Shown here one piece after another: positions 1-64,000 of a stretch of DNA of 64,000 nt. The position numbers and the translations under genes are program-made. The stretch's first letter is position 1. Every line of letters starts with the position of its first letter. The DNA is from an uncultured Gammaproteobacteria bacterium (GTDB lineage Bacteria > Patescibacteriota > Patescibacteriia > UBA9570 > XYC2-FULL-38-9). Below the pieces are notes generated by a model. The model had not been told where the DNA came from. It searched no databases and saw nothing but the letters and a program-made list of their open reading frames with translations. The DNA is taken from NCBI GenBank assembly GCA_964344485.1, contig CAYFNF010000001.1:186115-250114 (forward strand), given 5' to 3'.

Positions 1-729
1 GATTACCCGCTGGGGCTGCAATTGGTCACTGATGAAGAGATCGGGGGATTTGATGGCACAGGGTATCAGGTGGAGAAAGGTGTGCGCTCAGAGTTTGTTA
101 TTGCGGTTGAAGCCACGAATTTTGATATCGTAAATAAAGCAAAAGGAATTCTATGGGCTAAGGTTTCTGCAACAGGGAAAACCGGCCATGGAGCGCATCC
201 GTGGAATGGTGAGAATGCTATTTGGAAGATGCACAGTTTCTTACAGGCGCTACAGAAGAATTATCCGGTTCCGAAAAAGGAACAATGGGCGACTACGGTT
301 AATCTCTGTGACATAGGCACAAGCAACCATGCATATAACAAGATTCCTGACGACTGTATGGTCGGTTTGGATGTCCGTTTTATTCCCGAAGACACTAAGA
401 CGATCCTGCCGAGTATAAAGAAGTTACTGCCAAAAGGTTCCACACTCGAGGTTATTACAAACGAACCCGCGTTGTTAGTTGACAAAGACAATGATCATAT
501 TACACTGTTGCGGAACGCTGGACGGAGTGTCTTGAAAAAGAGCATGAAATTACGTGGAGCTCAAGGATCATCTGATGCACGACACTTTACTAAAGTGAAC
601 TGCCCAGGGATTGAGTTCGGGCCAGTTGGCGCTGGAATCGGTAGCGACAAGGAGTGGGTCAGTATTTCAAGCTTAGAACAGTTCTACTATTTACTAGCCG
701 AGTATCTCACGGCGTTACATACTAAATAA
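1..729 (+). CDS. M20-family metallopeptidase (ArgE/DapE-like), C-terminal part; 5' end lies outside the window
   Basis: The reading frame is open from base 1 with no stop (DYPLGLQLVTDEE...). It carries the M20 motif GKTGHGAHPWNGENAI and a typical C-terminal dimerisation/catalytic region. Confidence 0.7.
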   Translation, partial: DYPLGLQLVTDEEIGGFDGTGYQVEKGVRSEFVIAVEATNFDIVNKAKGILWAKVSATGKTGHGAHPWNGENAIWKMHSFLQALQKNYPVPKKEQWATTVNLCDIGTSNHAYNKIPDDCMVGLDVRFIPEDTKTILPSIKKLLPKGSTLEVITNEPALLVDKDNDHITLLRNAGRSVLKKSMKLRGAQGSSDARHFTKVNCPGIEFGPVGAGIGSDKEWVSISSLEQFYYLLAEYLTALHTK

Positions 730-747
730 CCTATTTAAATTAACAAC

Positions 748-1509
748 ATGGCAAAAAAAGAGATTAAACAGCGCAAAGATTTACGCATTCTACTTGTTCA
801 GATGCGTGGTGATGAAACTAAGCAGCATGAGATGGACTGTTTATTACGATACGGACATCTTGAGCCTGAGCAATTAATCTCTTATGATGCGTTAACTGAT
901 TCGGTGACCAATGACATTATCGAGGGTATGGACGCGGTGATTGTTGGGGGCGCAAACGAATTTCGAGTGTCGCACAAGGACTTTCATCAACTAGAAGAAG
1001 TAGAGGAGTTGGTTCGACACTGTACAGAGAAGAAAATTCCATTACTTGGCATTTGTTACGGAGCACATGTGATTGCAGAGGCGCTCGGTGGAACCGTGGA
1101 GTACACCCCGGATCGTAAAGAAGTGTCTAATCATGTCATGACCTGCATGCCAGCAGCTACGGATGACGAATTGCTGTATGACATGCCAAAGAAATTTAAA
1201 GCAAACTGTGGACGAACCGACAATATTATCAGTATTCCTGAGCATATGATTCACTTGGTGAAGTCTGAATTATCTGAATACCATATCTTCCGTGTTCCTG
1301 AGGCGCCAGTTTATGCAGTCCAGTTTCACGCAGAGTTGTGTAAGAAAGATGAGTGGACGCGTATGGACTTTGCTCATGCACATGGTGGGTACTTTAAGGA
1401 CAATGAAGACTTGCAGAATCAGAAAGATAAGATTGTAAAGACTCCTGAGGCAACGAGTTTAATAGAGAAATTTGTTGATCGAATAGTGCTTCCAGCTGTG
1501 AATTCATAG
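748..1509 (+). CDS. Class I glutamine amidotransferase-like protein (COG0518/GuaA-N-like), paralog 1
   Basis: N-terminus has LRILLVQMRGD. The Cys nucleophile sits in LLGICYGAHVIAEALGG and the His in VQFHAEL. Length is ~250 aa. Confidence 0.75.
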   Translation: MAKKEIKQRKDLRILLVQMRGDETKQHEMDCLLRYGHLEPEQLISYDALTDSVTNDIIEGMDAVIVGGANEFRVSHKDFHQLEEVEELVRHCTEKKIPLLGICYGAHVIAEALGGTVEYTPDRKEVSNHVMTCMPAATDDELLYDMPKKFKANCGRTDNIISIPEHMIHLVKSELSEYHIFRVPEAPVYAVQFHAELCKKDEWTRMDFAHAHGGYFKDNEDLQNQKDKIVKTPEATSLIEKFVDRIVLPAVNS

Positions 1510-1744
1510 CCTGCGCATCGTTTCTACTAGACCCATTAGTAGATTTTTCCACATTTTTTCGAAAAACCCTTGACTTATGACGATCATTATTATAGAATTT
1601 TGCAAACGTTAAATAACGTACAAACGTAATGAACTCAGTGACACATACAATACAGAACTGTTTCGAGCTAATTATTAGCCTGATTGTCCTTATTCGTAAG
1701 GGTGGGTTTTTGAGTGCTAGGTAAACGTATTTACACATTACTCA

Positions 1745-1770
1745 AAAGCCCGCCACTCGGCGGGTTTTTT
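1745..1770 (+). terminator. Rho-independent terminator
   Basis: Hairpin gcccgcc-actc-ggcgggt followed by tttttt. Confidence 0.6.
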
Positions 1771-2049
1771 CATTACGTGATTGAGCCTCTCGCAGTACTC
1801 GTTCGGACTATAAACCCGGCTTGCGCCGGGCCAACCGTCCTTCACGAGCACTGCTGCGGCTCTCATGAAATGAATAACCTCACTGTACATGTAGAAATAC
1901 GTCTACAGTGGCACATTGAAAAGTGATTGATGTCAGATACTCTTGTCGATCTGGCGGTTCGTAGGAGGAGAGCGAGCCGCCGGACTGGCAAGAGTATCCT
2001 TCCCCAAGATGGGGAGTAACAGAACCGCGCTGCTGTGAAAAGGAGAGAC

Positions 2050-3351
2050 ATGAAGCGGATTCTGATCGACGCGGTCCAAGAGGATTGGCCGCACCTGCGA
2101 GATGTCGACGCGATCGAAGCCTACTGGAATCGACCGCTGATGTTCGGAGAAGACTGCGTGGTGGTGGTCCACGCGAGCCAGGAGGACGAAGAACTGCAGC
2201 AGCTGCTGCACGACTACGGAACCATGGGCATCGGGCCCGCCGAAGTCATCTACGTCACGCCGCGAGGCAGAAGCTTCTACCAGGACATCCTGGCTGACAC
2301 CGACGCCATGGCGCGGATTCGCGCTCTGATGGCCGAAGGCGCCAAGCTGGACCTGTTCTGTGCTTCGCTCGAGGCGATCAAGTTCGTGGAAGCCGCTGGC
2401 TTCAAGTGGGACACCGACACGCTCAACCCTACCCCGGATCTGTACGCCCTACTGGCCAACAAGGCCGCGATGCGCGAGATGCTGGTGGAGGCCGGACTTC
2501 ACACCCTGGTACCGCCGCACGTGCTCGTGCGAACCGAAGCCGACCTGCGACAGTGGGTCACCTACTTCGGAGAGAACGGTGAAGGCGACGGAGTCTGTGT
2601 GAAGCGCCCGGACGGCGCGAGCTCGGAAGGGCAGGTGTTCCTGCGCAAGGGCGATGCGCCCGACGAGTTCCTCCGTACCCACTTCGATCCAGAGCTCCGC
2701 ATCATCGTGGAGCCCGCGTACGAGCACATCCCGTTCTCCGTGGTCTACGACCTCACCGGAAGCGAGGCTCGACTCGCGTACGGTTCCCTGCAGTGGCAGG
2801 GGCGTCACACCCGGCTCGGTGATCGCATCACCATGAGGCACCTGGTCGACAAGGACCTGGATCACCGCGCGAACATGGTGGGGTCCACCGGAATGGACCT
2901 GGGACCGCTGGCATGGCGCCAGATCGAGAGCGCGGCTGTCGCGTACGAGCCGGTCATGGGCCGGATCTACGAGATGGGCTACCGCAGCCAGATCTGTGCC
3001 GACATGCTCGGCGTGAACCCCATGATGGCCCTCGGGTCGGAGTTCAACCCCCGTCGTGCGCACAGCAACTTCCCGGCCGCTGTCCAAGCAGCACTGGAGT
3101 CCCGCTTCGGTGGGGAGATCGTGGTCCTGGCGACCAACGTCGAAGTACACCCTTCGGTGAACTCGTACTCCGCTGCTCGTTCTCGCGTGTCGCACCTGTG
3201 CGACGGAACCTCGCCCTCGGGCGTGCTGTTCTACCACACCCCCATCCTCCCCATCATGCCCAAGTGCGGGCTGATCTGCTGCGGACGCAGCTTCGAGGAG
3301 GTGCGGGAGCACTGCGAGACGGCTGAGGCCGAACTGCAAGCTGCCGCGTGA
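2050..3351 (+). CDS. ATP-grasp superfamily enzyme (carboxylate-amine ligase-like), high-GC foreign-looking gene
   Basis: GC is about 60-65% versus ~40% in the flanks. An SD (AAGGAGAG) lies 8 nt before the ATG at 2050. ATP-grasp-like blocks include NKAAMREMLVEAGLHTLVPP, VCVKRPDGASSEGQV, IVEPAYEHIPFSVVY and GVNPMMALGSEFNPR. The antisense ORF 2449..3339 is a GC artefact. Confidence 0.6.
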   Translation: MKRILIDAVQEDWPHLRDVDAIEAYWNRPLMFGEDCVVVVHASQEDEELQQLLHDYGTMGIGPAEVIYVTPRGRSFYQDILADTDAMARIRALMAEGAKLDLFCASLEAIKFVEAAGFKWDTDTLNPTPDLYALLANKAAMREMLVEAGLHTLVPPHVLVRTEADLRQWVTYFGENGEGDGVCVKRPDGASSEGQVFLRKGDAPDEFLRTHFDPELRIIVEPAYEHIPFSVVYDLTGSEARLAYGSLQWQGRHTRLGDRITMRHLVDKDLDHRANMVGSTGMDLGPLAWRQIESAAVAYEPVMGRIYEMGYRSQICADMLGVNPMMALGSEFNPRRAHSNFPAAVQAALESRFGGEIVVLATNVEVHPSVNSYSAARSRVSHLCDGTSPSGVLFYHTPILPIMPKCGLICCGRSFEEVREHCETAEAELQAAA

Positions 3352-3510
3352 GCGGCAACGGCGAAGCTGGGCGGGCCTACCGAAGCACCACTACAGGACA
3401 TCGCATCAACGACATCAGTCCTTCGGGGTGAGCACCACACTCGCCCCTCCCCATTTTTTTCAACAACCCCGCGTCTGAGCGGTTCATATAAACATGATAT
3501 AATAATCACT

Positions 3511-4278
3511 ATGCCCGAAATAGCATCAAAAAAAACACGCGATCAAGTGAAGATTCGAGTCATTCACTTTCGAAGCGATCCAGTCATACAAAAGATGGAG
3601 TTTGATAGTTTTGTACGTTTTACAAAATTACGACCAGAGCAGCTTGTTGTGCATAACGCATTAACCGACCCAGTAACTACTGACCTGATAGATGGATTCG
3701 ATGGATTACTCATCGCCGGCGGTGGAGATGTTCGTGTTACCGAGGAGCTACCGTTTTGGGAGCCGGTGCGAAAGTTGTTGCGCCATGCGTATGAAATTAA
3801 TTTTCCAACGCTTGGAGTCTGCTTAGGCATCCAGTTAGCAGCACAAGAGTTCGGTGGAAAGCTCACGAGTGACAAGAAGTACTTCGAAACCGGAACCTAT
3901 CCAATGTACTTAACAGACGCAGCAAAGAACGATCCGATGTATCAAGGAATTCCAGAGATATTTAATGGACAGATGGGGCATAATGATACAGTAATTGAAA
4001 TACCAGCAGAAGCTGTTCATCTCACCTATAGCGATAGGTCAAAATATCAAGCGTTCTGCTTTCCCGGGAAGAAGATGTACTTCACGCAGTATCATCCTGA
4101 GTTAGACGAGCACCAGTTGCGTGAGCGTCTGTATTATTATGAAGAGCATTACGCAGATAACAAAGAAGAGTTTCAAGCCATCCTGAACACACTGCAAGAC
4201 TCCACTGATGCGTCTCTCATACTAGAACGGTTTGTTGATGTGTTGGTGCTTGATTCTGAAGCAGTTTGCGGAATGTAG
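3511..4278 (+). CDS. Class I glutamine amidotransferase-like protein, paralog 2
   Basis: Shares the same architecture as 748..1509: IRVIHFRSD, FVRFTKLRPEQL, TLGVCLGIQLAAQEFGG and TQYHPEL. Confidence 0.75.
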   Translation: MPEIASKKTRDQVKIRVIHFRSDPVIQKMEFDSFVRFTKLRPEQLVVHNALTDPVTTDLIDGFDGLLIAGGGDVRVTEELPFWEPVRKLLRHAYEINFPTLGVCLGIQLAAQEFGGKLTSDKKYFETGTYPMYLTDAAKNDPMYQGIPEIFNGQMGHNDTVIEIPAEAVHLTYSDRSKYQAFCFPGKKMYFTQYHPELDEHQLRERLYYYEEHYADNKEEFQAILNTLQDSTDASLILERFVDVLVLDSEAVCGM

Positions 4279-4331
4279 GAATACTTGTTAGTATCACGTC
4301 TATAATTAAATTAGTTTTTTTCAATACACAG

Positions 4332-5102
4332 ATGTCACAGCCAAAGAAACGGGAGGATGTACGGATTCTCCTTTTACAATTCCGAGAGGACCCATTTATT
4401 AAGAAGCAGGAGTTTGATCAATACGTACGGTTTACGAAACTTCGCGCAGATCAGATTGATGTCCTAGATGCATTAACAGAGACAGTTACAAATGACTGTG
4501 TCCATGGGTATAATGGAGTCATAGTGGGTGGAGTTGGACATATATTCATCAGCGACAACGCTCCGTTTCAAGAACCGGTACTCGAGTTAATTCGCTATTT
4601 ACTCGAACAGAACATTCCAACGCTCGGAATCTGTTTTGGCGCACAACTTGCTGCACTGGCGTTAGGCGGTACAGTAGAGCGAAAGCCAGAGATGTTTGAG
4701 TACGGAACGTATCAGATGTATTTAGAGGATGAAGCGAAGAACGATTTGATGTTCGACGGTGTACCATCTCCTTTTAATGGACAGATGGGGCATAAAGATT
4801 CTATTACTGAGCTACCTGAGGGTGCCGTGCGCTTAACGTATAGTGATGCATGTCCAAATCAAGCGTTTTACTTCCCCGGAAAGAAGTTTTATGTTGTGCA
4901 GTATCATCCGGAGCTAGATGAGAAAGGGCTAAAAGATCGTTTAGCGTATTATCGTGACCACTATGCTCGAGATGAGAAGCAATATCAAGAGCTGCGAGAC
5001 CGTATTACCGACTCTACTGACGCATCAAAGATTCTAGAGCGGTTTATCGACGTGCTCGTGCTTGACGAGCCAGCGCAACAGAGCGTAAAAGATCAGAAAT
5101 AA
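4332..5102 (+). CDS. Class I glutamine amidotransferase-like protein, paralog 3
   Basis: Carries VRILLLQFRED, YVRFTKLRADQ, TLGICFGAQLAALALGG and VQYHPEL. About 50% identical to paralog 2. The start is taken at ATG 4332; the upstream extension in the ORF track overlaps paralog 2. Confidence 0.7.
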   Translation: MSQPKKREDVRILLLQFREDPFIKKQEFDQYVRFTKLRADQIDVLDALTETVTNDCVHGYNGVIVGGVGHIFISDNAPFQEPVLELIRYLLEQNIPTLGICFGAQLAALALGGTVERKPEMFEYGTYQMYLEDEAKNDLMFDGVPSPFNGQMGHKDSITELPEGAVRLTYSDACPNQAFYFPGKKFYVVQYHPELDEKGLKDRLAYYRDHYARDEKQYQELRDRITDSTDASKILERFIDVLVLDEPAQQSVKDQK

Positions 5103-5447
5103 GATTCCCTAGGCCTAGCACCAAATGTTGTCAACTAGTTGTGTGTAGAATCTGTGCACGGGAGCACTTGATTTTTCCACTACAAACAACGTATAATGAA
5201 GGTGTCCTCTTTGAGGACGCAAGCTCTGTGATCGATACATCCAGTTTCAACAAGTCGTTTCCTGTAGGGTTCATATTTTACACACTGCGGTGTGTGAAGA
5301 GGGCCTCATGAGGTAGTTGTGCTCTGTACTACTCTGAAAGTGGTTCCGACTGCTTGAAGGTCTGCAGAATACTAGCTAGCTGAAGAAGCTGGCGAAGCCC
5401 ACCTACTTATCAGGAAGCTCGGAATATCGATAAACAGAGCTCACAAT

Positions 5448-5468
5448 ACCCGGGAGTACCCGGTTTTT
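5448..5468 (+). terminator. Terminator-like hairpin
   Basis: Stem ccggg-agta-cccgg followed by ttttt. Confidence 0.4.
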
Positions 5469-5515
5469 GTGTATAAAAAAACGCGCTGTGGCTCAGCTCG
5501 CTGTAGAGCGAAGCG

Positions 5516-6058
5516 TCATGAACCCACGCGCGTGCGTGTGAACAGCAGATGCGAGTTGCCGGACCAGAGGCGCTGGTAGCGACCCATGGGTCGATCCATG
5601 GAGCAGTAGGAGTAGTGCTCGCGCAAGTGTCGACGACCGCCAGTTGGTGACATGACGTGGATCACTGGGAAGGAGGTCTGGATCTGACCGACCTTGCCAG
5701 CGTCGTACGGTCTGCTGTTGAACGGGGAACCGAGGGCGAGCACCCCAGGGTCGTCATCATCTTCGTCGTAGACCCGGGTGACCAGGTCCCATGCGATCAG
5801 CTCCCACATGTTCGCCGGTCGGAACCCCCTGAGCCCTGTTGAGATCAGGAGTTGCTCAATGGGGACAGAGCCTGCACATCCGTACGGGGTCTCGCGAACC
5901 CGTACCAGGAAGAAGTCGCCGGGCCGTCCTGGCTGCATCAAGATCTCTGCCATGTTCTCCGATGGCCGCAGTCGGCGTGGTAGTCTGGTCGTGCTGCCGA
6001 GGTCCAGACCGAACGGGATGTTCAGCCGGAGTATGACCGTAAGCAAGCTGCTTACCAT
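5516..6058 (-). CDS. Hypothetical protein (high-GC island gene 1)
   Basis: High-GC ORF. ATG at 6058 is preceded by a perfect SD (AGGAGG, 9 nt spacing). The longer ORF reaching 6124 would start at GTG without an SD. No family recognised. Confidence 0.5.
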   Translation of the reverse strand: MVSSLLTVILRLNIPFGLDLGSTTRLPRRLRPSENMAEILMQPGRPGDFFLVRVRETPYGCAGSVPIEQLLISTGLRGFRPANMWELIAWDLVTRVYDEDDDDPGVLALGSPFNSRPYDAGKVGQIQTSFPVIHVMSPTGGRRHLREHYSYCSMDRPMGRYQRLWSGNSHLLFTRTRVGS

Positions 6059-6074
6059 TTTGCTAATCCTCCTA

Positions 6075-6313
6075 AGAGGTGCTTCATTGCGAATGATGCA
6101 CCCATGAGTAGATCTTCGCCCCACTCATTCATGCACCATGTTGTAAAAAAACGAGCACAATGTTCGAAACCCTATTCACATTCTCGCGTCTGCTGAGGTG
6201 AAGAGGAGAACACTATGCTCGTGTTTCCAGCGTATGATACGACCGCTCGGTGTCGTTAGTAGTTTTTCTTCTATTTGCGGCTTCTTCTTACCATGAGATT
6301 GCATGATCGTCAA
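6075..6313 (-). promoter_or_regulatory. Promoter-like element plus structured attenuator-type 5' leader, copy 1
   Basis: Minus-strand reading: TTGACG, 17 nt, TAAGAA. Then an AACAC-GAGCAUA-GUGUU hairpin. Then a 12-bp stem ACGAGCAUAGUG/CAUUGUGCUCGU followed by UUUUUUU. About 70% identical to the copy at 7081..7295. Confidence 0.45.
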
Positions 6314-6364
6314 GCCTTTCTTGCGGTTGATATTGATGTGCAGTACAATCACTCAGAGGTATAT

Positions 6365-6435
6365 GCGGGATTAGTACAATGGTAGTACATCTGCTTCCCA
6401 AGCAGGAGACGCGAGTTCGATTCTCGTATCCCGCT
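6365..6435 (+). tRNA. tRNA-Gly (anticodon CCC)
   Basis: Full cloverleaf. Acceptor GCGGGAT/ATCCCGC, D-stem GTAC, anticodon arm TCTGC-TTCCCAA-GCAGG, T-arm GCGAG-TTCGATT-CTCGT. CCA is not encoded. Confidence 0.85.
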
Positions 6436-6468
6436 CAATCAATGAGACAATAAAAAAGCCGTGGTTGG

Positions 6469-7080
6469 TTACCAGGGCTGTTGCACTTCGGTCGCGTCCT
6501 TGTACGCCTGGTGCAGCTTGGTGAGCCATCCTTCGTCGCCGATTGACAGCGCGCAGAGCAGGACGATCACGATCAGCAGGATGCCCACTGGGAGCAGCAG
6601 GACCACGTCATTTCGCGGCTGACGGGATTGCGGTTGGCGCCACCCCATCACGCACCGCGCTTTCCGGTTTTCCACCATGGACGCGGCACCAGCCAGTAGA
6701 TCACCACCAGCAGGACCAGGGCCGGAAGCACGCGGTAGGTGTCGTTGGCGTGGGTCCACTCGGCCCGTGAGCGCGGTGAAGAGCGCGAAGTCGGTCTGGC
6801 GGATGACCCACCGGATCGCGCGCTTCTGGGCATCCAGCGTGTTGTAGGACGGCTGGTCGCGGAGGGCGCTGGTGCGAAGCATGTCCATGTGGTCCATCAG
6901 GACCACGCCGTTCACCCGCGCGTAGATGTGCACGCAGAGCACGAACAGCAGGACGCCCGCACAGGCTAGGGACTGGATGAACACGAACTCTGGGGAGCCG
7001 TGCACCACACAGTACGCCAGGTCCACGAACGCGCCGAACGCGAGGACGCGACTGAGGTATGCGAAGGTTCGCATGTTCAC
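6469..7080 (-). CDS. Hypothetical membrane protein (high-GC island gene 2)
   Basis: High-GC ORF with hydrophobic N-terminal helices (FAYLSRVLAFGAFVDLAYCVV, LACAGVLLFVLCV). Start is ambiguous between GTG 7080 and ATG 7074. The overlapping antisense ORFs are GC artefacts. Confidence 0.5.
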   Translation of the reverse strand: MNMRTFAYLSRVLAFGAFVDLAYCVVHGSPEFVFIQSLACAGVLLFVLCVHIYARVNGVVLMDHMDMLRTSALRDQPSYNTLDAQKRAIRWVIRQTDFALFTALTGRVDPRQRHLPRASGPGPAGGDLLAGAASMVENRKARCVMGWRQPQSRQPRNDVVLLLPVGILLIVIVLLCALSIGDEGWLTKLHQAYKDATEVQQPW

Positions 7081-7295
7081 CTCGTGTTGGAGTTGATTCC
7101 GTGCTAACGAAATGTGCAGTTTCGCAAAACACGGGCATGCTGTTCAAAACCCTTCTCACTTCGGTAGCGAAGTAGAAGGAGAACACCATACCCGTGTTTC
7201 CGAGCGCTTCTGTTACGGCGGCTCAGGTCACCGTTGTGTTGATAGCACTGAATTGTCGAACAGCTGTTTGTACCATAGTGAACGCTCTTTGTCAA
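7081..7295 (-). promoter_or_regulatory. Promoter-like element plus structured attenuator-type 5' leader, copy 2
   Basis: Minus-strand reading: TTGACA, 17 nt, TACAAA. Then an AACAC-GGGUAUG-GUGUU hairpin. Then a stem ACACGGGUAUGGUG/CAGCAUGCCCGUGU followed by UUUU. Compensatory changes relative to copy 1 preserve the pairing. Confidence 0.45.
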
Positions 7296-7355
7296 CGCTA
7301 TATTCTTATCTCGGTATTTCTGATACAGTAAATAGGTAATAAGTAAGATACAACT

Positions 7356-7697
7356 ATGGCACTATTTCGTTATGCAACCGGGAAGGAGCCGTATTACATT
7401 GAAGCAGGATGGCCGCGGGGGAGTACGTATAAAAAAAGCCCAACCACTATTCGAGTAACAAAAAAAGACGAGCAAGGAAAGTATGTGATGGTCCAGGATC
7501 TTGGAGAAGTGAACTATGAAAAAGAAAAAGCTGAACACGGGTGGCATTTTTCAGCTGAGCAGTTAGGTGATATTGAATTAAAGATTGTGAAGCGAGCACT
7601 ACTGTTTACAGAAGTACAAGTATTCTTGAATGGGGAGAAGTTGAAAGGCAGTGAGATACTCTCAACTGCAGCTGGAGAGGTCGGGAGATACTCGTAA
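7356..7697 (+). CDS. Hypothetical protein
   Basis: Low-GC 113-aa ORF. No recognisable domain and no clear SD. Confidence 0.35.
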   Translation: MALFRYATGKEPYYIEAGWPRGSTYKKSPTTIRVTKKDEQGKYVMVQDLGEVNYEKEKAEHGWHFSAEQLGDIELKIVKRALLFTEVQVFLNGEKLKGSEILSTAAGEVGRYS

Positions 7698-7715
7698 TAA
7701 TCATACTTCATAAGA

Positions 7716-7741
7716 CAGTCGCAGGTGTGCGGCTGTTTTTT
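7716..7741 (+). terminator. Rho-independent terminator
   Basis: Hairpin cagtcgca-ggtg-tgcggctg followed by tttttt. Confidence 0.45.
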
Positions 7742-7800
7742 GTATCCATTGACAGACCTATTCTATTCCTGCATCATAACAGTTCTGTTTGGAGACGCGC

Positions 7801-8169
7801 ATGATAGTGTTGAGAGGGAGTCGAGAGACAGCAACCGCAGCGTTCATCGCTCTGGGATGGAAGGTCCGGGGGAGTCCCCCTGAAGAGCTACCTGATGGTA
7901 CGACACTGCATCCCGTGCACAGCAACGGTGAGGCAGCAGTGGGCAAGGTCTGCATCACGAGTGGACGGCCCCAGACCGCGCAGCGCTTCTCGCTTCCGCA
8001 AGGAGCCGCGATCTACGTGCTCAAGGGGGTGCTCAAGCTGAATGGAGAGACGTACACCGCCGGTACCCTGATCTGGATCCCGGCATCTGGCGCGTTCAAC
8101 GTCGACACCACCCGTGAGTGCACACTCGGGGTGTTCTACCCCGCACTGCCCGGACTGACCGGACCCTGA
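7801..8169 (+). CDS. Cupin-fold-like small protein (high-GC)
   Basis: High-GC ORF. GGAG lies 7 nt before ATG 7801. Beta-rich and cupin-like: GAAIYVLKGVLKLNGETYTAGTLIWIPASGAFNV. Confidence 0.45.
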   Translation: MIVLRGSRETATAAFIALGWKVRGSPPEELPDGTTLHPVHSNGEAAVGKVCITSGRPQTAQRFSLPQGAAIYVLKGVLKLNGETYTAGTLIWIPASGAFNVDTTRECTLGVFYPALPGLTGP

Positions 8170-8440
8170 GCCATGCTGCTGTTGATGCACCGTGTTCCGT
8201 GACATGATCGGACCGCGGATTTTTTTATTCTAATGCCGCTACTCGCTTAACCCTACGTGATACCAGTCTCGCTTCCTCCGCTTCGGCTTTACATGACTGT
8301 TCTCAATTCCTGTAACGCACGCTTCGCGTGCTTTCCTTTGCGTGTTGATTTTTCGTTATCCGTGTCTTTTGCGCAGCCTTCAGGCTTCGGTGCGCTGCGA
8401 ATAGTATCACTTCGGGTGTCGCTTGTATCGCTTCTTGAAT

Positions 8441-8471
8441 AAAAAAACGGCGATGTCTTACGAGATCATCG
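8441..8471 (-). terminator. Terminator for the minus-strand gene ending at 8492
   Basis: On the minus strand, hairpin CGATG-atctcgtaaga-CATCG then CCGUUUUUUU, immediately after the stop. Confidence 0.4.
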
Positions 8472-8491
8472 TCCGCGTGAGCATGTGCGCA

Positions 8492-8980
8492 TCAGTGGAC
8501 TGCGTCGTCTGGTCCGGCGGTGGTACCGGTCAGGATCGAGCCCTCAGGCCCGATTCGATGGCGGAACTCGGTTCCGGGTGATGCAGAGTCCACGATCGCT
8601 TCCATGGGATCGTCAGCAGGCCACGGGCGAGTCGCTTGGTCTCCGCGTTCGCGAGCCAGCTGGATCTCCAGCGGTGGCTCGGGTGGCAGATGGTTCACGA
8701 TCGCGCTCGTGAGGCGGCTCACCAGTTGCGCATACTGCGGCTGTGGAAGTCGGCTCTGGAAGAAGGCCTGCAGTGCAGCGGCCTCGGGTACGCTGTGAGC
8801 TTCGGCGATCTGCCGCACGGTCCCACCCGGGAGCGTTACGACGATGTTCACCGCCGCGTGACAGCACGGGCAGAGTTGCACGTCCAGCGTCACCTGAGCG
8901 AGCCACTCTCGTGTGTAGTACTCCGCGCCTTGTTCGTAGCACAGCACATGCTCAAGGTTCACCTCGTCACAAGTTGCCAA
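8492..8980 (-). CDS. Hypothetical Cys/His-rich protein (possible zinc-binding), high-GC
   Basis: Probable TTG start at 8980 with SD AAGGAG 8 nt upstream. Carries HVLCYEQ...CPCCH. The coding region is high GC, but its promoter region (8981-9070) is AT-rich. Confidence 0.45.
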   Translation of the reverse strand: MATCDEVNLEHVLCYEQGAEYYTREWLAQVTLDVQLCPCCHAAVNIVVTLPGGTVRQIAEAHSVPEAAALQAFFQSRLPQPQYAQLVSRLTSAIVNHLPPEPPLEIQLARERGDQATRPWPADDPMEAIVDSASPGTEFRHRIGPEGSILTGTTAGPDDAVH

Positions 8981-9137
8981 TAGAATTGCTCCTTTGGACA
9001 GGGTTTCGTGAGTGAGGATAGCCCTACTTGTAATATATATTAGATAATATTGCAAGTGTGTATAACGCAAACAGTGCCCGTGCGCTTTAATTTAAACGTG
9101 GTATACTGATAAGGAGTTAAGTAATAAAGACAAAACC

Positions 9138-10949
9138 ATGAGAAAAACGATCCTTGTTCTCAGTACCGGGTTGTTTCTTTTATTGATGCAACCTGTGAGC
9201 GCTGAGACCGCACCGATCACTCTAGACGGCGACATATCAGACTGGGATGACGCTGGTATAGAGAGCCTTATTACCGACACTACCGGAGAGGTAGTTGGGA
9301 CTGATTGGTGCTATAACAACGCTACTTCCCAGTGGGAGGAGAAAGCTGAGAAAGATTGCGGCTCATTATTTGTGAATCAAGAGTTGTTTTTAGACATTGG
9401 AGACTTTCGAATGACTCATGATTCTACATTGATGTACGTTGCGCTGGAGTCAGCCGCGCCAATTATGGGCGTGAAGGTTCTAGATCCAACGAGTTTGGAT
9501 TACGGTAAATATCTACCGTTTGGATATCCATTAGATTGGGATGGTTCCGGCCCACCAGAAAAGTTTATAGCAGGAGCGCCTAGAGCGTTTGACCACTCTA
9601 TGGTGATCTGCTTTGACTTAAATCAGGATGGAATTGATGACCTATTTGCGAGAACGAATTTTCAATGGGAAGAAGGTATGGTTGGCACTGAAACCGGAGA
9701 AGGCATGACTATCATGCACTATCTGTATCAAGATGATGGTGATGGAGAGTACACGCCAAGTACTGATACACTCTTAGAGGAAGAAGAAGACAATCCTGTC
9801 GGTGTTTCATCTGATTCCTTTGATGCGAGTGAAGGGTTGTCAGCAGTCACTGAAGTTTCGGACGAGCTAGAGAGCTTTGAACTTCTAATTGGCGAAACAG
9901 TGAATGTGCATGTAGAGATGTGGTCATCCCTTGCTGACGAGACTGAGCCAGTGGAGTACACCTTCACAGAGTATATACCTGAGAAGATCACCGGGTTAAA
10001 AATAAACGACCCACTACCGCATCGACTCAGCTATGTGAACCTTACATGGGACGCAGATGATTCAGCTGCTACGTATGACATTCAACTATTGAAAAAGAAC
10101 GGTACGGTTTCACAGAGCCTAACATCAGCTACAAATAGTAAAAAGATAAAGAAGAAGTATCTTGTCGCGAATAGCGCAAGAAAAGTGAAGGTCCGAGGCG
10201 TCACCGGCGCTGGAACTCCTGGAGAGTACTCTGATACTAAGACGTTCTATGTTCCACCGGCAATGCCTCGCAATCTTCAAGCAAAGCGCGTCGGTCCAAC
10301 TACTGCAGTACTTGATTGGGTTGCACCAAAGAGGCACGCAAAGCTCAAACACTATAGAGTTATTCTATACAAAGGGAAGAAGGCCGTTCGAAGGTTGAAT
10401 GTGAAAAAGACGCAAAAGTTGGTTCGAAACTTAGATCCATCCAGCAAGTACTCCTTTAAAGTACGAACTGTGCGAAGAACTGGAGTATCAAGTAGGTGGT
10501 CTAAGAAGAAATCATTTACCACTATGGGGCCAGTACAGTATGTCAAGATCGAAGACATGACTCGAGTGGCAGATGATGACCTGAAACCTGGCGCGGATAT
10601 TGATGCATTGGTACTCAATCAAGAAGACGGGACCAAGTATTACGCAGACATGATCCCTGATCGGTACATTCCGATCTCCAGTGGAGATGATGACCCAGCA
10701 GAGATGCTCGGTATGCCAGACTATTCAGTAGATACAGACTGGGGGTACACTTCTTTGGGTGGAGTTGGCGGATATGCAGTGATCAAGCTAGAGCAAGCCA
10801 TGGATAAGGACTCTAAGAATCTAGTCATTCGTGAACTGCGCACAGTCTCTAAAGTCGGGGATGCTTATAAAGTCTACTTTTCTGAATCAGAGCTAGGCCC
10901 ATGGACATTCATTGGTCGCCACTCTGGCCGCGCAATCATTGGGTTATAA
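9138..10949 (+). CDS. Secreted protein with fibronectin-III-like/Ig-like domains and a Lys/Arg-rich region
   Basis: Signal peptide MRKTILVLSTGLFLLLMQPVSA|ETAP. Fn3-like segments include PRNLQAKRVGPTTAVLDWVAP. Confidence 0.6.
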   Translation: MRKTILVLSTGLFLLLMQPVSAETAPITLDGDISDWDDAGIESLITDTTGEVVGTDWCYNNATSQWEEKAEKDCGSLFVNQELFLDIGDFRMTHDSTLMYVALESAAPIMGVKVLDPTSLDYGKYLPFGYPLDWDGSGPPEKFIAGAPRAFDHSMVICFDLNQDGIDDLFARTNFQWEEGMVGTETGEGMTIMHYLYQDDGDGEYTPSTDTLLEEEEDNPVGVSSDSFDASEGLSAVTEVSDELESFELLIGETVNVHVEMWSSLADETEPVEYTFTEYIPEKITGLKINDPLPHRLSYVNLTWDADDSAATYDIQLLKKNGTVSQSLTSATNSKKIKKKYLVANSARKVKVRGVTGAGTPGEYSDTKTFYVPPAMPRNLQAKRVGPTTAVLDWVAPKRHAKLKHYRVILYKGKKAVRRLNVKKTQKLVRNLDPSSKYSFKVRTVRRTGVSSRWSKKKSFTTMGPVQYVKIEDMTRVADDDLKPGADIDALVLNQEDGTKYYADMIPDRYIPISSGDDDPAEMLGMPDYSVDTDWGYTSLGGVGGYAVIKLEQAMDKDSKNLVIRELRTVSKVGDAYKVYFSESELGPWTFIGRHSGRAIIGL

Positions 10950-10966
10950 TCCACCATGTTCAGTAG

Positions 10967-10995
10967 AAGGCGCTCTTCATTGAGCGCTTTCTTTG
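10967..10995 (+). terminator. Rho-independent terminator
   Basis: Hairpin ggcgctc-ttcatt-gagcgct followed by ttctttg. Confidence 0.5.
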
Positions 10996-11008
10996 TTATA
11001 CTAGCACT

Positions 11009-11647
11009 ATGAAACGACAAGATCGCGCAGCAGTAGTCTTGAAGCGCTTGCGAACAAGTACTGACAAGAACAGTGAGTTCATTCAGTGGAGTACACCACT
11101 CGAGTTAGTTGTGGGCGTGGTGCTTTCAGCGCAGTGTACTGATAAGCGGGTGAACATGGTCACTAAAGAGCTGTTCAAGAAATACAAGACTGCAGCAGAC
11201 TATGCAAACGCTCGATTGCAGACCTTAGAAAAAGAGATCAAGTCCACAGGATTCTATAAAGCTAAAGCCAAGTACTTAAAAGGAATCGGACAAGTATTAA
11301 AACAGCGTTTCAACGGCGCTGTTCCAGACACACTCGATCAAGTACTGCAACTGCCAGGCGTGGCTCATAAGTCCGCGTATATTATCCTCTCAAAAGTGCA
11401 TAATGTTCACGAAGGCGTTGCTGTAGATACCCATGTGCGACGCGTGGCTCCGCGACTTGGTCTGAGCAGACACTCCGAACCAAATATGATCTCAAAAGAT
11501 CTTTCTAAACTATATAAACCGAAAGAATATCCTGAAATAAATGAGTTACTGATCATACACGGACGCAATACCTGCAAACCGAAACCCCGCTGTACCGAGT
11601 GCAAACTCCAAGACATGTGCCCAAGCGCAAAGCGTTTTTCTGCGTAA
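11009..11647 (+). CDS. nth: Endonuclease III (HhH-GPD DNA glycosylase with 4Fe-4S cluster)
   Basis: HhH-GPD motif LPGVAHKSAYIIL. C-terminal cluster ligands C-x6-C-x2-C-x5-C (CKPKPRCTECKLQDMC). Confidence 0.8.
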   Translation: MKRQDRAAVVLKRLRTSTDKNSEFIQWSTPLELVVGVVLSAQCTDKRVNMVTKELFKKYKTAADYANARLQTLEKEIKSTGFYKAKAKYLKGIGQVLKQRFNGAVPDTLDQVLQLPGVAHKSAYIILSKVHNVHEGVAVDTHVRRVAPRLGLSRHSEPNMISKDLSKLYKPKEYPEINELLIIHGRNTCKPKPRCTECKLQDMCPSAKRFSA

Positions 11648-11714
11648 ACAAGGGGTGTTTGCACGGGAACGAAAAATGCGCTATTATAGGATACTAATTA
11701 TTTAACGTATTTAT

Positions 11715-12278
11715 ATGATACGGATTAATGAGGTTGTCCCTGATGTGGAGTGTGAGGCATATCATGAGGATGACATTAAAACAGTGAACCTCGCAGATTT
11801 TCGAGGCAAGTGGGTAGCGCTGGTGTTCTATCCAGCAGATTTTACATTTGTCTGCCCTACTGAATTACAAGAGCTCGCTGCACTCTATGAAGAGTTCAAA
11901 CAGCTTGATACAGAGATTCTCTCTGCCAGCACGGATACTGCGTTTGTACACAAAGCGTGGCATGATAATTCAGAGGCGATCAGCAAGATTCAATTTCCAA
12001 TGCTTGCGGACCCGTCTGGAAAGCTTGCAAGAATCTTCGGTACGTACATTGAAGATGAAGGGCTCGCACTACGCGGAACATTCATCATCGATCCTGATGG
12101 AGTATTGAAAGCGTATGAGATCAACAACAACGATATCGGACGCAGTGGAAAAGAGCTGCTCCGCAAGGTACAAGCAGCGAAGTTTGTGCGCGAGAACGGT
12201 GGAAACGTCTGTCCTGCAGGATGGCATCCGGGAGATGATACGCTGAAACCAGGTTTGGACCTAGTCGGTAAAATATAA
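11715..12278 (+). CDS. ahpC: 2-Cys peroxiredoxin (AhpC/Tsa family)
   Basis: Peroxidatic Cys in FTFVCPTEL and resolving Cys in VCPAGWHPG. Confidence 0.85.
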   Translation: MIRINEVVPDVECEAYHEDDIKTVNLADFRGKWVALVFYPADFTFVCPTELQELAALYEEFKQLDTEILSASTDTAFVHKAWHDNSEAISKIQFPMLADPSGKLARIFGTYIEDEGLALRGTFIIDPDGVLKAYEINNNDIGRSGKELLRKVQAAKFVRENGGNVCPAGWHPGDDTLKPGLDLVGKI

Positions 12279-12331
12279 CTTTGACGCTAGGGCTTCCTAG
12301 TGAAGAACAATTAACACGTAAGAGAACACTT

Positions 12332-12919
12332 ATGGGATATGAACCAAAAGACTATAGCTCCCTTCTTGGTATTGAAGGTTTAAGCGATGAATTGCTACAG
12401 AATCATTTCAAACTCTATCAAGGGTATGTCACAAACACGAATAAACTATCCGATACTCTACGCAGCATGGATGCCACCACTCCGGAGTACGCTGAATTAA
12501 AGCGTCGCTTTGGATGGGAGTTTAACGGCATGCGCTTGCATGAGTTGTATTTTGAAAGCATTACTGCTTCCAAGAAAAAAGGCACAGCAAGTGATGCGCT
12601 CGTTGAGCAGATGGATACAGATTTTGGTGATTCACCAAAGTCATGGACCAACGATTTTGTTGCGCTTAGTAGTGTACGCGGTATCGGGTGGACCGTTCTG
12701 TACTACGATCCAGTCGGTGACCGCATGTATAACACTTGGATCAATGAGCATGACCTCGGCCACCTCGCAGGAGGTATTCCGCTACTCGTCCTGGACTGCT
12801 TTGAACACGCATTCATGATCGATTACGGTTTGAAGAAAGCAGACTACATTGAGACGTTCATGGACGCAATTGATTGGAATACTGTAAACAAACGGTACGA
12901 AGCAGCAAAGAATCAATAA
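12332..12919 (+). CDS. Fe/Mn superoxide dismutase-like protein
   Basis: N-terminal helical-hairpin region LQNHFKLYQGYVTNTN. C-terminal D-x-[WF]-E-H motif (LDCFEHAF). Start taken at ATG 12332. Some canonical His ligands appear substituted. Confidence 0.65.
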   Translation: MGYEPKDYSSLLGIEGLSDELLQNHFKLYQGYVTNTNKLSDTLRSMDATTPEYAELKRRFGWEFNGMRLHELYFESITASKKKGTASDALVEQMDTDFGDSPKSWTNDFVALSSVRGIGWTVLYYDPVGDRMYNTWINEHDLGHLAGGIPLLVLDCFEHAFMIDYGLKKADYIETFMDAIDWNTVNKRYEAAKNQ

Positions 12920-12927
12920 GGCAAAGA

Positions 12928-12956
12928 TAAAAACGCGGAACAGAATCCGCGTTTTT
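12928..12956. terminator. Bidirectional terminator between sod-like gene and rpmB
   Basis: Hairpin cgcgga-acagaa-tccgcg flanked by an A-run and a T-run. Confidence 0.6.
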
Positions 12957-12971
12957 CTATTACAAAGAACG

Positions 12972-13148
12972 TTATTTCATTTTTTTGGTTGCAGCTTTAA
13001 TGCAACGGACACACGCTTTTACTTTCTTTCCGTCGATAGTAGCGCTCTGTAAGTTCACGTGCTGCCGTTTGATTGTTGCAATGTTTGAGTGGGAGCGCTG
13101 ATTCCCTTTGAGGTATCCTCGTCCACAGATTTCACATACTTTTGACAT
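12972..13148 (-). CDS. rpmB: 50S ribosomal protein L28
   Basis: 58-aa product MSKVCEICGRGYLKGNQRSHSNIATIKRQHVNLQ...CVRCIK, matching the L28 zinc-ribbon signature. Confidence 0.8.
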   Translation of the reverse strand: MSKVCEICGRGYLKGNQRSHSNIATIKRQHVNLQSATIDGKKVKACVRCIKAATKKMK

Positions 13149-13218
13149 AGAGACGTTTTCTAGTAATAATGACTGATGTATAACAAAGTGATACAGAGTA
13201 TATCGCGCGTAAAACGAT

Positions 13219-13857
13219 TTGTCAATTATGCTAATACAGACATTACTACAAGAACCAATTTTTTTTCTGCTATGGGTACTTGCCATTGTGTTTTCCTTGA
13301 CGATCCACGAATTCTCTCACGGGTTAATGGCAAAGATCCAGGGCGATCCTACGGCTGAGCTTGAAGGACGACTTTCGCTAAACCCATTAGCGCATATCGA
13401 TTGGATGGGCTTCTTCTTACTGGTGGTCGCTGGATTCGGTTGGGCAAAACCTGTTCCGTTTAATCCGTATAATCTAAAGAACAAGCGATTCGGTCCAGCG
13501 TTGGTTGCAATGGCTGGTCCGCTGTCGAATATTCTCGCTGTGGTCGTGATTGGCAGTGTATTAGCGTTGTTCTATCATTTAACTGGTATCACCGACGACA
13601 ACTTGATGATTATGTTCTTTGTGTTAGTGATCCAAGTGAACGTCTTACTTGCTGTGTTTAATTTTATTCCGATTCCTCCGTTAGATGGTTCAAAAATCCT
13701 CTACGCTATTATTGGACAGCGTCGTCCTGATATTGTGATGTTCTTGGAACGATACGGTATTTGGTTATTACTCGCATTAGTCTTCTTCGGCGGAAGCATT
13801 ATCTTTCGGATTTTCTACTTCTTCTACGAACTAATCCTACGATTGATTTTCTTCTAG
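13219..13857 (+). CDS. Site-2 protease family (M50) zinc metalloprotease
   Basis: HEFSHG (HExxH) motif, LDG motif (NFIPIPPLDGSKI), multiple TM helices. Confidence 0.75.
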   Translation: MSIMLIQTLLQEPIFFLLWVLAIVFSLTIHEFSHGLMAKIQGDPTAELEGRLSLNPLAHIDWMGFFLLVVAGFGWAKPVPFNPYNLKNKRFGPALVAMAGPLSNILAVVVIGSVLALFYHLTGITDDNLMIMFFVLVIQVNVLLAVFNFIPIPPLDGSKILYAIIGQRRPDIVMFLERYGIWLLLALVFFGGSIIFRIFYFFYELILRLIFF

Positions 13858-13863
13858 GAAAAC

Positions 13864-13889
13864 AAAAAAAGCGCCATCAGCGCTTTTTG
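13864..13889 (+). terminator. Rho-independent terminator
   Basis: Hairpin aaagcgc-catca-gcgcttt followed by ttg. Confidence 0.6.
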
Positions 13890-13892
13890 TAT

Positions 13893-14147
13893 TTATACAG
13901 CTTTTATCATGATCAGCCGGTATGCAGGACCGATGCCAGTAAAGAACAAGTAGACCACGAGAATAATAGCGATTGCAATTAAACTATCTGTTATCCGAGT
14001 TTTTGCTTCTTCTTCTTTCTTTTTATCTCCTTTGTGTGTATAGAACTCGAATGCGCCCAAGATAATGAGCAATACTGCAACAGCGATCACCACGCCAAGG
14101 ATGATCTTAATTAACAGTAGTATCATTGGAAATGTTTCTGTTCCCAT
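13893..14147 (-). CDS. Possible small two-TM membrane protein
   Basis: 84-aa ORF MGTETFPMILLLIKIILGVVIAVAVLL...IAIAIILVVYLFF. No SD. It overlaps the alternative N-terminal extension of the FG-GAP gene. Confidence 0.25.
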   Translation of the reverse strand: MGTETFPMILLLIKIILGVVIAVAVLLIILGAFEFYTHKGDKKKEEEAKTRITDSLIAIAIILVVYLFFTGIGPAYRLIMIKAV

Positions 14148-14231
14148 ATATTGTAAGTATACACCATACGGCTTTTTTTTAAAAACAATCGAGCGTTGTG
14201 TTATAATACATCCATTATTACGAAAAAAAGC

Positions 14232-16692
14232 AATGAAAAACACTTTACTATTCGTAAGTGGTGTAGCGATCACCTTTTTATTATGCATGTCTCCGGTAGC
14301 AGCAGAAACCGAGCTGAGTCTGGGAATTGATGAAATAGTTCAGTTTACTGGTGAAACCGACGTAGATATGGCTGCGAGTTCTGTCGCATCCGCTGGCGAC
14401 GTCAACGGAGACGGGTATACTGATTTTCTCGTTGGAGCGACCGGAGTGGACCTGGGAAATGGTGCAGCGTACTTGGTGTATGGACAATCGAGCAACTATG
14501 CGTCAGCTTCACTAGGTACAACAGTAAAATTCAGCGCCGAGAGCTCAATGGATTTTGCAGGTAACTCTGTCGCATCTGCCGGCGACGTAAACGGTGATGG
14601 ATATGATGATATTCTTATTGGCGCACAAGCAAATGATGCAGTAGCAACGACCGCAGGAGCAGCGTACTTACTCTATGGCAAAGCAGACAATCACACCTCA
14701 GCTTCTCTTGACACCGCTATTCGGTTTACTGGCGAAGCGTTGAATAATTCAGCTGGTACATCCGTCGCATCTGCCGGCGACGTAAACGGTGATGGATATG
14801 ATGATATTCTTATTGGTGCTCCAGGTAATAGTGATGCAGGCTCTGGTGCTGGAGCAGCGTACTTACTCTATGGCAAAGCAGACAATCACACCTCAGCTTC
14901 TCTGAGTACTGCGGTACAACTCTCTGGAGAAACAGGTGATTCAGCAGGTACATCCGTCGCATCTGCCGGCGACGTAAACGGCGATGGATATGATGATATT
15001 CTTATTGGTGCAACGAGTGCAGCTTCTGGTAATGGAGCAGCGTACTTACTCTATGGCAAAGCAGACAATCACACCTCAGCTTCTCTGAGTACTGCGGTAC
15101 AATTTTCAGGGGAAGAAAATACAGACACCGCAGGTAACTCTGTCGCATCCGCTGGCGACGTAAACGGTGATGGATATGATGATATTCTCGTGAGCGCAAT
15201 GATGGCTGAATCTATGAAAGGAGGAGCATACTTACTCCATGGCAAAGCAGACAATCACACCTCAGCTTCCTTAAGTACCGGGATTCAATTTCTCGGATTA
15301 ACTGATATGGACATGGCTGGAGATGATGTCGCATCTGCCGGCGACGTAAACGGTGATGGATATGATGATATTCTAGTCGGCTCAACACAAGGCGGTGGCA
15401 TGAAAGGTGTTGCGTATTTACTGTACGCTGAGGAATCAGATATTTCCATTACTAACAACAACTCATCAATAAATACTATAGAATGCAGTGTTGGTACATT
15501 TGCGGATCCAGGCGCAACAGCTACTGATGAATATGAAGATTCATCCTTATCTGTATCATCATCAGGAACCGTTACTGAAGAAATTGTTGGAAGTTATCCA
15601 ATAACGTATACCGCGGTAAATGTTCTGAGTGTCGCATCTTCTGCGATACGAACAGTGACAGTTCAAGATACTACCGCGCCAACCATCAGTATTACCAATA
15701 ATACAGTTGAGTATAATATTGTAGAGTGTGGTGTTGATACTTTTTCAGATCCGGGCGCAACAGCAACAGATACGTGCGATAGCAGTATAACGCCATCTGC
15801 CCTAGGGACAGTTTCAGAAGAGACAGCTGGAACATATTCTGTAGTATATTCAGCTACAGATGATTCGGATAATCCAGCAGATGCTGCAACGCGATCCGTT
15901 CTAGTACAAGATACTACCTCACCTACTATCACTCTCACCGGAGAAAGTTCAGTTACAGTGTCGCAAGGAGATACATATACGGATGCTGGTGCGACTGCAA
16001 CGGATAGTTGTGAGGGAGACCTTACAAGCAGCATTCAGACCACTAGTACGGTAGATACCTCTGTTGTTGGGGAGTACTCTGTTACCTATACTCTCACTGA
16101 CGCAGCAGAAAACCCGGCGACTGCAGTGGTACGAACCGTGAATGTTATCGCAGCTGTAGATGATAGTGAAGATGAGCAGTCTCCGGTATCTTCATTAGGA
16201 ACTAAGAAAAAGGGGAAGGTAAAAGTCAGCTACGAGGATGGATCATCAAGTACTTTTTCTGTATTTACTAAGGGGAAACCTAAAGCTAGCCTTGCTTCTG
16301 ATGACGAAAGAGTCATTGTGGTGAATAGTAAAGGAAAGCTTGTGCGCATAATTGATGCGTTTTCAGGAGAGGTGTTAGCGAGTAAGAAGATCCGAGCCAA
16401 AAAGCAAGCTATTACTAAAATTAAGGTAATTGATTTCTATAGCAAAAAGGACTCAAAAGATGAGGTGTTGGTTGCAACTAAGAAAAAGAGAGTATTGAAA
16501 ATCACAGTACTAACTCTTCACGATACGACGGATAAGCTATCAAAGAAAACTACGAAGATTATTAAGCCGTTTAGAAGCAACAAGTACAAGATAGTGCGCA
16601 AGAAAAAGCAGGTCAGAATCAAGGTCGGGAAGAAAATAAAAAAGAAGTACAAAGTTACGAAGAGGGGGAGACTGAAGAAGGTAAAGAAATAG
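14232..16692 (+). CDS. Secreted FG-GAP (integrin-alpha-like) repeat protein with Ig-like (PGATATD-type) domains and a Lys-rich C-terminal tail
   Basis: Signal peptide MKNTLLFVSGVAITFLLCMSPVAA|ETE. Seven repeats of SVASAGDVNGDGYDDILIGA. Three copies of DTTAPTI...C.VDTF.DPGATATD. The last 170 aa are Lys-rich. Confidence 0.7.
14380..15420 (+). repeat. Tandem ~180-nt repeats encoding the FG-GAP modules
   Basis: Near-identical nucleotide blocks (catccgtcgcatctgccggcgacgtaaacggtgatggatatgatgatattcttattggtgc and gcagcgtacttactctatggcaaagcagacaatcacacctcagcttctct) recur at ~14580, 14760, 14940, 15120 and 15300. Confidence 0.7.
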
Positions 16693-16698
16693 GATTTA

Positions 16699-16724
16699 AC
16701 GCCCTGCATGTGGGCGTTTCTTCT
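16699..16724 (+). terminator. Rho-independent terminator
   Basis: Hairpin acgccc-tgcatgt-gggcgt followed by ttcttct. Confidence 0.6.
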
Positions 16725-16730
16725 ATCATC

Positions 16731-16759
16731 TTGACATTTATTTTTAAATATCGTACAAT
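16731..16759 (+). promoter_or_regulatory. Consensus sigma70-type promoter upstream of str operon
   Basis: TTGACA, 17 nt spacer, TACAAT. The leader to rpsL is ~160 nt and contains the hairpin cagcata-ggcaa-tatgctg. Confidence 0.6.
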
Positions 16760-16922
16760 CCTTTCGGTTCCAATAGCTTGTCGATCATGGCTGACAAGCT
16801 TGACAATCGAGGTTTCTACAATGCGATCTTTTCTTGAACTGAAACAGATCCTATTTTAGAACTTCAATAGATTATTCATGACATCAGCATAGGCAATATG
16901 CTGTAGTTTTAACTGTTTTATC

Positions 16923-17345
16923 ATGCCAACAATAAATCAACTCGTTCGAAAAGGACGAAAACAAACCAAGAAGAAATCAAAGACGCCAGAGTTGCAGACC
17001 ACGATGAATGCGATTAAGCGTCGCAGAACAAAGCTGCCAAAAGGCTCTTCGTTCAAACGTGGTGTGTGCGTGCGTGTCTATACCACCACACCTAGAAAAC
17101 CGAACTCTGCGCTACGTAAAGTTGCTCGTGTTCGACTTTCTAACGGTACAGAAGTGACCGCGTATATTCCGGGAGAAGGGCACAACCTCCAAGAGCACAG
17201 TATTGTGCTAGTAAAAGGTGGAAGAGTTCCTGACCTTCCAGGTATTCGATATCGTATTGTCCGAGGAGTGTATGACACTCAAGGAGTAGAGGGGCGAAAA
17301 CAATCTCGCTCTCAATACGGTGTGAAGAAGACAAAAGGAGATTAA
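16923..17345 (+). CDS. rpsL: 30S ribosomal protein S12
   Basis: [13 protein letters not shown]... with a conserved S12 core. Confidence 0.95.
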
Positions 17346-17365
17346 TCAGATAATGAAGTACAACT

Positions 17366-17830
17366 ATGAGAGGTAAACAAGCCCCAAAACGAAAAATAGC
17401 TCCAGATCCACGATTCAACTCCACGCAAGTCGCGAAATTCATTAACTACATTATGCAGTGTGGGAAGAAGACTATTGCGCAGAAGATTGTCTACAGAGCA
17501 TTTGATTTTATCGAGAATAAAACTGGAGAGCCAGGTTATGATGTCTGGCAGAAAGCGATCCAGAACGTTTCTCCTACAGTGGAAGTACGCGCACGTCGTA
17601 TCGGTGGTGCGAACTATCAAGTACCAGTAGAGGTGCGCCCAGAGCGACGGTTCACTCTTGCGTGCCGATGGATTATCGAAGCAGCAACTGCTCGAAAAGG
17701 AAAGCCAATGCGTGAGAAGTTAGCTTTGGAAATTATGGATGCAGCAAACAGTGAAGGTGACGCATTCAAGAAGAAAGAAGATGTACAGCGAATGGCAGAG
17801 GCAAACCGTGCCTTCGCCCATTTTGCGTAG
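17366..17830 (+). CDS. rpsG: 30S ribosomal protein S7
   Basis: Conserved S7 sequence MRGKQAPKRKIAPDPRFNS... Confidence 0.95.
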   Translation: MRGKQAPKRKIAPDPRFNSTQVAKFINYIMQCGKKTIAQKIVYRAFDFIENKTGEPGYDVWQKAIQNVSPTVEVRARRIGGANYQVPVEVRPERRFTLACRWIIEAATARKGKPMREKLALEIMDAANSEGDAFKKKEDVQRMAEANRAFAHFA

Positions 17831-18036
17831 AGATCTTTTACAATGGTGAGTTGTTGCCACGCCTGCTCATGAGCAAAGCTCATGACACTGCGTGACAATC
17901 CTGCGGACTCGCGTTTCCCTGCGCTCCTCGCTCGACGTACTCATAGTACGCCTCGCTCCGGTGCTCAGTCCAACGCTTCGCACCTCACGCATTGCAAAGA
18001 GATCTCTAATAACCGTATTAATAAATAATCATATAT

Positions 18037-20181
18037 ATGGCAGAAGATACATTTGAATTAAAAGACGTCCGTAATATCGGAATCATTGCGCATATCGATG
18101 CAGGGAAGACCACTGTAACCGAGCGCGTGCTGTTCTATACCGGAAAGAAGCATAAGATCGGAGAAGTGCATGAAGGTGAAGCAGAGATGGACTGGATGGA
18201 GCAGGAGCAAGAGCGTGGTATTACTATCACCTCTGCTGCAACTACCTGTTTCTGGAACGACAAGAAGATCAACATCATCGACACTCCGGGTCACGTAGAC
18301 TTTACCGCCGAGGTTGAGCGTTCTTTGCGTGTGTTAGACGGTGGAGTTGTGGTATTCGACGGCGTCGCTGGTGTGGAGCCGCAATCTGAGACAGTATGGC
18401 ATCAAGCAGATAAGTATGAGGTGCCACGATTGGGCTTTGTTAATAAAATGGACCGGACTGGCGCTGATTTTTACAGCGACCTAGAATCTATCCGTACACG
18501 ATTAAACAAGCGTGCGTTTCCAATTCAGCTTCCAATTGGTGCAGAAGATAACTTCCAAGGAATCATTGACTTGATCGAGCAGAAAGCTGTTATCTATAAG
18601 GATGACATGGGGCAGGAGTTTGAAGAGACTGATGTGCCAGAGGACATGAAGGAGAAAGTCGAGCAGTATCGTGGTGAGCTGTTAGAGGCCGTTGCTGAGA
18701 ATGATGAAGAGCTTATGGAAGCATATCTTGAAGGCAAAGAGATCACAGTAGAGGATATTAAGAGAGTTCTACGACAAGCAACAGTCTCTAATGATATGAT
18801 TCCAATCCTTTGTGGATCTGCATTAAAGAACAAAGGAGTACAGTATCTGTTGGACGCAATTACTGAGTACTTGCCATCACCGTTAGACCTTCCAGCAACC
18901 CAAGGAACAGATCCGGACGATGAAGAGAAGAAGGTCGAGCGAAAATCCGAGGATTCAGAACCTCTGGCAGCACTTGCATTCAAGGTGGCTGCGGATCCGT
19001 TTGTTGGAAAGTTGATTTTTATTCGTGTCTATTCTGGTGTGTTGAAATCCGGTTCGTATGTATTAAACATGACAAACGGAAAAAAAGAGCGCATCTCTCG
19101 TTTGGTTCGAATGCATGCAAACTCACGCGAAGAGATCCAAGAGATCGGCGCAGGAGATATTGCTGCAGCAGTTGGTTTAAAGGAGACTGTGACAGGAACG
19201 ACACTATGTGATCCAGATGATCCAGTGATTCTTGAGCAGATTACGTTCCCAGAGCCAGTGATCTCGATTGCAGTTGAACCAAAGACTAAAGCAGACCAGG
19301 AGAAGATGGGCCTGGCAATCGCACGATTAGTTGAAGAAGACCCTACCCTTCGTGTGAAGTCAGATGAAGAGATCAACCAGACCATTCTTTCTGGAATGGG
19401 AGAGTTACATCTGGAGATCATTATCGACCGGTTGAAACGAGAGTTCAAAGTAGAGGCAAATATCGGTAAACCACAAGTAGCGTATAAAGAAACCATCCGA
19501 AAGGAAGCAGAGGGTGAAGAGAAATATGTGAAACAGTCTGGTGGACGTGGTCAGTACGGACACTGTCTGTTACGTGTGGAGCCAATGCAAGTAGTCGCCA
19601 GTGATCAAGACGACGAAGAAGAGAAAGAGCCTGAGCACTTCGAGTTTGTCAATAGCATTAAAGGTGGGTCCATTCCGAATGAGTATATCCCTGCAGTAGA
19701 GAAAGGTGTGCGTGAAGCAATGGATCGTGGAATTCTCGCTGGGTATCCGCTGCTCGATATTCGCGTGACGTTGTATGACGGTTCCTATCATGATGTGGAC
19801 TCCTCTGAAGCTGCATTTAAAGTTGCAGGATCTAAAGCGTTCCAGACTGCGGCGCGGAAAGCTGATCCGGTCATTCTGGAGCCAGTTATGAGTGTTGAAG
19901 TAGTCACGCCTGAAGAGTTTATGGGAGACGTGATGGGCGACTTAAACGCTAAGCGCGGCCAGATTCAAGAGATGTCTGATCGTGGTAACATGAAGATCAT
20001 TGAAGCGCTTGTTCCTTTAGCAGAGATGTTTGGGTATGTAACTGCACTGCGTTCCATGACTCAAGGACGTGCAAATTCCTCTATGGAGTTTGAGAAATAT
20101 GATGAAGTTCCGAAAAATGTTGGTGAAAAAATTATCGAAGATAGAGGCGGTACTGCCAAGTCAGACGACGACGAAGAGTAA
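18037..20181 (+). CDS. fusA: Elongation factor G
   Basis: G-domain AHIDAGKTT and DTPGHVDF. Full five-domain length of 714 aa. Confidence 0.95.
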
Positions 20182-20186
20182 AAGTA

Positions 20187-20211
20187 AGACCCGGATCATC
20201 CGGGTCTTTTT
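20187..20211 (+). terminator. Rho-independent terminator after fusA
   Basis: Hairpin agacccgg-atcat-ccgggtct followed by ttttt. Confidence 0.65.
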
Positions 20212-20241
20212 AATACAGGTGGCTAGTGTTATCATAGTACT

Positions 20242-21609
20242 ATGAATAGCGAAACTATTTCCAACCAGTATCAGGAATATGTAAGGAAGATGTTTTCTTC
20301 TGTTTCTTCACAAGAGCAAGCACGTGTACTTGAGCCGTTTGTTTTAACTGGAAACGGAGATTTAGAGTATCCTGTTTTTACTGTACCTACATCTTTACAA
20401 CCAGTGTTCTTTCCAAAGAAACAGATCGACGAGATCGCGCGAAAGACTGAGATATTGGATGAGATGCTTATTGAACTTTTTGATGTTATTCAGAAAGATG
20501 CTGCAGTACGGGCATTTCTGCACGTATCTGATTTTGAGTTGCAATTACTACAACAGCGACCAGAGTGTGAAGCACCGTTACCGTTCTGGAGGATAGACAT
20601 GAATCTTGGGCCCGAAGGTGGTAAGTGCGTTGAATTCAATACTGATGCAGCACGCGGGCGTGGAATTGCAGAACAGTTGGAGTGGGATTTTGCCAACACA
20701 CAGCTATTCCAAGAGTTCATGCAGCAGCATCCGGAGATCACGCCACCAGAGCAGGTGGACCTAATGACGGAGATATATGATCGCGCAGCCGAGCAGTTTG
20801 AGCGGTTCTCTGGATTATCAGCAAATCAGATGAAGGTCGGAGTTCTCTGCTGGGAAGACTACGGCTTTATGATTGAGATAGAACTGTATAGAGACTTCTG
20901 GAGAGAGCGTGGTATTGAAGCAGATATTATCGACCCGCGATCCGTGGAGTACTCCAGCGGCAAGGTTACGGCGAACGGAAAAGAGTATAACTTTTTTTCA
21001 CGCTGGGTGGATTTAGACAAGCTCATAGAGTATCAATGTACACCGATCCTTCAAGCGTATCTTGATGGTGCTATTTCGATATACCCAACCATCGCTTCAG
21101 GAGTTGTTGGCAAGAAAGCAGTGTTTGAGTTGTTCGTTGATCCTGCGTATAAAGCGCTCATCGATCCTGAGAAGTGGGAATACGTTTCATCTCTCATCGC
21201 TTGGACGCGTCGATTGCGCCCTGGTGAAACAGAGCTGCCATCAGGAGAGAAGAGCGATTGTGTTGCATTCACAAAAGCGCATCGCGAAGAGCTAGTAGTT
21301 AAAGCCTCTGTAGGAACTGAGGCAAAAGAGGTGGTGATTGGAGCAGACGTGAGTCAAGCAAAGTGGGAGCAGCAAGTAGACAACGCAGCACAAAAAGGTA
21401 CATGGGTAGTACAAGAATACGTGCAATGGAATAGTCAGGATTTCTTAACGTATGATGGTCAGCAATGTAGCACTGAACAAAGAAACTACGATTGTTTGCC
21501 GTGCTTGACTCACGGAACATACTCGTCCAGTTTTACTCGATCTGCTGTAGGAAATATTCTAAATTTTTCTGCAGGTGCAACTATCGCACCACAATACTAT
21601 ATTCAGTAA
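20242..21609 (+). CDS. ATP-grasp-like amidoligase (possibly circularly permuted ATP-grasp / GSP-synthetase-like family)
   Basis: 455 aa. C-terminal blocks WVVQEYVQ and NILNFSAGAT resemble ATP-grasp Mg/ATP-binding motifs. It sits next to a transglutaminase-like gene, the classic partner. Family assignment is tentative. Confidence 0.4.
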   Translation: MNSETISNQYQEYVRKMFSSVSSQEQARVLEPFVLTGNGDLEYPVFTVPTSLQPVFFPKKQIDEIARKTEILDEMLIELFDVIQKDAAVRAFLHVSDFELQLLQQRPECEAPLPFWRIDMNLGPEGGKCVEFNTDAARGRGIAEQLEWDFANTQLFQEFMQQHPEITPPEQVDLMTEIYDRAAEQFERFSGLSANQMKVGVLCWEDYGFMIEIELYRDFWRERGIEADIIDPRSVEYSSGKVTANGKEYNFFSRWVDLDKLIEYQCTPILQAYLDGAISIYPTIASGVVGKKAVFELFVDPAYKALIDPEKWEYVSSLIAWTRRLRPGETELPSGEKSDCVAFTKAHREELVVKASVGTEAKEVVIGADVSQAKWEQQVDNAAQKGTWVVQEYVQWNSQDFLTYDGQQCSTEQRNYDCLPCLTHGTYSSSFTRSAVGNILNFSAGATIAPQYYIQ

Positions 21610-21611
21610 TA

Positions 21612-24572
21612 CTAATTCGGTCGATTTCTCGGTGGCATGAAGAAGAAGCCGGTGTATCGTGGATTTCGTTTCTCAACTTTTCTTTCTGCTCGGTTATACT
21701 TCCACGCTTTTCTTTGGTAATCAATGCCGTCTCGAATTGGATGAGTAAACATTGCAGCTGCAATTTTGAATTGGGTGAATACTATGTGACGACGTTCACG
21801 TATATGCGGGCTGATTCGAATCATTGCTTGAAGTAGATCATCATCTTTGGATCGCGTATACGCTTCCCAGTAGGCATCCAGAGCTTCATCGTATCGTTCT
21901 TGTTTTTCACGGAGTTCTCCGAGCTTGCTTATCACTGTATATCCTTCTGAGTTGAGCTCTAAGGCGCGCGCCATTCGTGCAACTGCTTCATTGGTTCGTC
22001 CGCAATCCATGAGTGCGATGCTGTGTCGTGCATATATATCTCCACGAGGGTACTGTGAGAGTTCGGGTGCGTCATCAACTGATTCTTCATATATCTCTAT
22101 TGCTCGAGCGTACTCTTGCTCTGCTCCTTCGAATTGTTCCAGATGCATCATTGCTCCGGCGAGGAATTGATGTGCATACTGGTGATCTGGTTGTTGCTTC
22201 AGCACTCGTTCAAACTCTACTGCTGCTTCTTCATACCGTCGTTGATTATATAACCACGTTCCGTAGTGGTGTCGCAGTTCAGCATTATCTGGAGTTAATT
22301 CTAGCGCGCAATCATAATAAAACCGTGCATAATCATGTTCTTGCACTGCGAGCATGTCCGCTATCCTGCTTGCGAGACCAGCATTCTCTCGATCACTTTT
22401 GAACGCTTCCATTAATTCATATATTGCCTCGATTTGATTCGCTTGGTCGCGATTGTCTCTCCGTAATAGGAGATTCGCTAATCCTGTGTGTAGTTCTGGT
22501 GCATTATCTGCTTCTAGCGCTTGTCGAAATTTCGCTTCAGCAACAGCAAGAGAGGCTTGATAGTCTTCTGCACGCTCTAAGCGAGAAAGCGTAAATGCAA
22601 GATGCATTTCGTGGAACGGAGATTCTGGCTCTTCTTCAATAGCTTCTCTATACAACCGTTCTGCTTCTCTATACGCTGCAGCAGCTTCCTCGGTCTGTTT
22701 TGTTTCCCTTAAACATCCACCCAATCTGTTATAGAGAGAAGGATTGCTTGGATCCAACGCAATGGCGTGACGTAGTTCTATAATCGCTTGCTCTGTAGCC
22801 TCGATCCGCTCTAGTGTTGATGCATAGTTCCACCGTAATTCCGCGTTGTCCGGTAGCAGCTCGACAGCTTTTTGCATTGCTATGCATGATTCTTTATTTT
22901 GTCCTTCTTCTTGAAGGAACGTTGAAGTCCATTCTAGTACATCTATCTGTTGGCCAGTTTTGGGATCAAATGCAGTCACATGTGGACGCTCTGTACTGAA
23001 CCATGGAACTCTCTCTTCATACGCATCCTGGCTTAACCTAAACCGAATTGCTTTTCTCTCTGAAGAGTCGCGTGCAATCTCTCCGATCTCTGCAACTGTT
23101 GCATCTTGGACCATGTCATCCGTGAGTTCTCCATTGGTACGAGAGGTGAGCATATCGTGCCAACGCACTTTGCCGTCTGATGTTACTAATAACATGAGCG
23201 CGTGGCCAGGAACGTTTACATGTAAGTGGTCAATACCGATCTCTTCAAGAAACGCACTGCCGAGAATGGATGCGCCTACACAGTTCAACTCTTGTTGCTC
23301 CAGCATGCGCGCAGGATTTGCTGCACGTCGTTGGTATCGGTAAGATCCAACGATTTGTTGAATCCGCTCTGCATACTGTTGTTCTAGCGCAGCTGTTACT
23401 TCATCGTTACCGGCTTCGCGGGCAGCAAGAATACTTGCTCTCATTTGATCAACACCAATGGCTTCGCGTAGCGTGTCGCGTTTTCTATCCAGTTCAATAC
23501 CAAGTGCTTCAAGTCGTTCATCAACAGATTCATACCCCATTCCATTTATTAGCATCTCCACTCCTCTATCAAATAACGCGGTGTGCGCTTCTCGCTCTGG
23601 CATGCGCATAGTGCTTCGAGTGCGGTCATCAACGGTCTGTTGAAGACGGGCAAACGGCCCCCTTCTCTCTGCCCACGGCTCAGCAGCTGTTACTTTACGG
23701 CTCGGCTCCCGATCCATCGCAGCAAACAGTATTCTAATAATACGATCTCGATGTTCGTTTAATTTGTCCTGAGGGATTTCATCATCCGGTCCTAGCTTGA
23801 GACGACGACGCAATTTTCGTAACTGTTTCTGGTAGACTTCTGATCCGAGTAACCATTCGTCGACTTCTTGCTCTTCCTCAGGTGTCAGCTCTTGTTGCGC
23901 GATGGTTCGAAGCCCCTGTTCAAGGGTTTCTTGTTGATCATGGCCAAGCAGATTACTACCGTAGCGATAGAATTCATATGCAAAATCTGTTGCAAGCGGC
24001 ATGTGTTCATCTGTGACATGAAATCGACCTGCCATATAGATACCTGCATTACGGAACATGCGCCCAAGCTCTTGTAGTTGCTCGAACCGTTGTTCCCGTA
24101 AGTCCGGCTCATCTGCGTAGGTATCGTGATCGATTGCTTGGATAATTCGAAGGAGTTCATGCGGTTGGACATCCTTTGGAATAAATAAATTTTGTTCTGG
24201 GGGAGACCGTCGCGATACCTCTTCTACTAGGGGAGTGCCTGGTTCTTCTGGAAGCGGAGCGATATCATCATCTCCTAATGTTGGCGGATCTTCATCAGAT
24301 TCGTCTGCAGGCGTGTCGAACAGCGCTTCTAATGTCGGCCGGTCATCATCCTGTACCTCAACTGGAGAGACGTTTTCTTGTGGCACAGGCTCGAGCAGCG
24401 CATCTAGTCCACCGCGCTCATCCCACTCTTCTCTATCCATGAATTGTGGCCTGATTGAGTCGTTCACTTCGCACCACTTTGTAAAAAAAGACCGAAGAGG
24501 GGCGATATTAGCGAATCTGCGCCCTTCTTGCGCTGCGAGTGGCTCGTGAAATGTTGGTGTATACTCTGACAT
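21612..24572 (-). CDS. Large protein with transglutaminase-like Cys-His-Asp core and C-terminal TPR repeats
   Basis: Putative core NCVGASILGSAFLEEIGIDHLHVNVPGHALMLLVTSDGKVRWHDM. Multiple TPR-like repeats lie in the C-terminal 450 aa. Acidic N-terminal region. Confidence 0.5.
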   Translation of the reverse strand: MSEYTPTFHEPLAAQEGRRFANIAPLRSFFTKWCEVNDSIRPQFMDREEWDERGGLDALLEPVPQENVSPVEVQDDDRPTLEALFDTPADESDEDPPTLGDDDIAPLPEEPGTPLVEEVSRRSPPEQNLFIPKDVQPHELLRIIQAIDHDTYADEPDLREQRFEQLQELGRMFRNAGIYMAGRFHVTDEHMPLATDFAYEFYRYGSNLLGHDQQETLEQGLRTIAQQELTPEEEQEVDEWLLGSEVYQKQLRKLRRRLKLGPDDEIPQDKLNEHRDRIIRILFAAMDREPSRKVTAAEPWAERRGPFARLQQTVDDRTRSTMRMPEREAHTALFDRGVEMLINGMGYESVDERLEALGIELDRKRDTLREAIGVDQMRASILAAREAGNDEVTAALEQQYAERIQQIVGSYRYQRRAANPARMLEQQELNCVGASILGSAFLEEIGIDHLHVNVPGHALMLLVTSDGKVRWHDMLTSRTNGELTDDMVQDATVAEIGEIARDSSERKAIRFRLSQDAYEERVPWFSTERPHVTAFDPKTGQQIDVLEWTSTFLQEEGQNKESCIAMQKAVELLPDNAELRWNYASTLERIEATEQAIIELRHAIALDPSNPSLYNRLGGCLRETKQTEEAAAAYREAERLYREAIEEEPESPFHEMHLAFTLSRLERAEDYQASLAVAEAKFRQALEADNAPELHTGLANLLLRRDNRDQANQIEAIYELMEAFKSDRENAGLASRIADMLAVQEHDYARFYYDCALELTPDNAELRHHYGTWLYNQRRYEEAAVEFERVLKQQPDHQYAHQFLAGAMMHLEQFEGAEQEYARAIEIYEESVDDAPELSQYPRGDIYARHSIALMDCGRTNEAVARMARALELNSEGYTVISKLGELREKQERYDEALDAYWEAYTRSKDDDLLQAMIRISPHIRERRHIVFTQFKIAAAMFTHPIRDGIDYQRKAWKYNRAERKVEKRNPRYTGFFFMPPRNRPN

Positions 24573-24853
24573 TGATATACGAATTACTGTATATTGTACT
24601 GTATTTATTTTAATTTGTCAAGTTATAATAGGGCATAAATAGCCTTTTTTGCTAATATTAGCGCTTCTGTTTTCCACATTCCGTTCACACGCGTAAATAT
24701 TGATCAAAAAAAAGAATTCTTATATAATCATTCAGGTTTGTGTTAGCGCGTTTCTACTTGACAGCTTAATACAAACACACTATCGTTACCTTTGCTTTGC
24801 GAACAAGCAATTCAATTATTTTATCTATTTAATAAAATTATTTACAAGTATTT

Positions 24854-26044
24854 ATGGCAGAAAAGTTCGATCGATCAAAAACGCATGTGAATGTTGGAAC
24901 CATTGGTCACGTTGATCATGGAAAGACAACATTGACAGCTGCTATCTTGGCAGTTTCTGGTGCACAGGGAAAAGCTGCGCAAGATAAGAAATTTGAGGAC
25001 ATTGATAACGCGCCAGAAGAGAAAGAACGCGGAATCACTATTAACACCGCACACGTTGAGTATGAGACTGATACACGTCACTATGCTCACGTTGACTGTC
25101 CAGGGCACGCAGACTACGTAAAGAACATGATTACCGGTGCCGCACAGATGGACGGAGCAATTTTAGTTGTGTCAGCAACTGACGGTCCTATGCCTCAGAC
25201 TCGAGAGCACATCTTACTAGCACGTCAGGTGGGTGTTCCATCAATTGTGGTGTTCTTGAACAAATGTGATCAAGTAGAAGATGAAGAGCTTCTTACACTA
25301 GTAGAAGTTGAGATTCGCGAACTGCTCAGTAAATACGAATTCCCTGGCGATGAGATTCCTATCATTCGCGGTTCCGCACTGAAAGCTGTAGAGAATCCAA
25401 CTGATGAAGAAGCTGCAAAACCTATTGCTGAATTACTGAAAGCAGTTGATGAGTATATCCCAGCACCGGAACGTGATGTAGACAAAGACTACCTCATGCC
25501 TATTGAAGATATCTTCTCTATCGAAGGTCGTGGAACAGTGGTTACTGGTCGTATCGAACGCGGTAAAGTACAAGTGAATGAAGAGATTGAGATCGTTGGA
25601 CTGCGCGACACCACCAAGACAGTGGTAACTGGTGTTGAGATGTTTAACAAACAGCTAGACGAAGGAATGGCAGGAGATAACGCAGGTATTCTTCTTCGCG
25701 GAACCAAGAAAGATGAAGTAGAGCGTGGGCAAGTACTTGCAAAACCAGGAACCATTACTCCGCATACAGAATTCGAAACAGAGGTATACGTTCTATCAAA
25801 AGAAGAAGGCGGACGATCTACACCATTCACTAAAGGATACAAACCACAGTTCTATATGAGAACCACTGATGTTACTGGAGAGGTTGAGCTTCCTGAAGGA
25901 ACTGAGATGGTAATGCCTGGCGACACTGTGAGCTTCAAAGTAAAACTTGGAAAACCTATTGCTATGGAAGAGAAGCAACGATTCGCTATTCGTGAAGGCG
26001 GAAAGACTGTCGCATCAGGAGTTATTACTAAAATTATTGCATAA
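24854..26044 (+). CDS. tuf: Elongation factor Tu
   Basis: [14 protein letters not shown] and DCPGHADY. Full-length EF-Tu. Confidence 0.95.
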
Positions 26045-26055
26045 ATAGCTTGAAT

Positions 26056-26090
26056 GCCCGTTTCCCGGTCTCGGGAAGCGGGCTTCTCTA
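26056..26090 (+). terminator. Strong hairpin/terminator between tuf and rpsJ
   Basis: 12-bp stem gcccgtttcccg/cgggaagcgggc with loop gtct, followed by ttctct. Confidence 0.55.
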
Positions 26091-26108
26091 TTCGCTCTTT
26101 ACTAACAC

Positions 26109-26474
26109 ATGCCAACAGCAACCAAGAAAAAAGCATCCAAAGCCACTGATTCTAACGAAGCAGAAATTTCGACAAAGGTTCGTGTAAAGATTCGGGCATA
26201 CGATAATAAGATTATCGATAAGTCGACCAAGACCATTATCGATTCAGCGCTTCGCACTGGAGCAAATATTATCGGCCCTGTTCCTCTACCAACTGAGAAG
26301 AAGAAGTACACCGTCCTGAAGTCCACGTTCGTGCACAAGAACTCTCGTGATCAGTATGAAATGCGGGTGCACAAACGCTTGATTGATATCATTAATCCGT
26401 CTGCAAAGACGATTGATGCATTGTCCAACTTGAACTTGCCTGCTGGCGTAGACATCGAGATCAAGATGATGTAG
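26109..26474 (+). CDS. rpsJ: 30S ribosomal protein S10 (with ~17-aa N-terminal extension)
   Basis: RVKIRAYDNKIIDKS ... S10 core. Confidence 0.9.
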   Translation: MPTATKKKASKATDSNEAEISTKVRVKIRAYDNKIIDKSTKTIIDSALRTGANIIGPVPLPTEKKKYTVLKSTFVHKNSRDQYEMRVHKRLIDIINPSAKTIDALSNLNLPAGVDIEIKMM

Positions 26475-26725
26475 GACGTCTGCGGCAGCGTTCAGTGTAA
26501 ACTGAATGCTACCGTGTACGTTGTACACACAGCGTTTCTCCTAGGTGAAGGGGAATGATCCATATCACAAGATGCTATGGATATCGTTCGTTCGCTATGA
26601 GAAATAGATAGAAGTTTTAACACCTCACATTCACAGCTAATTGACTTGAAAGAGTCGTGGTTCGTCCGAATCAATCTTGTGGTGAGTACGAATGGCGACT
26701 TTTTTGTCGCTTACAAGTCAAATAT

Positions 26726-27346
26726 ATGAAATTTATTGTCGCACGAAAAATTGAAATGAGTCAGGAATACGCTGAAGATGGTACCGTTGCACCGGTGACT
26801 GTTCTTGAAGCTGGTCCAGTAGTGGTGACACAAGTAAAGACTCAAGAGAAAGATGGATACACTGCAGTACAGGTTGGTTTTGGAACGCGAAAGAAAAAGA
26901 ATATTTCAAAATCAGTACAAGGACATGTAAAAGACCTTGGTTCATTTGAGTTGTTACATGAGTTTCGTGTGCCAGAAGATGCGTCATATGAACGAGGGCA
27001 AGAGATTGCAGTAAAAGAGTTCGAAGTTGGAGAAAAAGTTGATGCAACAGGCGTTTCAATCGGAAGAGGATTTGCTGGAGTAGTGAAGCGTCACGGTTTT
27101 CACGGATCACCAGCATCACACGGTCATAAAGATCAGCTGCGTATGCCAGGTTCTATCGGTGCACAAGACCCTCAACATGTATTTAAAGGAACGCGAATGG
27201 GCGGACAGATGGGGTCAGAGAAGGTGATAACAAAGAATCTTGAAGTCATGAGCATTGATGAAAAGAATAACCGCATGTCAGTAAAAGGAGCAGTACCGGG
27301 CAGCAATGGTTCTATTGTATACATTCAATTAGCAAAGAACGCGTAA
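26726..27346 (+). CDS. rplC: 50S ribosomal protein L3
   Basis: MKFIVARKIEMSQEY and GFAGVVKRHGFHG. Start taken at ATG 26726. Confidence 0.9.
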   Translation: MKFIVARKIEMSQEYAEDGTVAPVTVLEAGPVVVTQVKTQEKDGYTAVQVGFGTRKKKNISKSVQGHVKDLGSFELLHEFRVPEDASYERGQEIAVKEFEVGEKVDATGVSIGRGFAGVVKRHGFHGSPASHGHKDQLRMPGSIGAQDPQHVFKGTRMGGQMGSEKVITKNLEVMSIDEKNNRMSVKGAVPGSNGSIVYIQLAKNA

Positions 27347-27350
27347 TTAT

Positions 27351-27980
27351 ATGCCAAAAGTAGCAGTGTACAATTCAAAAGGTGAGTCTGCAGGCGAGAT
27401 GAGCTTGGATGACGCAGTATTTGCTGTTGAAATCGACCCAGCGCTAGTTCAGTTTGTGATGAATGCACAACGAGCAAACGCACATGTTCCATTTGCACAT
27501 ACCAAAGGAAGAAAAGAGATTCGTGGTGGTGGAAGAAAACCATGGAGACAGAAAGGCACTGGTAATGCTCGCCACGGTTCTATCCGATCTCCGTTATGGC
27601 GTGGTGGAGGAGTGACGTTTGGTCCAACCAACGCTCGCAATCAAGCAAAGAAGGTAAACAAGAAGGAACGTCGAGCCGCATTACGTATGGTCCTCTCAGA
27701 CAAAGTTGCAGAGAAAGCGTTTATTGTGGTGGAATCCCTGAAGGATACAGAAGGCAAGACCAAAAACCTCGCAACAGTATTACAGAAGCTACCAGCAAAA
27801 GAGAAATCTACCCTTATTGCTGTAAATGAAAAGGATGCTGCACTTACTCGCGCAGCGCAGAATATTCCCAAAGTGAATACTGTACTCGCTGATTCATTAA
27901 ATGTATTAGATCTATTGCAGTATCAGTATGTGGTGATTGATAAAGCAGGCGTGGAAACGCTTTCATCTCTATTGAAATAA
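27351..27980 (+). CDS. rplD: 50S ribosomal protein L4
   Basis: Conserved L4 sequence. Confidence 0.9.
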   Translation: MPKVAVYNSKGESAGEMSLDDAVFAVEIDPALVQFVMNAQRANAHVPFAHTKGRKEIRGGGRKPWRQKGTGNARHGSIRSPLWRGGGVTFGPTNARNQAKKVNKKERRAALRMVLSDKVAEKAFIVVESLKDTEGKTKNLATVLQKLPAKEKSTLIAVNEKDAALTRAAQNIPKVNTVLADSLNVLDLLQYQYVVIDKAGVETLSSLLK

Positions 27981-27984
27981 CGTT

Positions 27985-28512
27985 ATGAAATTTTTTGACC
28001 GATTCAAGAAAAGCAAGAAGACTCCATTACAAGGTGCTCCAGTAGAGGATCAGGTTGTTGATGAAGAGAAGAAAGAGAAGCCAGAGAAAAGCGATGCTCC
28101 AAAGAAAAAGGATGAAAAGCCTAAGAAAAAGGATGAAAAGAAAGAGAAGAAAGAAAAAGAGCAAGCAGAAAAGAAGAAGAAAGAAGCAAAGGAAGAAAAG
28201 AAGAAGAAAGAGAAGGAACGAGATCTGAAAGATACTAAAGGAGCACATCGCGTATTAATTCAACCGATCATTACCGAGAAAGCGACGATTACAGGCACGT
28301 ATGTATTTCAAGTTGATGCGAATGCAAATAAGAATGAGGTAAAGAAGGCGATACATCGTGTATACGGCATCACACCGCTGCATGTCAGAATCATCAATGT
28401 GAAGGGGAAAGCAGTGCGCTGGAACTATCGAAGCGGCCAGCAGAAGTCATGGAAGAAAGCGATTGTACGGTTACCGAAAGGAGAGACTATTAACGTCTAC
28501 GAAGGAACATAA
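27985..28512 (+). CDS. rplW: 50S ribosomal protein L23 with ~80-aa Lys/Glu-rich N-terminal extension
   Basis: L23 core RVLIQPIITEKAT... is preceded by a KKEKKEK low-complexity region. Confidence 0.85.
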   Translation: MKFFDRFKKSKKTPLQGAPVEDQVVDEEKKEKPEKSDAPKKKDEKPKKKDEKKEKKEKEQAEKKKKEAKEEKKKKEKERDLKDTKGAHRVLIQPIITEKATITGTYVFQVDANANKNEVKKAIHRVYGITPLHVRIINVKGKAVRWNYRSGQQKSWKKAIVRLPKGETINVYEGT

Positions 28513-28514
28513 GT

Positions 28515-29357
28515 ATGGGAGTGAAAGTATATAAACCAACATCAGCAGGACGACGCCTCTCTTCAGGTGACGATTTTTCCGATATTACAAAAAAGGCTCC
28601 TGAGAAAGCACTCACTGCACCACTGAAAAAGAAAGCTGGAAGAAACAATCAAGGTAAGATTACGGTTCGTCATCGTGGTGGTGGGGCAAAACGCCGATAT
28701 CGCGTGGTGGATTTCAAGCAACAGCGCATTGATGATCCAGCAGAGGTGTTAGCAATTGAATATGATCCAAACCGATCAGCTCGCATTGCACTGATTCAGT
28801 ATAGGAACCAGGATAAAGCATATATTCTAGCTGCAGACGGAATGAAAGTTGGTGATACTATTGTGTGTACTGACAACGCAGTTGATTTAAACCCAGGTAA
28901 TCGCATGCCGTTGAAACATATCCCATCAGGAACGCTGGTCCATAATGTAGAGTTAGTACCTGGACGAGGCGGATCTATTGTTCGCTCCGCAGGATCTAGC
29001 GCAACGGTCATGTCAGCTGATGCTGGATTCGTGATCATGAAGCTCGCTTCTGGAGAAGTGCGAAAGATAGACGAGCGTTGCCGAGCATCTATCGGAAAAG
29101 CATCAAACCCAGATTGGGGAAATATCCGATGGGGGAAAGCAGGAAGAATGAGAAACCGTGGCCGACGACCAAGTGTTCGTGGTAAAGCAATGAATCCAGT
29201 AGATCACCCGCACGGTGGCGGTGAAGGCAGCCAGCCAATCGGTATGAAACATCCAAAGACCCCGCAAGGGAAACCTGCGCTTGGTGTGAAGACACGCAAA
29301 AAGAACAAAGAGTCAGATGCATATATAATTAGCGGAAGAAAAAAACGTAAGAAGTAA
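28515..29357 (+). CDS. rplB: 50S ribosomal protein L2
   Basis: Conserved L2 sequence. Confidence 0.95.
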
Positions 29358-29361
29358 GTAT

Positions 29362-29709
29362 ATGGGAAGAAGTCTAAAAAAAGGACCATTTGTTGATCCA
29401 AAGTTACTAAAGAAAGTTCAAACTGCACAACAGTCCAAGTCCAAGGATCCGATTAAAACGTGGTCACGAGCATCGACGATTGTTCCAGATATGATTGGAT
29501 TATCTTTCTTAGTTCATAACGGCAAGGATTTTATTCAGGTGGACGTTGTAGAGAATATGGTCGGTCATAAGCTTGGAGAATTTGCACCAACACGGAATTT
29601 CAGAGGGCATGGTGGTCGTATGGCGAAAGAGCAAGCAATGGCAGAAGCTTCTGCTGCTAAAGCAGACCTTGCAAAAGCACAAGAATCATTACAAGAGTCA
29701 AAAGAGTAA
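29362..29709 (+). CDS. rpsS: 30S ribosomal protein S19 (C-terminal Ala/Lys-rich extension)
   Basis: S19 core [11 protein letters not shown]... Confidence 0.9.
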
Positions 29710-29718
29710 TTTGTATAT

Positions 29719-30237
29719 ATGAAAGTTCGCGCAACAGCAAAATTTGTCAGAATATCTCCACGGAAAGCACGACTGGTGATTGACCAAGTGCGTGGTGTTT
29801 CTATTGCAGAAGCAGAGCGTACATTACAGTTCATGAACAAGAAAGCAGCAGAGCCAGTATTGAAGCTAATTAAATCTGCGGTTGCGAATGCTGAGCACAA
29901 TAATAAACAGAAGAAAGAACACCTCTATATTGCAGAGATTACAGCAAATGATGGATTTACTATGAAGCGATGGAGACCACGCGCGTTCGGGCGTGCAACC
30001 AAGATTCGAAAACGAACGACTCACCTGACAGTGGTGCTAGATGAGACTGAAGAGTATAAGCAGGAGGCAGCAGCAAAAGCAAAGAAGGCTAAGAAAACAG
30101 CAAAGGCAAAGAAAGAGAGTGCTACGAAGAAGCCAGAAGCAAAGAAAGAAGAGAAAAAGCCTACAGCAAAGAAGAAACAAGCAAGTCCAGCAGCAGATAG
30201 TAAGAAAGAGAAGAAAGAAACTACTAAAAAGAAATAA
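29719..30237 (+). CDS. rplV: 50S ribosomal protein L22 (C-terminal Lys-rich extension)
   Basis: L22 core MKVRATAKFVRISPRKARLV... Confidence 0.9.
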   Translation: MKVRATAKFVRISPRKARLVIDQVRGVSIAEAERTLQFMNKKAAEPVLKLIKSAVANAEHNNKQKKEHLYIAEITANDGFTMKRWRPRAFGRATKIRKRTTHLTVVLDETEEYKQEAAAKAKKAKKTAKAKKESATKKPEAKKEEKKPTAKKKQASPAADSKKEKKETTKKK

Positions 30238-30248
30238 TTCACTATATC

Positions 30249-31097
30249 ATGGGACAGAAAGTCAATCCACGATCATTCAGAACAACTACAACGTATCGTA
30301 TCCCGTCACGCTGGTTTGCGACACACCAAGATTACGCACGAAACCTTCAGATCGATACTGAGCTTCGACGCATCATCAAGAAGAAATTCAAGGATGGCGG
30401 TGTTGCACGTGTTGAGATTGAACGAGCAACTGGTGAGATTACGATTATTGTTTATACATCAAAACCAGGTGTAGTGATTGGACGTGGGGGGTCATTAATT
30501 GATGAGCTGAAAGCACAGATTAAAAAGCAGTTCTATGGAAGCGTCAAGATGAAGGTGAATGTCAATATTCAAGAAGTTGCAGATCCGGATTTAAATGCAG
30601 AGATTATCTACCAATCGATTCGTGATCAAATTGAGCAACGTGTTCCGTTCCGTCGCGCAATTAAGCGGTCTATGGAGCAAGTGATGCGTGCTGGGGCAAA
30701 AGGATGCAGAATTCAAGTTGCTGGACGATTGAACGGTGTCGAAATCGCGAGAACAGAGACTATTTCTGAAGGACGACTACCGTTACATACGCTGCGCGCT
30801 AATATTGATTACTCTCGTGGTGTTGCACATACGATTTACGGTGTCATCGGTATTAAAGTGTGGATCTATACCGGTGATGTATTTGGAGAGATGCCAGAGG
30901 CAGTAGAAAAGAAGAAGAAACAGAAGAAGAAACCGAAACGTCGACCACGAAAGAAGCGATTACAGACTGACGGCAAGAAGACCATTCTGCGAAAGAAGTC
31001 TGAGGTTGATAAAGAGAAGACCGCAGTAAGTGGAGAAGCGAAGAAACCTGCTGCGAAGAAAAAAGAAATAACAGCTAAGAAAAAGAGTGATAAGTAG
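30249..31097 (+). CDS. rpsC: 30S ribosomal protein S3 (C-terminal Lys-rich extension)
   Basis: MGQKVNPRSFR... with a KH domain. Confidence 0.9.
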   Translation: MGQKVNPRSFRTTTTYRIPSRWFATHQDYARNLQIDTELRRIIKKKFKDGGVARVEIERATGEITIIVYTSKPGVVIGRGGSLIDELKAQIKKQFYGSVKMKVNVNIQEVADPDLNAEIIYQSIRDQIEQRVPFRRAIKRSMEQVMRAGAKGCRIQVAGRLNGVEIARTETISEGRLPLHTLRANIDYSRGVAHTIYGVIGIKVWIYTGDVFGEMPEAVEKKKKQKKKPKRRPRKKRLQTDGKKTILRKKSEVDKEKTAVSGEAKKPAAKKKEITAKKKSDK

Positions 31098-31100
31098 TAT

Positions 31101-31517
31101 ATGTTAATTCCCAAGAAGGTAAAACATAGAAAGTGGCATAATAAGCCCTCCAGAGGAAAGAATGCAAAGGTGGCTACCCGCAAGACCCATATTGCGTTTG
31201 GGCAGTATGCGTTGAAGTCTCTTGAGGCGTCTTGGGTTACTGCACGACAGATTGAAGCAGCTCGACGAGCTATGACACGCTTTGTTCAGCGCGGTGGTAA
31301 AATTTGGATCCGCATCTTCCCGCAGCGTCCAGTAACGCTCAAAGGCGGAGAGATCCGTATGGGCGGAGGTAAGGGTGCAGTGGATCACTACGTTGCCCAG
31401 ATTAAACCCGGTGTGATCTTATTCGAAATTGATGGTGTGACAGAAGAGCAGGCTCGCGAGGCTATGCGATTGGCTGCACACAAGTTACCGGTAAAGACAA
31501 AGTTTGTATCTAAATAA
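31101..31517 (+). CDS. rplP: 50S ribosomal protein L16
   Basis: [13 protein letters not shown]... Confidence 0.9.
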
Positions 31518-31734
31518 ACATATGGAACTGCAAGAATTACGAAAAAAGAATGATCAAGAGTTGCGCACCATGCTTTCTGAGTCACAGGAGAAGTTGCGAC
31601 AGTTGCGATTTGAGGCTGCCAACCTCCAACTGAAGGATGTGCGCGCTATCCGACAGGCCCGCAAGCAGATCGCACGTATTCAGACTATTTTAAAAGAGCG
31701 CGAGCAGAAGCCAGTACCATCACCAAGTAATTAA
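31504..31734 (+). CDS. rpmC: 50S ribosomal protein L29
   Basis: [28 protein letters not shown]. Overlaps rplP by 14 nt. Confidence 0.85.
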
Positions 31735-31740
31735 TATATT

Positions 31741-32046
31741 ATGACAGATCAAGCACAGCCAAAAAAAGCACCAGTGGAGAACGAAGAGCAGTCAGTTGTA
31801 CGTCGCCGTCAGTTTAAAGGCATCGTGGTTTCTGATAAGAATGATAAGACCATTATTGTAGCTGTAGAGCGCAAGTTGCAGCACAAGTTATACGGAAAGC
31901 TGTTTAAACGAACAAGAAAGCACCAAGTACACGACCCAAAGAATCAGTATGCAGTTGGCGACGCAGTAGAGTTCATTGAATGTCGTCCTATCAGCAAGAA
32001 TAAACGATGGCGTGTGCTGTATACAAGTAACCAAGAAGAGAAATAG
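31741..32046 (+). CDS. rpsQ: 30S ribosomal protein S17
   Basis: FKGIVVSDKNDKTIIVAVERKLQHKLYGK. Confidence 0.9.
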   Translation: MTDQAQPKKAPVENEEQSVVRRRQFKGIVVSDKNDKTIIVAVERKLQHKLYGKLFKRTRKHQVHDPKNQYAVGDAVEFIECRPISKNKRWRVLYTSNQEEK

Positions 32047-32049
32047 TAT

Positions 32050-32421
32050 ATGATCCAAGCAGAGTCAAAAATGAAAGTCGCTGATAACTCGGGTGCACAG
32101 TTGGTCAAGGTTATTAAGGTTATCGGTGGGTACAAGCGACGATATGCTCGTCTTGGAGACGTAGTGGTTGTTTCAGTGAAGCAAGCACAGCCACATAGTT
32201 TAGTGAAAAAAGGAGAGATCCATCATGCAGTGATTGTCCGCCAGAGAAAAGAGAAGCGAAGAAAAGATGGAACCTATATTCGATTCAATGAGAATGCTTG
32301 TGTGTTAGTTGAGAAAGCAGGCGGCGAAGCAAAGGGGACACGTATTTTTGGCCCCATTGCACGCGAGGTCAAACAAGCAGGATATCATAAGATTGCATCA
32401 TTAGCACCAGAGGTATTATAA
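32050..32421 (+). CDS. rplN: 50S ribosomal protein L14
   Basis: [16 protein letters not shown]... Confidence 0.95.
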
Positions 32422-32425
32422 ATAT

Positions 32426-32761
32426 ATGAAAAAGTCACGAATTAAAATTAAATCAGGAGATACAGTAAAGGTCATGAACGGTAAAGACGCTGGTAAGTCT
32501 GGGACTGTTTCACAGGTGCTTGCATCCATGGATAAAGTGGTAATTGATGGTGTAAATAAGATGGTGAAGCATTTGAAATCGCAGAGAAGAGATGAGAAAG
32601 GGCAGCGTATTGAGTTCTTTGGCCCAATTCACATATCAAATGTTGCATTAGTATGTCCAAAGTGTAATAAGACCACACGTATCGGATGTCATGAGTCTGT
32701 TGGAGAAGACGGGACTAAGCAGAAAAGTCGGCAGTGTAAAAAGTGTAAGGAAACATTTTAA
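32426..32761 (+). CDS. rplX: 50S ribosomal protein L24 with C-terminal CxxC...CxxC zinc-ribbon-like extension
   Basis: KOW motif GDTVKVMNGKDAGKSG. C-terminal CPKCNKTTRIGCH...CKKCKE. Confidence 0.85.
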   Translation: MKKSRIKIKSGDTVKVMNGKDAGKSGTVSQVLASMDKVVIDGVNKMVKHLKSQRRDEKGQRIEFFGPIHISNVALVCPKCNKTTRIGCHESVGEDGTKQKSRQCKKCKETF

Positions 32762-32763
32762 CT

Positions 32764-33315
32764 ATGAATAGACTAGAAGAAAAATATAGAAATGAAGTCG
32801 TTCCTGAGTTGCAGAAGCAGCAAGGGGTGAACAATCGGCTTGCAGTTCCACGGCTAGAGAAGATCGTGTTGAATGTTGGATTAGGAAAGTCTATTCAAGA
32901 TCCTAGCTATATTGATGCCGCTATCGAGACGCTTCGGCGCATTACCGGTTTGCAGCCAGTGAAAACACTCGCAAAGAAATCCATCTCAAACTTCAAGATT
33001 CGACAAGGTATGGTGGTTGGAGCAAAAGTGACACTTCGTGGAGAGCGGATGTATGCATTTCTTGATAAGTTGATGAATGCTGCACTACCGCGTGTTCGAG
33101 ATTTCCGCGGTCTTTCAAGAAAGTCATTTGATGGAAATGGTAACTACTCAATCGGATTTGATGAGCACATTGTCTTCCCGGAGATATCTTCAGATGAAGT
33201 AGAAAAGATTATCGGTTTGGAAGTTAATATCGTGACTAATGTAGACCAGGATGCAGATGGTATGAAGTTACTGGAGTTACTCGGATTCCCATTTGAAAAA
33301 ACTAAACAAGAATAA
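32764..33315 (+). CDS. rplE: 50S ribosomal protein L5
   Basis: Conserved L5 sequence. Confidence 0.95.
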
Positions 33316-33320
33316 TATTT

Positions 33321-33515
33321 ATGGCTAAACGATCTCAAATTGTAAAATCGAAGCGATCCAGAACAAAAGCGAAGTTCTCTACTCGTATCATTCGCCGTTG
33401 CTGGAGATGTGGGAGACGAAAAGGATATATGCGAGATTTCGATTTATGCCGAATATGTTTTCGGGAATTAGCAAGTAAAGGTGATATTCCTGGAGTTAAG
33501 AAATCAAGCTGGTAA
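33321..33515 (+). CDS. rpsZ: 30S ribosomal protein S14 type Z (zinc-binding)
   Basis: 64 aa with [23 protein letters not shown]. Confidence 0.85.
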
Positions 33516-33527
33516 TTTGAATACACT

Positions 33528-33917
33528 ATGACAGATCCAATTGCAGACATGCTCACACGAATACGTAACGCGCAATCAGTAAAGAAAGCTGAAGTTGATT
33601 TGCCGTATTCAAAAATGAAAGAGCATATTGCGAACATTTTGGTCGCTGAGGGGTACTTGGCAGGAGCAGGGCTCGTGGAAGAGGGAAGTCGCAAGCAGCT
33701 ACGGTTGAACATCAAGTATGTGAACAAGCAGCCAGCTATTCGATCCCTGCGTCGCGTCAGTACACCTGGAAGACGAGTCTACGTCGGTTCCAAGAAGCTT
33801 CCGTATGTATTTGATGATTTAGGAATTGCGATTATCTCTACCTCGCAAGGGTTGATGACGAACAAGGACGCGCGAGCGCAGAAGATCGGTGGGGAAGTAA
33901 TTTGTGAAGTATTTTAA
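33528..33917 (+). CDS. rpsH: 30S ribosomal protein S8
   Basis: MTDPIADMLTRIRNA... Confidence 0.95.
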   Translation: MTDPIADMLTRIRNAQSVKKAEVDLPYSKMKEHIANILVAEGYLAGAGLVEEGSRKQLRLNIKYVNKQPAIRSLRRVSTPGRRVYVGSKKLPYVFDDLGIAIISTSQGLMTNKDARAQKIGGEVICEVF

Positions 33918-33919
33918 TT

Positions 33920-34477
33920 ATGTCGAGAATAGGAAAAAAACCAATTGAGATACCAGAAAAAGTCACCGTTGAGCTCAAGGATGGCGCAGTGGTTGTAAGA
34001 GGGCCAAAAGGTGAGATCTCTGAAACCGTACACACTGATGTGAACGTAGATATTCAAGAGAAAGAGATTGTGGTGTCGATAGGAAACGAAGCAAGCAAGC
34101 GCCAAAAAGCACTGTGGGGAACTTTTGCTTCATTAATACAGAATCTTATTATCGGTGTGACTGAAGGGTATGAAAAGAAGTTAGAGATTAACGGTGTTGG
34201 TTACGGGTGGAAGGTCTCTGGTAAGAAAGTTACAGTGAACGCAGGCTTCTCACATCCAGTGGATTTCGAACTGCCTGAAGGAATTGAAGCAAGCGTCGAA
34301 GAGAACGTATTAACTATTGCTGGCATCAATAAACAGCTCGTTGGAGAGGTTGCAGCGAATCTTCGAAAAATTCGTAAACCAGAGCCGTATAAAGGATCCG
34401 GCATTAAATATGTTGATGAGCAGATTCGAAGGAAGGCTGGTAAACAAGTAGTCGGCGCTGAAGGTGCAGGAGCATAA
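33920..34477 (+). CDS. rplF: 50S ribosomal protein L6
   Basis: MSRIGKKPIEIP... Confidence 0.95.
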   Translation: MSRIGKKPIEIPEKVTVELKDGAVVVRGPKGEISETVHTDVNVDIQEKEIVVSIGNEASKRQKALWGTFASLIQNLIIGVTEGYEKKLEINGVGYGWKVSGKKVTVNAGFSHPVDFELPEGIEASVEENVLTIAGINKQLVGEVAANLRKIRKPEPYKGSGIKYVDEQIRRKAGKQVVGAEGAGA

Positions 34478-34493
34478 GTGATATTGTAAACAT

Positions 34494-34841
34494 ATGAACG
34501 TACAGAAGAAAAAACAACAAATAAAGGACCGCAGATCATACCGAACACGATCACGTATTCGAGGTACCAAAGAACGACCGCGTTTATGTGTGCACCGTAC
34601 ATTGCAGCACATCTCAGTGCAGTTGATTGATGATGCTACTGGGCAGTCATTAGGGTATGCGGATGATAAAGATCTTTCCGGCAAGAAGTCTGAGAACGCA
34701 GCAGAAGTAGGCAAGCGCATTGCAGACGTTGCAAAAGAGAAAGGTATTACTACGGTGGTATTTGATCGCGGAGCATATAAGTATCACGGGCGAGTAAAGG
34801 CAGTTGCAGAAGGTGCTCGCGAAGCTGGATTACAAATATAA
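34494..34841 (+). CDS. rplR: 50S ribosomal protein L18
   Basis: Conserved L18 sequence. Confidence 0.9.
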
Positions 34842-34854
34842 CATTATTACTATT

Positions 34855-35538
34855 ATGACTGCACAGAAACAGGATACAACTGAAAAAAAACCTACAGCTG
34901 AGGCTGCTACAGAGAAAGCGCCTGCGGATGCAAAAGACGCTCCATCAGAGAAGAAGACTGGACCAGCTGATTCACGTCCAGCTCCAAGAGGGAGAGGAAA
35001 AGGAAAGAGATTTGGACACGGAAAAGGCGGGCCAAGGAAAGGAAAGAAAGGGTCACGTGACCGACGAGGAGACGATGATGAGTTTGAGTCCAAGATTGTT
35101 GATCTTGCCCGAGTCACTCGCGTGATGGCTGGTGGAAAACGTATGCGTTTTCGAGCTTGTGTAGTTATTGGAGACAAGAAAGGGAAAGTAGGATACGGTT
35201 TAAAGAAAGGAACTGATGTACAGTTGGCAGTGCAAAAAGCTACGGATCAGGCAAAGAAGAACATGATCAATTTAAAGCTAGTAGAAGGAACTATCCCACA
35301 CCGAGTAGAATGCAAGTTTAAAGGAGCAAAAGTACTATTGAAGCCAGCAAAGGCTGGTACTGGAGTAATTGCTGGTGGGCCGGTTCGAATGATTCTAGAA
35401 ATTGCAGGCATTAAGAATATCGTTGCTAAGATGCAGGGTTCTGCGAATAAAGTGAACAATGTAAAAGCAGTGATTGAAGCGCTACGAGAACTACAGACCA
35501 AGCAGGATATTCAAAAAATAACTTCAACTGAGGAATAA
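34855..35538 (+). CDS. rpsE: 30S ribosomal protein S5 with ~70-aa basic N-terminal extension
   Basis: S5 dsRBD RVTRVMAGGKRMRFRA. Start taken at ATG 34855, just after the rplR stop. Confidence 0.85.
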   Translation: MTAQKQDTTEKKPTAEAATEKAPADAKDAPSEKKTGPADSRPAPRGRGKGKRFGHGKGGPRKGKKGSRDRRGDDDEFESKIVDLARVTRVMAGGKRMRFRACVVIGDKKGKVGYGLKKGTDVQLAVQKATDQAKKNMINLKLVEGTIPHRVECKFKGAKVLLKPAKAGTGVIAGGPVRMILEIAGIKNIVAKMQGSANKVNNVKAVIEALRELQTKQDIQKITSTEE

Positions 35539-35540
35539 TT

Positions 35541-36095
35541 ATGTTGAATCTACACTCATTACCATCACAGAAAAATACAAAAAGGAAGCGAGTTGGCCGT
35601 GGGAATGCGTCTAAAGGGAATTACTCTGGTCGCGGCATGAAGGGTCAACGATCGCGTTCTGGTGGAAAAAGCGGATTGAAACTGCGTGGATTGAAGCAGA
35701 GCTTCTTAGCGATTCCGAAGTCACGAGGGTTTACTTCTGGACGACCAGCACCACAAGAAGTTCAAGTTTCTACATTAGAGCGAGCGTTTGAGTCAGGCAG
35801 CGAGGTGAGTGCAGCAGTACTCGCTGAAAAAGGACTGATCTCGGATTCATACGCAGCAGTAAAAGTTATTGGCAAAGATAAGTTAACAAAGAAGTTAACT
35901 GTACAGCTACAAGCAGCGTCAAAGAACGCGCAAGAAGCTATCACCGCAGCTGGTGGCACATTCGAACAAGTACCAGTAGCAAAACGACCAGCACCAGCGA
36001 AGAAAGAAGCTGCTACTGACAACACTGATGAGCAACAACAACCCGAGCAAACTGCGCCACAGACACCCAAGAAACCTGAAGAGCCTGCAAATTAA
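35541..36095 (+). CDS. rplO: 50S ribosomal protein L15 (C-terminal extension)
   Basis: KRVGRGNASKGNYSGRGMKGQ. It follows rpsE by only 2 nt, leaving no room for L30 (rpmD). Confidence 0.9.
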   Translation: MLNLHSLPSQKNTKRKRVGRGNASKGNYSGRGMKGQRSRSGGKSGLKLRGLKQSFLAIPKSRGFTSGRPAPQEVQVSTLERAFESGSEVSAAVLAEKGLISDSYAAVKVIGKDKLTKKLTVQLQAASKNAQEAITAAGGTFEQVPVAKRPAPAKKEAATDNTDEQQQPEQTAPQTPKKPEEPAN

Positions 36096-36118
36096 TATTT
36101 CACCATTGGAGGACTACT

Positions 36119-37393
36119 ATGCGTGATCATCTAAAAAAGATCTGGAAAGCAAAAGACTTACGAAGCAAGATTCTTTTTGTTGCAATTATGATGGTGCTGT
36201 TCCGATTTGCTGCGCATATCCCTATTCCAGGAGTGGATGCAGGAGCACTGGCACAGTTATTCCAAGGGAATCAGATGCTCGGCATGCTGAATATCTTTAC
36301 TGGTGGAGCGCTAGAGAACTTCTCTATTGTGATGCTTGGAGTCGGTCCGTACATTACCGCATCCATTATTTTCCAGCTGTTACAGATCATGATCCCAAAG
36401 ATTGAAGAACTCGCAAAAGAAGGCGCTTCCGGACAGCAAAAAATTAATACGTATACACGCTTACTCACTGTCCCACTCGCAGCGCTGCAGGGGTATGGAA
36501 CTATCCATCTGTTACAAGGCGCATCCGGACAGCAAATTCTTCCAGCTTCTATCGGCATATTTGATTGGGTTGTTATTATTACCACTGTTACTGCTGGCTC
36601 GGTGTTCCTGATGTGGATCGGTGAACTGATAACAGAGAAGAATATCGGAAACGGTGTATCATTGATTATTTTTGCTGGTATTATTGCCGGCCTCCCAAGT
36701 TCTATACAGCAGGTACTATTCAATTTTGATTCTTCACAGTTACCAATGGTACTTGGATTTGTCTTTATTGGATTTTTAACCATTGTTGGTGTGGTGTTTA
36801 TCACTGAAGGACAGCGCAATATTCCGATTTCACATGCGCGTCATCACTCGACGCAAGGCCAAAAGAGCCATCTTCCAATACGTGTGAACCAAGCAGGAGT
36901 GATCCCTATCATCTTCGCTATTTCGTTAGTATTAATGCCACCGTTAATCGCTCAGTATGCACTGCAGTTTAATATCGGTTGGTTGAATGCGATTTTAGAG
37001 GGCATAATATCTGCATTCAATAATCAACTGATCTACGGACTCATCTATTTCTTCTTAGTAGTAGTATTTACGTATTTCTACACTGCTGTGATATTCCATC
37101 CAGATCGTATTGCAGAGAACTTGCAACGCGGAGGGAGTTTTATCCCGGGCGTGCGCCCTGGAAACGCGACAGCAGACTACTTAAAGCAAGTATCCAACCG
37201 CATTCTGTTAACCGGGTCTCTGTTTCTAGGATTCATCGCTGTGTTGCCGCTCATTCTTCAAGGAGTCATCTCTGGCTCTCTCGGAAGTTTAGCAATAGGT
37301 GGAACGAGTTTATTGATTGTGGTATCAGTAGCTATTGAGACTGTCAAACAGATAGAAGCGCAACTACTATTGCGTGATTATGAACAACTATAA
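36119..37393 (+). CDS. secY: Preprotein translocase subunit SecY
   Basis: Ten-TM SecY signature sequence. Confidence 0.95.
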   Translation: MRDHLKKIWKAKDLRSKILFVAIMMVLFRFAAHIPIPGVDAGALAQLFQGNQMLGMLNIFTGGALENFSIVMLGVGPYITASIIFQLLQIMIPKIEELAKEGASGQQKINTYTRLLTVPLAALQGYGTIHLLQGASGQQILPASIGIFDWVVIITTVTAGSVFLMWIGELITEKNIGNGVSLIIFAGIIAGLPSSIQQVLFNFDSSQLPMVLGFVFIGFLTIVGVVFITEGQRNIPISHARHHSTQGQKSHLPIRVNQAGVIPIIFAISLVLMPPLIAQYALQFNIGWLNAILEGIISAFNNQLIYGLIYFFLVVVFTYFYTAVIFHPDRIAENLQRGGSFIPGVRPGNATADYLKQVSNRILLTGSLFLGFIAVLPLILQGVISGSLGSLAIGGTSLLIVVSVAIETVKQIEAQLLLRDYEQL

Positions 37394-37410
37394 TCATTCA
37401 CACAGGCTCT

Positions 37411-38058
37411 ATGATGAAAGAAAGTGATCCAAAAAATGTATGCCTGTTTGGACCGCAAGGTTCGGGAAAAGGAACGCAAGCTGAAAAGCTCTGTGATTTT
37501 TTAGGAGTTCCACAAATCGCACCAGGCAACATATTTCGACAAGCAGTTGCTGACGAAACTGAATTAGGGAAGAAGGTAGAAGAGATTATTAACGCAGGTC
37601 AGTTGGTGCCGAATGATATTACTAATGCGTTAATGAAAGAGCGTTTGCAGCAAGAGGATTGTTTAGAAGGTTTTATCCTTGACGGATATCCACGTAATCC
37701 GAATCAAGCAGATGCATTAGACTCTGTCTCATCTCTGAGCCACGTGATTGTCATTGATATTCCGGATAATGAGTCTATTCGTCGTATCTCCCAACGTCGT
37801 ACTTGCACCCCGTGCGGTATTACCTATCATTTAGAGTTCAAGAAACCAGTGGAAGAAGGGATTTGTGATTCGTGCGGCAAGGAGCTGACTCATCGAGATG
37901 ACGACCAACCAGAATCCATTAAAAAGCGACTCTCAATATATCATCAAGAGACCGAGCCGTTGTTTGAACGGTATAAGGAAAGAGGCATTCTCTGTCATGT
38001 TGATGGAGTTGGAACAATAGAAGAAGTCTGGGAACGAACACAGAATTGTTTCTTCTAG
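37411..38058 (+). CDS. adk: Adenylate kinase (zinc-lid type)
   Basis: P-loop GPQGSGKGTQA. Lid carries CTPCG...CDSCG. Confidence 0.9.
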   Translation: MMKESDPKNVCLFGPQGSGKGTQAEKLCDFLGVPQIAPGNIFRQAVADETELGKKVEEIINAGQLVPNDITNALMKERLQQEDCLEGFILDGYPRNPNQADALDSVSSLSHVIVIDIPDNESIRRISQRRTCTPCGITYHLEFKKPVEEGICDSCGKELTHRDDDQPESIKKRLSIYHQETEPLFERYKERGILCHVDGVGTIEEVWERTQNCFF

Positions 38059-38062
38059 CACT

Positions 38063-38812
38063 ATGGCGCTCACTAAAACCGCTGAAGAGATAGCGATTAT
38101 GCGTGAAGGTGGGCGTATTTTAGCTCATGCGCTTGAGCAAGTAATGAAAGCAGTAGCACCCGGCATTACAACGCTGGAGCTCGATCGTGTATTTGAAAAA
38201 GAGGTTCGGGCTGCTGGAGCTGTTCCATCGTTTTTAGGGTATCGCGGATATCCAAATGCGCTCTGCACCTCAGTGAATGATGAGGTGGTTCACGGTATTC
38301 CAGGGAATAGAACACTGAAAGAGGGAGATATTATCGGCGTGGATGGTGGGGTTCAATATAAAGAACTGTTTACTGATATGGCGCGTACTATTCCAGTTGG
38401 GGAGATCTCAGAGCAAGCGGCGCATTTAATCCAGATCACGAAAGAAGCGTTTGATGCAGCAGTGCAGGTCATGAAACCCGGTAATACTATAGGAGATATT
38501 GGCGCAACTATACAACAACACGCCGAGGACGCAGGGTATTCTGTTGTGCGTGAGCTCGTTGGGCATAACGTCGGACATGCAGTACATGAAGAGCCGTCAA
38601 TACCAAACTTCGGAACTACTGGTTCAGGGGTGGTGTTAGAGCAGGGAATGACACTCGCAATTGAACCCATGGTCAACATCGGTGATTCGAAAGTAACCTT
38701 TGATGAAGACGGGTGGACGGTTCGTGTTGCAGATGGTACACTATCTGCGCATTTTGAAGATACAATTGCAATTACAGAGACCGGAGCAGAGATAATAACT
38801 TCACTAAAATAA
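38063..38812 (+). CDS. map: Methionine aminopeptidase type I
   Basis: Metal ligands in the DGGVQY...HNVGH...E context. Confidence 0.9.
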   Translation: MALTKTAEEIAIMREGGRILAHALEQVMKAVAPGITTLELDRVFEKEVRAAGAVPSFLGYRGYPNALCTSVNDEVVHGIPGNRTLKEGDIIGVDGGVQYKELFTDMARTIPVGEISEQAAHLIQITKEAFDAAVQVMKPGNTIGDIGATIQQHAEDAGYSVVRELVGHNVGHAVHEEPSIPNFGTTGSGVVLEQGMTLAIEPMVNIGDSKVTFDEDGWTVRVADGTLSAHFEDTIAITETGAEIITSLK

Positions 38813-39210
38813 TGAAATATTTAGGAATTGACTACGGCACAAAACGCACTGGCGTCTCAGTGTCAGATGACGATGGACGTGTTGCAGTGGTGAAAGAAAC
38901 CATCGAAGCAGAAAGCCAAAAAGAAGTGATTCATCGCATCAAGGAGCTGGTTGATCAAGATAGCATCGAATGTGTGGTGGTTGGAGTACCGACAAACATG
39001 GACAACGAGTCTACGGAGATGACCGAGGAAGTTGAACGGTTTATTTCAAAGTTGAGAGACCATATCACCATTCCCGTACAGACTATCGATGAGCGGTTGA
39101 CCACCGAGATGGCAAAAAAATTATTACAAGGAGTAAAAAAGGAAGAGAGAGATCAAGTTGCAGCACAAATACTACTGCAGAATTTTCTTGATGATTTATC
39201 ATCTGAGTAA
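38812..39210 (+). CDS. ruvX: Putative pre-16S rRNA nuclease / Holliday junction resolvase-like YqgF
   Basis: MKYLGIDYGTKRTGVSVSD. The start overlaps the map stop (TAATG). Confidence 0.8.
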   Translation: MKYLGIDYGTKRTGVSVSDDDGRVAVVKETIEAESQKEVIHRIKELVDQDSIECVVVGVPTNMDNESTEMTEEVERFISKLRDHITIPVQTIDERLTTEMAKKLLQGVKKEERDQVAAQILLQNFLDDLSSE

Positions 39211-39216
39211 GAGCGT

Positions 39217-40290
39217 ATGAGTGTACCAGTTGCAGTGTTCGTCATATTTGTCATTGCGGTCGCACTGACGTTTTTTATTCGCCGCATTGCAATTCGCTAC
39301 AATATCGTGGACCATCCGTCTGAGGATCGAAAGATTCATACTGCACCGACACCTCTATTGGGAGGAGCTGCAGTGATCCTGGCGTTTATTGCCGGGGTAG
39401 TATTAGTGTGGCCAGAACTGATGGGTGGATATATGTTACCTAAGCACTTGTACGGCGTATTTATTGGGGCAATTATTTTGCTGATTGGTGGCGTGCTAGA
39501 CGATAAGTATAATATTTCACCTAAAAAGCAGTTCATCTTTCCAGTTCTTGCTGCATTGAGCGTAGTGTTCTGCGGTATTGGTATTGAATACATTACTAAC
39601 CCTCTTGGCGGTGTGATTCAGCTGGATAGCGTACAGTGGCGCCTATTCGAGTTACAGGGATTGCCGTATCATATCACGTTGTTTGCAGACCTTTTTGCTA
39701 TTGTATGGTTGCTTGGCATGATGTATACCACCAAATTTCTGGATGGATTAGATGGATTGGTGTCTGGCATTACAGTTATTGGTATGTTCATTCTTTTTTG
39801 GCTGAGTTTATCAAGTAATGTCTACCAACCAGAGACTGCATGGGTTGCTGCAATTGCTGGAGCAGCATTTTTCGGGTTTCTCCTGTTTAATTGGAACCCA
39901 GCAAAGATGTTTCTCGGAGAGTCTGGGTCGTTATTTGCTGGCTTCATTCTCGGGAGCATCTCTATCATCTCCGGCGGGAAGATCGCTACTGCACTGCTGA
40001 TTATGGGCATTCCAATCCTTGATGTGCTCTGGGTAATAGTGCGTCGGACCTTTTTAGAAAAGCGCTCTCCGTTTCTTGCTGACAGAAAGCATCTACATTT
40101 ACGGTTATTAGATATTGGGCTTTCTCAACGTCAGGCCGTGCTGCTTCTGTACGCACTTACCACTGTCTTCGGAGTAAGCTCACTGTTCCTGCAAACATCA
40201 ACCAAGATTATTGCGCTAGGGTTACTAGTGCTGACTATGCTTATTATCGGAGGTGTTGTAGTATATCAGTATAAAAAGAAGAGGGGGTAA
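39217..40290 (+). CDS. MraY/WecA-family polyprenyl-phosphate N-acetylhexosamine-1-phosphate transferase (glycosyltransferase family 4)
   Basis: Ten TM segments. Motifs DDKYN, FLDGLDGLVSGI and FLGESGSLFAGF. Confidence 0.65.
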   Translation: MSVPVAVFVIFVIAVALTFFIRRIAIRYNIVDHPSEDRKIHTAPTPLLGGAAVILAFIAGVVLVWPELMGGYMLPKHLYGVFIGAIILLIGGVLDDKYNISPKKQFIFPVLAALSVVFCGIGIEYITNPLGGVIQLDSVQWRLFELQGLPYHITLFADLFAIVWLLGMMYTTKFLDGLDGLVSGITVIGMFILFWLSLSSNVYQPETAWVAAIAGAAFFGFLLFNWNPAKMFLGESGSLFAGFILGSISIISGGKIATALLIMGIPILDVLWVIVRRTFLEKRSPFLADRKHLHLRLLDIGLSQRQAVLLLYALTTVFGVSSLFLQTSTKIIALGLLVLTMLIIGGVVVYQYKKKRG

Positions 40291-40292
40291 AT

Positions 40293-40751
40293 ATGAAAAA
40301 ACTGATACTATTACTGATTGCCGCGGTCATTCTTTGCTCCGGATATTTGATGTACTGGTATTCACAGCGCTTAGATGAACAGACTACTGCCGTGGTTCGC
40401 ATTAATGAGACCGAATTTACCGTAGAGGTTGCAGACAGCAGCGCGGAGTTAGAGCAGGGGCTCTCTGGGCGTGAATATTTGGAAGACGGCCACGGCATGC
40501 TGTTTGTATTTTTGATAAAAAGTTACCCACCGATCTGGATGAAAGATATGAAGATACCTATAGATGTGATATGGATTGACGACTACCGTATTGTAGGATT
40601 TGAAGAGAACCTTCAACCACAACCAGAGAAGCCAGTGGAGGAGCTGCGTATCTATCGGTCCGAACATGCGGTGAATCGTGTATTAGAACTTCCAGCTGGT
40701 TCAGTGCAGAAATATAATATACAGGTGGGGCAGACCATCGAAGTAGAGTAG
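40293..40751 (+). CDS. DUF192-like secreted/membrane-anchored protein
   Basis: N-terminal TM segment. DGHGMLFVF block typical of DUF192 (COG1430). Confidence 0.5.
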   Translation: MKKLILLLIAAVILCSGYLMYWYSQRLDEQTTAVVRINETEFTVEVADSSAELEQGLSGREYLEDGHGMLFVFLIKSYPPIWMKDMKIPIDVIWIDDYRIVGFEENLQPQPEKPVEELRIYRSEHAVNRVLELPAGSVQKYNIQVGQTIEVE

Positions 40752-40891
40752 TACCATTTTTCCCACATTTTTGGTATAATAAGAAGTGAGCTTCCTTTTT
40801 TTATTGATGAAATGCAGGATTACTGCATTTATCGGTTGTAATATATCGCCCGAACTATCGTATATAGTTAATCTTAGACTATTTACACCAC

Positions 40892-41434
40892 ATGCTAGAT
40901 CATAATGAATTAGCTGAACGAGCACGAACTGACGAGCAAGCATTTGCTGAGTTGTATGAACTCTATATTGATATGATCTATGGTTTTGTGATGAAGCGCG
41001 TGGGGCATACAGAGACTACCGAAGATATTGTGTCTGACATCTTCCGAAAAGTATTCCTTCATTTAGATGGTTTCGATTCCTCAAAAGCCTCGTTTAAGAC
41101 GTGGGTTTTTCAAATTGCAAATAATACGTTGATTGATTTCTATCGCGTTCATCGTAATGTAAACAAACCTGACAACGTAGATATAGATGAAGTAGTGCAA
41201 CTCTGTAGCCAGGAGCAGACACCTGATGAGCTCGTTCTCTCTCATGAGCAGCAAGAGTACATCCGTCAGTGTTTGATGCAGTTACAGCCCAAGCAGCAAA
41301 CTATCGTGCAGATGAAGTACTTTGATGGGTACTCCAATAAAGAGATAGCAGAGTGTATGAAGATGTCAGCGAATGCTGTGGGAGTACAGCTGCATCGATC
41401 TCTAAAGAAGATGAAAACAATAATCGAACAATAA
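40892..41434 (+). CDS. RNA polymerase sigma-70 family (ECF-type) sigma factor
   Basis: Region 2 (DIVSDIFRKVFLHLDGF, WVFQIANNTLIDFYR) and region 4 HTH (NKEIAECMKMSANAVGVQLHRSL). Confidence 0.75.
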   Translation: MLDHNELAERARTDEQAFAELYELYIDMIYGFVMKRVGHTETTEDIVSDIFRKVFLHLDGFDSSKASFKTWVFQIANNTLIDFYRVHRNVNKPDNVDIDEVVQLCSQEQTPDELVLSHEQQEYIRQCLMQLQPKQQTIVQMKYFDGYSNKEIAECMKMSANAVGVQLHRSLKKMKTIIEQ

Positions 41435-41438
41435 ATAT

Positions 41439-44400
41439 ATGCCTGTATCCAAAAGAAAACAACGTAATGCTACTGATGGATCTTCGTATACAGGAGTAGA
41501 GAAGCTGATTTCTGCTTCTCAGCACCAATCAAGCGGTGCACCAACGCAGTATAAGAAAGCGTTGCTTTCTGAATTGCGAACAGAACAATTTAATAACACG
41601 CATATGGCAAAAAATAAGAAAACCGCGGCTTCGAAAAAAGCTGCAGTGAGTGCACAGGATTCTAACACGGATTCTGACCGCGCTCGTAAGAAGCAGTTGT
41701 TTAGCTTCCCAATTTTTATTCCCGCAGTTGTCGGTGTACTCGTGCTTGGCATTATCATTACTTCTTTCGTCGTATTTCGTTCAGATGACCCACAGCCTGG
41801 CGGCGAGGTTACAGGCCCACTGGTGATACATCAGAATGTCAGTGATGAAGATATTGAAAATGCGTTTTCTCTGTCCGCGTTACAGGAAGACGCATCAGGC
41901 GTTAATCCTAAAACATCATTTCAGTTGATCTCCACTGTGCAGACCTCAGTGGATCAGATCAAGGATTCATTATCGTTCTCTCCATCTGTTGCATACGCTG
42001 TCGAAGCAACAGATAGCAACACGTATCGTGTTACTCCAGAGGCTCCACTCGAAGCCGGAAGTATGGTTGCTGCGACCATGAACGTTCAGTATCAGGGCGA
42101 GGGCAACACCATGATGCAGCGCAATTTCTCTTGGTCATATCAAGTGCAAGAAACCTTTCAAGTGCTATCAACGCTGCCACGTAATGCAGTAACCAGCGTT
42201 CCAGTGGATACGAGTATCGAGATTGAGTTTAGTCATACTGATGTGCAGGATATTGAGGAGAATTTCACTATCACTCCAGAAGTCTCTGGTCGATTCGAGA
42301 TGCATCGAAAGAGCGCTGTGTTCATTCCTGACGCTCCGCTGAAGAAAGGTACTGTATATACCGTGACACTGAAGAAAGAAACGCATCTCTCGTCTCCAGA
42401 AACTCCGCTGCAAGAAGACTTGGTATTTATGTTTGAGACCTCATCAAAGGATACAGATACTTCATACACCCCAGGGATTACGCAAATCCAACAGGTATCG
42501 AATGAAACTTCTACTCTAGAGAAGCCAGTATTTATCGTGTCTGGGTGGGATTTGGAAGATATAGAAGAGACTACATTAGCTTTCTATGAATTTTCGGATC
42601 AAGGGCAGTTTGAAGCAGCGTTTGATAATTACATTGCAGTTCCACAATGGGCATCCTACTCTCAGTCACACTGGAGCTATTCAACAGAAGGGCTGCAGTT
42701 ACACTCTTCTACGTCAGTTCCGCTGCAGGATATCGGTAATTACTGGCAGTTTGCAATTGAAGCACCGCAGCCGTTAGAGCAGGGTTGGTATTTAGTAGAA
42801 GTACTTGGCCGCAATGATGAGAATTACTACGCATTACTGCAGGTCGAGGATATTACGGCGTATGTGACTACTTCTGAAAAAGACATGGTCGTGTGGGCGC
42901 ATGATGCAACTACGCAAGATCCACTCGTGGGTGCAGAAGTCAAGTTGTCAGACGGTACATCTGTAGGTACTACTGACGCAAGCGGTTTATTGCAGGTCGA
43001 TACACCGGATGCACTGACGTTAGACGATAACACTTCCACACATGCAGTGACTATCGTCTATGGCGCGAGTACGTTATTTGTTCCGTTGTCAGGAAACGCT
43101 CAGGGATATAGTCGATACAAGCAGTATGGTAATTCAGCAACATCTGATCCATATTGGTCTTATATCTATTTAGATCAACCGTTCTATCTCCCTGATGCGA
43201 CCATGAATATCTGGGGGCTGCTTTCTTCCCGTGATGCCAGCGCGGTCTCTTCTGCAAGTATAGAGATACGAGATGGATATGATTTCGATGATCCAGAAAG
43301 CATCGTGTATAAAAAGACCCTGTCACCGGGTACGTACGGTACATTCGAGCATACAGTTGATCTCCCTAATCTACTTCCAGATTACTATACATTGACACTA
43401 ACCGTAGACGGTGAAGTGATTACCTATAAATCATTTGATATCCTTACTTACCAGAAGCCAGCATATACGTTGGATGTTGACCCAGCAAATATCGGAGTGA
43501 TCAGTGGCGAGGATGTAACTCATACAGTGACCGCATCGTTCTTTGATGGGACCCCAGTGACTTCTGTTGATATTGAACTTGATGGACAGAATCTCACTAC
43601 AAATGACCAGGGTGTGGTGGAGTATACGCACGCGTATAGTGGAGAAGGTTCTTACTATGATGAACGCATAGATACACAATGGCTCCATGCACGACCAGCG
43701 TTATCTGAAGAAGGGAACATATCCGCTGAAGCTCGAGTTCGCGTTTTCCCATCATCACAATTGATAGATGTTGATTCTACTGTTAAGGAGAGCACTGCAA
43801 CTGTGAATGGAACCCTCTACGAATTGGACTTAGCAGGATTTAATGATGGGACGTTTGACTTCTTTGAAGATCCGTACGGTTCGACTGTTGCAAACCATGA
43901 GCTCTCTGCTACCGTGACGCGCCGATGGTACAAGAAGAACCAGACTGGAACTCGGTATGATGCTATCGATAAAAAAGTCGTTCCAGTATATGAATATGAG
44001 TATAAGAATAAAGAGATTCTATCAACTACCGTGACTTCTGACTCGAACGGTACGTTTAACTTTGACTTTGATATGCTTGATGGGTCGTCATACGATGTTG
44101 CTGTGCGCTCAACCGATAGTCAAGGACGTACTATACGAGAGAACGCGTATGCGTCTGTTGGGTACGGCGCAACCTGGAGTGACGGCGATCTCTTTTCTAT
44201 CGGATATACTAGTGAAGGAGGCGAAGGTGAGGCGTACATGTCAGTGAAGAGGGATTTCTCACTCGGAGAGACGGTTTCTGTTGGCATGTATCGTAACGAT
44301 GATCTATTAGCTACTGAAGAGTATCCAGCATTCCTCTTTGTTCAAGCACAGAACGGCATCATGGATGTTGACACCTCCCAGGAAGCAACGTATGAATTCC

Positions 44401-46685
44401 CGTTTGCAGAAGAGCACATACCTAATGTGGTGCTGCAAGGAGTATGGTATGATGGTCGATCGTATTGGTCCACAGACACTGATACAGGTATGTGGAGTCG
44501 TGGAACTGTTGCATCATATCAAGAAGAAGATCGTGAAATGCAGATTGAAGTAGTGCAGGATAAAGACTCTTATGAGCCAGGCGATGATGTAACGCTGAAC
44601 ATCACTGCAACTCGTCCAGACGGTTCAGCTTCCGAAACTGTGCTAAATGTAAATTTAGTAGATGAAGCGCTGTACGCCATCTTGCCAGAACGCAGCTACA
44701 GTTTTACCAGTGACTATACAAAAGGATTCAATGTCAGTTTATACCGGGATGTTGCTTCTGGTATTCTGACCTCATATGCATCACATCGCTATCCTAGTAA
44801 AGAGACGTACGCTGAAGGTGGCGGTGGACAGGGATCTCGATCGAACTTCCCTGACAAAGCGCTGTTCAAGACTGTTACTACGAACGAACACGGAAAAGCG
44901 CAGATTCAGTTTACACTTCCAGACAACATCACTTCATGGCGCATTAACACACACGCTGTAGATAGTGGATTATACGCAGCAAGCTCTATCGAGAAGCTGA
45001 CTGTGACGCAACCGTTCTTTGTTGCTGCTGTATTGAATAAGACCTATCTCGCTGACGATCTGCCAGTAGTAAAAGTTCGCGCGTTCGGAACTGCTCTGAC
45101 GCAAGCAGATGCAGTGGCACTGACTTGGGAGTCTGATACGCTAGGGGTTGAAGAGACACCACTATCGACATCAGGATCTACTCCTGTAGAGCTCACTCTC
45201 CCAGCGCTTTCGGCAGGCAAGCACTCCATTACTGTTGCCGGAGAAGCAGTCGGGTATAGCGATGCTATTACTCGATCGTTTACGGTCCTACCATCATATA
45301 CGGCGATTCCGTTCTCAGAGATGCACGATGCGGTTGCTGATTGGAAACCAGTTGTGGATACGGATCGCAACTTCTCTGTCACATTTGCTGATAAAAATAA
45401 AGGACAGTTCTATTCATACTTACGGCAACGTGCATATTCATTTGGTGATCGCTTAGATCAGCAAGTCGGGCGCGCTATTGCAACAACACTGTTGAATGAG
45501 CACTTTGATGCAGGAATGATAGAAGACACTATCACCACATCTGAATATCAAGCGTTAGAGCTGCATGGATTAACGCTCTATCCATACACTGATGAAGACC
45601 TTGTGCTCAGCGCTCATGTCGCAGCAAGTCGAATGGCAGATCAGTTTGACACTGCGCGCCTTGCTAGCTATTTCGAGGGCATTCTGAATAATTCCTCTGA
45701 GACCACATTACGTCATGCGATTAGTTTGTATGGATTAGCAGGCCTACAGCAACCAGTATTAGTGGAAATTCGCGAGGTTTTGAACTCAACTGAGATTACC
45801 GATATCGATCGTTTATACCTAACCTTAGCGCTTGCTGAGCTAGGTAGTTATGATGAGGCCGAGATCTTGTATGAAGCGTTCAAGACCAAGTATGCAAAAG
45901 AGCACGATCAATACATGTATGTAGAGCTTGGAGACAATAAGGACTACCAGTTAGAGAATACACTAGTGATGGCGAATATCGCTGCACATATTCAAGATGA
46001 TAGTGCTGATGCGTTCTTTAACTATGTACGAGACAATTGGACCAAAGAGATTGTACTCATGGTTCCTGAGATGAACTTTATGGAAGCGCGGTTAGATGTG
46101 TTGCCACAGTCTTCAACCACGGTGACGTATGCACTCTCAGGAGAAGAACATACAGCGGAGTTGAAGGAAGGAAAGACGCACACTGTTGCCTTGACCTCTT
46201 TGTCAAAGGATTCATTCAAGGTAGTCCGAGTGGATGGCGCTGCTTCTGCAATTGTTGAGTACACGCGTAAACCGACCGCAGATGAATTACAGTCAGATGA
46301 TCGAATCGCAGTATTACGATCGTATGAAAAGACCACAGTGCAAGACGGAGACTTAGTGCGCATTACTATTACTCCTTCGATTACGTCGAGTGCTCCAGAC
46401 GGTCTCTATCAAGTAACGGATTTCGTACCTTCTGGTCTGCGCATCGTCACTAATCCATACGAGTATACACAGTGGAACTATGAAAATGATTTCCGTTCAC
46501 CGTATCGAGTGGATGGACAGCGCGCATCCTTTATTGTCAGCAAATGGGACAACAATCCGACGTTTACCTACTACGCTCGAGTACTCAGCAAGGGAACGTA
46601 TGCGGCTGAGCAACCAGTTATGCAATCCATGAACTCGCCAAGTGTACGAACGATCGGGAATCAAGAGACTATCACGATAGAGTAA
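41439..46685 (+). CDS. Membrane-anchored alpha-2-macroglobulin-family giant protein (1748 aa; no CxEQ thioester motif seen)
   Basis: Cytoplasmic basic N-terminus, then a single TM (IFIPAVVGVLVLGIIITSFVVF). Bait-region-like NVNLVDEALYAIL. A2M-domain signature LPDNITSWRINTHAVDSGLYAASSIEKLTVTQPFFV. Starts 4 nt after the sigma factor stop. Confidence 0.6.
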   Translation: MPVSKRKQRNATDGSSYTGVEKLISASQHQSSGAPTQYKKALLSELRTEQFNNTHMAKNKKTAASKKAAVSAQDSNTDSDRARKKQLFSFPIFIPAVVGVLVLGIIITSFVVFRSDDPQPGGEVTGPLVIHQNVSDEDIENAFSLSALQEDASGVNPKTSFQLISTVQTSVDQIKDSLSFSPSVAYAVEATDSNTYRVTPEAPLEAGSMVAATMNVQYQGEGNTMMQRNFSWSYQVQETFQVLSTLPRNAVTSVPVDTSIEIEFSHTDVQDIEENFTITPEVSGRFEMHRKSAVFIPDAPLKKGTVYTVTLKKETHLSSPETPLQEDLVFMFETSSKDTDTSYTPGITQIQQVSNETSTLEKPVFIVSGWDLEDIEETTLAFYEFSDQGQFEAAFDNYIAVPQWASYSQSHWSYSTEGLQLHSSTSVPLQDIGNYWQFAIEAPQPLEQGWYLVEVLGRNDENYYALLQVEDITAYVTTSEKDMVVWAHDATTQDPLVGAEVKLSDGTSVGTTDASGLLQVDTPDALTLDDNTSTHAVTIVYGASTLFVPLSGNAQGYSRYKQYGNSATSDPYWSYIYLDQPFYLPDATMNIWGLLSSRDASAVSSASIEIRDGYDFDDPESIVYKKTLSPGTYGTFEHTVDLPNLLPDYYTLTLTVDGEVITYKSFDILTYQKPAYTLDVDPANIGVISGEDVTHTVTASFFDGTPVTSVDIELDGQNLTTNDQGVVEYTHAYSGEGSYYDERIDTQWLHARPALSEEGNISAEARVRVFPSSQLIDVDSTVKESTATVNGTLYELDLAGFNDGTFDFFEDPYGSTVANHELSATVTRRWYKKNQTGTRYDAIDKKVVPVYEYEYKNKEILSTTVTSDSNGTFNFDFDMLDGSSYDVAVRSTDSQGRTIRENAYASVGYGATWSDGDLFSIGYTSEGGEGEAYMSVKRDFSLGETVSVGMYRNDDLLATEEYPAFLFVQAQNGIMDVDTSQEATYEFPFAEEHIPNVVLQGVWYDGRSYWSTDTDTGMWSRGTVASYQEEDREMQIEVVQDKDSYEPGDDVTLNITATRPDGSASETVLNVNLVDEALYAILPERSYSFTSDYTKGFNVSLYRDVASGILTSYASHRYPSKETYAEGGGGQGSRSNFPDKALFKTVTTNEHGKAQIQFTLPDNITSWRINTHAVDSGLYAASSIEKLTVTQPFFVAAVLNKTYLADDLPVVKVRAFGTALTQADAVALTWESDTLGVEETPLSTSGSTPVELTLPALSAGKHSITVAGEAVGYSDAITRSFTVLPSYTAIPFSEMHDAVADWKPVVDTDRNFSVTFADKNKGQFYSYLRQRAYSFGDRLDQQVGRAIATTLLNEHFDAGMIEDTITTSEYQALELHGLTLYPYTDEDLVLSAHVAASRMADQFDTARLASYFEGILNNSSETTLRHAISLYGLAGLQQPVLVEIREVLNSTEITDIDRLYLTLALAELGSYDEAEILYEAFKTKYAKEHDQYMYVELGDNKDYQLENTLVMANIAAHIQDDSADAFFNYVRDNWTKEIVLMVPEMNFMEARLDVLPQSSTTVTYALSGEEHTAELKEGKTHTVALTSLSKDSFKVVRVDGAASAIVEYTRKPTADELQSDDRIAVLRSYEKTTVQDGDLVRITITPSITSSAPDGLYQVTDFVPSGLRIVTNPYEYTQWNYENDFRSPYRVDGQRASFIVSKWDNNPTFTYYARVLSKGTYAAEQPVMQSMNSPSVRTIGNQETITIE

Positions 46686-46690
46686 CAGTA

Positions 46691-46714
46691 AGCCCGGAGT
46701 AATCCGGGCTTTTC
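46691..46714 (+). terminator. Rho-independent terminator
   Basis: Hairpin agcccgga-gtaa-tccgggct followed by tttt. Confidence 0.6.
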
Positions 46715-46719
46715 ACTAT

Positions 46720-47508
46720 ATGAAACTACTGAAACAAATTGTATTCATTATCTGTGTAGTCATTCTCGGTATTATTATTGGTCTTGTCGTACGCCCGGAA
46801 CAAGGTGAAGATAGCACACCAGCAGAACTCTATGGAGGAGTAGTGCCTCATCATGATTTGATCCCTAAAGAGATAGGGCGCTTCTGGGAAGAGCTTGCTG
46901 TGCGCGTCCAGCCCGAAGCAGTAGTCTTGGTTGGGCCGGATCATTATGACGCTGGGAGATCATCAGTTTCGATTGCGAATCATCAATCAGCACTCACAGA
47001 GCAAGTGACATTGTACGAACCTCTTATAGAACAACTGCAAGAGCATGCAGCAGTGACTAGTGATAACCAAACGATTCGTGAGGATCACTCCATTCAGATT
47101 CACCTGACGTTTATTCAGAAGTATCTTCCGGATACAGAAATTGTTCCGTTGATTTTTCGCGCGGATGCAGAGCAGAGTGACGTGATCGATATTGCAGAGA
47201 TCATTCGTACAGCACAGGGCAGCCCGGTTGCGGTAGTGGCATCTGTGGACTTCTCTCACTACCTGACGCATGAACAAGCAACAGAGCGTGACATAGAGAC
47301 CAGTGCTGCAATTCAGGAATTTGATTATCAGAAGCTTCAGACATTCGGGCCTGACAACATTGATTCAGATCAATCGGTTGTGTTAGTGAGCGAAGCGGTC
47401 TGCCCGACTCATGATTGCTCTTGGGAGACTCTCTTCTACGGTAACTCTTCGGAATACTCAGGCAATCCAGCAATTACCACTTCGTACTACTCTCTATTTG
47501 TGCATTGA
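46720..47508 (+). CDS. MEMO1/AmmeMemoRadiSam-system-protein-B-like (class III extradiol dioxygenase-like fold)
   Basis: N-terminal TM segment. GGVVPHHDLI and LVGPDHYDAG motifs. Confidence 0.5.
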   Translation: MKLLKQIVFIICVVILGIIIGLVVRPEQGEDSTPAELYGGVVPHHDLIPKEIGRFWEELAVRVQPEAVVLVGPDHYDAGRSSVSIANHQSALTEQVTLYEPLIEQLQEHAAVTSDNQTIREDHSIQIHLTFIQKYLPDTEIVPLIFRADAEQSDVIDIAEIIRTAQGSPVAVVASVDFSHYLTHEQATERDIETSAAIQEFDYQKLQTFGPDNIDSDQSVVLVSEAVCPTHDCSWETLFYGNSSEYSGNPAITTSYYSLFVH

Positions 47509-47572
47509 ATTGTCGCAGCGTATATGATTTAGAATGTAGCAGATCTTGTGGTGGCAGCAGGTAGCTATGTTC

Positions 47573-47601
47573 TTGACAGATATAGTGGAAAAACGTATAC
47601 T
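47573..47601 (+). promoter_or_regulatory. Sigma70-type promoter upstream of rplU
   Basis: TTGACA, 17 nt spacer, TATACT. Confidence 0.55.
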
Positions 47602-47639
47602 GTGGTTCGTGCTGATAAAATAATAATAATAACTATACT

Positions 47640-47960
47640 ATGATTGCAGTGATTAAAACCGGGGGAAAACAGTATCTTGTTGAGAAAGGTGACAAGCTTC
47701 GAGTAGAGAAATTACCCAAAGTCGAAGAAGGCAAGAGCGTGACATTTAAAGAAGTATTGTTAGTTGGCGAAAAAGGTGGTGCAAAGACCCAAGTAGGATC
47801 CCCAACAGTAAAAGGAGCTTCTGTAGAAGCGAAGGTATTAAAAGTTGGCCGAGCAAAGAAGGTACAGGTACGTAAATTCAAAGCAAAGAGCCGGTATACG
47901 CGGAATTACGGTCACCGACAACCATTTGTTGAAGTGCAGATCGAGAAGATTGCAGTATAA
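47640..47960 (+). CDS. rplU: 50S ribosomal protein L21
   Basis: MIAVIKTGGKQYLVEKGDKL. No rpmA (L27) follows it. Confidence 0.9.
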   Translation: MIAVIKTGGKQYLVEKGDKLRVEKLPKVEEGKSVTFKEVLLVGEKGGAKTQVGSPTVKGASVEAKVLKVGRAKKVQVRKFKAKSRYTRNYGHRQPFVEVQIEKIAV

Positions 47961-47970
47961 TACTCAAATC

Positions 47971-47999
47971 AAAAAACGCAGCTGGATCTGCGTTTTTTC
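47971..47999. terminator. Bidirectional terminator between rplU and recR
   Basis: Hairpin acgcagc-tggat-ctgcgt flanked by an A-run and a T-run. Confidence 0.6.
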
Positions 48000-48009
48000 T
48001 ATTGGTTCT

Positions 48010-48621
48010 TTATTCGCCGTTTTCCATTTTCTGTCGCGCAGCTAACGCATTCGCTAGAGTGACTTCATCTGCGAATTCAATATCAGCGCCCATGGGAAGT
48101 CCGCGTGCAATACGGGTGATCGTAAGATCTCGGTCTTTGAGTTCCTGAAGGATGTAGTGCGCAGTAGTCTCTCCTTCCATATCTGGATTAGTCGCAAGAA
48201 TGATCTCTTGTACTCCATCAGCATCAATGCGCGCAATTAACTCTTTCACGCGGATTTGATCTGGCCCCACTCCTACTGCGTGATTGATGGTTCCGCCTAA
48301 TACGTGATACAAGCCGTTGAACTCTCCGGTTTTTTCAAACGCCATGACCTCTTTGGGTTCAGCCACAATACAGAGGATGGTGTTGTCGCGGTGTTCATTC
48401 GCGCAGATTGTACATTTCTTGTTCTCGCTATACGTATAGCACTGCTCACAGATCGTGATTGCATCCCGCACTTGTTGCAGCTTATCTACTAGCGCCTCTA
48501 TCTCTGATTTCGGTCGTTGTAGTAAATGAAAGACAAACCGTTCACTGGTTTTTGATCCAATGCCCGGGAGTCGGTTAAACTCCTGGATGAGCTTCTGGAT
48601 TGAGGAGGGGAGCGATTTCAT
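48010..48621 (-). CDS. recR: Recombination protein RecR
   Basis: HhH LPGIGSKTSERF, zinc finger CEQCYTYSENKKCTIC, Toprim domain. Confidence 0.9.
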   Translation of the reverse strand: MKSLPSSIQKLIQEFNRLPGIGSKTSERFVFHLLQRPKSEIEALVDKLQQVRDAITICEQCYTYSENKKCTICANEHRDNTILCIVAEPKEVMAFEKTGEFNGLYHVLGGTINHAVGVGPDQIRVKELIARIDADGVQEIILATNPDMEGETTAHYILQELKDRDLTITRIARGLPMGADIEFADEVTLANALAARQKMENGE

Positions 48622-48637
48622 GAAGCGGTGTGTGACC

Positions 48638-48943
48638 CTACGAAATACTTGAGATATCAGGCATCTCTAGTTCACCAGACTTCATCTTTTGCATCATGAC
48701 TCGTTGTAGTTTTTTCATTGCACTTTCAATGGCATCTTTAATACCAGTCTCGATTTTTGATTTATTCTCTGGTGCGAGAAGGGATTCATCAATGTCAATC
48801 GATAGAATCTTCTGATTTCCATCCATGACTACTCCAATCTTTCCGCCTGCAGCATCTGCATGCACGGTCTCTTTTTCAAGCACGTTTTGCGCTTGTTTGG
48901 ATTGATCTCGTAGATCTTTGTACTGTTTGAGTTTTTGAAACAT
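48638..48943 (-). CDS. ybaB: Nucleoid-associated protein YbaB/EbfC
   Basis: 101 aa with MFQKLKQYKDLRDQSKQAQ...GGKIGVVMDGNQKI. Confidence 0.85.
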   Translation of the reverse strand: MFQKLKQYKDLRDQSKQAQNVLEKETVHADAAGGKIGVVMDGNQKILSIDIDESLLAPENKSKIETGIKDAIESAMKKLQRVMMQKMKSGELEMPDISSIS

Positions 48944-49026
48944 ATTCGTTTTTTATGTATTAACGTTAATAGATTGTAGCGAAAAACAAGCAAAAATACA
49001 AGACGTGCACTCGTCACGCTTAACTC

Positions 49027-50424
49027 TTAAAACACTGCTTCAGGTGGAGGAGCGTCTTGCTCGTCAAATCGTTTCTCAAGGTTTTTAAATGATGCTTTTT
49101 CAATATCGAAAAATAGCTCAAGTTGTCCAGTTGGTCCGTTACGATGTTTTGCTACAAAGATGTCTGCAATATTTTTTCGTTCAGTATCACGTTTGTAGTA
49201 CTCCTCACGATAGATGAACATCACCACATCCGCGTCCTGTTCGATGGATCCTGATTCACGCAAATGAGAGAGTTTTGGAATCGGCGGGTTGTTCATCTCC
49301 ACTGCACGAGAGAGCTGCGATAGAGCGAGTACTGGAATATTCAATTCACGCGCAATAGATTTTAATCCACGAGAGATCTCTGCAATTTGAGTTACGCGAT
49401 TGTCAGACGTGGTGTGACTTTCCATTAATTGTAAGTAGTCCAAGATTAACAGACCAATGCCGTGTTCCATCTGAAGACGTCGAGCGCGTGTGCGGATCTC
49501 CATGATATTGGCGTTTGCAGAATCATCAATATAGATCGGTGCTTCAGCCAGTTCTCCCATGGCACGTCCGATATTTGCAAAGTCTTCATCGTTTTGTAGC
49601 TTTCCAGTACGCATCTTCCATAGGTCCACATTTGCTTCAGCACAGAGCATACGATCGCCGAGCTGATCTTTACTCATTTCCAAACTCACGATTGCGCACG
49701 GTACTTTCTCTTGTACTGCAACGTGTCGAGCGATATCTAGTGCAAGACCGGTTTTACCCATAGAAGGTCGAGCAGCGAGTATGACTAAGTCAGATTTCTG
49801 TAATCCACCGAGAATGTTGTCGATCTTTGTAAACCCAGTAGCAATACCACGCAGTTTTCCTTCGTGTCGGTGGATTTCATCTAAGCGGTCAAATGCATCA
49901 GTCAAGATAGAATGAATCGGAATAAAATTTTGCTTCATGTACTGCTGTGACACACCGAATAACCGCTGTTCAGATTTATCAAGCAACTGCGCGATATCTT
50001 CAGTCTCTTCTTGTCCGAGTTTAATCATGTCATGTCCGGCCTTTATCAGCCGCCGTAAGGTCGCTTTCTCGCGGACAATCTTTGCGTAATGCTCAATATT
50101 GCTTGCAGTCGGTACGATATTCGTTAATGTCACTAAGTACGAACGACCGCCGATCTCTTTGAGCATCTCTCGTTCTTTCAAGCGATTGGAAAGACTCAGT
50201 ACATCAATAGGCTCTCTTTTTCCAAAGAGCTCCATCATGGACTCATAGATTACCCGATGTTTATCTGCGTAAAAGTCTTCTGGAGCAAGCGCGTCAGCAA
50301 TCTTAATAGTAGCGTCTTGGTCTATCAGGAGCGAGCCAAGTACTGCTTCCTCCGCCTCCATATTATGTGGGGGGATATTTCCGAGCTCAGAAGGAGCTTG
50401 CGGAATAGGTTGTTCTGTACTCAT
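49027..50424 (-). CDS. dnaB: Replicative DNA helicase DnaB
   Basis: N-terminal PPHNMEAEEAVLGSLL. Walker A ARPSMGKTGLALDIA. Start chosen at ATG 50424 (MSTEQ...). The ORF extends to 50508, but that N-terminus does not look like DnaB. Confidence 0.85.
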   Translation of the reverse strand: MSTEQPIPQAPSELGNIPPHNMEAEEAVLGSLLIDQDATIKIADALAPEDFYADKHRVIYESMMELFGKREPIDVLSLSNRLKEREMLKEIGGRSYLVTLTNIVPTASNIEHYAKIVREKATLRRLIKAGHDMIKLGQEETEDIAQLLDKSEQRLFGVSQQYMKQNFIPIHSILTDAFDRLDEIHRHEGKLRGIATGFTKIDNILGGLQKSDLVILAARPSMGKTGLALDIARHVAVQEKVPCAIVSLEMSKDQLGDRMLCAEANVDLWKMRTGKLQNDEDFANIGRAMGELAEAPIYIDDSANANIMEIRTRARRLQMEHGIGLLILDYLQLMESHTTSDNRVTQIAEISRGLKSIARELNIPVLALSQLSRAVEMNNPPIPKLSHLRESGSIEQDADVVMFIYREEYYKRDTERKNIADIFVAKHRNGPTGQLELFFDIEKASFKNLEKRFDEQDAPPPEAVF

Positions 50425-50715
50425 AGCCCACGTATTGTACCGCAGTTTCATTTGAGATTCAATGTATTCAACCACAGGTTTTCCCCGATTTTTTACACAT
50501 TTTGACATACATTAGTGATTATCCTGTAGTTCAGCACAATACCAGCGCGGATATTGACAAATTCGCGTTTTATTGTAGGGTAAAGGTGTTCTCCAGCCGG
50601 AGAGCCTTTGTTTTCGGGATACTCCTGAGCAGTGATGTAATCCATGTTCTGGAATATCTCGAACTAGGCAGATCCGACGCAGTGAGCACACTGCGTGTTG
50701 AACGAGGAGGACAGG

Positions 50716-50931
50716 ATGAGCAGATGCTCACAGGACGGAGGAGTGCACGGAACCGCGCGCTACATGCCCGAGACCCCGGCCGAGGCGTTTGCGCTCGGTC
50801 TGACGCTGGTGCTCAGCGACATGGCCAAGCCGTTCCGCGGCATCGGTCGTCGGGCCAAGCGCTTCGCGAGCCTCACGCGTCTTCCGCTGGCGCTCTGGCG
50901 CTGCCGCGTCACCCGCACTCACCGTTCGTGA
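50716..50931 (+). CDS. Small hypothetical protein in high-GC mini-cassette
   Basis: 71-aa ORF with a strong SD (GAGGAGG) 7 nt upstream. ~65% GC against ~40% flanks. Arg-rich C-terminus. Confidence 0.3.
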   Translation: MSRCSQDGGVHGTARYMPETPAEAFALGLTLVLSDMAKPFRGIGRRAKRFASLTRLPLALWRCRVTRTHRS

Positions 50932-50939
50932 TCGCAACC

Positions 50940-50975
50940 CGCGTCCCCTGACGCGGACCACTGCGATTTTTTTTA
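50940..50975 (+). terminator. Terminator-like hairpin ending the high-GC cassette
   Basis: Hairpin ccgcgtc-ccct-gacgcgg, then accactgcga and tttttttt. Confidence 0.4.
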
Positions 50976-51051
50976 CCCACGCTTCATATCTCTTGACCTT
51001 TTACATCCACAATGCTATGATCTTTCAGGCATTCTAATTACAACTATATAC

Positions 51052-51125
51052 GGGACGTTAGCTCAGCCTGGTAGAGCAACTGCCTTTTAAGCAGATGGTC
51101 GGAGGTTCGAATCCTCCACGTCCCA
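51052..51125 (+). tRNA. tRNA-Lys (anticodon TTT)
   Basis: Acceptor GGGACGT/ACGTCCC. D-arm GCTC-AGCCTGGTA-GAGC. Anticodon loop CTTTTAA. T-arm GGAGG-TTCGAAT-CCTCC. Confidence 0.85.
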
Positions 51126-51204
51126 CTCTCAGAGCGTATCCGCGCTTTTTTGTTTTTCTCTTTGTCGTACGGGAGGCTTTTCAAAACAGGTAAAATATAC
51201 TATA

Positions 51205-51387
51205 ATGTATGTGATGCAACATATAGAAGAAACCGTACTAGAAGACGATAAGTCAGACCCAGGAAAAGCAGCGATTCTTAGAAAAGCATTAATTGTTGGA
51301 TGTTTAGTGTTTTTCTTCTCTGTCGGTTTTTTTGTTGTAGGAGTAATTGCTCTCGCAAAATACGCCTCCAAAACACCGGGGGGATAA
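51205..51387 (+). CDS. Possible small membrane protein upstream of the P-type ATPase
   Basis: 60-aa ORF with a C-terminal hydrophobic helix. Ends 10 nt before the ATPase start. Confidence 0.25.
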   Translation: MYVMQHIEETVLEDDKSDPGKAAILRKALIVGCLVFFFSVGFFVVGVIALAKYASKTPGG

Positions 51388-51396
51388 CAATAGAAC

Positions 51397-54084
51397 ATGG
51401 AAAACGAAAAAAAGAATTTTCACACATTATCAATAGAAGAGACCTTTTCGCACGTACGTTCCTCTGCAGAAGGTCTTTCTGCTCAAGAAGCAGAGAAACG
51501 GCTAGAAGAATATGGGCCAAATGCGCTGCCTGAACCTGAGCGTGCTGGATGGTACGTGTTGCTCTATAACCAGTTTAAAAGCTTTTTAATTCTTATTCTG
51601 CTAGCTGCGGCTGTGATCAGTTTTCTTCTACACGATAAAACTGATGCGTATATTATTGTTGCTGCAGTATTAATGAATGTGATTTTTGGATTTATTCAAG
51701 AGAGTAAAGCTGAGAAGTCCCTGGAGTCACTGCGAAAAGTCATTACCTTAGAGGCAAAAGTAGCACGAAGCGGAAAAGAAGAGATTATTGATATAAAAGA
51801 GTTAGTACCAGGAGACATTATTCTTCTGAACGCTGGAGACAAGATACCAGCCGATGCACGCTTAATTGAAGTCTCAGACCTTGAAGTGAACGAAGCTGCG
51901 TTAACCGGAGAGTCAGCTGCAGTAAAGAAACAGCTGGAATCAGTAGACGCTTCAGCTGGTGTTGGTGACCGTAAGAACATGATTTTTATCGGAACCACTG
52001 TGGTGAAAGGGTCGGCACGGGCTGTAGTAGTACAGACCGGACTGCATACTGAGATGGGGCACATTGCTGAGTTACTCAAAGAGACTAAGTCAGACGCTAC
52101 TCCACTTCAAAAGAAGTTGGATCGGTTTGCTCGCAATGTCGGTTTAATTATTCTAGTGATCTGTGCAGTCATTATTGTGATTGGCCTGGTCAAGGGTATG
52201 GCATTTGTAGAGATCTTTACAACTGCTGTGGCTATTGCAGTATCAGCAATTCCAGAAGGGTTGGTGGTTGCGGTGACTGTGATTCTCTCTATCGGAATGC
52301 AGCGTATTTTAAAGCGCAAAGCATTAGTACGAAATTTGCAAGCAGCAGAGACGCTCGGTTCCACTAGCGTCATCTGTACAGACAAGACCGGGACCATTAC
52401 CGAAGGGAACATGCAGGTCGTATCTTTGGTGACTTCGGATTATCACTATAAAGGGTTGAATCAAGTAGAGCGACACGAACAAAAAGGGCTGCGCGAACTG
52501 ATCTTTGCATTGAACATCGGCATGCTCTGTAACGATGCGCATATTATTGAGCAAGGAACACAACTTAAGGAATCTGTAATTGTCGGAAATCTCACTGAGC
52601 GTGCATTACTTGCTGCGGGCATGAACATCGGTTTGGATCAAGCAAAGCTTCGTACAGATGAACCGCGCATCGCAACCGTACCGTTTGATTCAAAGATTAA
52701 GTACATGGCCACGCTTCATGAACATCCAAAAGGTGGAAGGCGTATCTATGTAAAAGGAGCACCTGAGAAGATTATTGCCATGTCGAAGAAGCTGCGTTCT
52801 GGATCTGCAACTCAAGATTTTTCATCTGCTAAACGTAAGAAATTTGAAGAGCAGTTTATAGAGTTCTCTGAACAGGGGCTCCGCATCCTCGCGCTTGCAT
52901 ACAAAGATGTACCGAAATCAAAGGACGACTTAACTGAGGATGACTGCAAAGAGCTGGTCTTTGTGGGTTTTGTTGGTATTAAAGATCCGTTGCGCGAAGG
53001 TATCTCTGAGACGTTCAAACACACTGCTGATGCCGGAGTCACCACAGTGATGATCACTGGAGATCACAAGATTACAGCGAAAGCCATTGCACAAGAGGTC
53101 GGGCTGCGCGCAGATGATAGTAATATATTAGAAGGGGAGGAGTTACATAATATGACGCAAGAGCAACTGAATGAACGGGTACAGGATATATCAGTGTATG
53201 CTCGGGTGTCACCAGAGGACAAGCTCAACATCATTAAAGCATGGAAGGAGAACGGCAAGGTCGTAGCCATGACCGGCGATGGAGTGAATGACTCTCCTGC
53301 ATTGAAAGCAGCAGATATCGGAGTCGCGCTTGGTTCAGGGACAGATGTTGCAAAAGAAGCTTCAGACATGGTGTTGCTAGATGACAATTATCAAACCACA
53401 GTCGCTGCGGTTGAAGAAGGCCGTGGAATTTTTGATAATATCCGAAAAGTCGTGCTGTACCTGATGTCTGACTCGTTCTCTGAGATGATTCTTATTATAG
53501 GAGCGTTACTGATTGGAGTACCAGTCCCTTTAACCGCTGCTCAGATTTTATGGATAAATATTGTTGGAGATGGCTTGCCAAATATGGCACTTGCTTTAGA
53601 GCCAAAAGAAGCAGAAGCCATGGATGAGCCGCCACGCGCGCTTGATGAGCCGGTCATGAACAGTCAGATGAAGACTTTAATGATTATTATTAGTTTAGTG
53701 ACGGGCTTCATTAACTTAGGAGTATTCATGTACTTCTGGAAGACCACTAACGATGTGGTGCTTGCTCGGTCTGTGGTTTTTGCATCCATTGCTGTTGATT
53801 CATTGCTATACCTCTTCTCGGTTCGTTCCATGCGTCACTCGATTATCAGCAAACAGTTCTACTCAAATAAATGGTTATTCGCTGCGGTCTTTGGAACCAT
53901 GTTGATTATGCTTGCAGCGTTCTACATTCCGTTCTTACAAAACGTACTCAAGACCACGCCAATCGGATTGTTCGAGTGGGGCGTTGTCTTTGCAGTATCG
54001 ATCGGCGTAATCATTATTATTGAAGCAATTAAGTACATATTCATCGTCTCACGAAAAAAAGAGCCTAAACCAGCAACCGTATGA
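51397..54084 (+). CDS. P-type cation-transporting ATPase (type IIA/IIB Ca2+/Mg2+-like)
   Basis: Phosphorylation motif CTDKTGTITEG. Hinge TGDGVNDSPALKAADIGVA. Ten TM segments. Confidence 0.9.
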   Translation: MENEKKNFHTLSIEETFSHVRSSAEGLSAQEAEKRLEEYGPNALPEPERAGWYVLLYNQFKSFLILILLAAAVISFLLHDKTDAYIIVAAVLMNVIFGFIQESKAEKSLESLRKVITLEAKVARSGKEEIIDIKELVPGDIILLNAGDKIPADARLIEVSDLEVNEAALTGESAAVKKQLESVDASAGVGDRKNMIFIGTTVVKGSARAVVVQTGLHTEMGHIAELLKETKSDATPLQKKLDRFARNVGLIILVICAVIIVIGLVKGMAFVEIFTTAVAIAVSAIPEGLVVAVTVILSIGMQRILKRKALVRNLQAAETLGSTSVICTDKTGTITEGNMQVVSLVTSDYHYKGLNQVERHEQKGLRELIFALNIGMLCNDAHIIEQGTQLKESVIVGNLTERALLAAGMNIGLDQAKLRTDEPRIATVPFDSKIKYMATLHEHPKGGRRIYVKGAPEKIIAMSKKLRSGSATQDFSSAKRKKFEEQFIEFSEQGLRILALAYKDVPKSKDDLTEDDCKELVFVGFVGIKDPLREGISETFKHTADAGVTTVMITGDHKITAKAIAQEVGLRADDSNILEGEELHNMTQEQLNERVQDISVYARVSPEDKLNIIKAWKENGKVVAMTGDGVNDSPALKAADIGVALGSGTDVAKEASDMVLLDDNYQTTVAAVEEGRGIFDNIRKVVLYLMSDSFSEMILIIGALLIGVPVPLTAAQILWINIVGDGLPNMALALEPKEAEAMDEPPRALDEPVMNSQMKTLMIIISLVTGFINLGVFMYFWKTTNDVVLARSVVFASIAVDSLLYLFSVRSMRHSIISKQFYSNKWLFAAVFGTMLIMLAAFYIPFLQNVLKTTPIGLFEWGVVFAVSIGVIIIIEAIKYIFIVSRKKEPKPATV

Positions 54085-54827
54085 ACATTACTGACGAACA
54101 AATATTTCAAGCAAAAAAACAGCTGCAAGAAGATATCACGAAATTCGAGCAAGACCTTCAGAAGTTGATTAAAAAACAGCAGGGGATTTCTAACGTAGAA
54201 ACGTTGGCTGCAACAGTGTTGCAGTACAATCAGATAGAACGAGAAATCGAAGATCGTGCGCATGTGTTTACTTTGCTCGCAGCACCTCCATCTTCGTTAA
54301 CTAGTCCGTTTGTAAAGTCTGAATTCTTTTCCTATATTGTTGCAGCAGAGACTATCGGGCCGGAGATGGTGAACTTATTGACTGATGACTTTATTACACA
54401 GATTCGTAAAGAGCTGCAATCCGGAGAGTACGACTCTGTGGACCTGGTGCATGCTGAGTTCAAGGAGTACATTCTTCCGGGAAAGATTATCGGGGAGAAG
54501 TTTGAGGAGATCGATAGTTTGCTGAATGAAATGAATGTCTACTGTAAGAACATCAAAGCAGACTATAATGAAGCAGAAGGAGCGCAGCAGGTGCTGAAGT
54601 ATGCATTCGAGATTTCAATAACTGCAGATACGCGTATGGAGCCTACAATTGAAGCAATAAGAAAGTTCCCGTTGCAAAATTTGTCAGATCAGGATCGAGC
54701 AGAGCTGTTAGATAAAGTAGAGGAACATTTAGCAGTTATTCGGTATAACGAAGCGAAAAAACAGAACATAGCTATGGACAAGGCTGTGAAGATGCTAGAA
54801 CAGAAACAGCAACCCAAAGAGCAGTAG
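54081..54827 (+). CDS. Hypothetical helical protein
   Basis: 248-aa ORF overlapping the ATPase stop by 4 nt (ATGA). Coiled-coil-like, no known motif. Confidence 0.45.
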   Translation: MNITDEQIFQAKKQLQEDITKFEQDLQKLIKKQQGISNVETLAATVLQYNQIEREIEDRAHVFTLLAAPPSSLTSPFVKSEFFSYIVAAETIGPEMVNLLTDDFITQIRKELQSGEYDSVDLVHAEFKEYILPGKIIGEKFEEIDSLLNEMNVYCKNIKADYNEAEGAQQVLKYAFEISITADTRMEPTIEAIRKFPLQNLSDQDRAELLDKVEEHLAVIRYNEAKKQNIAMDKAVKMLEQKQQPKEQ

Positions 54828-54912
54828 TAGATCATTTTTGCAATAAAAGCGGCGCAAGTTCGCTTTTTTTAACTGTTCTAGTATACTAACCAAGAGAATT
54901 AATACTTTATTT

Positions 54913-56202
54913 ATGCATGCATTAATATCAGATTTCTCTACTCATGTAGATGAAGAGGTGACCGTACGTGGGTGGGTCTATAACACTCGCAGTTCAGGTA
55001 AAATCGCGTTTCTCCAGGTACGAGACGGAACTGGCTTTGCTCAAGCGATTGTTTCCAGCCACGAAGTACCTAAGCTGGTATGGGAGACAGCGTTAAAGAT
55101 TACAGTTGAATCTTCGGTTGAGATTACCGGAGTGGTGTCCAAACACCCGAAAAAGGATGAGTATGAGCTACAAGTCCGCAAGATCGTTCCGTACCAGATT
55201 GCTCAAGAGTATCCGATAAGTAAGAAAGAGCACGGTCCGGATTTTCTACTGAATAATAGACATCTCTGGTTGCGTAGTCATAGGCAGTGGGCCATGCTTC
55301 GTATTCGACATTTAGTAAAAGCAGGACTGCAAGAGTACTACAACTCCCATAACTTCATTCAAGTTGACACCCCGATCTTTACTCCAACATCCTGCGAAGG
55401 TACATCAGACTTGTTTGAAGTGGAGTATTTTGATGACACCGCATATCTAACACAGAATGGACAGTTGTATTTAGAGGCGATGTGTTCGGCGCACGGGAAG
55501 GTCTATGACTTAGGGCCGAACTTTCGTGCAGAGAAGTCTAAGACGCGAAAGCATCTAACTGAGTTCTGGTCATTAAACCCTGAGATGGCGTTTGTCGAGC
55601 ACGAGGAGAGCTTGAAGGTGCAGGAGGAGTCGTTGAAGCATGTGGTGCGATATGTAGTAGATAACGCGCAACAGGAGCTGGAGATTCTTGAGCGCGATAT
55701 TGATGAGTTAGAAGCGATTGTGCATAAACCGTTCCTGCATATGGAATATGAAGAAGCAATTAGTGAATTACAGAAACGAGGGTCAGACATAGAGCACGGG
55801 GATGACTTAGGCGCTGATGACGAGGTGTTGTTGACTGAGGACTCTGAAGTTCCGATTATAGTGAAGAACTGGCCGACCGAGACTAAACCGTTTTACATGA
55901 AGGCGCATCCTGATAAGAAAGGATACGTCTTGAATGCAGATATCCTTGCATCAAAAGGATTTGGCGAGATCGTCGGCGGGTCACAACGCGAGAATGACTT
56001 TGATGTACTGCAGAAACGTATGCAAGATGAGCATCTTCCCCTAGAAGTCTTTAGCTGGTATTTAGATTTACGGCAGTACGGCAGTGTTCCGCATTCTGGA
56101 TTTGGTATCGGCATTGAACGAACCACGCGTTGGATCGCTGGAATTCATCATATACGAGAGACTATACCGTTCCCACGCATGCTCAATAGAATTACACCGT
56201 AG
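54913..56202 (+). CDS. asnS: Asparaginyl-tRNA synthetase (class IIb)
   Basis: OB-fold anticodon-binding domain VRGWVYNTRSSGKIAFLQVRDGTG. Motif 2 FRAEKSKTRKHLTEFWSLNPE. 429 aa. Confidence 0.85.
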   Translation: MHALISDFSTHVDEEVTVRGWVYNTRSSGKIAFLQVRDGTGFAQAIVSSHEVPKLVWETALKITVESSVEITGVVSKHPKKDEYELQVRKIVPYQIAQEYPISKKEHGPDFLLNNRHLWLRSHRQWAMLRIRHLVKAGLQEYYNSHNFIQVDTPIFTPTSCEGTSDLFEVEYFDDTAYLTQNGQLYLEAMCSAHGKVYDLGPNFRAEKSKTRKHLTEFWSLNPEMAFVEHEESLKVQEESLKHVVRYVVDNAQQELEILERDIDELEAIVHKPFLHMEYEEAISELQKRGSDIEHGDDLGADDEVLLTEDSEVPIIVKNWPTETKPFYMKAHPDKKGYVLNADILASKGFGEIVGGSQRENDFDVLQKRMQDEHLPLEVFSWYLDLRQYGSVPHSGFGIGIERTTRWIAGIHHIRETIPFPRMLNRITP

Positions 56203-56203
56203 T

Positions 56204-57382
56204 ATGCGCGCGAGAAGAGAACGCAGACCAACACCAAAAGAGGGGCGGTATGTTGCTATTGCACGAAAAAAGCATGCGCCAGTTGCAGCTGCAGTGTTAT
56301 TAGAGCAGCATCTGCTAGATCATGGAGGAATGACTGATCAGGAGTTCATGGAATTCATGCATGATAAAGGGGTGGCACCGCAAGTCCAAGAACGATTTGT
56401 AGATATTTTGCAGAGCTATCGAACAGCTACTGAAAAAGCAGATCATGATGAGATAAAAATGTTACGCGCTGCTGGATTTGATGAAACCGAGGAGCCAGAC
56501 CCTACTGAGTTTGGACGTGCAGTGTTTTTTGCTGCTACTGGAATGAAGCCTGTTGGTAATCCTGCATTTCAACGCTTTGGTCCTGCGCTTTCTCTGACTT
56601 GTGATAATAGAAAAGACTACTTTATCCTAAGTAGGAAGCGTCGTTTTTCAGATTTAAAACCAGGGACGAGTGGGAAGGCGTTGTTTCAACCGTCGCGTCT
56701 TGTGTTCTTTCTTAACGGAATTCAATTTATAGTTACGCCATTAATCCTTTTGAATAGCCAACACGGAGAAGACGATCTGCAAGAAGGAATCCGTCATGAA
56801 GTACAGCATTACATCGATGATAAGATTCTAAAAGGGTATACGCTGGTACGGCCAGAAGAGAAAAAGACTTCAGTTGAGCAGCATATCATCAAGCAGGAGA
56901 TCATAGCGTATATTCGGCAAGGGGATAATGAAATTGGGGAAGTTATTAAATTAGGCTCTGGTTCGTATAGTAAGTTTCTACGGTTTATGGACCAACCGGA
57001 GCGTGAACGTACATTGCGGGCTATCACTGGCATTGATGTGCAGTTAGAGCGACTGGATTCAGTATTCTCGTCAGAAGAAGGTCGTGCATTTTTAGCGTAT
57101 TACTTAGTGGACGCGCCTATTGAGGAGTTTCCTGCGTTATTACAGGGCTTGCATAAGTATAGTCAGGAGCTGCTGCGAGTATTCCAAGAATACGATGTTG
57201 ATGCTCCTGAAAGTGCGCCAGAAGGTGAATCTCAAGCAATGGGAGCATGGCAACAGTATGCTGCGCGTAAGGAAGAATTGAAGAAGCAGCTGCTATTACA
57301 TCCCAGCAGACCAGCTACTGATCTGCGAGCGCAGTTAGATGAATTACAACGACAACACCAAGAAGCAATTGCTCGTTTTTGA
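56204..57382 (+). CDS. Hypothetical protein with an HExxH motif
   Basis: Start at ATG 56204, right after the asnS stop. Contains IRHEVQHYID. Otherwise unrecognised. Confidence 0.45.
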   Translation: MRARRERRPTPKEGRYVAIARKKHAPVAAAVLLEQHLLDHGGMTDQEFMEFMHDKGVAPQVQERFVDILQSYRTATEKADHDEIKMLRAAGFDETEEPDPTEFGRAVFFAATGMKPVGNPAFQRFGPALSLTCDNRKDYFILSRKRRFSDLKPGTSGKALFQPSRLVFFLNGIQFIVTPLILLNSQHGEDDLQEGIRHEVQHYIDDKILKGYTLVRPEEKKTSVEQHIIKQEIIAYIRQGDNEIGEVIKLGSGSYSKFLRFMDQPERERTLRAITGIDVQLERLDSVFSSEEGRAFLAYYLVDAPIEEFPALLQGLHKYSQELLRVFQEYDVDAPESAPEGESQAMGAWQQYAARKEELKKQLLLHPSRPATDLRAQLDELQRQHQEAIARF

Positions 57383-57427
57383 CATAGTAAACAGATAGTG
57401 TTTGAATAAATTTTACAGGCATTGACC

Positions 57428-58411
57428 ATGGCCTGTTCTTTCTCGCCAACCCCATTGAGGAGGTACGCATTGAAAGAGGAAACGACAGGGCGTTCTATCG
57501 TCGTGACCGGGGGATCGAGAGGAATCGGTTGCGCACTGGTGGAGTTGTTCACCGAAGCAGGATGGAGGGTCGCAGCGCTCGCGCGCTTCTCTGAGACAGA
57601 CGGTGAACCACCGGCGGACTTCCCCAGAAGAGTGATGCCCATGCGGTTCGACGCAGTGTCGACTGTGGCCGACGTCTACGGCATTCATCACACCGCAGTG
57701 GGTAACATCGAGCCGGTTCTGGACACGGTTCTGGAGTGGAACCACGGGAGGCTGCCCGAGGTCGTGGTGCTCAACCACGGTACGGCTGCTGCGCACGAAG
57801 ACGCATTCAGCGCGATCTGGTTGCTGATCCTCAACCTGGTCAGCAAGGTGATGATCACCTACCGGCTGATCCAGCTCTGGGAAGAGCAGCATCGTCCACC
57901 CCTCACGGTCTGCTACATGGGTAGCTACATGGAGCGGTTGCCGCTGTTCGGCGCCAACCAGTACTCGCTGACCAAGGCCGCGCTGGCTCTGCTGGCGTAC
58001 CGACTCCGTCGGCAGTACCGAGGCACCACGCTGCACGTGATGCACGCAACGCCGGGAGTGGTGCGGACCCAGATCTGGGACCACCAGGACAACATGCAGC
58101 CGTGGTTCAGGACCATCATGCTGGCTCTCGCGACACCGGTCGAGGTCTGCGCGCGCAACATCATGCACGCCATCCTCAAGCGCAAGGCGTGCTCGCGGCC
58201 GACCATGGATGCGAAGCTGGTCTTCATGCCACTCGTGGGCCGACTGACGGTTCCGGTGTACAACATGCTCCGGTACCTCGGGTACAGTCCGGAGGAAGTC
58301 TACGAGGAGTGGCTGGCCAAGCGGCTCTACGGCACGCGCTGGTTCTACCGGCTCGTACAGTCCATCATGATCCGCATCGCAGGACGAATCGAACGCCAAC
58401 AGTCCGAATAA
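57428..58411 (+). CDS. Short-chain dehydrogenase/reductase (SDR) family oxidoreductase, high-GC foreign-looking gene
   Basis: Cofactor motif VVTGGSRGIGCAL. Catalytic YSLTK (YxxxK). GC about 60% or more. The fully overlapping antisense ORF 57413..58423 is a GC artefact. Confidence 0.7.
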   Translation: MACSFSPTPLRRYALKEETTGRSIVVTGGSRGIGCALVELFTEAGWRVAALARFSETDGEPPADFPRRVMPMRFDAVSTVADVYGIHHTAVGNIEPVLDTVLEWNHGRLPEVVVLNHGTAAAHEDAFSAIWLLILNLVSKVMITYRLIQLWEEQHRPPLTVCYMGSYMERLPLFGANQYSLTKAALALLAYRLRRQYRGTTLHVMHATPGVVRTQIWDHQDNMQPWFRTIMLALATPVEVCARNIMHAILKRKACSRPTMDAKLVFMPLVGRLTVPVYNMLRYLGYSPEEVYEEWLAKRLYGTRWFYRLVQSIMIRIAGRIERQQSE

Positions 58412-58434
58412 GGGTGAACCCATCCCTTTTTTAT
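58410..58434 (+). terminator. Terminator-like hairpin after the SDR gene
   Basis: Hairpin aaggg-tgaacccat-ccctt followed by ttttt. Confidence 0.4.
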
Positions 58435-58444
58435 TTCCGCGTTA

Positions 58445-58472
58445 TTGACAAATGCGGTACAGGTGATATACT
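58445..58472 (+). promoter_or_regulatory. Promoter-like element upstream of tRNA-Asn
   Basis: TTGACA, 16 nt spacer, TATACT. Confidence 0.4.
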
Positions 58473-58598
58473 ACGCGCACTATGAAAACGCATCGTAACA
58501 ATAATAGAAATAATACCCCGCACCTGCTGGCTTGTTTGCGTTGATATCATCTTTCAATCAACAGTAACAAGGCCAGCACCGCTGGTCTGTTTCTTTAT

Positions 58599-58674
58599 TC
58601 GGGTGTAGCTCAGTTGGTAGAGCGCCTGGCTGTTAACCAGGAGGTCGCAGGTTCGATCCCTGCTGCCCGAGCCA
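58599..58674 (+). tRNA. tRNA-Asn (anticodon GTT), CCA encoded
   Basis: D-arm GCTC-AGTTGGTA-GAGC. Anticodon arm CCTGG-CTGTTAA-CCAGG. T-arm GCAGG-TTCGATC-CCTGC. 3' GCCA. Confidence 0.85.
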
Positions 58675-58765
58675 TTAGTACAAGAAGTGCCTGCATGAAC
58701 ATGCGGCGCTTTTTCTTTTAAAGCCAGGTTTGTTATACTGATAGTGAGATTATTAATAGAAGCAT

Positions 58766-60439
58766 ATGAGAAAGTTCATAGTAGTATTTGCGCTTTTTAC
58801 GGCGCTCATTTTAATTCAACCCGTTTCTGCTGAAGAGGTGGTCATTCAAGATGCATCTGTGCATTCGAATATGGGTTTGTATGGCGGTCAGCCGGAGTCT
58901 ATTGCTCTGGAGTATGGTACTGACAATGCTTATGCCGCACTCATGGCACCGAGTGCAATTTTTTCTACTACCGGTAGCGGTACATGGGACGGATTGCCAT
59001 CAGATAGTAATTACGGGATAGGAAAAGTCGTGGCAGTAGATCAGGATACTGGTGATGCATACGCCTTGATTGGAAACAGTATGCTTAAAAGCACAGATAA
59101 CGGTACTACCTGGACAGACCAGAATCCAGAAACCGGTACTACTGACTATGATCATAGGATCGTTATTGGTCACGGTCGAATTTTAGTGGCGTTGAATGAC
59201 GGTAGCGTGTTAATCGGTGAAGGTATGGGAACGAGCTACACAACAGCTACTATTGAAACGAATGCGCATATATGGAGCTTAGCTGCATCTCCAATTACAG
59301 ATGTGTACTATGCAGTTACAGAAGACAACGAAGGAAACAGTTCATTGTATGTGAGTACTGATGGAGGGGCGAGTTGGTCTGATAAGGAGATGTATAGTAA
59401 TGGTGTTACAGCAGGCAATCAGCTGCATCATGTGGGAGTGGACCCACTGGACGGTCAACATATCGTGGTTGCATCTAGTGCCATTGGTCACTATGCGTTT
59501 CAGACGTTCAATAGCGGAACTACTTGGCAGCCTATCACCGTAGAAGGTTCAAACATCGGCGGTCGGTATGTTGCATGGGACGGTGCTGGTAAGATGTATA
59601 TGAGTGAGTACTATACAGATGACGCCTCAGCTGATCCGATTGTGTGGACATCCATGACAACCGAGTCACCGTTATCATCTATCGGTTATGACTTTTTAGT
59701 AGTTGATCGCGGTAGCCCTGAAACACTGTATGTGGGAACTGGCCTAGGAGTAGCAAAGAGTGAGGATCGAGGTGCGTCATGGACAGATATTGTTGATGGC
59801 ATCGAAGCAGTAAAAATATATGCATTTTCTCAAGCCGAGAATAAAGACATTGCTTGGATTGCAGCTAACGGTGGCGTTGGCCGAACCGTGAATTGTACTG
59901 CAGACGATCCGGACTGGGACTATCCAATCCTGCCAGTCCAAAATACCTCGAACTGGATGGGATTATGGGTAAAGCCAGAAGATCCTGATATAGTAGTTGC
60001 AGCGGCTGGAAGTACTTCTTTCTATAGAACAACAAACGGTACTGATACTACTCCAACTTGGACTCAAGGCATTACCCCCGAAATAGATGGAGGTCAGGTA
60101 AAGCAGATTATCGCAGATCCAAGTGATAACACACTGTACGCAGTTATACTCGATGCTGTTATTGCTGGCCCTGATGACGGTATGGTGTTGAAAAGCGAAG
60201 ATGAAGGCGCTACGTGGACAGATACGGGATTGACTGACAGTCTACCAGCTCAAACTATTACGTTGACTACTGACGGAATCCTCTTTGCTGGTATTGGTGG
60301 GGACGCTACAACACGCGGTGTGTATATGATGGGTACGGACGGAGTATGGGAGAAACCATCAACAGATTTAGATGAGTATGAGGTAACGAGCATTGTCGCT
60401 AGTCCTGATGACGCTGATACGTTGTATGCCACTGTATAA
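58766..60439 (+). CDS. Secreted BNR/Asp-box repeat (sialidase/sortilin-like beta-propeller) protein, N-terminal 557 codons
   Basis: Signal peptide MRKFIVVFALFTALILIQPVSA|EEV. Multiple S-x-D-x-G-x-[TS]-W repeats (STDGGASWSD, SEDRGASWTD, SEDEGATWTD). Ends at an in-frame TAA. Confidence 0.7.
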   Translation: MRKFIVVFALFTALILIQPVSAEEVVIQDASVHSNMGLYGGQPESIALEYGTDNAYAALMAPSAIFSTTGSGTWDGLPSDSNYGIGKVVAVDQDTGDAYALIGNSMLKSTDNGTTWTDQNPETGTTDYDHRIVIGHGRILVALNDGSVLIGEGMGTSYTTATIETNAHIWSLAASPITDVYYAVTEDNEGNSSLYVSTDGGASWSDKEMYSNGVTAGNQLHHVGVDPLDGQHIVVASSAIGHYAFQTFNSGTTWQPITVEGSNIGGRYVAWDGAGKMYMSEYYTDDASADPIVWTSMTTESPLSSIGYDFLVVDRGSPETLYVGTGLGVAKSEDRGASWTDIVDGIEAVKIYAFSQAENKDIAWIAANGGVGRTVNCTADDPDWDYPILPVQNTSNWMGLWVKPEDPDIVVAAAGSTSFYRTTNGTDTTPTWTQGITPEIDGGQVKQIIADPSDNTLYAVILDAVIAGPDDGMVLKSEDEGATWTDTGLTDSLPAQTITLTTDGILFAGIGGDATTRGVYMMGTDGVWEKPSTDLDEYEVTSIVASPDDADTLYATV

Positions 60440-61069
60440 GGCACCACATCCGGTGGTCTGTATATCACTACGGATCTTGGCACTACTTGGACTCAAGTGA
60501 CGGAAGGTTTGGATGATGCGATGAATTACCATAAGTTAGCAGTACAAACATCTACTGATCCTATTACAATGTATTTAGCTGTTCAGCTAAGTGATATCAA
60601 CGGTGGGATCTATAAATCAAATGATGCTGGTGCATCTTGGAACTTACTTCACACCGGATTAATGCAAGAGACCTTTTACACCTTATTTTTTGATGGTTTA
60701 ATGGCAGGCAATGATCGCGGATTGTTTGAAATTAAATCACGGCCATCACTTTCTATAAAAACAAATAAAAAGAAAGTGAGTAAGGGAAAGAAGGTGCGAG
60801 TAACATTTACTCTGAAAGACAAGGTGACGAAAAAGAAATTAAAAAAGAAGAAGATCAAGATCTACCGTAAAGTAGGCACAAAGAAGTGGAAATTATATAA
60901 AAACCTCAAGACCACTAAAAAGGGCAAAAAGGTGATGAAAGCAAAGATAAATAAGGCTACGCGGTTTAGGGCCAAGTGGAATCCAAAAGGTCAATTCGCT
61001 GAAGAGTATACTACTGTTACTTCTAAGATTAAACGCGTGAAGCTGAAGAAGAAAAAAAAGAAGAAGTAG
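60440..61069 (+). pseudogene. In-frame continuation of the BNR-repeat gene after a single TAA (C-terminal BNR repeats plus Lys-rich tail)
   Basis: Same frame as 58766..60439. A BNR repeat resumes immediately (TTDLGTTWTQV). No SD for an independent start. Confidence 0.45.
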
Positions 61070-61079
61070 TTACTAGGAA

Positions 61080-61107
61080 AGGCCCGCGTTGAAGCGGGCT
61101 TTTTTTA
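61080..61107 (+). terminator. Rho-independent terminator
   Basis: Hairpin gcccgc-gttgaa-gcgggc followed by ttttttt. Confidence 0.65.
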
Positions 61108-61122
61108 ATTATGATATGATGG

Positions 61123-62322
61123 ATGCGTTGTATGGAAGCTACACGAAAGCAATTACGATCAAACATTTGGAAGTTTTATACGTTCACTTTTTTCCGAGCG
61201 TTTATCTTTGCGTATGTCACTGAACGCATTTTCCAACAAGCGCGTGGACTTTCCGTGACCGAGATGGTCTATCTGGATATCATCTTTTTTGTATTAGTAC
61301 TGCTGTTAGAAGTTCCGTCCGGAGCGCTCGCTGACCGTTGGAGTAGAAAGAAGATATTAATGATCGGTGTGGTATTTGTTGCTTTAGAGTTCTTTATTCC
61401 GATTTTTGCATTTAACTTCTGGATCTTTGCGCTTGCATCAGTTGCAGCTGCAATTGGAGTGGTCTTGCAGTCTGGAACCGCTAATGCATTCATGTACGAC
61501 ACGTTAAAATCTCTCAAGCAAGAGAAAACATTTGAAAAGTTTCTAGGAAAAGAGAAGTTCCTACGATACACTGCGAACGGTGTGGCGATTGTGCTCGGTG
61601 GATTTGTTGCTCATTATATCAGTTTGGAAGCTACATACTGGTTCTCGCTCATTGGCATGCCGCTCGCGCTGATCTTGGCTGCATCCATGACTGAACCAAA
61701 GATTCACACCACCACAGCAGAGGTCAGTTACTGGAAGCATATTGCAGACGCAGGCCAGTTTATCTGGGCGAATAAGAGTCTACGGTTTATTGTGTTGTAC
61801 GGTGTCATCACTGGAGCAGTGCTTGTTGAGATCGATGAGTACGTACAGTTGTTCTACCAAGCTGTTGGACTGCCTATTGTTTTTTTCGGCATTGTCTCTA
61901 CGACGTGGTTGTTGCTACAAGGAGTCGGTGGCTTTATAGCTGGCTATCTCAAGGAACGCATTAAGTTGAACGCATTGCTTCTATGGGTACTGATTCTCTC
62001 GATCCTCTTTTTATTCCTCGCAATTGTCATGAAGACACTGTTAAGTTTGATTCCGTTAGTGTTAGCTTTTTTCGTTATGGGCATTATGTCACCCTTGGTT
62101 TTTGGATATTTACATCATCAGACCGATTCAAAGCATCGAGCGACCGTGGATTCGTTTCATTCATTACTACTGAACGGCATCTCTATTGTTATCGGCCTTG
62201 GGTTTGCCTATTTTTCAGACCACATATCGATCTTCTGGGGGTATTCATTTCTTGGTGCGCTTCTGGTGGTGTATCTGGTTTACTACATCGCTGCGCAAGG
62301 CAAGCTACTACAAGAGAAATAA
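61123..62322 (+). CDS. MFS transporter
   Basis: About 12 TM helices. Loop motif ADRWSRKKILMIG. Confidence 0.8.
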   Translation: MRCMEATRKQLRSNIWKFYTFTFFRAFIFAYVTERIFQQARGLSVTEMVYLDIIFFVLVLLLEVPSGALADRWSRKKILMIGVVFVALEFFIPIFAFNFWIFALASVAAAIGVVLQSGTANAFMYDTLKSLKQEKTFEKFLGKEKFLRYTANGVAIVLGGFVAHYISLEATYWFSLIGMPLALILAASMTEPKIHTTTAEVSYWKHIADAGQFIWANKSLRFIVLYGVITGAVLVEIDEYVQLFYQAVGLPIVFFGIVSTTWLLLQGVGGFIAGYLKERIKLNALLLWVLILSILFLFLAIVMKTLLSLIPLVLAFFVMGIMSPLVFGYLHHQTDSKHRATVDSFHSLLLNGISIVIGLGFAYFSDHISIFWGYSFLGALLVVYLVYYIAAQGKLLQEK

Positions 62323-62347
62323 AAAACAGGGCCGTAGCCCTGTTTTG
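62321..62347. terminator. Bidirectional terminator
   Basis: Hairpin acagggc-cgta-gccctgt between an A-run and a T-run. Confidence 0.6.
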
Positions 62348-62356
62348 AGAAATATG

Positions 62357-62887
62357 CTATTCCTGTTTCTCTCCGACGGTTAGAGAGATTGTGACTCCTA
62401 GTTCTTCATCTTCTTCATCGAATTCAAATACGCCAACAACGAGTTCGCGTGTATCTTGTGTTGCGATGAGTGTGGTTGTTTTACCAGCGATATTTAGTGA
62501 AGAAGAGTTATCGACAGTCCAGCCTTCTTGCGGCACTTCTGTTTCGTAGTAGGTCTTAATAGTATCGTACGCGTCAGTAGATGTCATCGTCACGTAGTAG
62601 GTGTCGCCTTGCGTTGATGCAGCAACAATGGTTGCATCGTCATATACAGGCACGTCTGACGGAAAACCGTCTGGAAGGTCAATATCTTCTCCGACTTCGG
62701 TTTTAGTTCCTGTGGCTTCATCTACAAACGTGGTTTTATTCCCGTCCACATCAACGTCTACTTCACCGTTTGTCGCGCTTTCTACTGCTTGTTCTGTAGC
62801 AACTTCCGCTACTTTTTTAGTAGGAAAGCATCCGGCGAACGCGCCGACCATGAGCACAATGAGTGCAAAGTATAGTCCTTTTTTCAT
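62357..62887 (-). CDS. Lipoprotein (acidic, secreted)
   Basis: Signal peptide plus lipobox MKKGLYFALIVLMVGAFAGC. Confidence 0.6.
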   Translation of the reverse strand: MKKGLYFALIVLMVGAFAGCFPTKKVAEVATEQAVESATNGEVDVDVDGNKTTFVDEATGTKTEVGEDIDLPDGFPSDVPVYDDATIVAASTQGDTYYVTMTSTDAYDTIKTYYETEVPQEGWTVDNSSSLNIAGKTTTLIATQDTRELVVGVFEFDEEDEELGVTISLTVGEKQE

Positions 62888-63007
62888 ACTGAGTGGTTAC
62901 TTATTTTCTCTATTATAATTGATTCTGTTTTCATTGGCGAATATAGTTGTCAATTCCCCTCAATAAATGATATTCTACCTATATAATTATTGACCGAAAT
63001 ACGTTTT

Positions 63008-64000
63008 ATGGAACGAACATGGATTATTGACACCGTGGATAACGTAGACAACGAAGTGCGTCTGAATGGGTGGGTGCATGTACGTCGTGACATGGGTAAG
63101 TTGATATTTATTGATCTACGCGATAAGACCGGAATGGCGCAAGTTGTATTTCTTCCGAACCACAAAGAAGTACTTGAAGAAGCAAAGAAGTTGCGCCCAG
63201 AATTCGTCGTGGAGATCGTCGGCAAAGTGAATGCACGCCCAGAGAAGCAGGTGAATGCAGAGTCGCCGACCGGAACAGTTGAAATTGAAGCGTTAGAGTT
63301 AACAATATTGAATCAAGCAAAGACACCTCCGTTTGAGATTGAAAAAGACACCAGTAAAGTTGATGAGGATTTGCGTGCACAGTATCGGTACTTGGATCTG
63401 CGCACTGAGCGGATGAAACAGAATATTGAGTTGCGACATCAAGTGATCCATTACTTGCGGAATGCGTTCACAGACCAGGGATTCACAGAAGTGCAGACAC
63501 CGATTTTATCAAAGTCTACTCCTGAGGGCGCACGTGACTATCTCGTTCCTTCACGTATTCATCAAGGGAAGTTCTTTGCGCTACCACAGAGTCCACAGCA
63601 GTATAAGCAGTTGCTGATGGTTGCTGGGCTTGAGCGATATTTTCAGATTGCACCATGCTTTCGAGATGAGAATGCGCGCGCAGACCGATCCCCAGGTGAG
63701 TTCTATCAATTGGATGTGGAGATGTCGTTTGTGACACAAGATGATATTTTGCAGCTCATCGAAACCGTATTCACCGAAATGATACAAACCTTACTCCCAG
63801 AGAAGAAGATCACCGAGTCACCGTGGCCGCGACTAACCTATGAGCAAGCAATGAAGCAGCACAATGCTGATAAGTTTGATCTACGAAAAGACCCAAAGGA
63901 CAATAACGAGCTTGCATTTGCATGGGTTGTAGACTTTCCGTTGTTCATGGAGCAAACTGAAGAGGATTTCTTCCATGGAGCAGGACAACAGTGGGCACCG
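63008..64000 (+). CDS. aspS: Aspartyl-tRNA synthetase, N-terminal part (continues beyond the window)
   Basis: Open frame to the window end. LNGWVHVRRDMGKLIFIDLRD, QSPQQYKQLLMVAGLERYFQIAPCFRDE. Confidence 0.9.
   Translation, partial: MERTWIIDTVDNVDNEVRLNGWVHVRRDMGKLIFIDLRDKTGMAQVVFLPNHKEVLEEAKKLRPEFVVEIVGKVNARPEKQVNAESPTGTVEIEALELTILNQAKTPPFEIEKDTSKVDEDLRAQYRYLDLRTERMKQNIELRHQVIHYLRNAFTDQGFTEVQTPILSKSTPEGARDYLVPSRIHQGKFFALPQSPQQYKQLLMVAGLERYFQIAPCFRDENARADRSPGEFYQLDVEMSFVTQDDILQLIETVFTEMIQTLLPEKKITESPWPRLTYEQAMKQHNADKFDLRKDPKDNNELAFAWVVDFPLFMEQTEEDFFHGAGQQWAP

Follow-up and report, generated by a model that had tools for sequence, protein, structure and literature searches.

Two probably independent accessory genes, encoding a predicted ATP-grasp ligase and a TPR protein, separate fusA from tuf in a predicted Patescibacteria genome

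One of the known arrangements close to the locus reported here is the canonical str operon (rpsL-rpsG-fusA-tufA) adjoining the S10 operon, and multigene insertions between translation operons have been described for Gammaproteobacteria (PMC6735719). Genes for circularly permuted (CP) ATP-grasp proteins, Alpha-E proteins and transglutaminases are known to co-occur, according to PMC5666114 and PMC3597751, both of which cite Iyer et al. 2009. Solved relatives of the ATP-grasp protein discussed below are small-molecule amide ligases, namely GspSA, the putative acid-amine ligases YgiC and YjfC, and Cp1B of the E-64 pathway (PMC12568646). The SirB1/YchA family, to which the second protein is compared, is of unknown function (PMC10318531).

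We analyzed a stretch of 64,000 nucleotides (the window) in which fusA and tuf are separated by two convergent genes, here called ORF-A and ORF-B. The gene anatomy, coordinates and features given in a preliminary description of the same DNA match the ORF list and the sequence (Table 1), apart from one fold assignment discussed below. A spacing of 2 nt separates the stop codon of ORF-A from that of ORF-B, and beyond these two genes the gap contains no ORF of at least 80 residues except ones overlapping them. The fusA gene of the window is 81% identical to that of a Candidatus Kerfeldbacteria MAG and 84% identical to that on a contig designated L001 (tblastn); the next-best fusA loci after the Kerfeldbacteria MAG belong to Patescibacteria MAGs. 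Judged by sequence, the window is part of a Patescibacteria (CPR) genome near Candidatus Kerfeldbacteria.

Table 1. Positions of genes, domains and predicted signals at the fusA-tuf junction, counted from the first nucleotide of the window.
Feature	Position	Strand	Remarks
fusA (EF-G)	18037-20181	+	final gene of the upstream rpsL-rpsG-fusA unit; ORF list
Intrinsic-terminator-like hairpin and T-run	20186-20213 (hairpin 20186-20208)	+	5 nt past the fusA stop codon
ORF-A, 455 aa	20242-21609	+	predicted ATP-grasp carboxylate-amine ligase, GSP-synthase / circularly-permuted ATP-grasp clade
ORF-B, 986 aa	21612-24572	-	N-terminal domain without annotation, TPR array; convergent with ORF-A
ORF-B TPR array, residues about 546-920	21813-22937	-	Pfam E 1e-18 to 1e-11
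ORF-B N-terminal domain, residues 1-552	22915-24572	-	mostly helical; alignments A3, A6
ORF-B acidic, proline-rich insertion, residues 62-125	24198-24389	-	pLDDT <50
ORF-B candidate thiol-enzyme core, residues 420-475	23148-23315	-	alignment, model, checked translation
ORF-B Cys431	23280-23282	-	
ORF-B His457	23202-23204	-	
ORF-B Asp473	23154-23156	-	
ORF-B promoter-like site, TTGACA-17-TACAAT	24593-24621	-	11/12 consensus matches; 21 nt 5' of the start codon
tuf promoter-like element 1, TTGATC-17-TATAAT	24700-24728	+	consensus scan
tuf promoter-like element 2, TTGACA-17-TATCGT	24758-24786	+	consensus scan; tandem with element 1
tuf (EF-Tu)	24854-26044	+	ORF list; tblastn vs relatives
rpsJ	start 26109		directly after tuf, opens the S10 operon; followed by rplC

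Behind fusA a GC-rich 10-bp stem with a 3-nt loop is followed by a T-run. Its folding energy of -18.1 kcal/mol (z = -3.4 compared to shuffled sequences) bears out the earlier claim that fusA possesses its own terminator, and equivalent hairpins occur directly 3' of fusA on L001 and in L008, the closest GTDB relative. A simple terminator scanner flagged the hairpin on the minus strand only, because the plus-strand tail has four instead of five T in the scoring window. The intergenic region between ORF-B and tuf (24573-24853) contains promoter-like sites in both directions, of which the ORF-B site was called solely from its match to the consensus. The scan returned 9 sites compared to 8.4 expected in shuffled sequence, i.e. 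no excess, and the case for the tuf elements is their conservation across only three genomes: the TATAAT and TTGACA hexamers do not vary in an alignment of the window with L001 and L008, and approximately 200 bp 5' of tuf are conserved despite differing cargo, with 74% identity over 261 bp between the window and L001. An upstream region belonging to tuf itself, as proposed before, is thus supported. The intrinsic terminator would close the rpsL-rpsG-fusA unit and the tandem promoter-like elements would restart transcription for tuf and the S10 operon, leaving the str operon transcriptionally split after fusA.

The junction between fusA and tuf is variable among relatives. Of 51 related loci that have both fusA and tuf, 13 show a gap of less than 200 bp, 15 one of 200-999 bp, 11 one of 1-3 kb and 12 one of 3 kb or more; in six additional related loci tuf does not occur within 9-10 kb of fusA. 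Gaps of 4-55 bp were found in six out of seven loci labelled as other phyla, and one of 780 bp in the seventh (L023), where it should be kept in mind that the taxonomic labels of several MAGs in the synteny set are doubtful due to unreliable record titles. The contents of the gaps differ: L008 carries a diversity-generating retroelement, L015 a phosphoribosyltransferase-like gene, and L046 an APH kinase and a 603-residue ORF resembling a RecQ-type helicase, while L026, L043 and L056 have ORFs reading like secreted repeat proteins (the helicase-like and secreted ORFs were read from the sequence and not domain-scanned). On L001 the gap holds six genes, among them an ORF-A homologue with 50% identity; ORF-B is absent. 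Two or more related genomes have thus retained ORF-A at this position, and the pairing of ORF-A with ORF-B was seen in none of the other loci examined. With a gap of at least 1 kb in 23 out of 51 related loci and varying cargo, the notion of an "ultra-conserved" junction fails in Patescibacteria. DNA between the terminator and the tuf promoters would lie outside both transcription units; for this reason it may tolerate insertions and could have turned into a site where accessory genes of varying kind are accommodated.

ORF-A was compared to the family HMMs PF03738, PF14403 and PF04174 at their curated thresholds. It matches Pfam GSP_synth marginally (29.6 bits, cut-off 29.3) and CP_ATPgrasp_1/2 weakly. 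For 49 members of its family the matches are CP_ATPgrasp_2 in 36, GSP_synth in 16 and CP_ATPgrasp_1 in 16, the best E-values lying between 1e-11 and 1e-14; an exhaustive search returned 1830 cluster representatives at E<=1e-3. The family profile (alignment A4) matches the PDB entries 3N6X (2.4e-16), 9CJN (3e-12), 2IO7 (2e-8) and 7UK8 (7e-5), including structures of YgiC and YjfC. The alignment to 3N6X is colinear, with profile positions 5-286 and 326-446 on residues 20-321 and 347-472 of the chain. These Pfam and 3N6X matches verify the earlier assignment of an ATP-grasp-like protein, and by sequence ORF-A is a ligase of the GSP-synthase / circularly-permuted ATP-grasp branch. An AlphaFold2 model computed from a two-sequence alignment reached a mean pLDDT of 36, so that the fold assignment rests on the sequence profiles. 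The 455-residue start is favored over the 439-residue one called in the database, since the homologue P0002 shows conservation of residues 10-15.

Glu131, Lys292, Lys354, Gly367, Trp375, Gln391 and Arg433 are invariant in the 49 family sequences and Asn133 is nearly so; ORF-A of the window carries all of them. By analogy, the Lys pair, the Gln/Glu hinge and the E-x-N motif may serve in nucleotide and Mg binding. Like its solved relatives, ORF-A most likely activates a carboxylate with ATP as an acyl-phosphate and joins it to an amine or an amino acid; its substrate is more likely to be a small molecule or a short peptide than a protein tag. Fusion to NRPS condensation, carrier and thioesterase modules occurs in one family member; transglutaminase or Alpha-E fusions occur in none of the multidomain members.

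The long TPR array that had been noted in the 986-residue protein is confirmed by Pfam, where TPR_19 (1e-18), TPR_2 (8e-17), TPR_16, TPR_14, TPR_17, TPR_11 and TPR_8 all exceed their cut-offs, and NCBIfam matches are confined to the TPR regions. The N-terminal domain of approximately 550 residues is conserved in Patescibacteria-type contigs. The acidic, proline-rich insertion is missing in all aligned homologues, i.e. the four closest (P0004-P0007). Homologues of ORF-B include these four and those at 26 metagenome loci; all relatives found are located on metagenome or MAG contigs, and L090, the one checked further, has a fusA gene 61% identical to that of the window. Across about 25 homologue loci no neighbor gene recurs. 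The sampling is uneven, and on the many short contigs a partner gene located farther away would escape notice. ORF-B may be regarded as a cytoplasmic, stand-alone protein of Patescibacteria type, whose TPR array would bind a protein partner.

A transglutaminase-like core had been proposed from three motifs, which are present in the translation as NCVGAS (residues 430-435), GHALMLL (456-462) and WHDM (471-474). Twenty homologues with 24-33% identity all keep Cys431, Gly433, His457 and Asp473, and the steps from Cys431 to His457 and on to Asp473 are 26 and 16 residues. Because the triad is invariant, a transglutaminase/papain-like core is plausible on the basis of the alignment. The searches for a known fold gave a different picture: neither ORF-B nor five N-domains nor 16 core segments returned a transglutaminase match in Pfam, where the N-domain had no match at E<=10, and a PDB sequence search with the N-domain found none either. 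The domain searches as a whole thus recovered the ATP-grasp and TPR parts of the preliminary description but neither Transglut_core nor Alpha-E. The AlphaFold2 model of the N-domain has a mean pLDDT of 57.6 (locally 65-87 around the triad) and places Cys431 in a helix (420-444) followed by strands 448-454, 457-463 and 469-473, with His457 starting the second and Asp473 ending the third strand; Foldseek with this low-confidence model found only unrelated folds in the PDB (best E = 1.0).

One may argue from these results that the N-domain is not papain-like at all, that the Cys, His and Asp residues together with the likewise invariant N-terminal Trp33-Cys34 motif bind a metal or are structural, and that ORF-B is a non-catalytic TPR scaffold. 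The failure of Pfam, PDB-sequence and Foldseek searches to support the fold and the low overall model confidence fit this idea, as do a second invariant cysteine (Cys34) and further invariant polar residues at a sequence distance from the triad. An hhalign comparison of the core profile to E. coli YchA aligned the motifs in register (PGH to PTQ, Asp to Asn) and was not significant (E = 0.15, probability 0.4%); the reference was a single, catalytically degenerate sequence. Against a mere scaffold, the order and spacing C-x25-H-x15-D are those of a minimal transglutaminase-like core, with S-x26-Q-x15-N at the aligned positions of YchA, and the modelled arrangement, a Cys-bearing helix ahead of three strands of which the second carries His and the third Asp, is the canonical topology. 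A nearly invariant Gln four residues ahead of the Cys could be an oxyanion-hole residue, and the combination of a transglutaminase-like domain with TPRs has a precedent in the annotation of YchA. We therefore regard a non-catalytic ORF-B as unlikely, if a serious contender. The N-domain probably forms a minimal papain/transglutaminase-like thiol site, which would act as a peptidase, amidase or transamidase, and the chance that it represents a new papain-like family is about even.

The preliminary description had further suggested that both genes form an acquired peptide-tagging or ligation system. A two-component peptide or protein modification system, kin to the CP ATP-grasp / Alpha-E / transglutaminase systems, would have the ligase attach an amino acid or a peptide as a tag, which the thiol enzyme, guided by its TPRs, would take off, process or transfer. 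ORF-A does fall into the same clade as the CP ATP-grasp ligases of known systems, ORF-B has an invariant triad with transglutaminase-like spacing, the two genes are immediate neighbors, and the co-occurrence mentioned at the outset is a precedent. The following results speak against such a system. Alpha-E is absent from both proteins (E<=1) and no further gene is present in the gap; the two genes converge, which makes a common transcript impossible; and transglutaminase HMMs match neither ORF-B nor its 20 homologues. An ATP-grasp family member was found in 0 out of 29 ORF-B-homologue loci, on L001, which has the only close ORF-A homologue, an unrelated gene of 281 residues comes next to it instead, four distant family members in five loci (L089, L116-L119) lack transglutaminase, TPR or Alpha-E neighbors, and the multidomain family members lack such fusions. 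We consider this system improbable and infer that ORF-A and ORF-B are not functionally linked, although, with a single genome to go by, a lineage-specific link between two genes with nearly abutting stop codons is conceivable. There is very little probability in the stronger proposal of a lineage-specific, Alpha-E-less ligase/thiol-enzyme pair acting on a protein of the translation apparatus, with the N-domain founding a new Patescibacteria-restricted, TPR-targeted transglutaminase/papain-like family. The novel papain-like family taken by itself is much likelier and much less exciting.

It is just as doubtful that the 4.7-kb segment arrived recently, as an island gained by horizontal transfer or through insertion of a mobile element, and broke an intact fusA-tuf operon. 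Both genes are rare, ORF-A having one close relative among 5.8 billion clusters, and the retroelement of L008 occupies the same site. The GC content of 0.44-0.50 equals that of the flanks, however, the boundaries lack direct or inverted repeats and an adjacent tRNA, and neither protein matches integrase or transposase domains. No matches were obtained from Rfam, or from the PADLOC defence models for both proteins (E<=0.01). The presence of ORF-A at the same site on L001, with fusA 84% but ORF-A only 50% identical, fits a long residence, and three genomes with differing cargo share a conserved frame of terminator and tuf promoter; the metagenome and MAG origin of the ORF-B relatives, L090 included, likewise counts against a recent arrival. 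Since the gap commonly holds varying genes in Patescibacteria, ORF-A and ORF-B are probably unrelated passengers in it. We assign a probability of roughly 0.68 to a split str operon with a variable accessory-gene slot, in which ORF-A and ORF-B are two independent cargo genes.

Compared to the canonical str and S10 operons, the window keeps the order rpsL, rpsG, fusA, tuf, rpsJ, rplC but has 4.7 kb and two extra genes separating fusA and tuf, and the insert is flanked by a terminator and separate promoter-like elements. The resemblance to CP ATP-grasp / Alpha-E / transglutaminase operons, with or without Anbu, as outlined in PMC5666114 and PMC3597751 after Iyer et al. 2009, consists in a ligase of a related clade adjoining a protein with a Cys-His-Asp motif. 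Unlike those operons, the locus has neither an Alpha-E nor an Anbu gene, ORF-B matches neither the Transglut_core nor the Bact_transglu_N HMM, and the genes converge, their adjacency being kept in no other locus examined.

ORF-A resembles CP ATP-grasp proteins (CP_ATPgrasp_1/2, COG2308; 3N6X) in its size of approximately 450 residues and in a profile colinear over nearly the full length. Its profile also matches GSP-synthase-type ligases (E. coli GspSA, 2IO7; YgiC/YjfC, 7UK8/7UK6; fungal Cp1B, 9CJN), and all share a conserved E-x-N near the N-terminus and Lys, Gln-Glu, Arg and Asn further on. Identity to any characterized protein is at most about 25%, and the Pfam scores are at or below the gathering thresholds. 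In contrast to GspSA, ORF-A has no amidase domain; in contrast to COG2308 proteins, it has no Alpha-E partner; and the glycine-rich segment GYGGK of relatives reads VGTEAK.

ORF-B shares with SirB1/YchA (Transglut_core2, PF13369) the succession of a candidate papain/transglutaminase-like core and TPR or TPR-like repeats, with C-x25-(PxH)-x15-D facing S-x26-(PTQ)-x15-N in E. coli YchA. The similarity is below significance, as described above, and PF13369 is unmatched. ORF-B differs further from this family by about 400 additional helical residues before the core, which contain an invariant motif of their own (FFxKWCExNDSI), and by a much longer TPR array.

The junction between fusA and tuf in the window is occupied by two convergent genes, ORF-A and ORF-B, with 2 nt between their stop codons. 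A hairpin (AAGACCCGGA-TCA-TCCGGGTCTT, followed by TTTAAT) begins 5 nt 3' of the fusA stop codon, and its folding energy is -18.1 kcal/mol (z = -3.4 compared to shuffles). The 281 bp from the start of ORF-B to the start of tuf contain three promoter-like sites, and tuf is followed by rpsJ, rplC, rplD, rplW, rplB, rpsS and rplV in the ORF map. What the preliminary description observed here is correct, because the open reading frames, the terminator hairpin, the convergent orientation and the motifs it quoted are all present in the sequence.

Features at the fusA-tuf junction of the window, of L001 (relative with an ORF-A homologue and without ORF-B) and of L008 (Ca. Kerfeldbacteria MAG)
Feature	Locus	Position	Strand or orientation	Remark
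rpsL	window	16923-17345		ORF map
rpsG	window	17366-17830		ORF map
fusA	window	18037-20181		ORF map
ORF-A	window	20242-21609	+	455 aa; ORF map
ORF-B	window	21612-24572	-	986 aa; ORF map
tuf	window	24854-26044		ORF map
Promoter-like site TTGACA-17-TACAAT	window		to ORF-B	
Promoter-like site TTGATC-17-TATAAT	window		to tuf	
Promoter-like site TTGACA-17-TATCGT	window		to tuf	
Conserved tuf upstream region	window	24647-24853		
Conserved tuf upstream region	L001	7962-8171		
Conserved tuf upstream region	L008	~13580-13796		
Target ORF of retroelement	L008	10960-11643		
Variable repeat	L008	11513-11636		inside target ORF
Template repeat	L008	12003-12126		
Reverse-transcriptase ORF	L008	12539-13555		RVT_1 3e-20

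The surrounding genes have features of their own. Just 5' of rpsL, an 875-aa protein is encoded (14065-16692, +) that combines six FG-GAP repeats with three bacterial surface Ig-like domains and ends in a C-terminal tail very rich in lysine; divergent from it, a 131-aa protein (13893-14288, -) matches T4SS_pilin (type IV secretion system pilin) at 3e-7. Ribosomal protein L23 (27985-28512, +) is extended at its N-terminus by about 85 Lys- and Glu-rich residues, so that its Pfam domain starts at residue 90. The ORF at 29719-30237 (+), whose place within the cluster suggests L22, ends in a C-terminal tail rich in Lys and Ala. A 1748-aa alpha-2-macroglobulin-like protein (41439-46685, +) with A2M, A2M bait-region, MG2 and Big_5 domains is encoded 3' of the ribosomal protein cluster.

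The junction had been regarded as ultra-conserved, which does not hold for Patescibacteria. We retrieved 80 species-representative loci with the fusA C-terminus; L008, whose fusA shares 81% identity, is the closest, and further Patescibacteria MAGs rank next. In the 51 loci with tuf 3' of fusA on the same strand, the distance between both genes was under 200 bp in 13, 200-999 bp in 15, 1-3 kb in 11 and at least 3 kb in 12; six further loci had no tuf within 9-10 kb of fusA. Among seven loci labelled as other phyla the distance was 4-55 bp in six and 780 bp in L023 (labelled Pirellulales). Gaps of at least 1 kb are thus frequent, and their contents vary from locus to locus. The gap of L001, with a fusA 84% identical to that of the window, holds six genes including the ORF-A homologue. 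The five others (L001:1781-5543 and 7017-7862) encode a 437-aa protein in which the motif 'FLHDIGK' occurs, an esterase-like protein of 288 aa, and proteins of 303, 201 and 281 aa without Pfam match, and homologues of these genes were found neither in the window nor in any fetched locus. The gap of L008 (JBDRKW010000006.1) contains a diversity-generating retroelement (10960-13555), whose template and variable repeats of 124 nt differ by 14 mismatches, each at an adenine of the template copy. Accessory genes frequently occupy the fusA-tuf junction in Patescibacteria, to which gene-order "rules" from well-studied bacteria are not transferable, and therefore location alone is no ground for calling a gene pair a functional system.

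The frame around this variable content is conserved. A terminator hairpin immediately 3' of fusA is present in all three of the window, L001 and L008, and all three keep approximately 200 bp 5' of tuf despite differing upstream cargo, with invariant TATAAT and TTGACA hexamers and 74% identity across 261 bp between the window and L001. This stretch comprises two tandem promoter-like elements and the sequence 'AAACACACTATCxTTAxCTTxGC', which could represent a leader or regulatory element. An explanation by a known RNA element was rejected, as no Rfam family was matched in the region, the tuf upstream stretch included. The order of terminator, variable cargo, putative promoters and tuf is probably ancestral in this clade, which would explain why the slot tolerates insertions.

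How the two genes arrived is a separate question. The proposed acquisition is without support, as the GC content of the insert (0.44-0.50) is the same as that of its flanks, a search of the boundaries yielded no meaningful repeats, and no tRNA is located near the insert; nothing indicates a recent mobile insertion. A defence system was also considered and rejected, PADLOC giving no match. Most likely, the str/S10 region would be transcriptionally split, and the gap would have gathered two unrelated accessory genes.

The assignment of ORF-A as an ATP-grasp protein is confirmed. Pfam reports GSP_synth at 29.6 bits (cut-off 29.3) and weak matches to CP_ATPgrasp_2 and CP_ATPgrasp_1. A word-indexed search of 5.8 billion clusters returned solely ORF-A itself and one relative, P0002 (50% identity), and a profile scan of genome contigs with our alignment A1 found no ORF-A relatives. 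HMMER, run exhaustively against 1.84 billion representatives, yielded 1830 proteins at E<=1e-3 (28 at E<=1e-30), mostly of about 450 aa and aligned over the full length. In 49 aligned members Pfam detected CP_ATPgrasp_2 in 36, GSP_synth in 16 and CP_ATPgrasp_1 in 16. The family profile matches 3N6X, a circularly-permuted ATP-grasp annotated as 'putative glutathionylspermidine synthase', at 2.4e-16 and colinearly along nearly the whole length, as well as 9CJN (3e-12), which is Cp1B, an ATP-grasp amide ligase in E-64 biosynthesis (PMC12568646), 2IO7 (E. coli GspSA, 2e-8), and 7UK8 and 7UK6 (YgiC, YjfC). The family-invariant residues E131, K292, K354, G367, W375, Q391 and R433 are all kept in ORF-A, which is a divergent and probably functional enzyme within the ligase clade of GspS and circularly-permuted ATP-grasp proteins. 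An AlphaFold2 model built from a two-sequence alignment reached a pLDDT of 36 and was abandoned. The database gene call (P0001, 439 aa) starts 16 codons 3' of the ATG at 20242; this start is probably too late and the 455-aa product is favoured (20242-20289), because P0002 conserves residues 10-15.

For ORF-B, HMMs confirm the long TPR array (residues ~546-920), to which its NCBIfam matches are confined. The first ~550 residues, hereafter N-domain, have no match in Pfam or among PDB sequences. Four homologues were found in the protein database (26-31% identity) and another 26 loci in JGI metagenomes, all with an N-domain followed by a TPR array shorter than that of ORF-B. Residues 62-125 of ORF-B form an additional insertion, acidic and rich in proline. 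C431, G433, H457 and D473 are invariant in an alignment of 20 sequences, as are W33, C34, N37, S39 and R47 in the N-terminal motif 'FFxKWCExNDSI'. The AlphaFold2 model has a mean pLDDT of 57.6, and 65-87 around residues 430-500, where C431 lies within a helix (420-444), H457 opens a strand (457-463) and D473 closes another (469-473); this predicted placement matches the way in which a minimal papain/transglutaminase-like core is built. The suggested transglutaminase-like core thus gains from the invariant triad (Cys431, His457, Asp473) and the fitting local topology, but not from database searches: Pfam detected no transglutaminase in whole ORF-B, five N-domains or 16 core segments, PDB profile searches with the N-domain and the isolated core gave no match, another one was swamped by TPRs, and Foldseek of the model against PDB found nothing. 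E. coli YchA, annotated as 'transglutaminase-like/TPR repeat-containing protein', has S-x26-(PTQ)-x15-N where ORF-B has C-x25-(PGH)-x15-D, and the hhalign comparison with the ORF-B core was not significant (E = 0.15). We regard a putative transglutaminase/papain-like thiol active site as plausible and rather probable.

Both families are of mild remaining interest. That of ORF-B has about 30 members found on Patescibacteria-type metagenome contigs and MAGs, and combines an unannotated domain of ~500 aa with the triad and TPRs. That of ORF-A is sizeable and uncharacterised, with ~1,800 cluster representatives of ~450 aa, and its solved relatives form amide bonds in small molecules. Neither alters present understanding.

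The preliminary description further proposed that both genes form a peptide-tagging or ligation system, a claim that their distribution leaves unsupported. L001 has a close ORF-A homologue followed by an unrelated 281-aa gene. A link to L119, where a 281-aa protein also follows an ATP-grasp gene, was rejected, as the two proteins are unrelated. Four distant ORF-A family members, looked up individually in five loci, never adjoin a gene for a transglutaminase, a TPR protein or an Alpha-E protein. Next to them are encoded a NUDIX hydrolase, an N-formylglutamate amidohydrolase with a PLP-dependent decarboxylase, a succinyl-CoA ligase with Amidohydro_2, and an alpha/beta hydrolase. The second combination lies 3' of the ATP-grasp gene in L116, where an 81-aa ORF without Pfam match (L116:5693-5938) is located 10 nt 5' of it, a possible small-peptide or amine-ligation cassette. 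Multidomain ORF-A relatives show tandem ATP-grasp repeats or, once, an NRPS fusion. Around ORF-B homologues no ATP-grasp family member occurs in 29 loci, and no recurrent neighbour was found. In L090 (1-9764), 4.5 kb separate an ORF-B homologue (7965-9764, +) from the divergently transcribed genes fusA (1361-3466, -) and tuf (1-813, -), which we judge compatible with chance because some 29 loci and small genomes of roughly 1 Mb are involved.

In known circularly-permuted ATP-grasp systems, which PMC5666114 and PMC3597751 describe with reference to Iyer et al. 2009, a single operon encodes an Alpha-E protein together with a transglutaminase, often accompanied by Anbu. Compared with these operons the window pair is convergent and without an Alpha-E gene; together with the lack of shared neighbourhoods elsewhere, this difference means that the pairing of ORF-A and ORF-B is best explained as coincidental adjacency.

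What the first reader, a model, noticed from the sequence alone, without database searches (positions are those of the whole stretch)
40892..46685. ECF-type sigma factor translationally coupled to a membrane-anchored alpha-2-macroglobulin-family giant protein
The sigma factor stop and the 1748-aa ORF start are 4 nt apart. The large protein has a ~95-aa basic cytoplasmic N-terminus, one TM helix, then a >1600-aa extracytoplasmic region. That region carries an A2M-domain signature (LPDNITSWRINTHAVDSGLYAASSIEKLTVTQPFFV) and a bait-region-like VDEALYAIL. No CxEQ thioester was seen. The N-in / single-TM / big-periplasmic-domain topology next to an ECF sigma factor is the classic anti-sigma arrangement. 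This may therefore be an A2M-like protease trap fused to, or acting as, an anti-sigma factor, i.e. a sensor of host or foreign proteases. Bacterial A2Ms are normally lipoproteins paired with PBP1c, not with sigma factors.
Basis: partly seen in the sequence, partly recalled or inferred. Interest (0 to 1): 0.6.

Follow-up and report, generated by a model that had tools for sequence, protein, structure and literature searches.

The report
Sigma factor, membrane-anchored macroglobulin, Memo cassette
A candidate-phyla-radiation bacterium carries an inserted three-gene cassette (stress sigma factor, giant membrane-anchored protease-trap-like protein without the usual reactive thioester, exported Memo-like enzyme) whose layout recurs in many bacteria and suggests, without proving, that the giant protein holds the sigma factor in check and senses attack from outside.

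Summary
Window 40892-41434 encodes a 180-aa ECF sigma factor. Four nt later, 41439-46685 encodes a 1748-aa protein: a basic cytoplasmic tail (aa 1-93), one TM helix, and an ectodomain that is a bacterial-type alpha-2-macroglobulin (A2M) by HMMs and by two AlphaFold models (best PDB matches ECAM and Salmonella A2M). It has no cysteine, so no thioester.

Kerfeldbacteria relatives with the same backbone lack all three genes, so they form one indel.

Among 74 related loci, 22 have an ECF sigma gene directly upstream. All 22 have a long N-terminal tail on the A2M; none of the 47 short-tailed ones has a sigma gene there (Fisher p = 2e-14). The linked forms fall in several clades.

A separate Chloroflexota A2M lineage, with a thioester, carries a textbook zinc anti-sigma domain at the same position, again behind an overlapping ECF sigma gene.

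The window's own tail matches no known anti-sigma domain, and binding is untested. Best reading (about 0.55): an anti-sigma factor with an A2M sensor domain. This is a new variant of a known kind.

The parts
40838..40862 (+). ECF-type promoter-like motif GTAAT-N16-CGTA, 30 nt upstream of the sigma start codon
   Evidence: The pattern GT[AC]A[CT]-N16-17-CGT[TA] lies just upstream of the sigma gene in 17 of 22 sigma-linked loci, against 1.8% of background 210-nt windows. The pattern was defined after looking at these sequences. This is the only intergenic match in the 64-kb window.
40892..41434 (+). ECF (group 4) sigma-70 family sigma factor, 180 aa
   Evidence: Pfam Sigma70_r2 and Sigma70_r4_2; NCBIfam TIGR02937 at 122.6 bits (cut-off 42.9). 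Closest solved relatives are SigW, R. sphaeroides SigE, BldN and SigK.
41439..46685 (+). 1748-aa single-pass membrane protein with a thioester-less bacterial-type alpha-2-macroglobulin ectodomain
   Evidence: Pfam A2M, A2M_BRD and Big_5. Family profile collinear with ECAM and Salmonella A2M. AlphaFold models of aa 116-1200 and aa 1130-1748, with Foldseek top hits 5a42, 4u48 and 4ziu. No cysteine.
41439..41717 (+). Cytoplasmic N-terminal tail (aa 1-93, net charge about +10); candidate anti-sigma module. Conserved core aa 16-51 = nt 41484-41591
   Evidence: A tail of at least 50 aa is present in all 22 sigma-linked homologues and in none of the 47 short-tailed ones. Core aa 16-51 is 67% identical to L001, against 15% for the following linker. 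No known anti-sigma domain was detected.
41718..41780 (+). Single transmembrane helix (about aa 94-114)
   Evidence: Kyte-Doolittle 19-residue mean of 2.71 starting at aa 94; sequence.
44664..44861 (+). Flexible Gly-rich linker at the bait-region position (aa 1076-1141), between the bait-region domain and MG7
   Evidence: pLDDT is 21-49 across model residues 961-1026 of the aa 116-1200 model. Across homologues the length varies from 25 to more than 90 aa, with a conserved A-E-x-G-G-G core followed by R-x-x-F-x-D.
45393..46094 (+). Helical TED-like domain (aa ~1319-1552). The invariant R1338 in GDRLDQQ sits at the start of its first long helix, where thioester proteins carry CxEQ
   Evidence: Helices 190-423 of the aa 1130-1748 model, pLDDT mostly above 85. 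Foldseek aligns the model with the MG7-to-C-terminus part of ECAM (4ziu, TM 0.48). R1338 is invariant. There is no Pfam TED hit. Equating R1338 with the thioester site is an inference from position.
46314..46640 (+). C-terminal MG10-like beta domain (aa 1626-1734)
   Evidence: Pfam bMG10 at 17 bits, below threshold here, but 39.8 bits, above threshold, in homologue P0003. The profile aligns to ECAM 1462-1609.
46690..46711 (+). 9-bp hairpin (AAGCCCGGA-gtaa-TCCGGGCTT) between the A2M stop and the Memo start; possible attenuator or mRNA-stabilising element
   Evidence: Read directly from the sequence. It was not reported as a terminator-like site in the scan; its T tract is short.
46720..47508 (+). 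Membrane-anchored, extracytoplasmic Memo-like protein (AmmeMemoRadiSam system protein B family), 262 aa
   Evidence: Pfam Memo 4e-18. NCBIfam TIGR04336 at 88 bits, cut-off 26. N-terminal TM anchor. Directly downstream of the A2M gene in 54 of 71 loci. 51 of 57 partners have an N-terminal anchor or a lipobox.

Best explanation
Window 40.8-47.5 kb is a self-contained three-gene surface-defence and signalling cassette in a Kerfeldbacteria-like Patescibacteria genome. It comprises an ECF sigma factor, a membrane-anchored thioester-less A2M-like protein, and an exported Memo-like enzyme.

Shown here:
- The three genes are one insertion relative to close relatives.
- The ectodomain is a bacterial-type A2M with a flexible linker at the bait position and no thioester.
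- The sigma gene is tightly coupled to the A2M gene only in homologues whose A2M has a cytoplasmic N-terminal tail.
- An ECF-type promoter motif precedes the sigma gene in most sigma-linked loci.
- A second A2M lineage carries a bona fide zinc anti-sigma domain in the same place.

Inferred mechanism:
- The cytoplasmic tail (conserved core aa 16-51) binds and sequesters the sigma factor, so the A2M-like protein is the cognate anti-sigma factor and its ectodomain is the sensor.
- Cleavage or conformational collapse of the ectodomain, most simply attack by a foreign protease on the aa 1076-1141 linker, destabilises the anchor. This may occur through regulated intramembrane proteolysis.
- The sigma factor is released and transcribes its own operon. 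A single-use surface trap is thereby replenished as it is consumed, together with its Memo-like partner.
- The role of the Memo-like protein is unknown. It is extracytoplasmic and is the most conserved partner of this A2M family.
For: - ORFs and the 4-nt gap.
- ECF assignment of the sigma factor.
- A2M assignment by Pfam, by a family profile against PDB, and by AlphaFold plus Foldseek for both halves.
- Disordered linker at the bait position.
- No Cys and no CxEQ.
- The cassette is an indel. L088 and L089 (SecY 75-76% identical) keep GT4-DUF192-L21-RecR-YbaB-DnaB but have no sigma, A2M or Memo genes. L001 keeps the cassette at the same site. L002/L003 keep sigma-A2M-Memo in a different neighbourhood at 28% identity.
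- In 74 loci, 22 have a sigma gene directly upstream (-44 to +23 nt), and all 22 have the first TM helix at residue 51 or later. None of the 47 short-tailed loci has one (Fisher p = 2e-14). L009, cut by the contig end, also shows the 3' end of a sigma gene.
- Sigma-linked forms lie in at least 4-5 clades, with unlinked short-tailed sisters inside the Peptococcaceae clade.
- Sigma and A2M distances co-vary (r = 0.91, 0 of 2000 permutations).
- ECF-type promoter motif in 17 of 22 linked loci.
- Neither flanking gene offers a candidate anti-sigma factor: the upstream DUF192 gene belongs to the conserved backbone that persists without the cassette, and the Memo-like protein has only a 6-residue stretch before its anchor.
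- Independent precedent: 17 Chloroflexota A2M clusters carry zf-HC2 (HxxxCxxC), a TM helix and a CxEQ-containing A2M. In 3 of 3 contexts examined, an ECF sigma gene overlaps them by 4 nt.
- Weak sub-threshold hits of 4 of 23 tails to NCBIfam 'anti-sigma factor' NF052375.
- An M50 (site-2 protease family) gene is present at window 13219-13857.
Against: - The window protein's tail has no hit to any anti-sigma family in Pfam or NCBIfam, none in PDB, and no profile-profile similarity to the zinc anti-sigma domains of the Chloroflexota lineage (probability about 1%).
- The tails of different sigma-linked clades are not demonstrably homologous to each other.
- No binding test was possible.
- The bait-position linker lies about 1000 residues from the membrane, so a direct route from bait cleavage to site-2 proteolysis is not obvious.
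- The linker has a conserved A-E-x-G-G-G core, unlike the hypervariable baits of classical A2Ms.
- Without a thioester, protease trapping itself is unproven.
- 51 of the 71 evaluable loci have no adjacent sigma gene, so the A2M-Memo pair functions without it.
- The promoter pattern was defined post hoc.
- The loci are phylogenetically related, so the Fisher p-value overstates independence.
Confidence: 0.55

Rival explanations
1. Regulator plus target only. The ECF sigma factor drives the A2M-Memo operon, but the A2M-like protein is not its anti-sigma factor. Sigma activity is controlled elsewhere (by transcription, a distant anti-sigma factor or phosphorylation), and the N-terminal tail has another role, for example membrane insertion, localisation or turnover.
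For: No recognisable anti-sigma domain in the tail. Tails of different clades are not detectably homologous. In L005 an A2M-Memo pair is followed by a sigma gene with its own separate zf-HC2 anti-sigma gene. Most family members work without an adjacent sigma gene.
Against: The all-or-none co-occurrence of the tail with an upstream sigma gene, including sister pairs within one clade, is hard to explain if the tail does not act on sigma. The second gene of an ECF operon with N-in single-pass topology is the standard anti-sigma position (established knowledge of ECF systems). The Chloroflexota lineage shows the same layout with a proven type of anti-sigma domain.
Confidence: 0.25
2. An anti-sigma factor, but not a protease sensor. 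The A2M-like ectodomain has lost trapping function along with its thioester. It serves as a large surface scaffold or ligand sensor (cell-wall, host-surface or partner-cell contact) or as a substrate of the Memo-like enzyme, and the signal is something other than proteolysis.
For: No cysteine and no thioester. A conserved A-E-x-G-G-G motif in the linker suggests a specific rather than a promiscuous recognition site. The strict pairing with an exported Memo-like enzyme has no counterpart in known A2M systems. The host is a CPR bacterium; members of this group are often episymbionts (general knowledge, not tested here).
Against: The full A2M architecture is retained, including a disordered linker at the bait position and a native-like packing of the TED-like domain. 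Thioester-less MagD still responds to elastase (PMC3735191). The thioester-bearing Chloroflexota anti-sigma::A2M proteins argue that genuine A2M chemistry can be coupled to sigma control.
Confidence: 0.2
3. Chance adjacency or an annotation artefact: the two ORFs are neighbours without any functional link.
For: None beyond the compactness of CPR genomes.
Against: The adjacency is conserved at 24-55% protein identity across phyla. The three genes are inserted and lost together. Gaps and overlaps run from -44 to +23 nt.
Confidence: 0.02

Closest known systems
E. coli ECAM (YfhM) and Salmonella A2M (PDB 5a42, 4ziu, 4u48): bacterial thioester A2Ms
   Same: Same overall multi-MG architecture, bait-region domain, MG7, helical TED-position domain and C-terminal MG10. 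These are the best Foldseek and profile matches for both halves. Both are anchored to the cytoplasmic membrane facing outwards.
   Different: ECAM is a lipoprotein with a CLEQ thioester, and its gene is adjacent to pbpC (PMC3735191). The window protein has a cytoplasmic tail plus a TM anchor, no cysteine, no Pfam TED hit, and sigma and Memo genes as neighbours. It comes from bacterial groups generally described as lacking an outer membrane (CPR, Clostridia, Chloroflexota; general knowledge).
Pseudomonas aeruginosa MagD (thioester-less A2M of the magABCDEF operon)
   Same: An A2M homologue that lacks CxEQ yet keeps the fold. MagD undergoes a small conformational change with elastase (PMC3735191).
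   Different: MagD has a cleavable signal peptide, was predicted to be soluble in the periplasm and sits in a six-gene mag operon. Here there is no mag-like neighbourhood, a TM anchor with a cytoplasmic tail, and ECF sigma and Memo partners.
Single-pass anti-sigma factors controlled by regulated proteolysis (RseA/SigE, RsiW/SigW, RsiV/SigV) and sensor-domain anti-sigma factors (RsgI/SigI)
   Same: The gene lies directly after, and is coupled to, an ECF sigma gene. The topology is N-in single-pass with a large extracytoplasmic domain. The promoter looks autoregulatory. The closest solved sigma is SigW.
   Different: No class I anti-sigma domain or zinc motif is detectable. The ectodomain of about 1630 aa is far larger than those sensors (from general knowledge) and is an A2M. 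The trigger and the proteases involved are unknown.
Chloroflexota zf-HC2::A2M proteins found here (P0033, P0307-P0324, P0347), annotated only as 'MG2 domain-containing protein' or YfaS-like
   Same: ECF sigma gene followed, with a 4-nt overlap, by a protein with a cytoplasmic N-terminus, one TM helix and an A2M ectodomain. Relatives without the N-terminal domain are 80-100 aa shorter.
   Different: They have a textbook HxxxCxxC anti-sigma domain, a Pfam TED and a CxEQ thioester. In the two loci with downstream sequence (L090, L091) no Memo gene follows. They share only 22-23% identity over 15% of the window protein.
MEMO1 / AmmeMemoRadiSam system protein B
   Same: The downstream gene passes the TIGR04336 and Pfam Memo thresholds.
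   Different: It is membrane-anchored or lipoprotein-like and extracytoplasmic. It is paired with an A2M-like gene rather than with AMMECR1 and radical-SAM partners; none is adjacent in the window.

Membership tests
Alpha-2-macroglobulin / C3 superfamily (bacterial A2M) | Array of macroglobulin (MG) beta-sandwich domains collinear with known A2Ms | tested here: met
   Pfam A2M, A2M_BRD and Big_5 above threshold; MG2, bMG3 and bMG10 below. Profile collinear with ECAM. Foldseek finds ECAM 5a42 at 1.4e-35 over 1092 columns for the N-terminal half and 8.5e-26 for the C-terminal half.
Alpha-2-macroglobulin / C3 superfamily (bacterial A2M) | Exposed, flexible bait region between the bait-region domain (MG6) and MG7 | tested here: inconclusive
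   A 66-aa segment (aa 1076-1141) with pLDDT below 50 lies at exactly this position. Its length varies among homologues, but it has a conserved A-E-x-G-G-G core. Protease susceptibility was not tested.
Alpha-2-macroglobulin / C3 superfamily (bacterial A2M) | Thioester domain (TED) with a CxEQ thioester | tested here: not met
   No cysteine in 1748 aa, and no CxEQ in 16 family members. No Pfam TED hit. A helical domain of about 235 aa occupies the TED position.
ECAM-type bacterial A2M | Lipoprotein signal peptide and a gene adjacent to pbpC (PBP1c) | tested here: not met
   The N-terminus is a 93-aa cytoplasmic tail plus a TM helix with no lipobox. The neighbours are sigma and Memo genes. The ECAM-pbpC pairing is from PMC3735191.
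MagD-type bacterial A2M | Thioester-less A2M inside a magABCDEF-like operon | tested here: not met
   Thioester-less, yes, but there are no mag-like neighbours in the window or in related loci.
ECF (group 4) sigma-70 factors | Only sigma regions 2 and 4; matches ECF family models | tested here: met
   180 aa with Sigma70_r2 plus Sigma70_r4_2. TIGR02937 at 122.6 bits against a cut-off of 42.9. No specific equivalog threshold was reached (best is the BldN family at 135.9 bits, cut-off 206).
Class I anti-sigma factors (ASD / zinc-binding ZAS) | N-terminal anti-sigma domain recognisable by sequence (zf-HC2 or RskA-like; HxxxCxxC in ZAS) | tested here: not met
   No Pfam or NCBIfam anti-sigma hit for the window's tail and no PDB hit. 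hhalign against the Chloroflexota ZAS alignment gives a probability of about 1%. Only 4 of 23 related tails give sub-threshold NF052375 hits (14-20 bits against a cut-off of 100).
Class I anti-sigma factors (ASD / zinc-binding ZAS) | Gene directly downstream of, and co-transcribed with, its ECF sigma gene; N-in single-pass topology | tested here: met
   4-nt gap. -44 to +23 nt in 22 loci. The tail is net basic and is followed by one TM helix. Co-transcription is inferred, not measured.
Class I anti-sigma factors (ASD / zinc-binding ZAS) | Physical binding to and inhibition of the cognate sigma factor | not testable with these tools
No multimer tool or experiment was available.
Memo / AmmeMemoRadiSam system protein B | Match to the family model | tested here: met
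   TIGR04336 at 88 bits (cut-off 26); Pfam Memo 4e-18.
Memo / AmmeMemoRadiSam system protein B | Genomic association with AMMECR1 and a radical-SAM partner | tested here: not met
   Neither is adjacent in the window or in L001-L006. The conserved partner here is the A2M-like gene.

The most novel reading that the evidence does not exclude
A consumption-coupled protease trap. The A2M-like ectodomain is a single-use surface decoy, and its own cytoplasmic tail is a previously unrecognised short anti-sigma module. Cleavage of the bait-position linker by a foreign protease leads to destruction of the anchor, release of the ECF sigma factor, and re-synthesis of the trap and its Memo-like partner. 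This would be the first ECF pathway whose sensor is an A2M. It would have evolved at least twice: in the thioester-less Memo-linked family of CPR, Clostridia and Dehalococcoidia, and in the ZAS-bearing thioester family of Anaerolineae.
Probability: 0.3. Interest if true: 0.8.

Novelty: new variant of a known kind. Interest (0 to 1): 0.62.

Why it matters
The bacterial A2Ms characterised in the literature consulted here (ECAM, Salmonella A2M, MagD) are periplasmic-face proteins of Gram-negative bacteria, and ECF anti-sigma factors are known with many sensor domains. Four full-text searches found no paper connecting the two, and one further search found none linking a bacterial A2M to Memo. The supplements of the main ECF classification paper could not be read.

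The data define three things:
- A large unnamed family of thioester-less, membrane-anchored A2M-like proteins, with at least 1318 clusters at 50% identity. It occurs in lineages generally described as lacking an outer membrane (CPR, Clostridia, Chloroflexota).
- A conserved extracytoplasmic Memo-like partner, which gives a bacterial Memo protein a concrete context.
- Two independent fusions of this kind of ectodomain to sigma-factor control.

If the tail does bind the sigma factor, these systems would be a natural protease- or damage-sensing transcriptional switch and would add a new anti-sigma module. They would also give a handle on how very small CPR cells defend their surface. All of this is directly testable with a two-gene reporter.

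Tried and rejected
- A locus search with the 16-sequence alignment A1 failed because no stretch was conserved enough. The 6-sequence alignment A2 worked.
- An exact look-up of the window protein found no record, and cluster look-ups gave no names. Taxonomy came instead from SecY homologues.
No interface prediction was therefore possible.
- Pfam, NCBIfam and PDB searches of 23 N-terminal tails gave no anti-sigma domain. They produced only sub-threshold NF052375 and NF038083 hits, and none for the window's own tail.
- hhalign of the tail alignments against the Chloroflexota ZAS alignment, and against each other, gave probabilities near 1%, barely above reversed-sequence controls. I therefore do not claim that the tail is a divergent class I anti-sigma domain, nor that the tails of all clades are homologous.
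- I considered a classical thioester trap and rejected it, because there is no cysteine.
- I considered ECAM-pbpC or mag-operon membership and rejected both on neighbourhood.
- I considered whether L005's downstream sigma/zf-HC2 pair shows the ancestral state. That anti-sigma protein appears soluble, with no obvious TM segment on reading the sequence, and the link is unclear, so I left it open.
- The tree is a rough neighbour-joining tree only.

Full report
**1. The observation**

The ORF list shows a 180-aa ORF at 40892..41434 and a 1748-aa ORF at 41439..46685, both on the + strand. The sequence reads ...CAA TAA ATAT ATG..., a 4-nt gap.

The first protein has only sigma-70 regions 2 and 4. 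It passes the ECF superfamily model (TIGR02937, 122.6 bits, cut-off 42.9) but reaches no specific equivalog threshold. Its closest solved relatives are SigW, R. sphaeroides SigE, BldN and SigK.

The second protein passes Pfam thresholds for A2M (aa 1141-1197), A2M_BRD (aa 938-1080) and Big_5 (aa 239-334). It has weak MG2, bMG3 and bMG10 hits.

The first hydrophobic helix begins near aa 94. From the sequence, the preceding 93 residues carry 17 K/R against 7 D/E. The protein has no cysteine, and none of 16 family members has CxEQ.

**2. What the large protein is**

A profile of 16 family members is collinear with E. coli ECAM (YfhM) and Salmonella A2M in the N-terminal MG region, the bait-region/MG7 region and the C-terminal MG10.

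An AlphaFold model of aa 1130-1748 has mean pLDDT 84.6. It shows beta domains, a helical domain of about 235 aa, and then more beta domains. Its best PDB matches are native ECAM (5a42), ECAM MG7-to-C-terminus (4ziu, TM 0.48/0.47), Salmonella A2M, C3/C5, CD109 and TEP1. It fits native conformations better than activated ones.

A model of aa 116-1200 has mean pLDDT 72.8. It is all-beta and again best matches ECAM (1.4e-35 over 1092 columns) and Salmonella A2M.

In that model, residues corresponding to aa 1076-1141 have pLDDT 21-49. This segment lies between the bait-region domain and MG7, which is the bait position. Across homologues its length varies from 25 to more than 90 aa, but it keeps an A-E-x-G-G-G core before the R-x-x-F-x-D motif.

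The invariant R1338 in GDRLDQQ sits at the start of the first long helix of the helical domain. Thioester proteins carry CxEQ at that point. This equivalence is an inference from position.

The protein is therefore a thioester-less, bacterial-type A2M with a TM anchor and a cytoplasmic tail.

**3. Surroundings and origin**

The gene 34 nt downstream (46720-47508) encodes a Memo-like protein: Pfam Memo 4e-18, and TIGR04336 at 88 bits against a cut-off of 26. It has an N-terminal membrane anchor.

Upstream lies a conserved housekeeping block ending in SecY, Adk, Map, RuvX, a GT4 transferase and DUF192. Downstream are L21, RecR, YbaB and DnaB.

SecY homologues place the genome in Patescibacteria. 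The closest named relatives are Candidatus Kerfeldbacteria at 73-77% identity. Two such relatives (L088, L089) have the same backbone, GT4-DUF192-L21-RecR-YbaB-DnaB, with no sigma, A2M or Memo genes. L001, with SecY 85% identical, has the cassette at the same site.

The three genes, in window about 40752-47639, are therefore a single indel. L21 has its own sigma-70-like promoter.

**4. Related loci**

The word-indexed protein search found only 17 full-length relatives at 24-53% identity. These come from Dehalococcoidia and other Chloroflexota, from Clostridia and Peptococcaceae, and from many Patescibacteria.

A full HMM search with the C-terminal profile found 1318 clusters at 50% identity with E at or below 1e-30.

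I called ORFs in 87 loci and searched them with jackhmmer using the window's sigma, A2M and Memo proteins. The results were:
- The Memo-like gene lies directly downstream in 54 of 71 evaluable loci: 19 of 20 sigma-linked loci and 35 of 51 unlinked loci.
- 51 of 57 Memo-like partners have an N-terminal anchor, often a lipobox.
- An ECF sigma gene lies directly upstream (-44 to +23 nt) in 22 of 74 evaluable loci.
- In all 22, the A2M protein's first TM helix starts at residue 51 or later.
- None of the 47 loci with an earlier TM helix has an upstream sigma gene (Fisher p = 2e-14).
- L009, cut by its contig end, shows the end of a sigma region 4 just upstream.

On a rough neighbour-joining tree the sigma-linked forms fall in at least four or five clades. 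Inside the Peptococcaceae clade, sigma-linked long-tailed members such as L014 are sisters to unlinked short-tailed ones such as L016. The association has therefore been gained or lost repeatedly, always together with the tail.

Sigma and A2M pairwise distances co-vary (r = 0.91).

A motif GT[AC]A[CT]-N16-17-CGT[TA] precedes the sigma gene in 17 of 22 linked loci, against 1.8% of background windows. It resembles the -35 and -10 elements typical of ECF promoters (general knowledge). The window copy at 40838-40862 is the only intergenic match in the window. The pattern was defined after inspection, so the statistic is indicative only.

**5. An independent precedent**

One distant hit, P0033, carries Pfam zf-HC2 (33 bits, cut-off 22.2) at aa 11-36, a TM helix near aa 105-125, and a complete A2M with a TED and GCFEQ. 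Its gene overlaps an upstream ECF sigma gene by 4 nt.

A search with P0033 found 17 clusters (47-100% identity) with this architecture. They are annotated at most as 'MG2 domain-containing protein' or YfaS-like. More distant relatives lack zf-HC2 and are 80-100 aa shorter.

Their N-termini are textbook zinc anti-sigma domains of the form ELLAYLDGEL...HLxxCxxC.... Two further contexts, P0309 and P0324, again show an ECF sigma gene overlapping by 4 nt.

So an A2M ectodomain on a bona fide anti-sigma factor exists, in a lineage different from the window's family.

**6. Is the window's tail an anti-sigma domain?**

By sequence, this cannot be shown.
- Pfam and NCBIfam give no anti-sigma hit for the tail.
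- Four of 23 related tails give sub-threshold hits to NF052375 'anti-sigma factor' (14-20 bits, cut-off 100), and five give hits to NF038083.
- PDB gives nothing relevant.
- hhalign against the Chloroflexota ZAS alignment, and between clades, stays near 1% probability.

Within the tail, aa 16-51 (SYTGVEKLISASQH...QYKKALLSELRTEQF) is 67% identical to L001. The whole protein is 53-55% identical, and the Lys-rich linker that follows is only 15% identical. With only two sequences this is weak evidence of constraint.

The anti-sigma role therefore rests on gene position, topology, the tail/sigma co-occurrence, the lack of an alternative candidate in either flanking gene, and the precedent in section 5.

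**7. Mechanism (inferred)**

The tail sequesters the sigma factor. Damage to the ectodomain, most simply proteolysis of the bait-position linker, destabilises the anchor. The freed sigma factor then transcribes its own operon, replacing the trap and its Memo-like partner.

A small M50 (site-2 protease family) gene lies at 13219-13857, so intramembrane proteolysis is at least possible.

Several points weaken this model:
- The linker lies about 1000 residues from the membrane.
- The linker has a conserved core.
- Trapping without a thioester is unproven. MagD, which also lacks a thioester, does respond to elastase (PMC3735191).
- Most family members have no adjacent sigma gene.

**8. Comparison and novelty**

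The protein is a member of the A2M superfamily by fold and domain order. It fails the thioester criterion, the ECAM criteria (lipoprotein, pbpC) and the MagD criterion (mag operon).

It resembles single-pass, proteolysis-controlled anti-sigma factors in layout but fails the sequence test for class I anti-sigma domains.

Full-text searches for macroglobulin with anti-sigma/ECF, with 'extracytoplasmic function' and with 'sigma factor' found nothing relevant, and a search pairing bacterial A2M with Memo found no paper. The main ECF classification paper does not mention A2M in its text, and its supplements are not held.

I rate the finding a new variant of a known kind. Interest is moderately high because it is conserved, has evolved twice, and is directly testable.

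Noticed in passing
L072:4956-10370 (Candidatus Peregrinibacteria, LBWJ01000011): This A2M-like homologue has a Hint domain of about 125 aa (PT-HINT 9e-14, also Hint and Hint_2) inserted exactly in the Gly-rich bait-position linker. The insert starts GG|CFLAGT and ends YVHN|EKGGG. The residue after HN is Glu, so it does not look like a canonical splicing intein and may be a self-cleaving module.
   Followed up: partly
window 46720-47508 and 57 related loci: The Memo-like partners of this A2M family are nearly all exported: 51 of 57 have an N-terminal anchor, many with an L-x-G-C lipobox. They lack the usual AMMECR1 and radical-SAM neighbours. The A2M-Memo pair is more widespread than the sigma link (54 of 71 loci).
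   Followed up: partly
window 13219-13857 (+): A 212-aa Peptidase_M50 (site-2 protease family) protein with no PDZ hit. It is a candidate for intramembrane cleavage of the A2M anchor but is not linked to the cassette.
   Followed up: no
window 40810-40830: A perfect 8-nt inverted repeat, AAATGCAG-gatta-CTGCATTT, lies 8 nt upstream of the -35-like GTAAT of the putative ECF promoter. It could be an operator or the terminator of the DUF192 gene. An extended -10-like TGGTATAAT lies at 40772-40780.
   Followed up: no
window 46690-46711: A 9-bp hairpin lies between the A2M stop and the Memo start. Its T tract is short, and it was not reported as a terminator-like site in the scan.
   Followed up: no
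L002, L017, L025, L027, L059, L064, L069 (Patescibacteria clade), upstream of sigma: In this clade the CGTT -10-like element sits only about 3-10 nt before the sigma start codon and follows a TATACT-N3-4-TGTCAT motif. This suggests leaderless or very short-leader transcripts.
   Followed up: no
L005:12264-13394: Here an A2M-Memo pair without a tail is followed by an ECF sigma gene and a separate zf-HC2 (HLAVCPDC) anti-sigma gene. On reading its sequence, that protein appears soluble, with no obvious TM segment. Whether this pair regulates the A2M-Memo genes is unknown.
   Followed up: partly
window 2001-4000: A 58% GC stretch in a genome of about 44% GC. The 438-aa ORF at 2035-3351 has no Pfam hit, and a long antisense ORF overlaps it. 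Three GATase class-I paralogues lie around it (748-1509, 3511-4278, 4266-5102).
   Followed up: no
window 14065-16692 and 9138-10949: Other large predicted surface proteins: an 875-aa protein with FG-GAP repeats and bacterial surface Ig-like domains, and a 603-aa fn3-containing protein.
   Followed up: no
L001:14012-15461: The closest relative of the cassette has two extra genes with no Pfam hit (70 and 410 aa) between the Memo and L21 genes. They are absent from the window.
   Followed up: no
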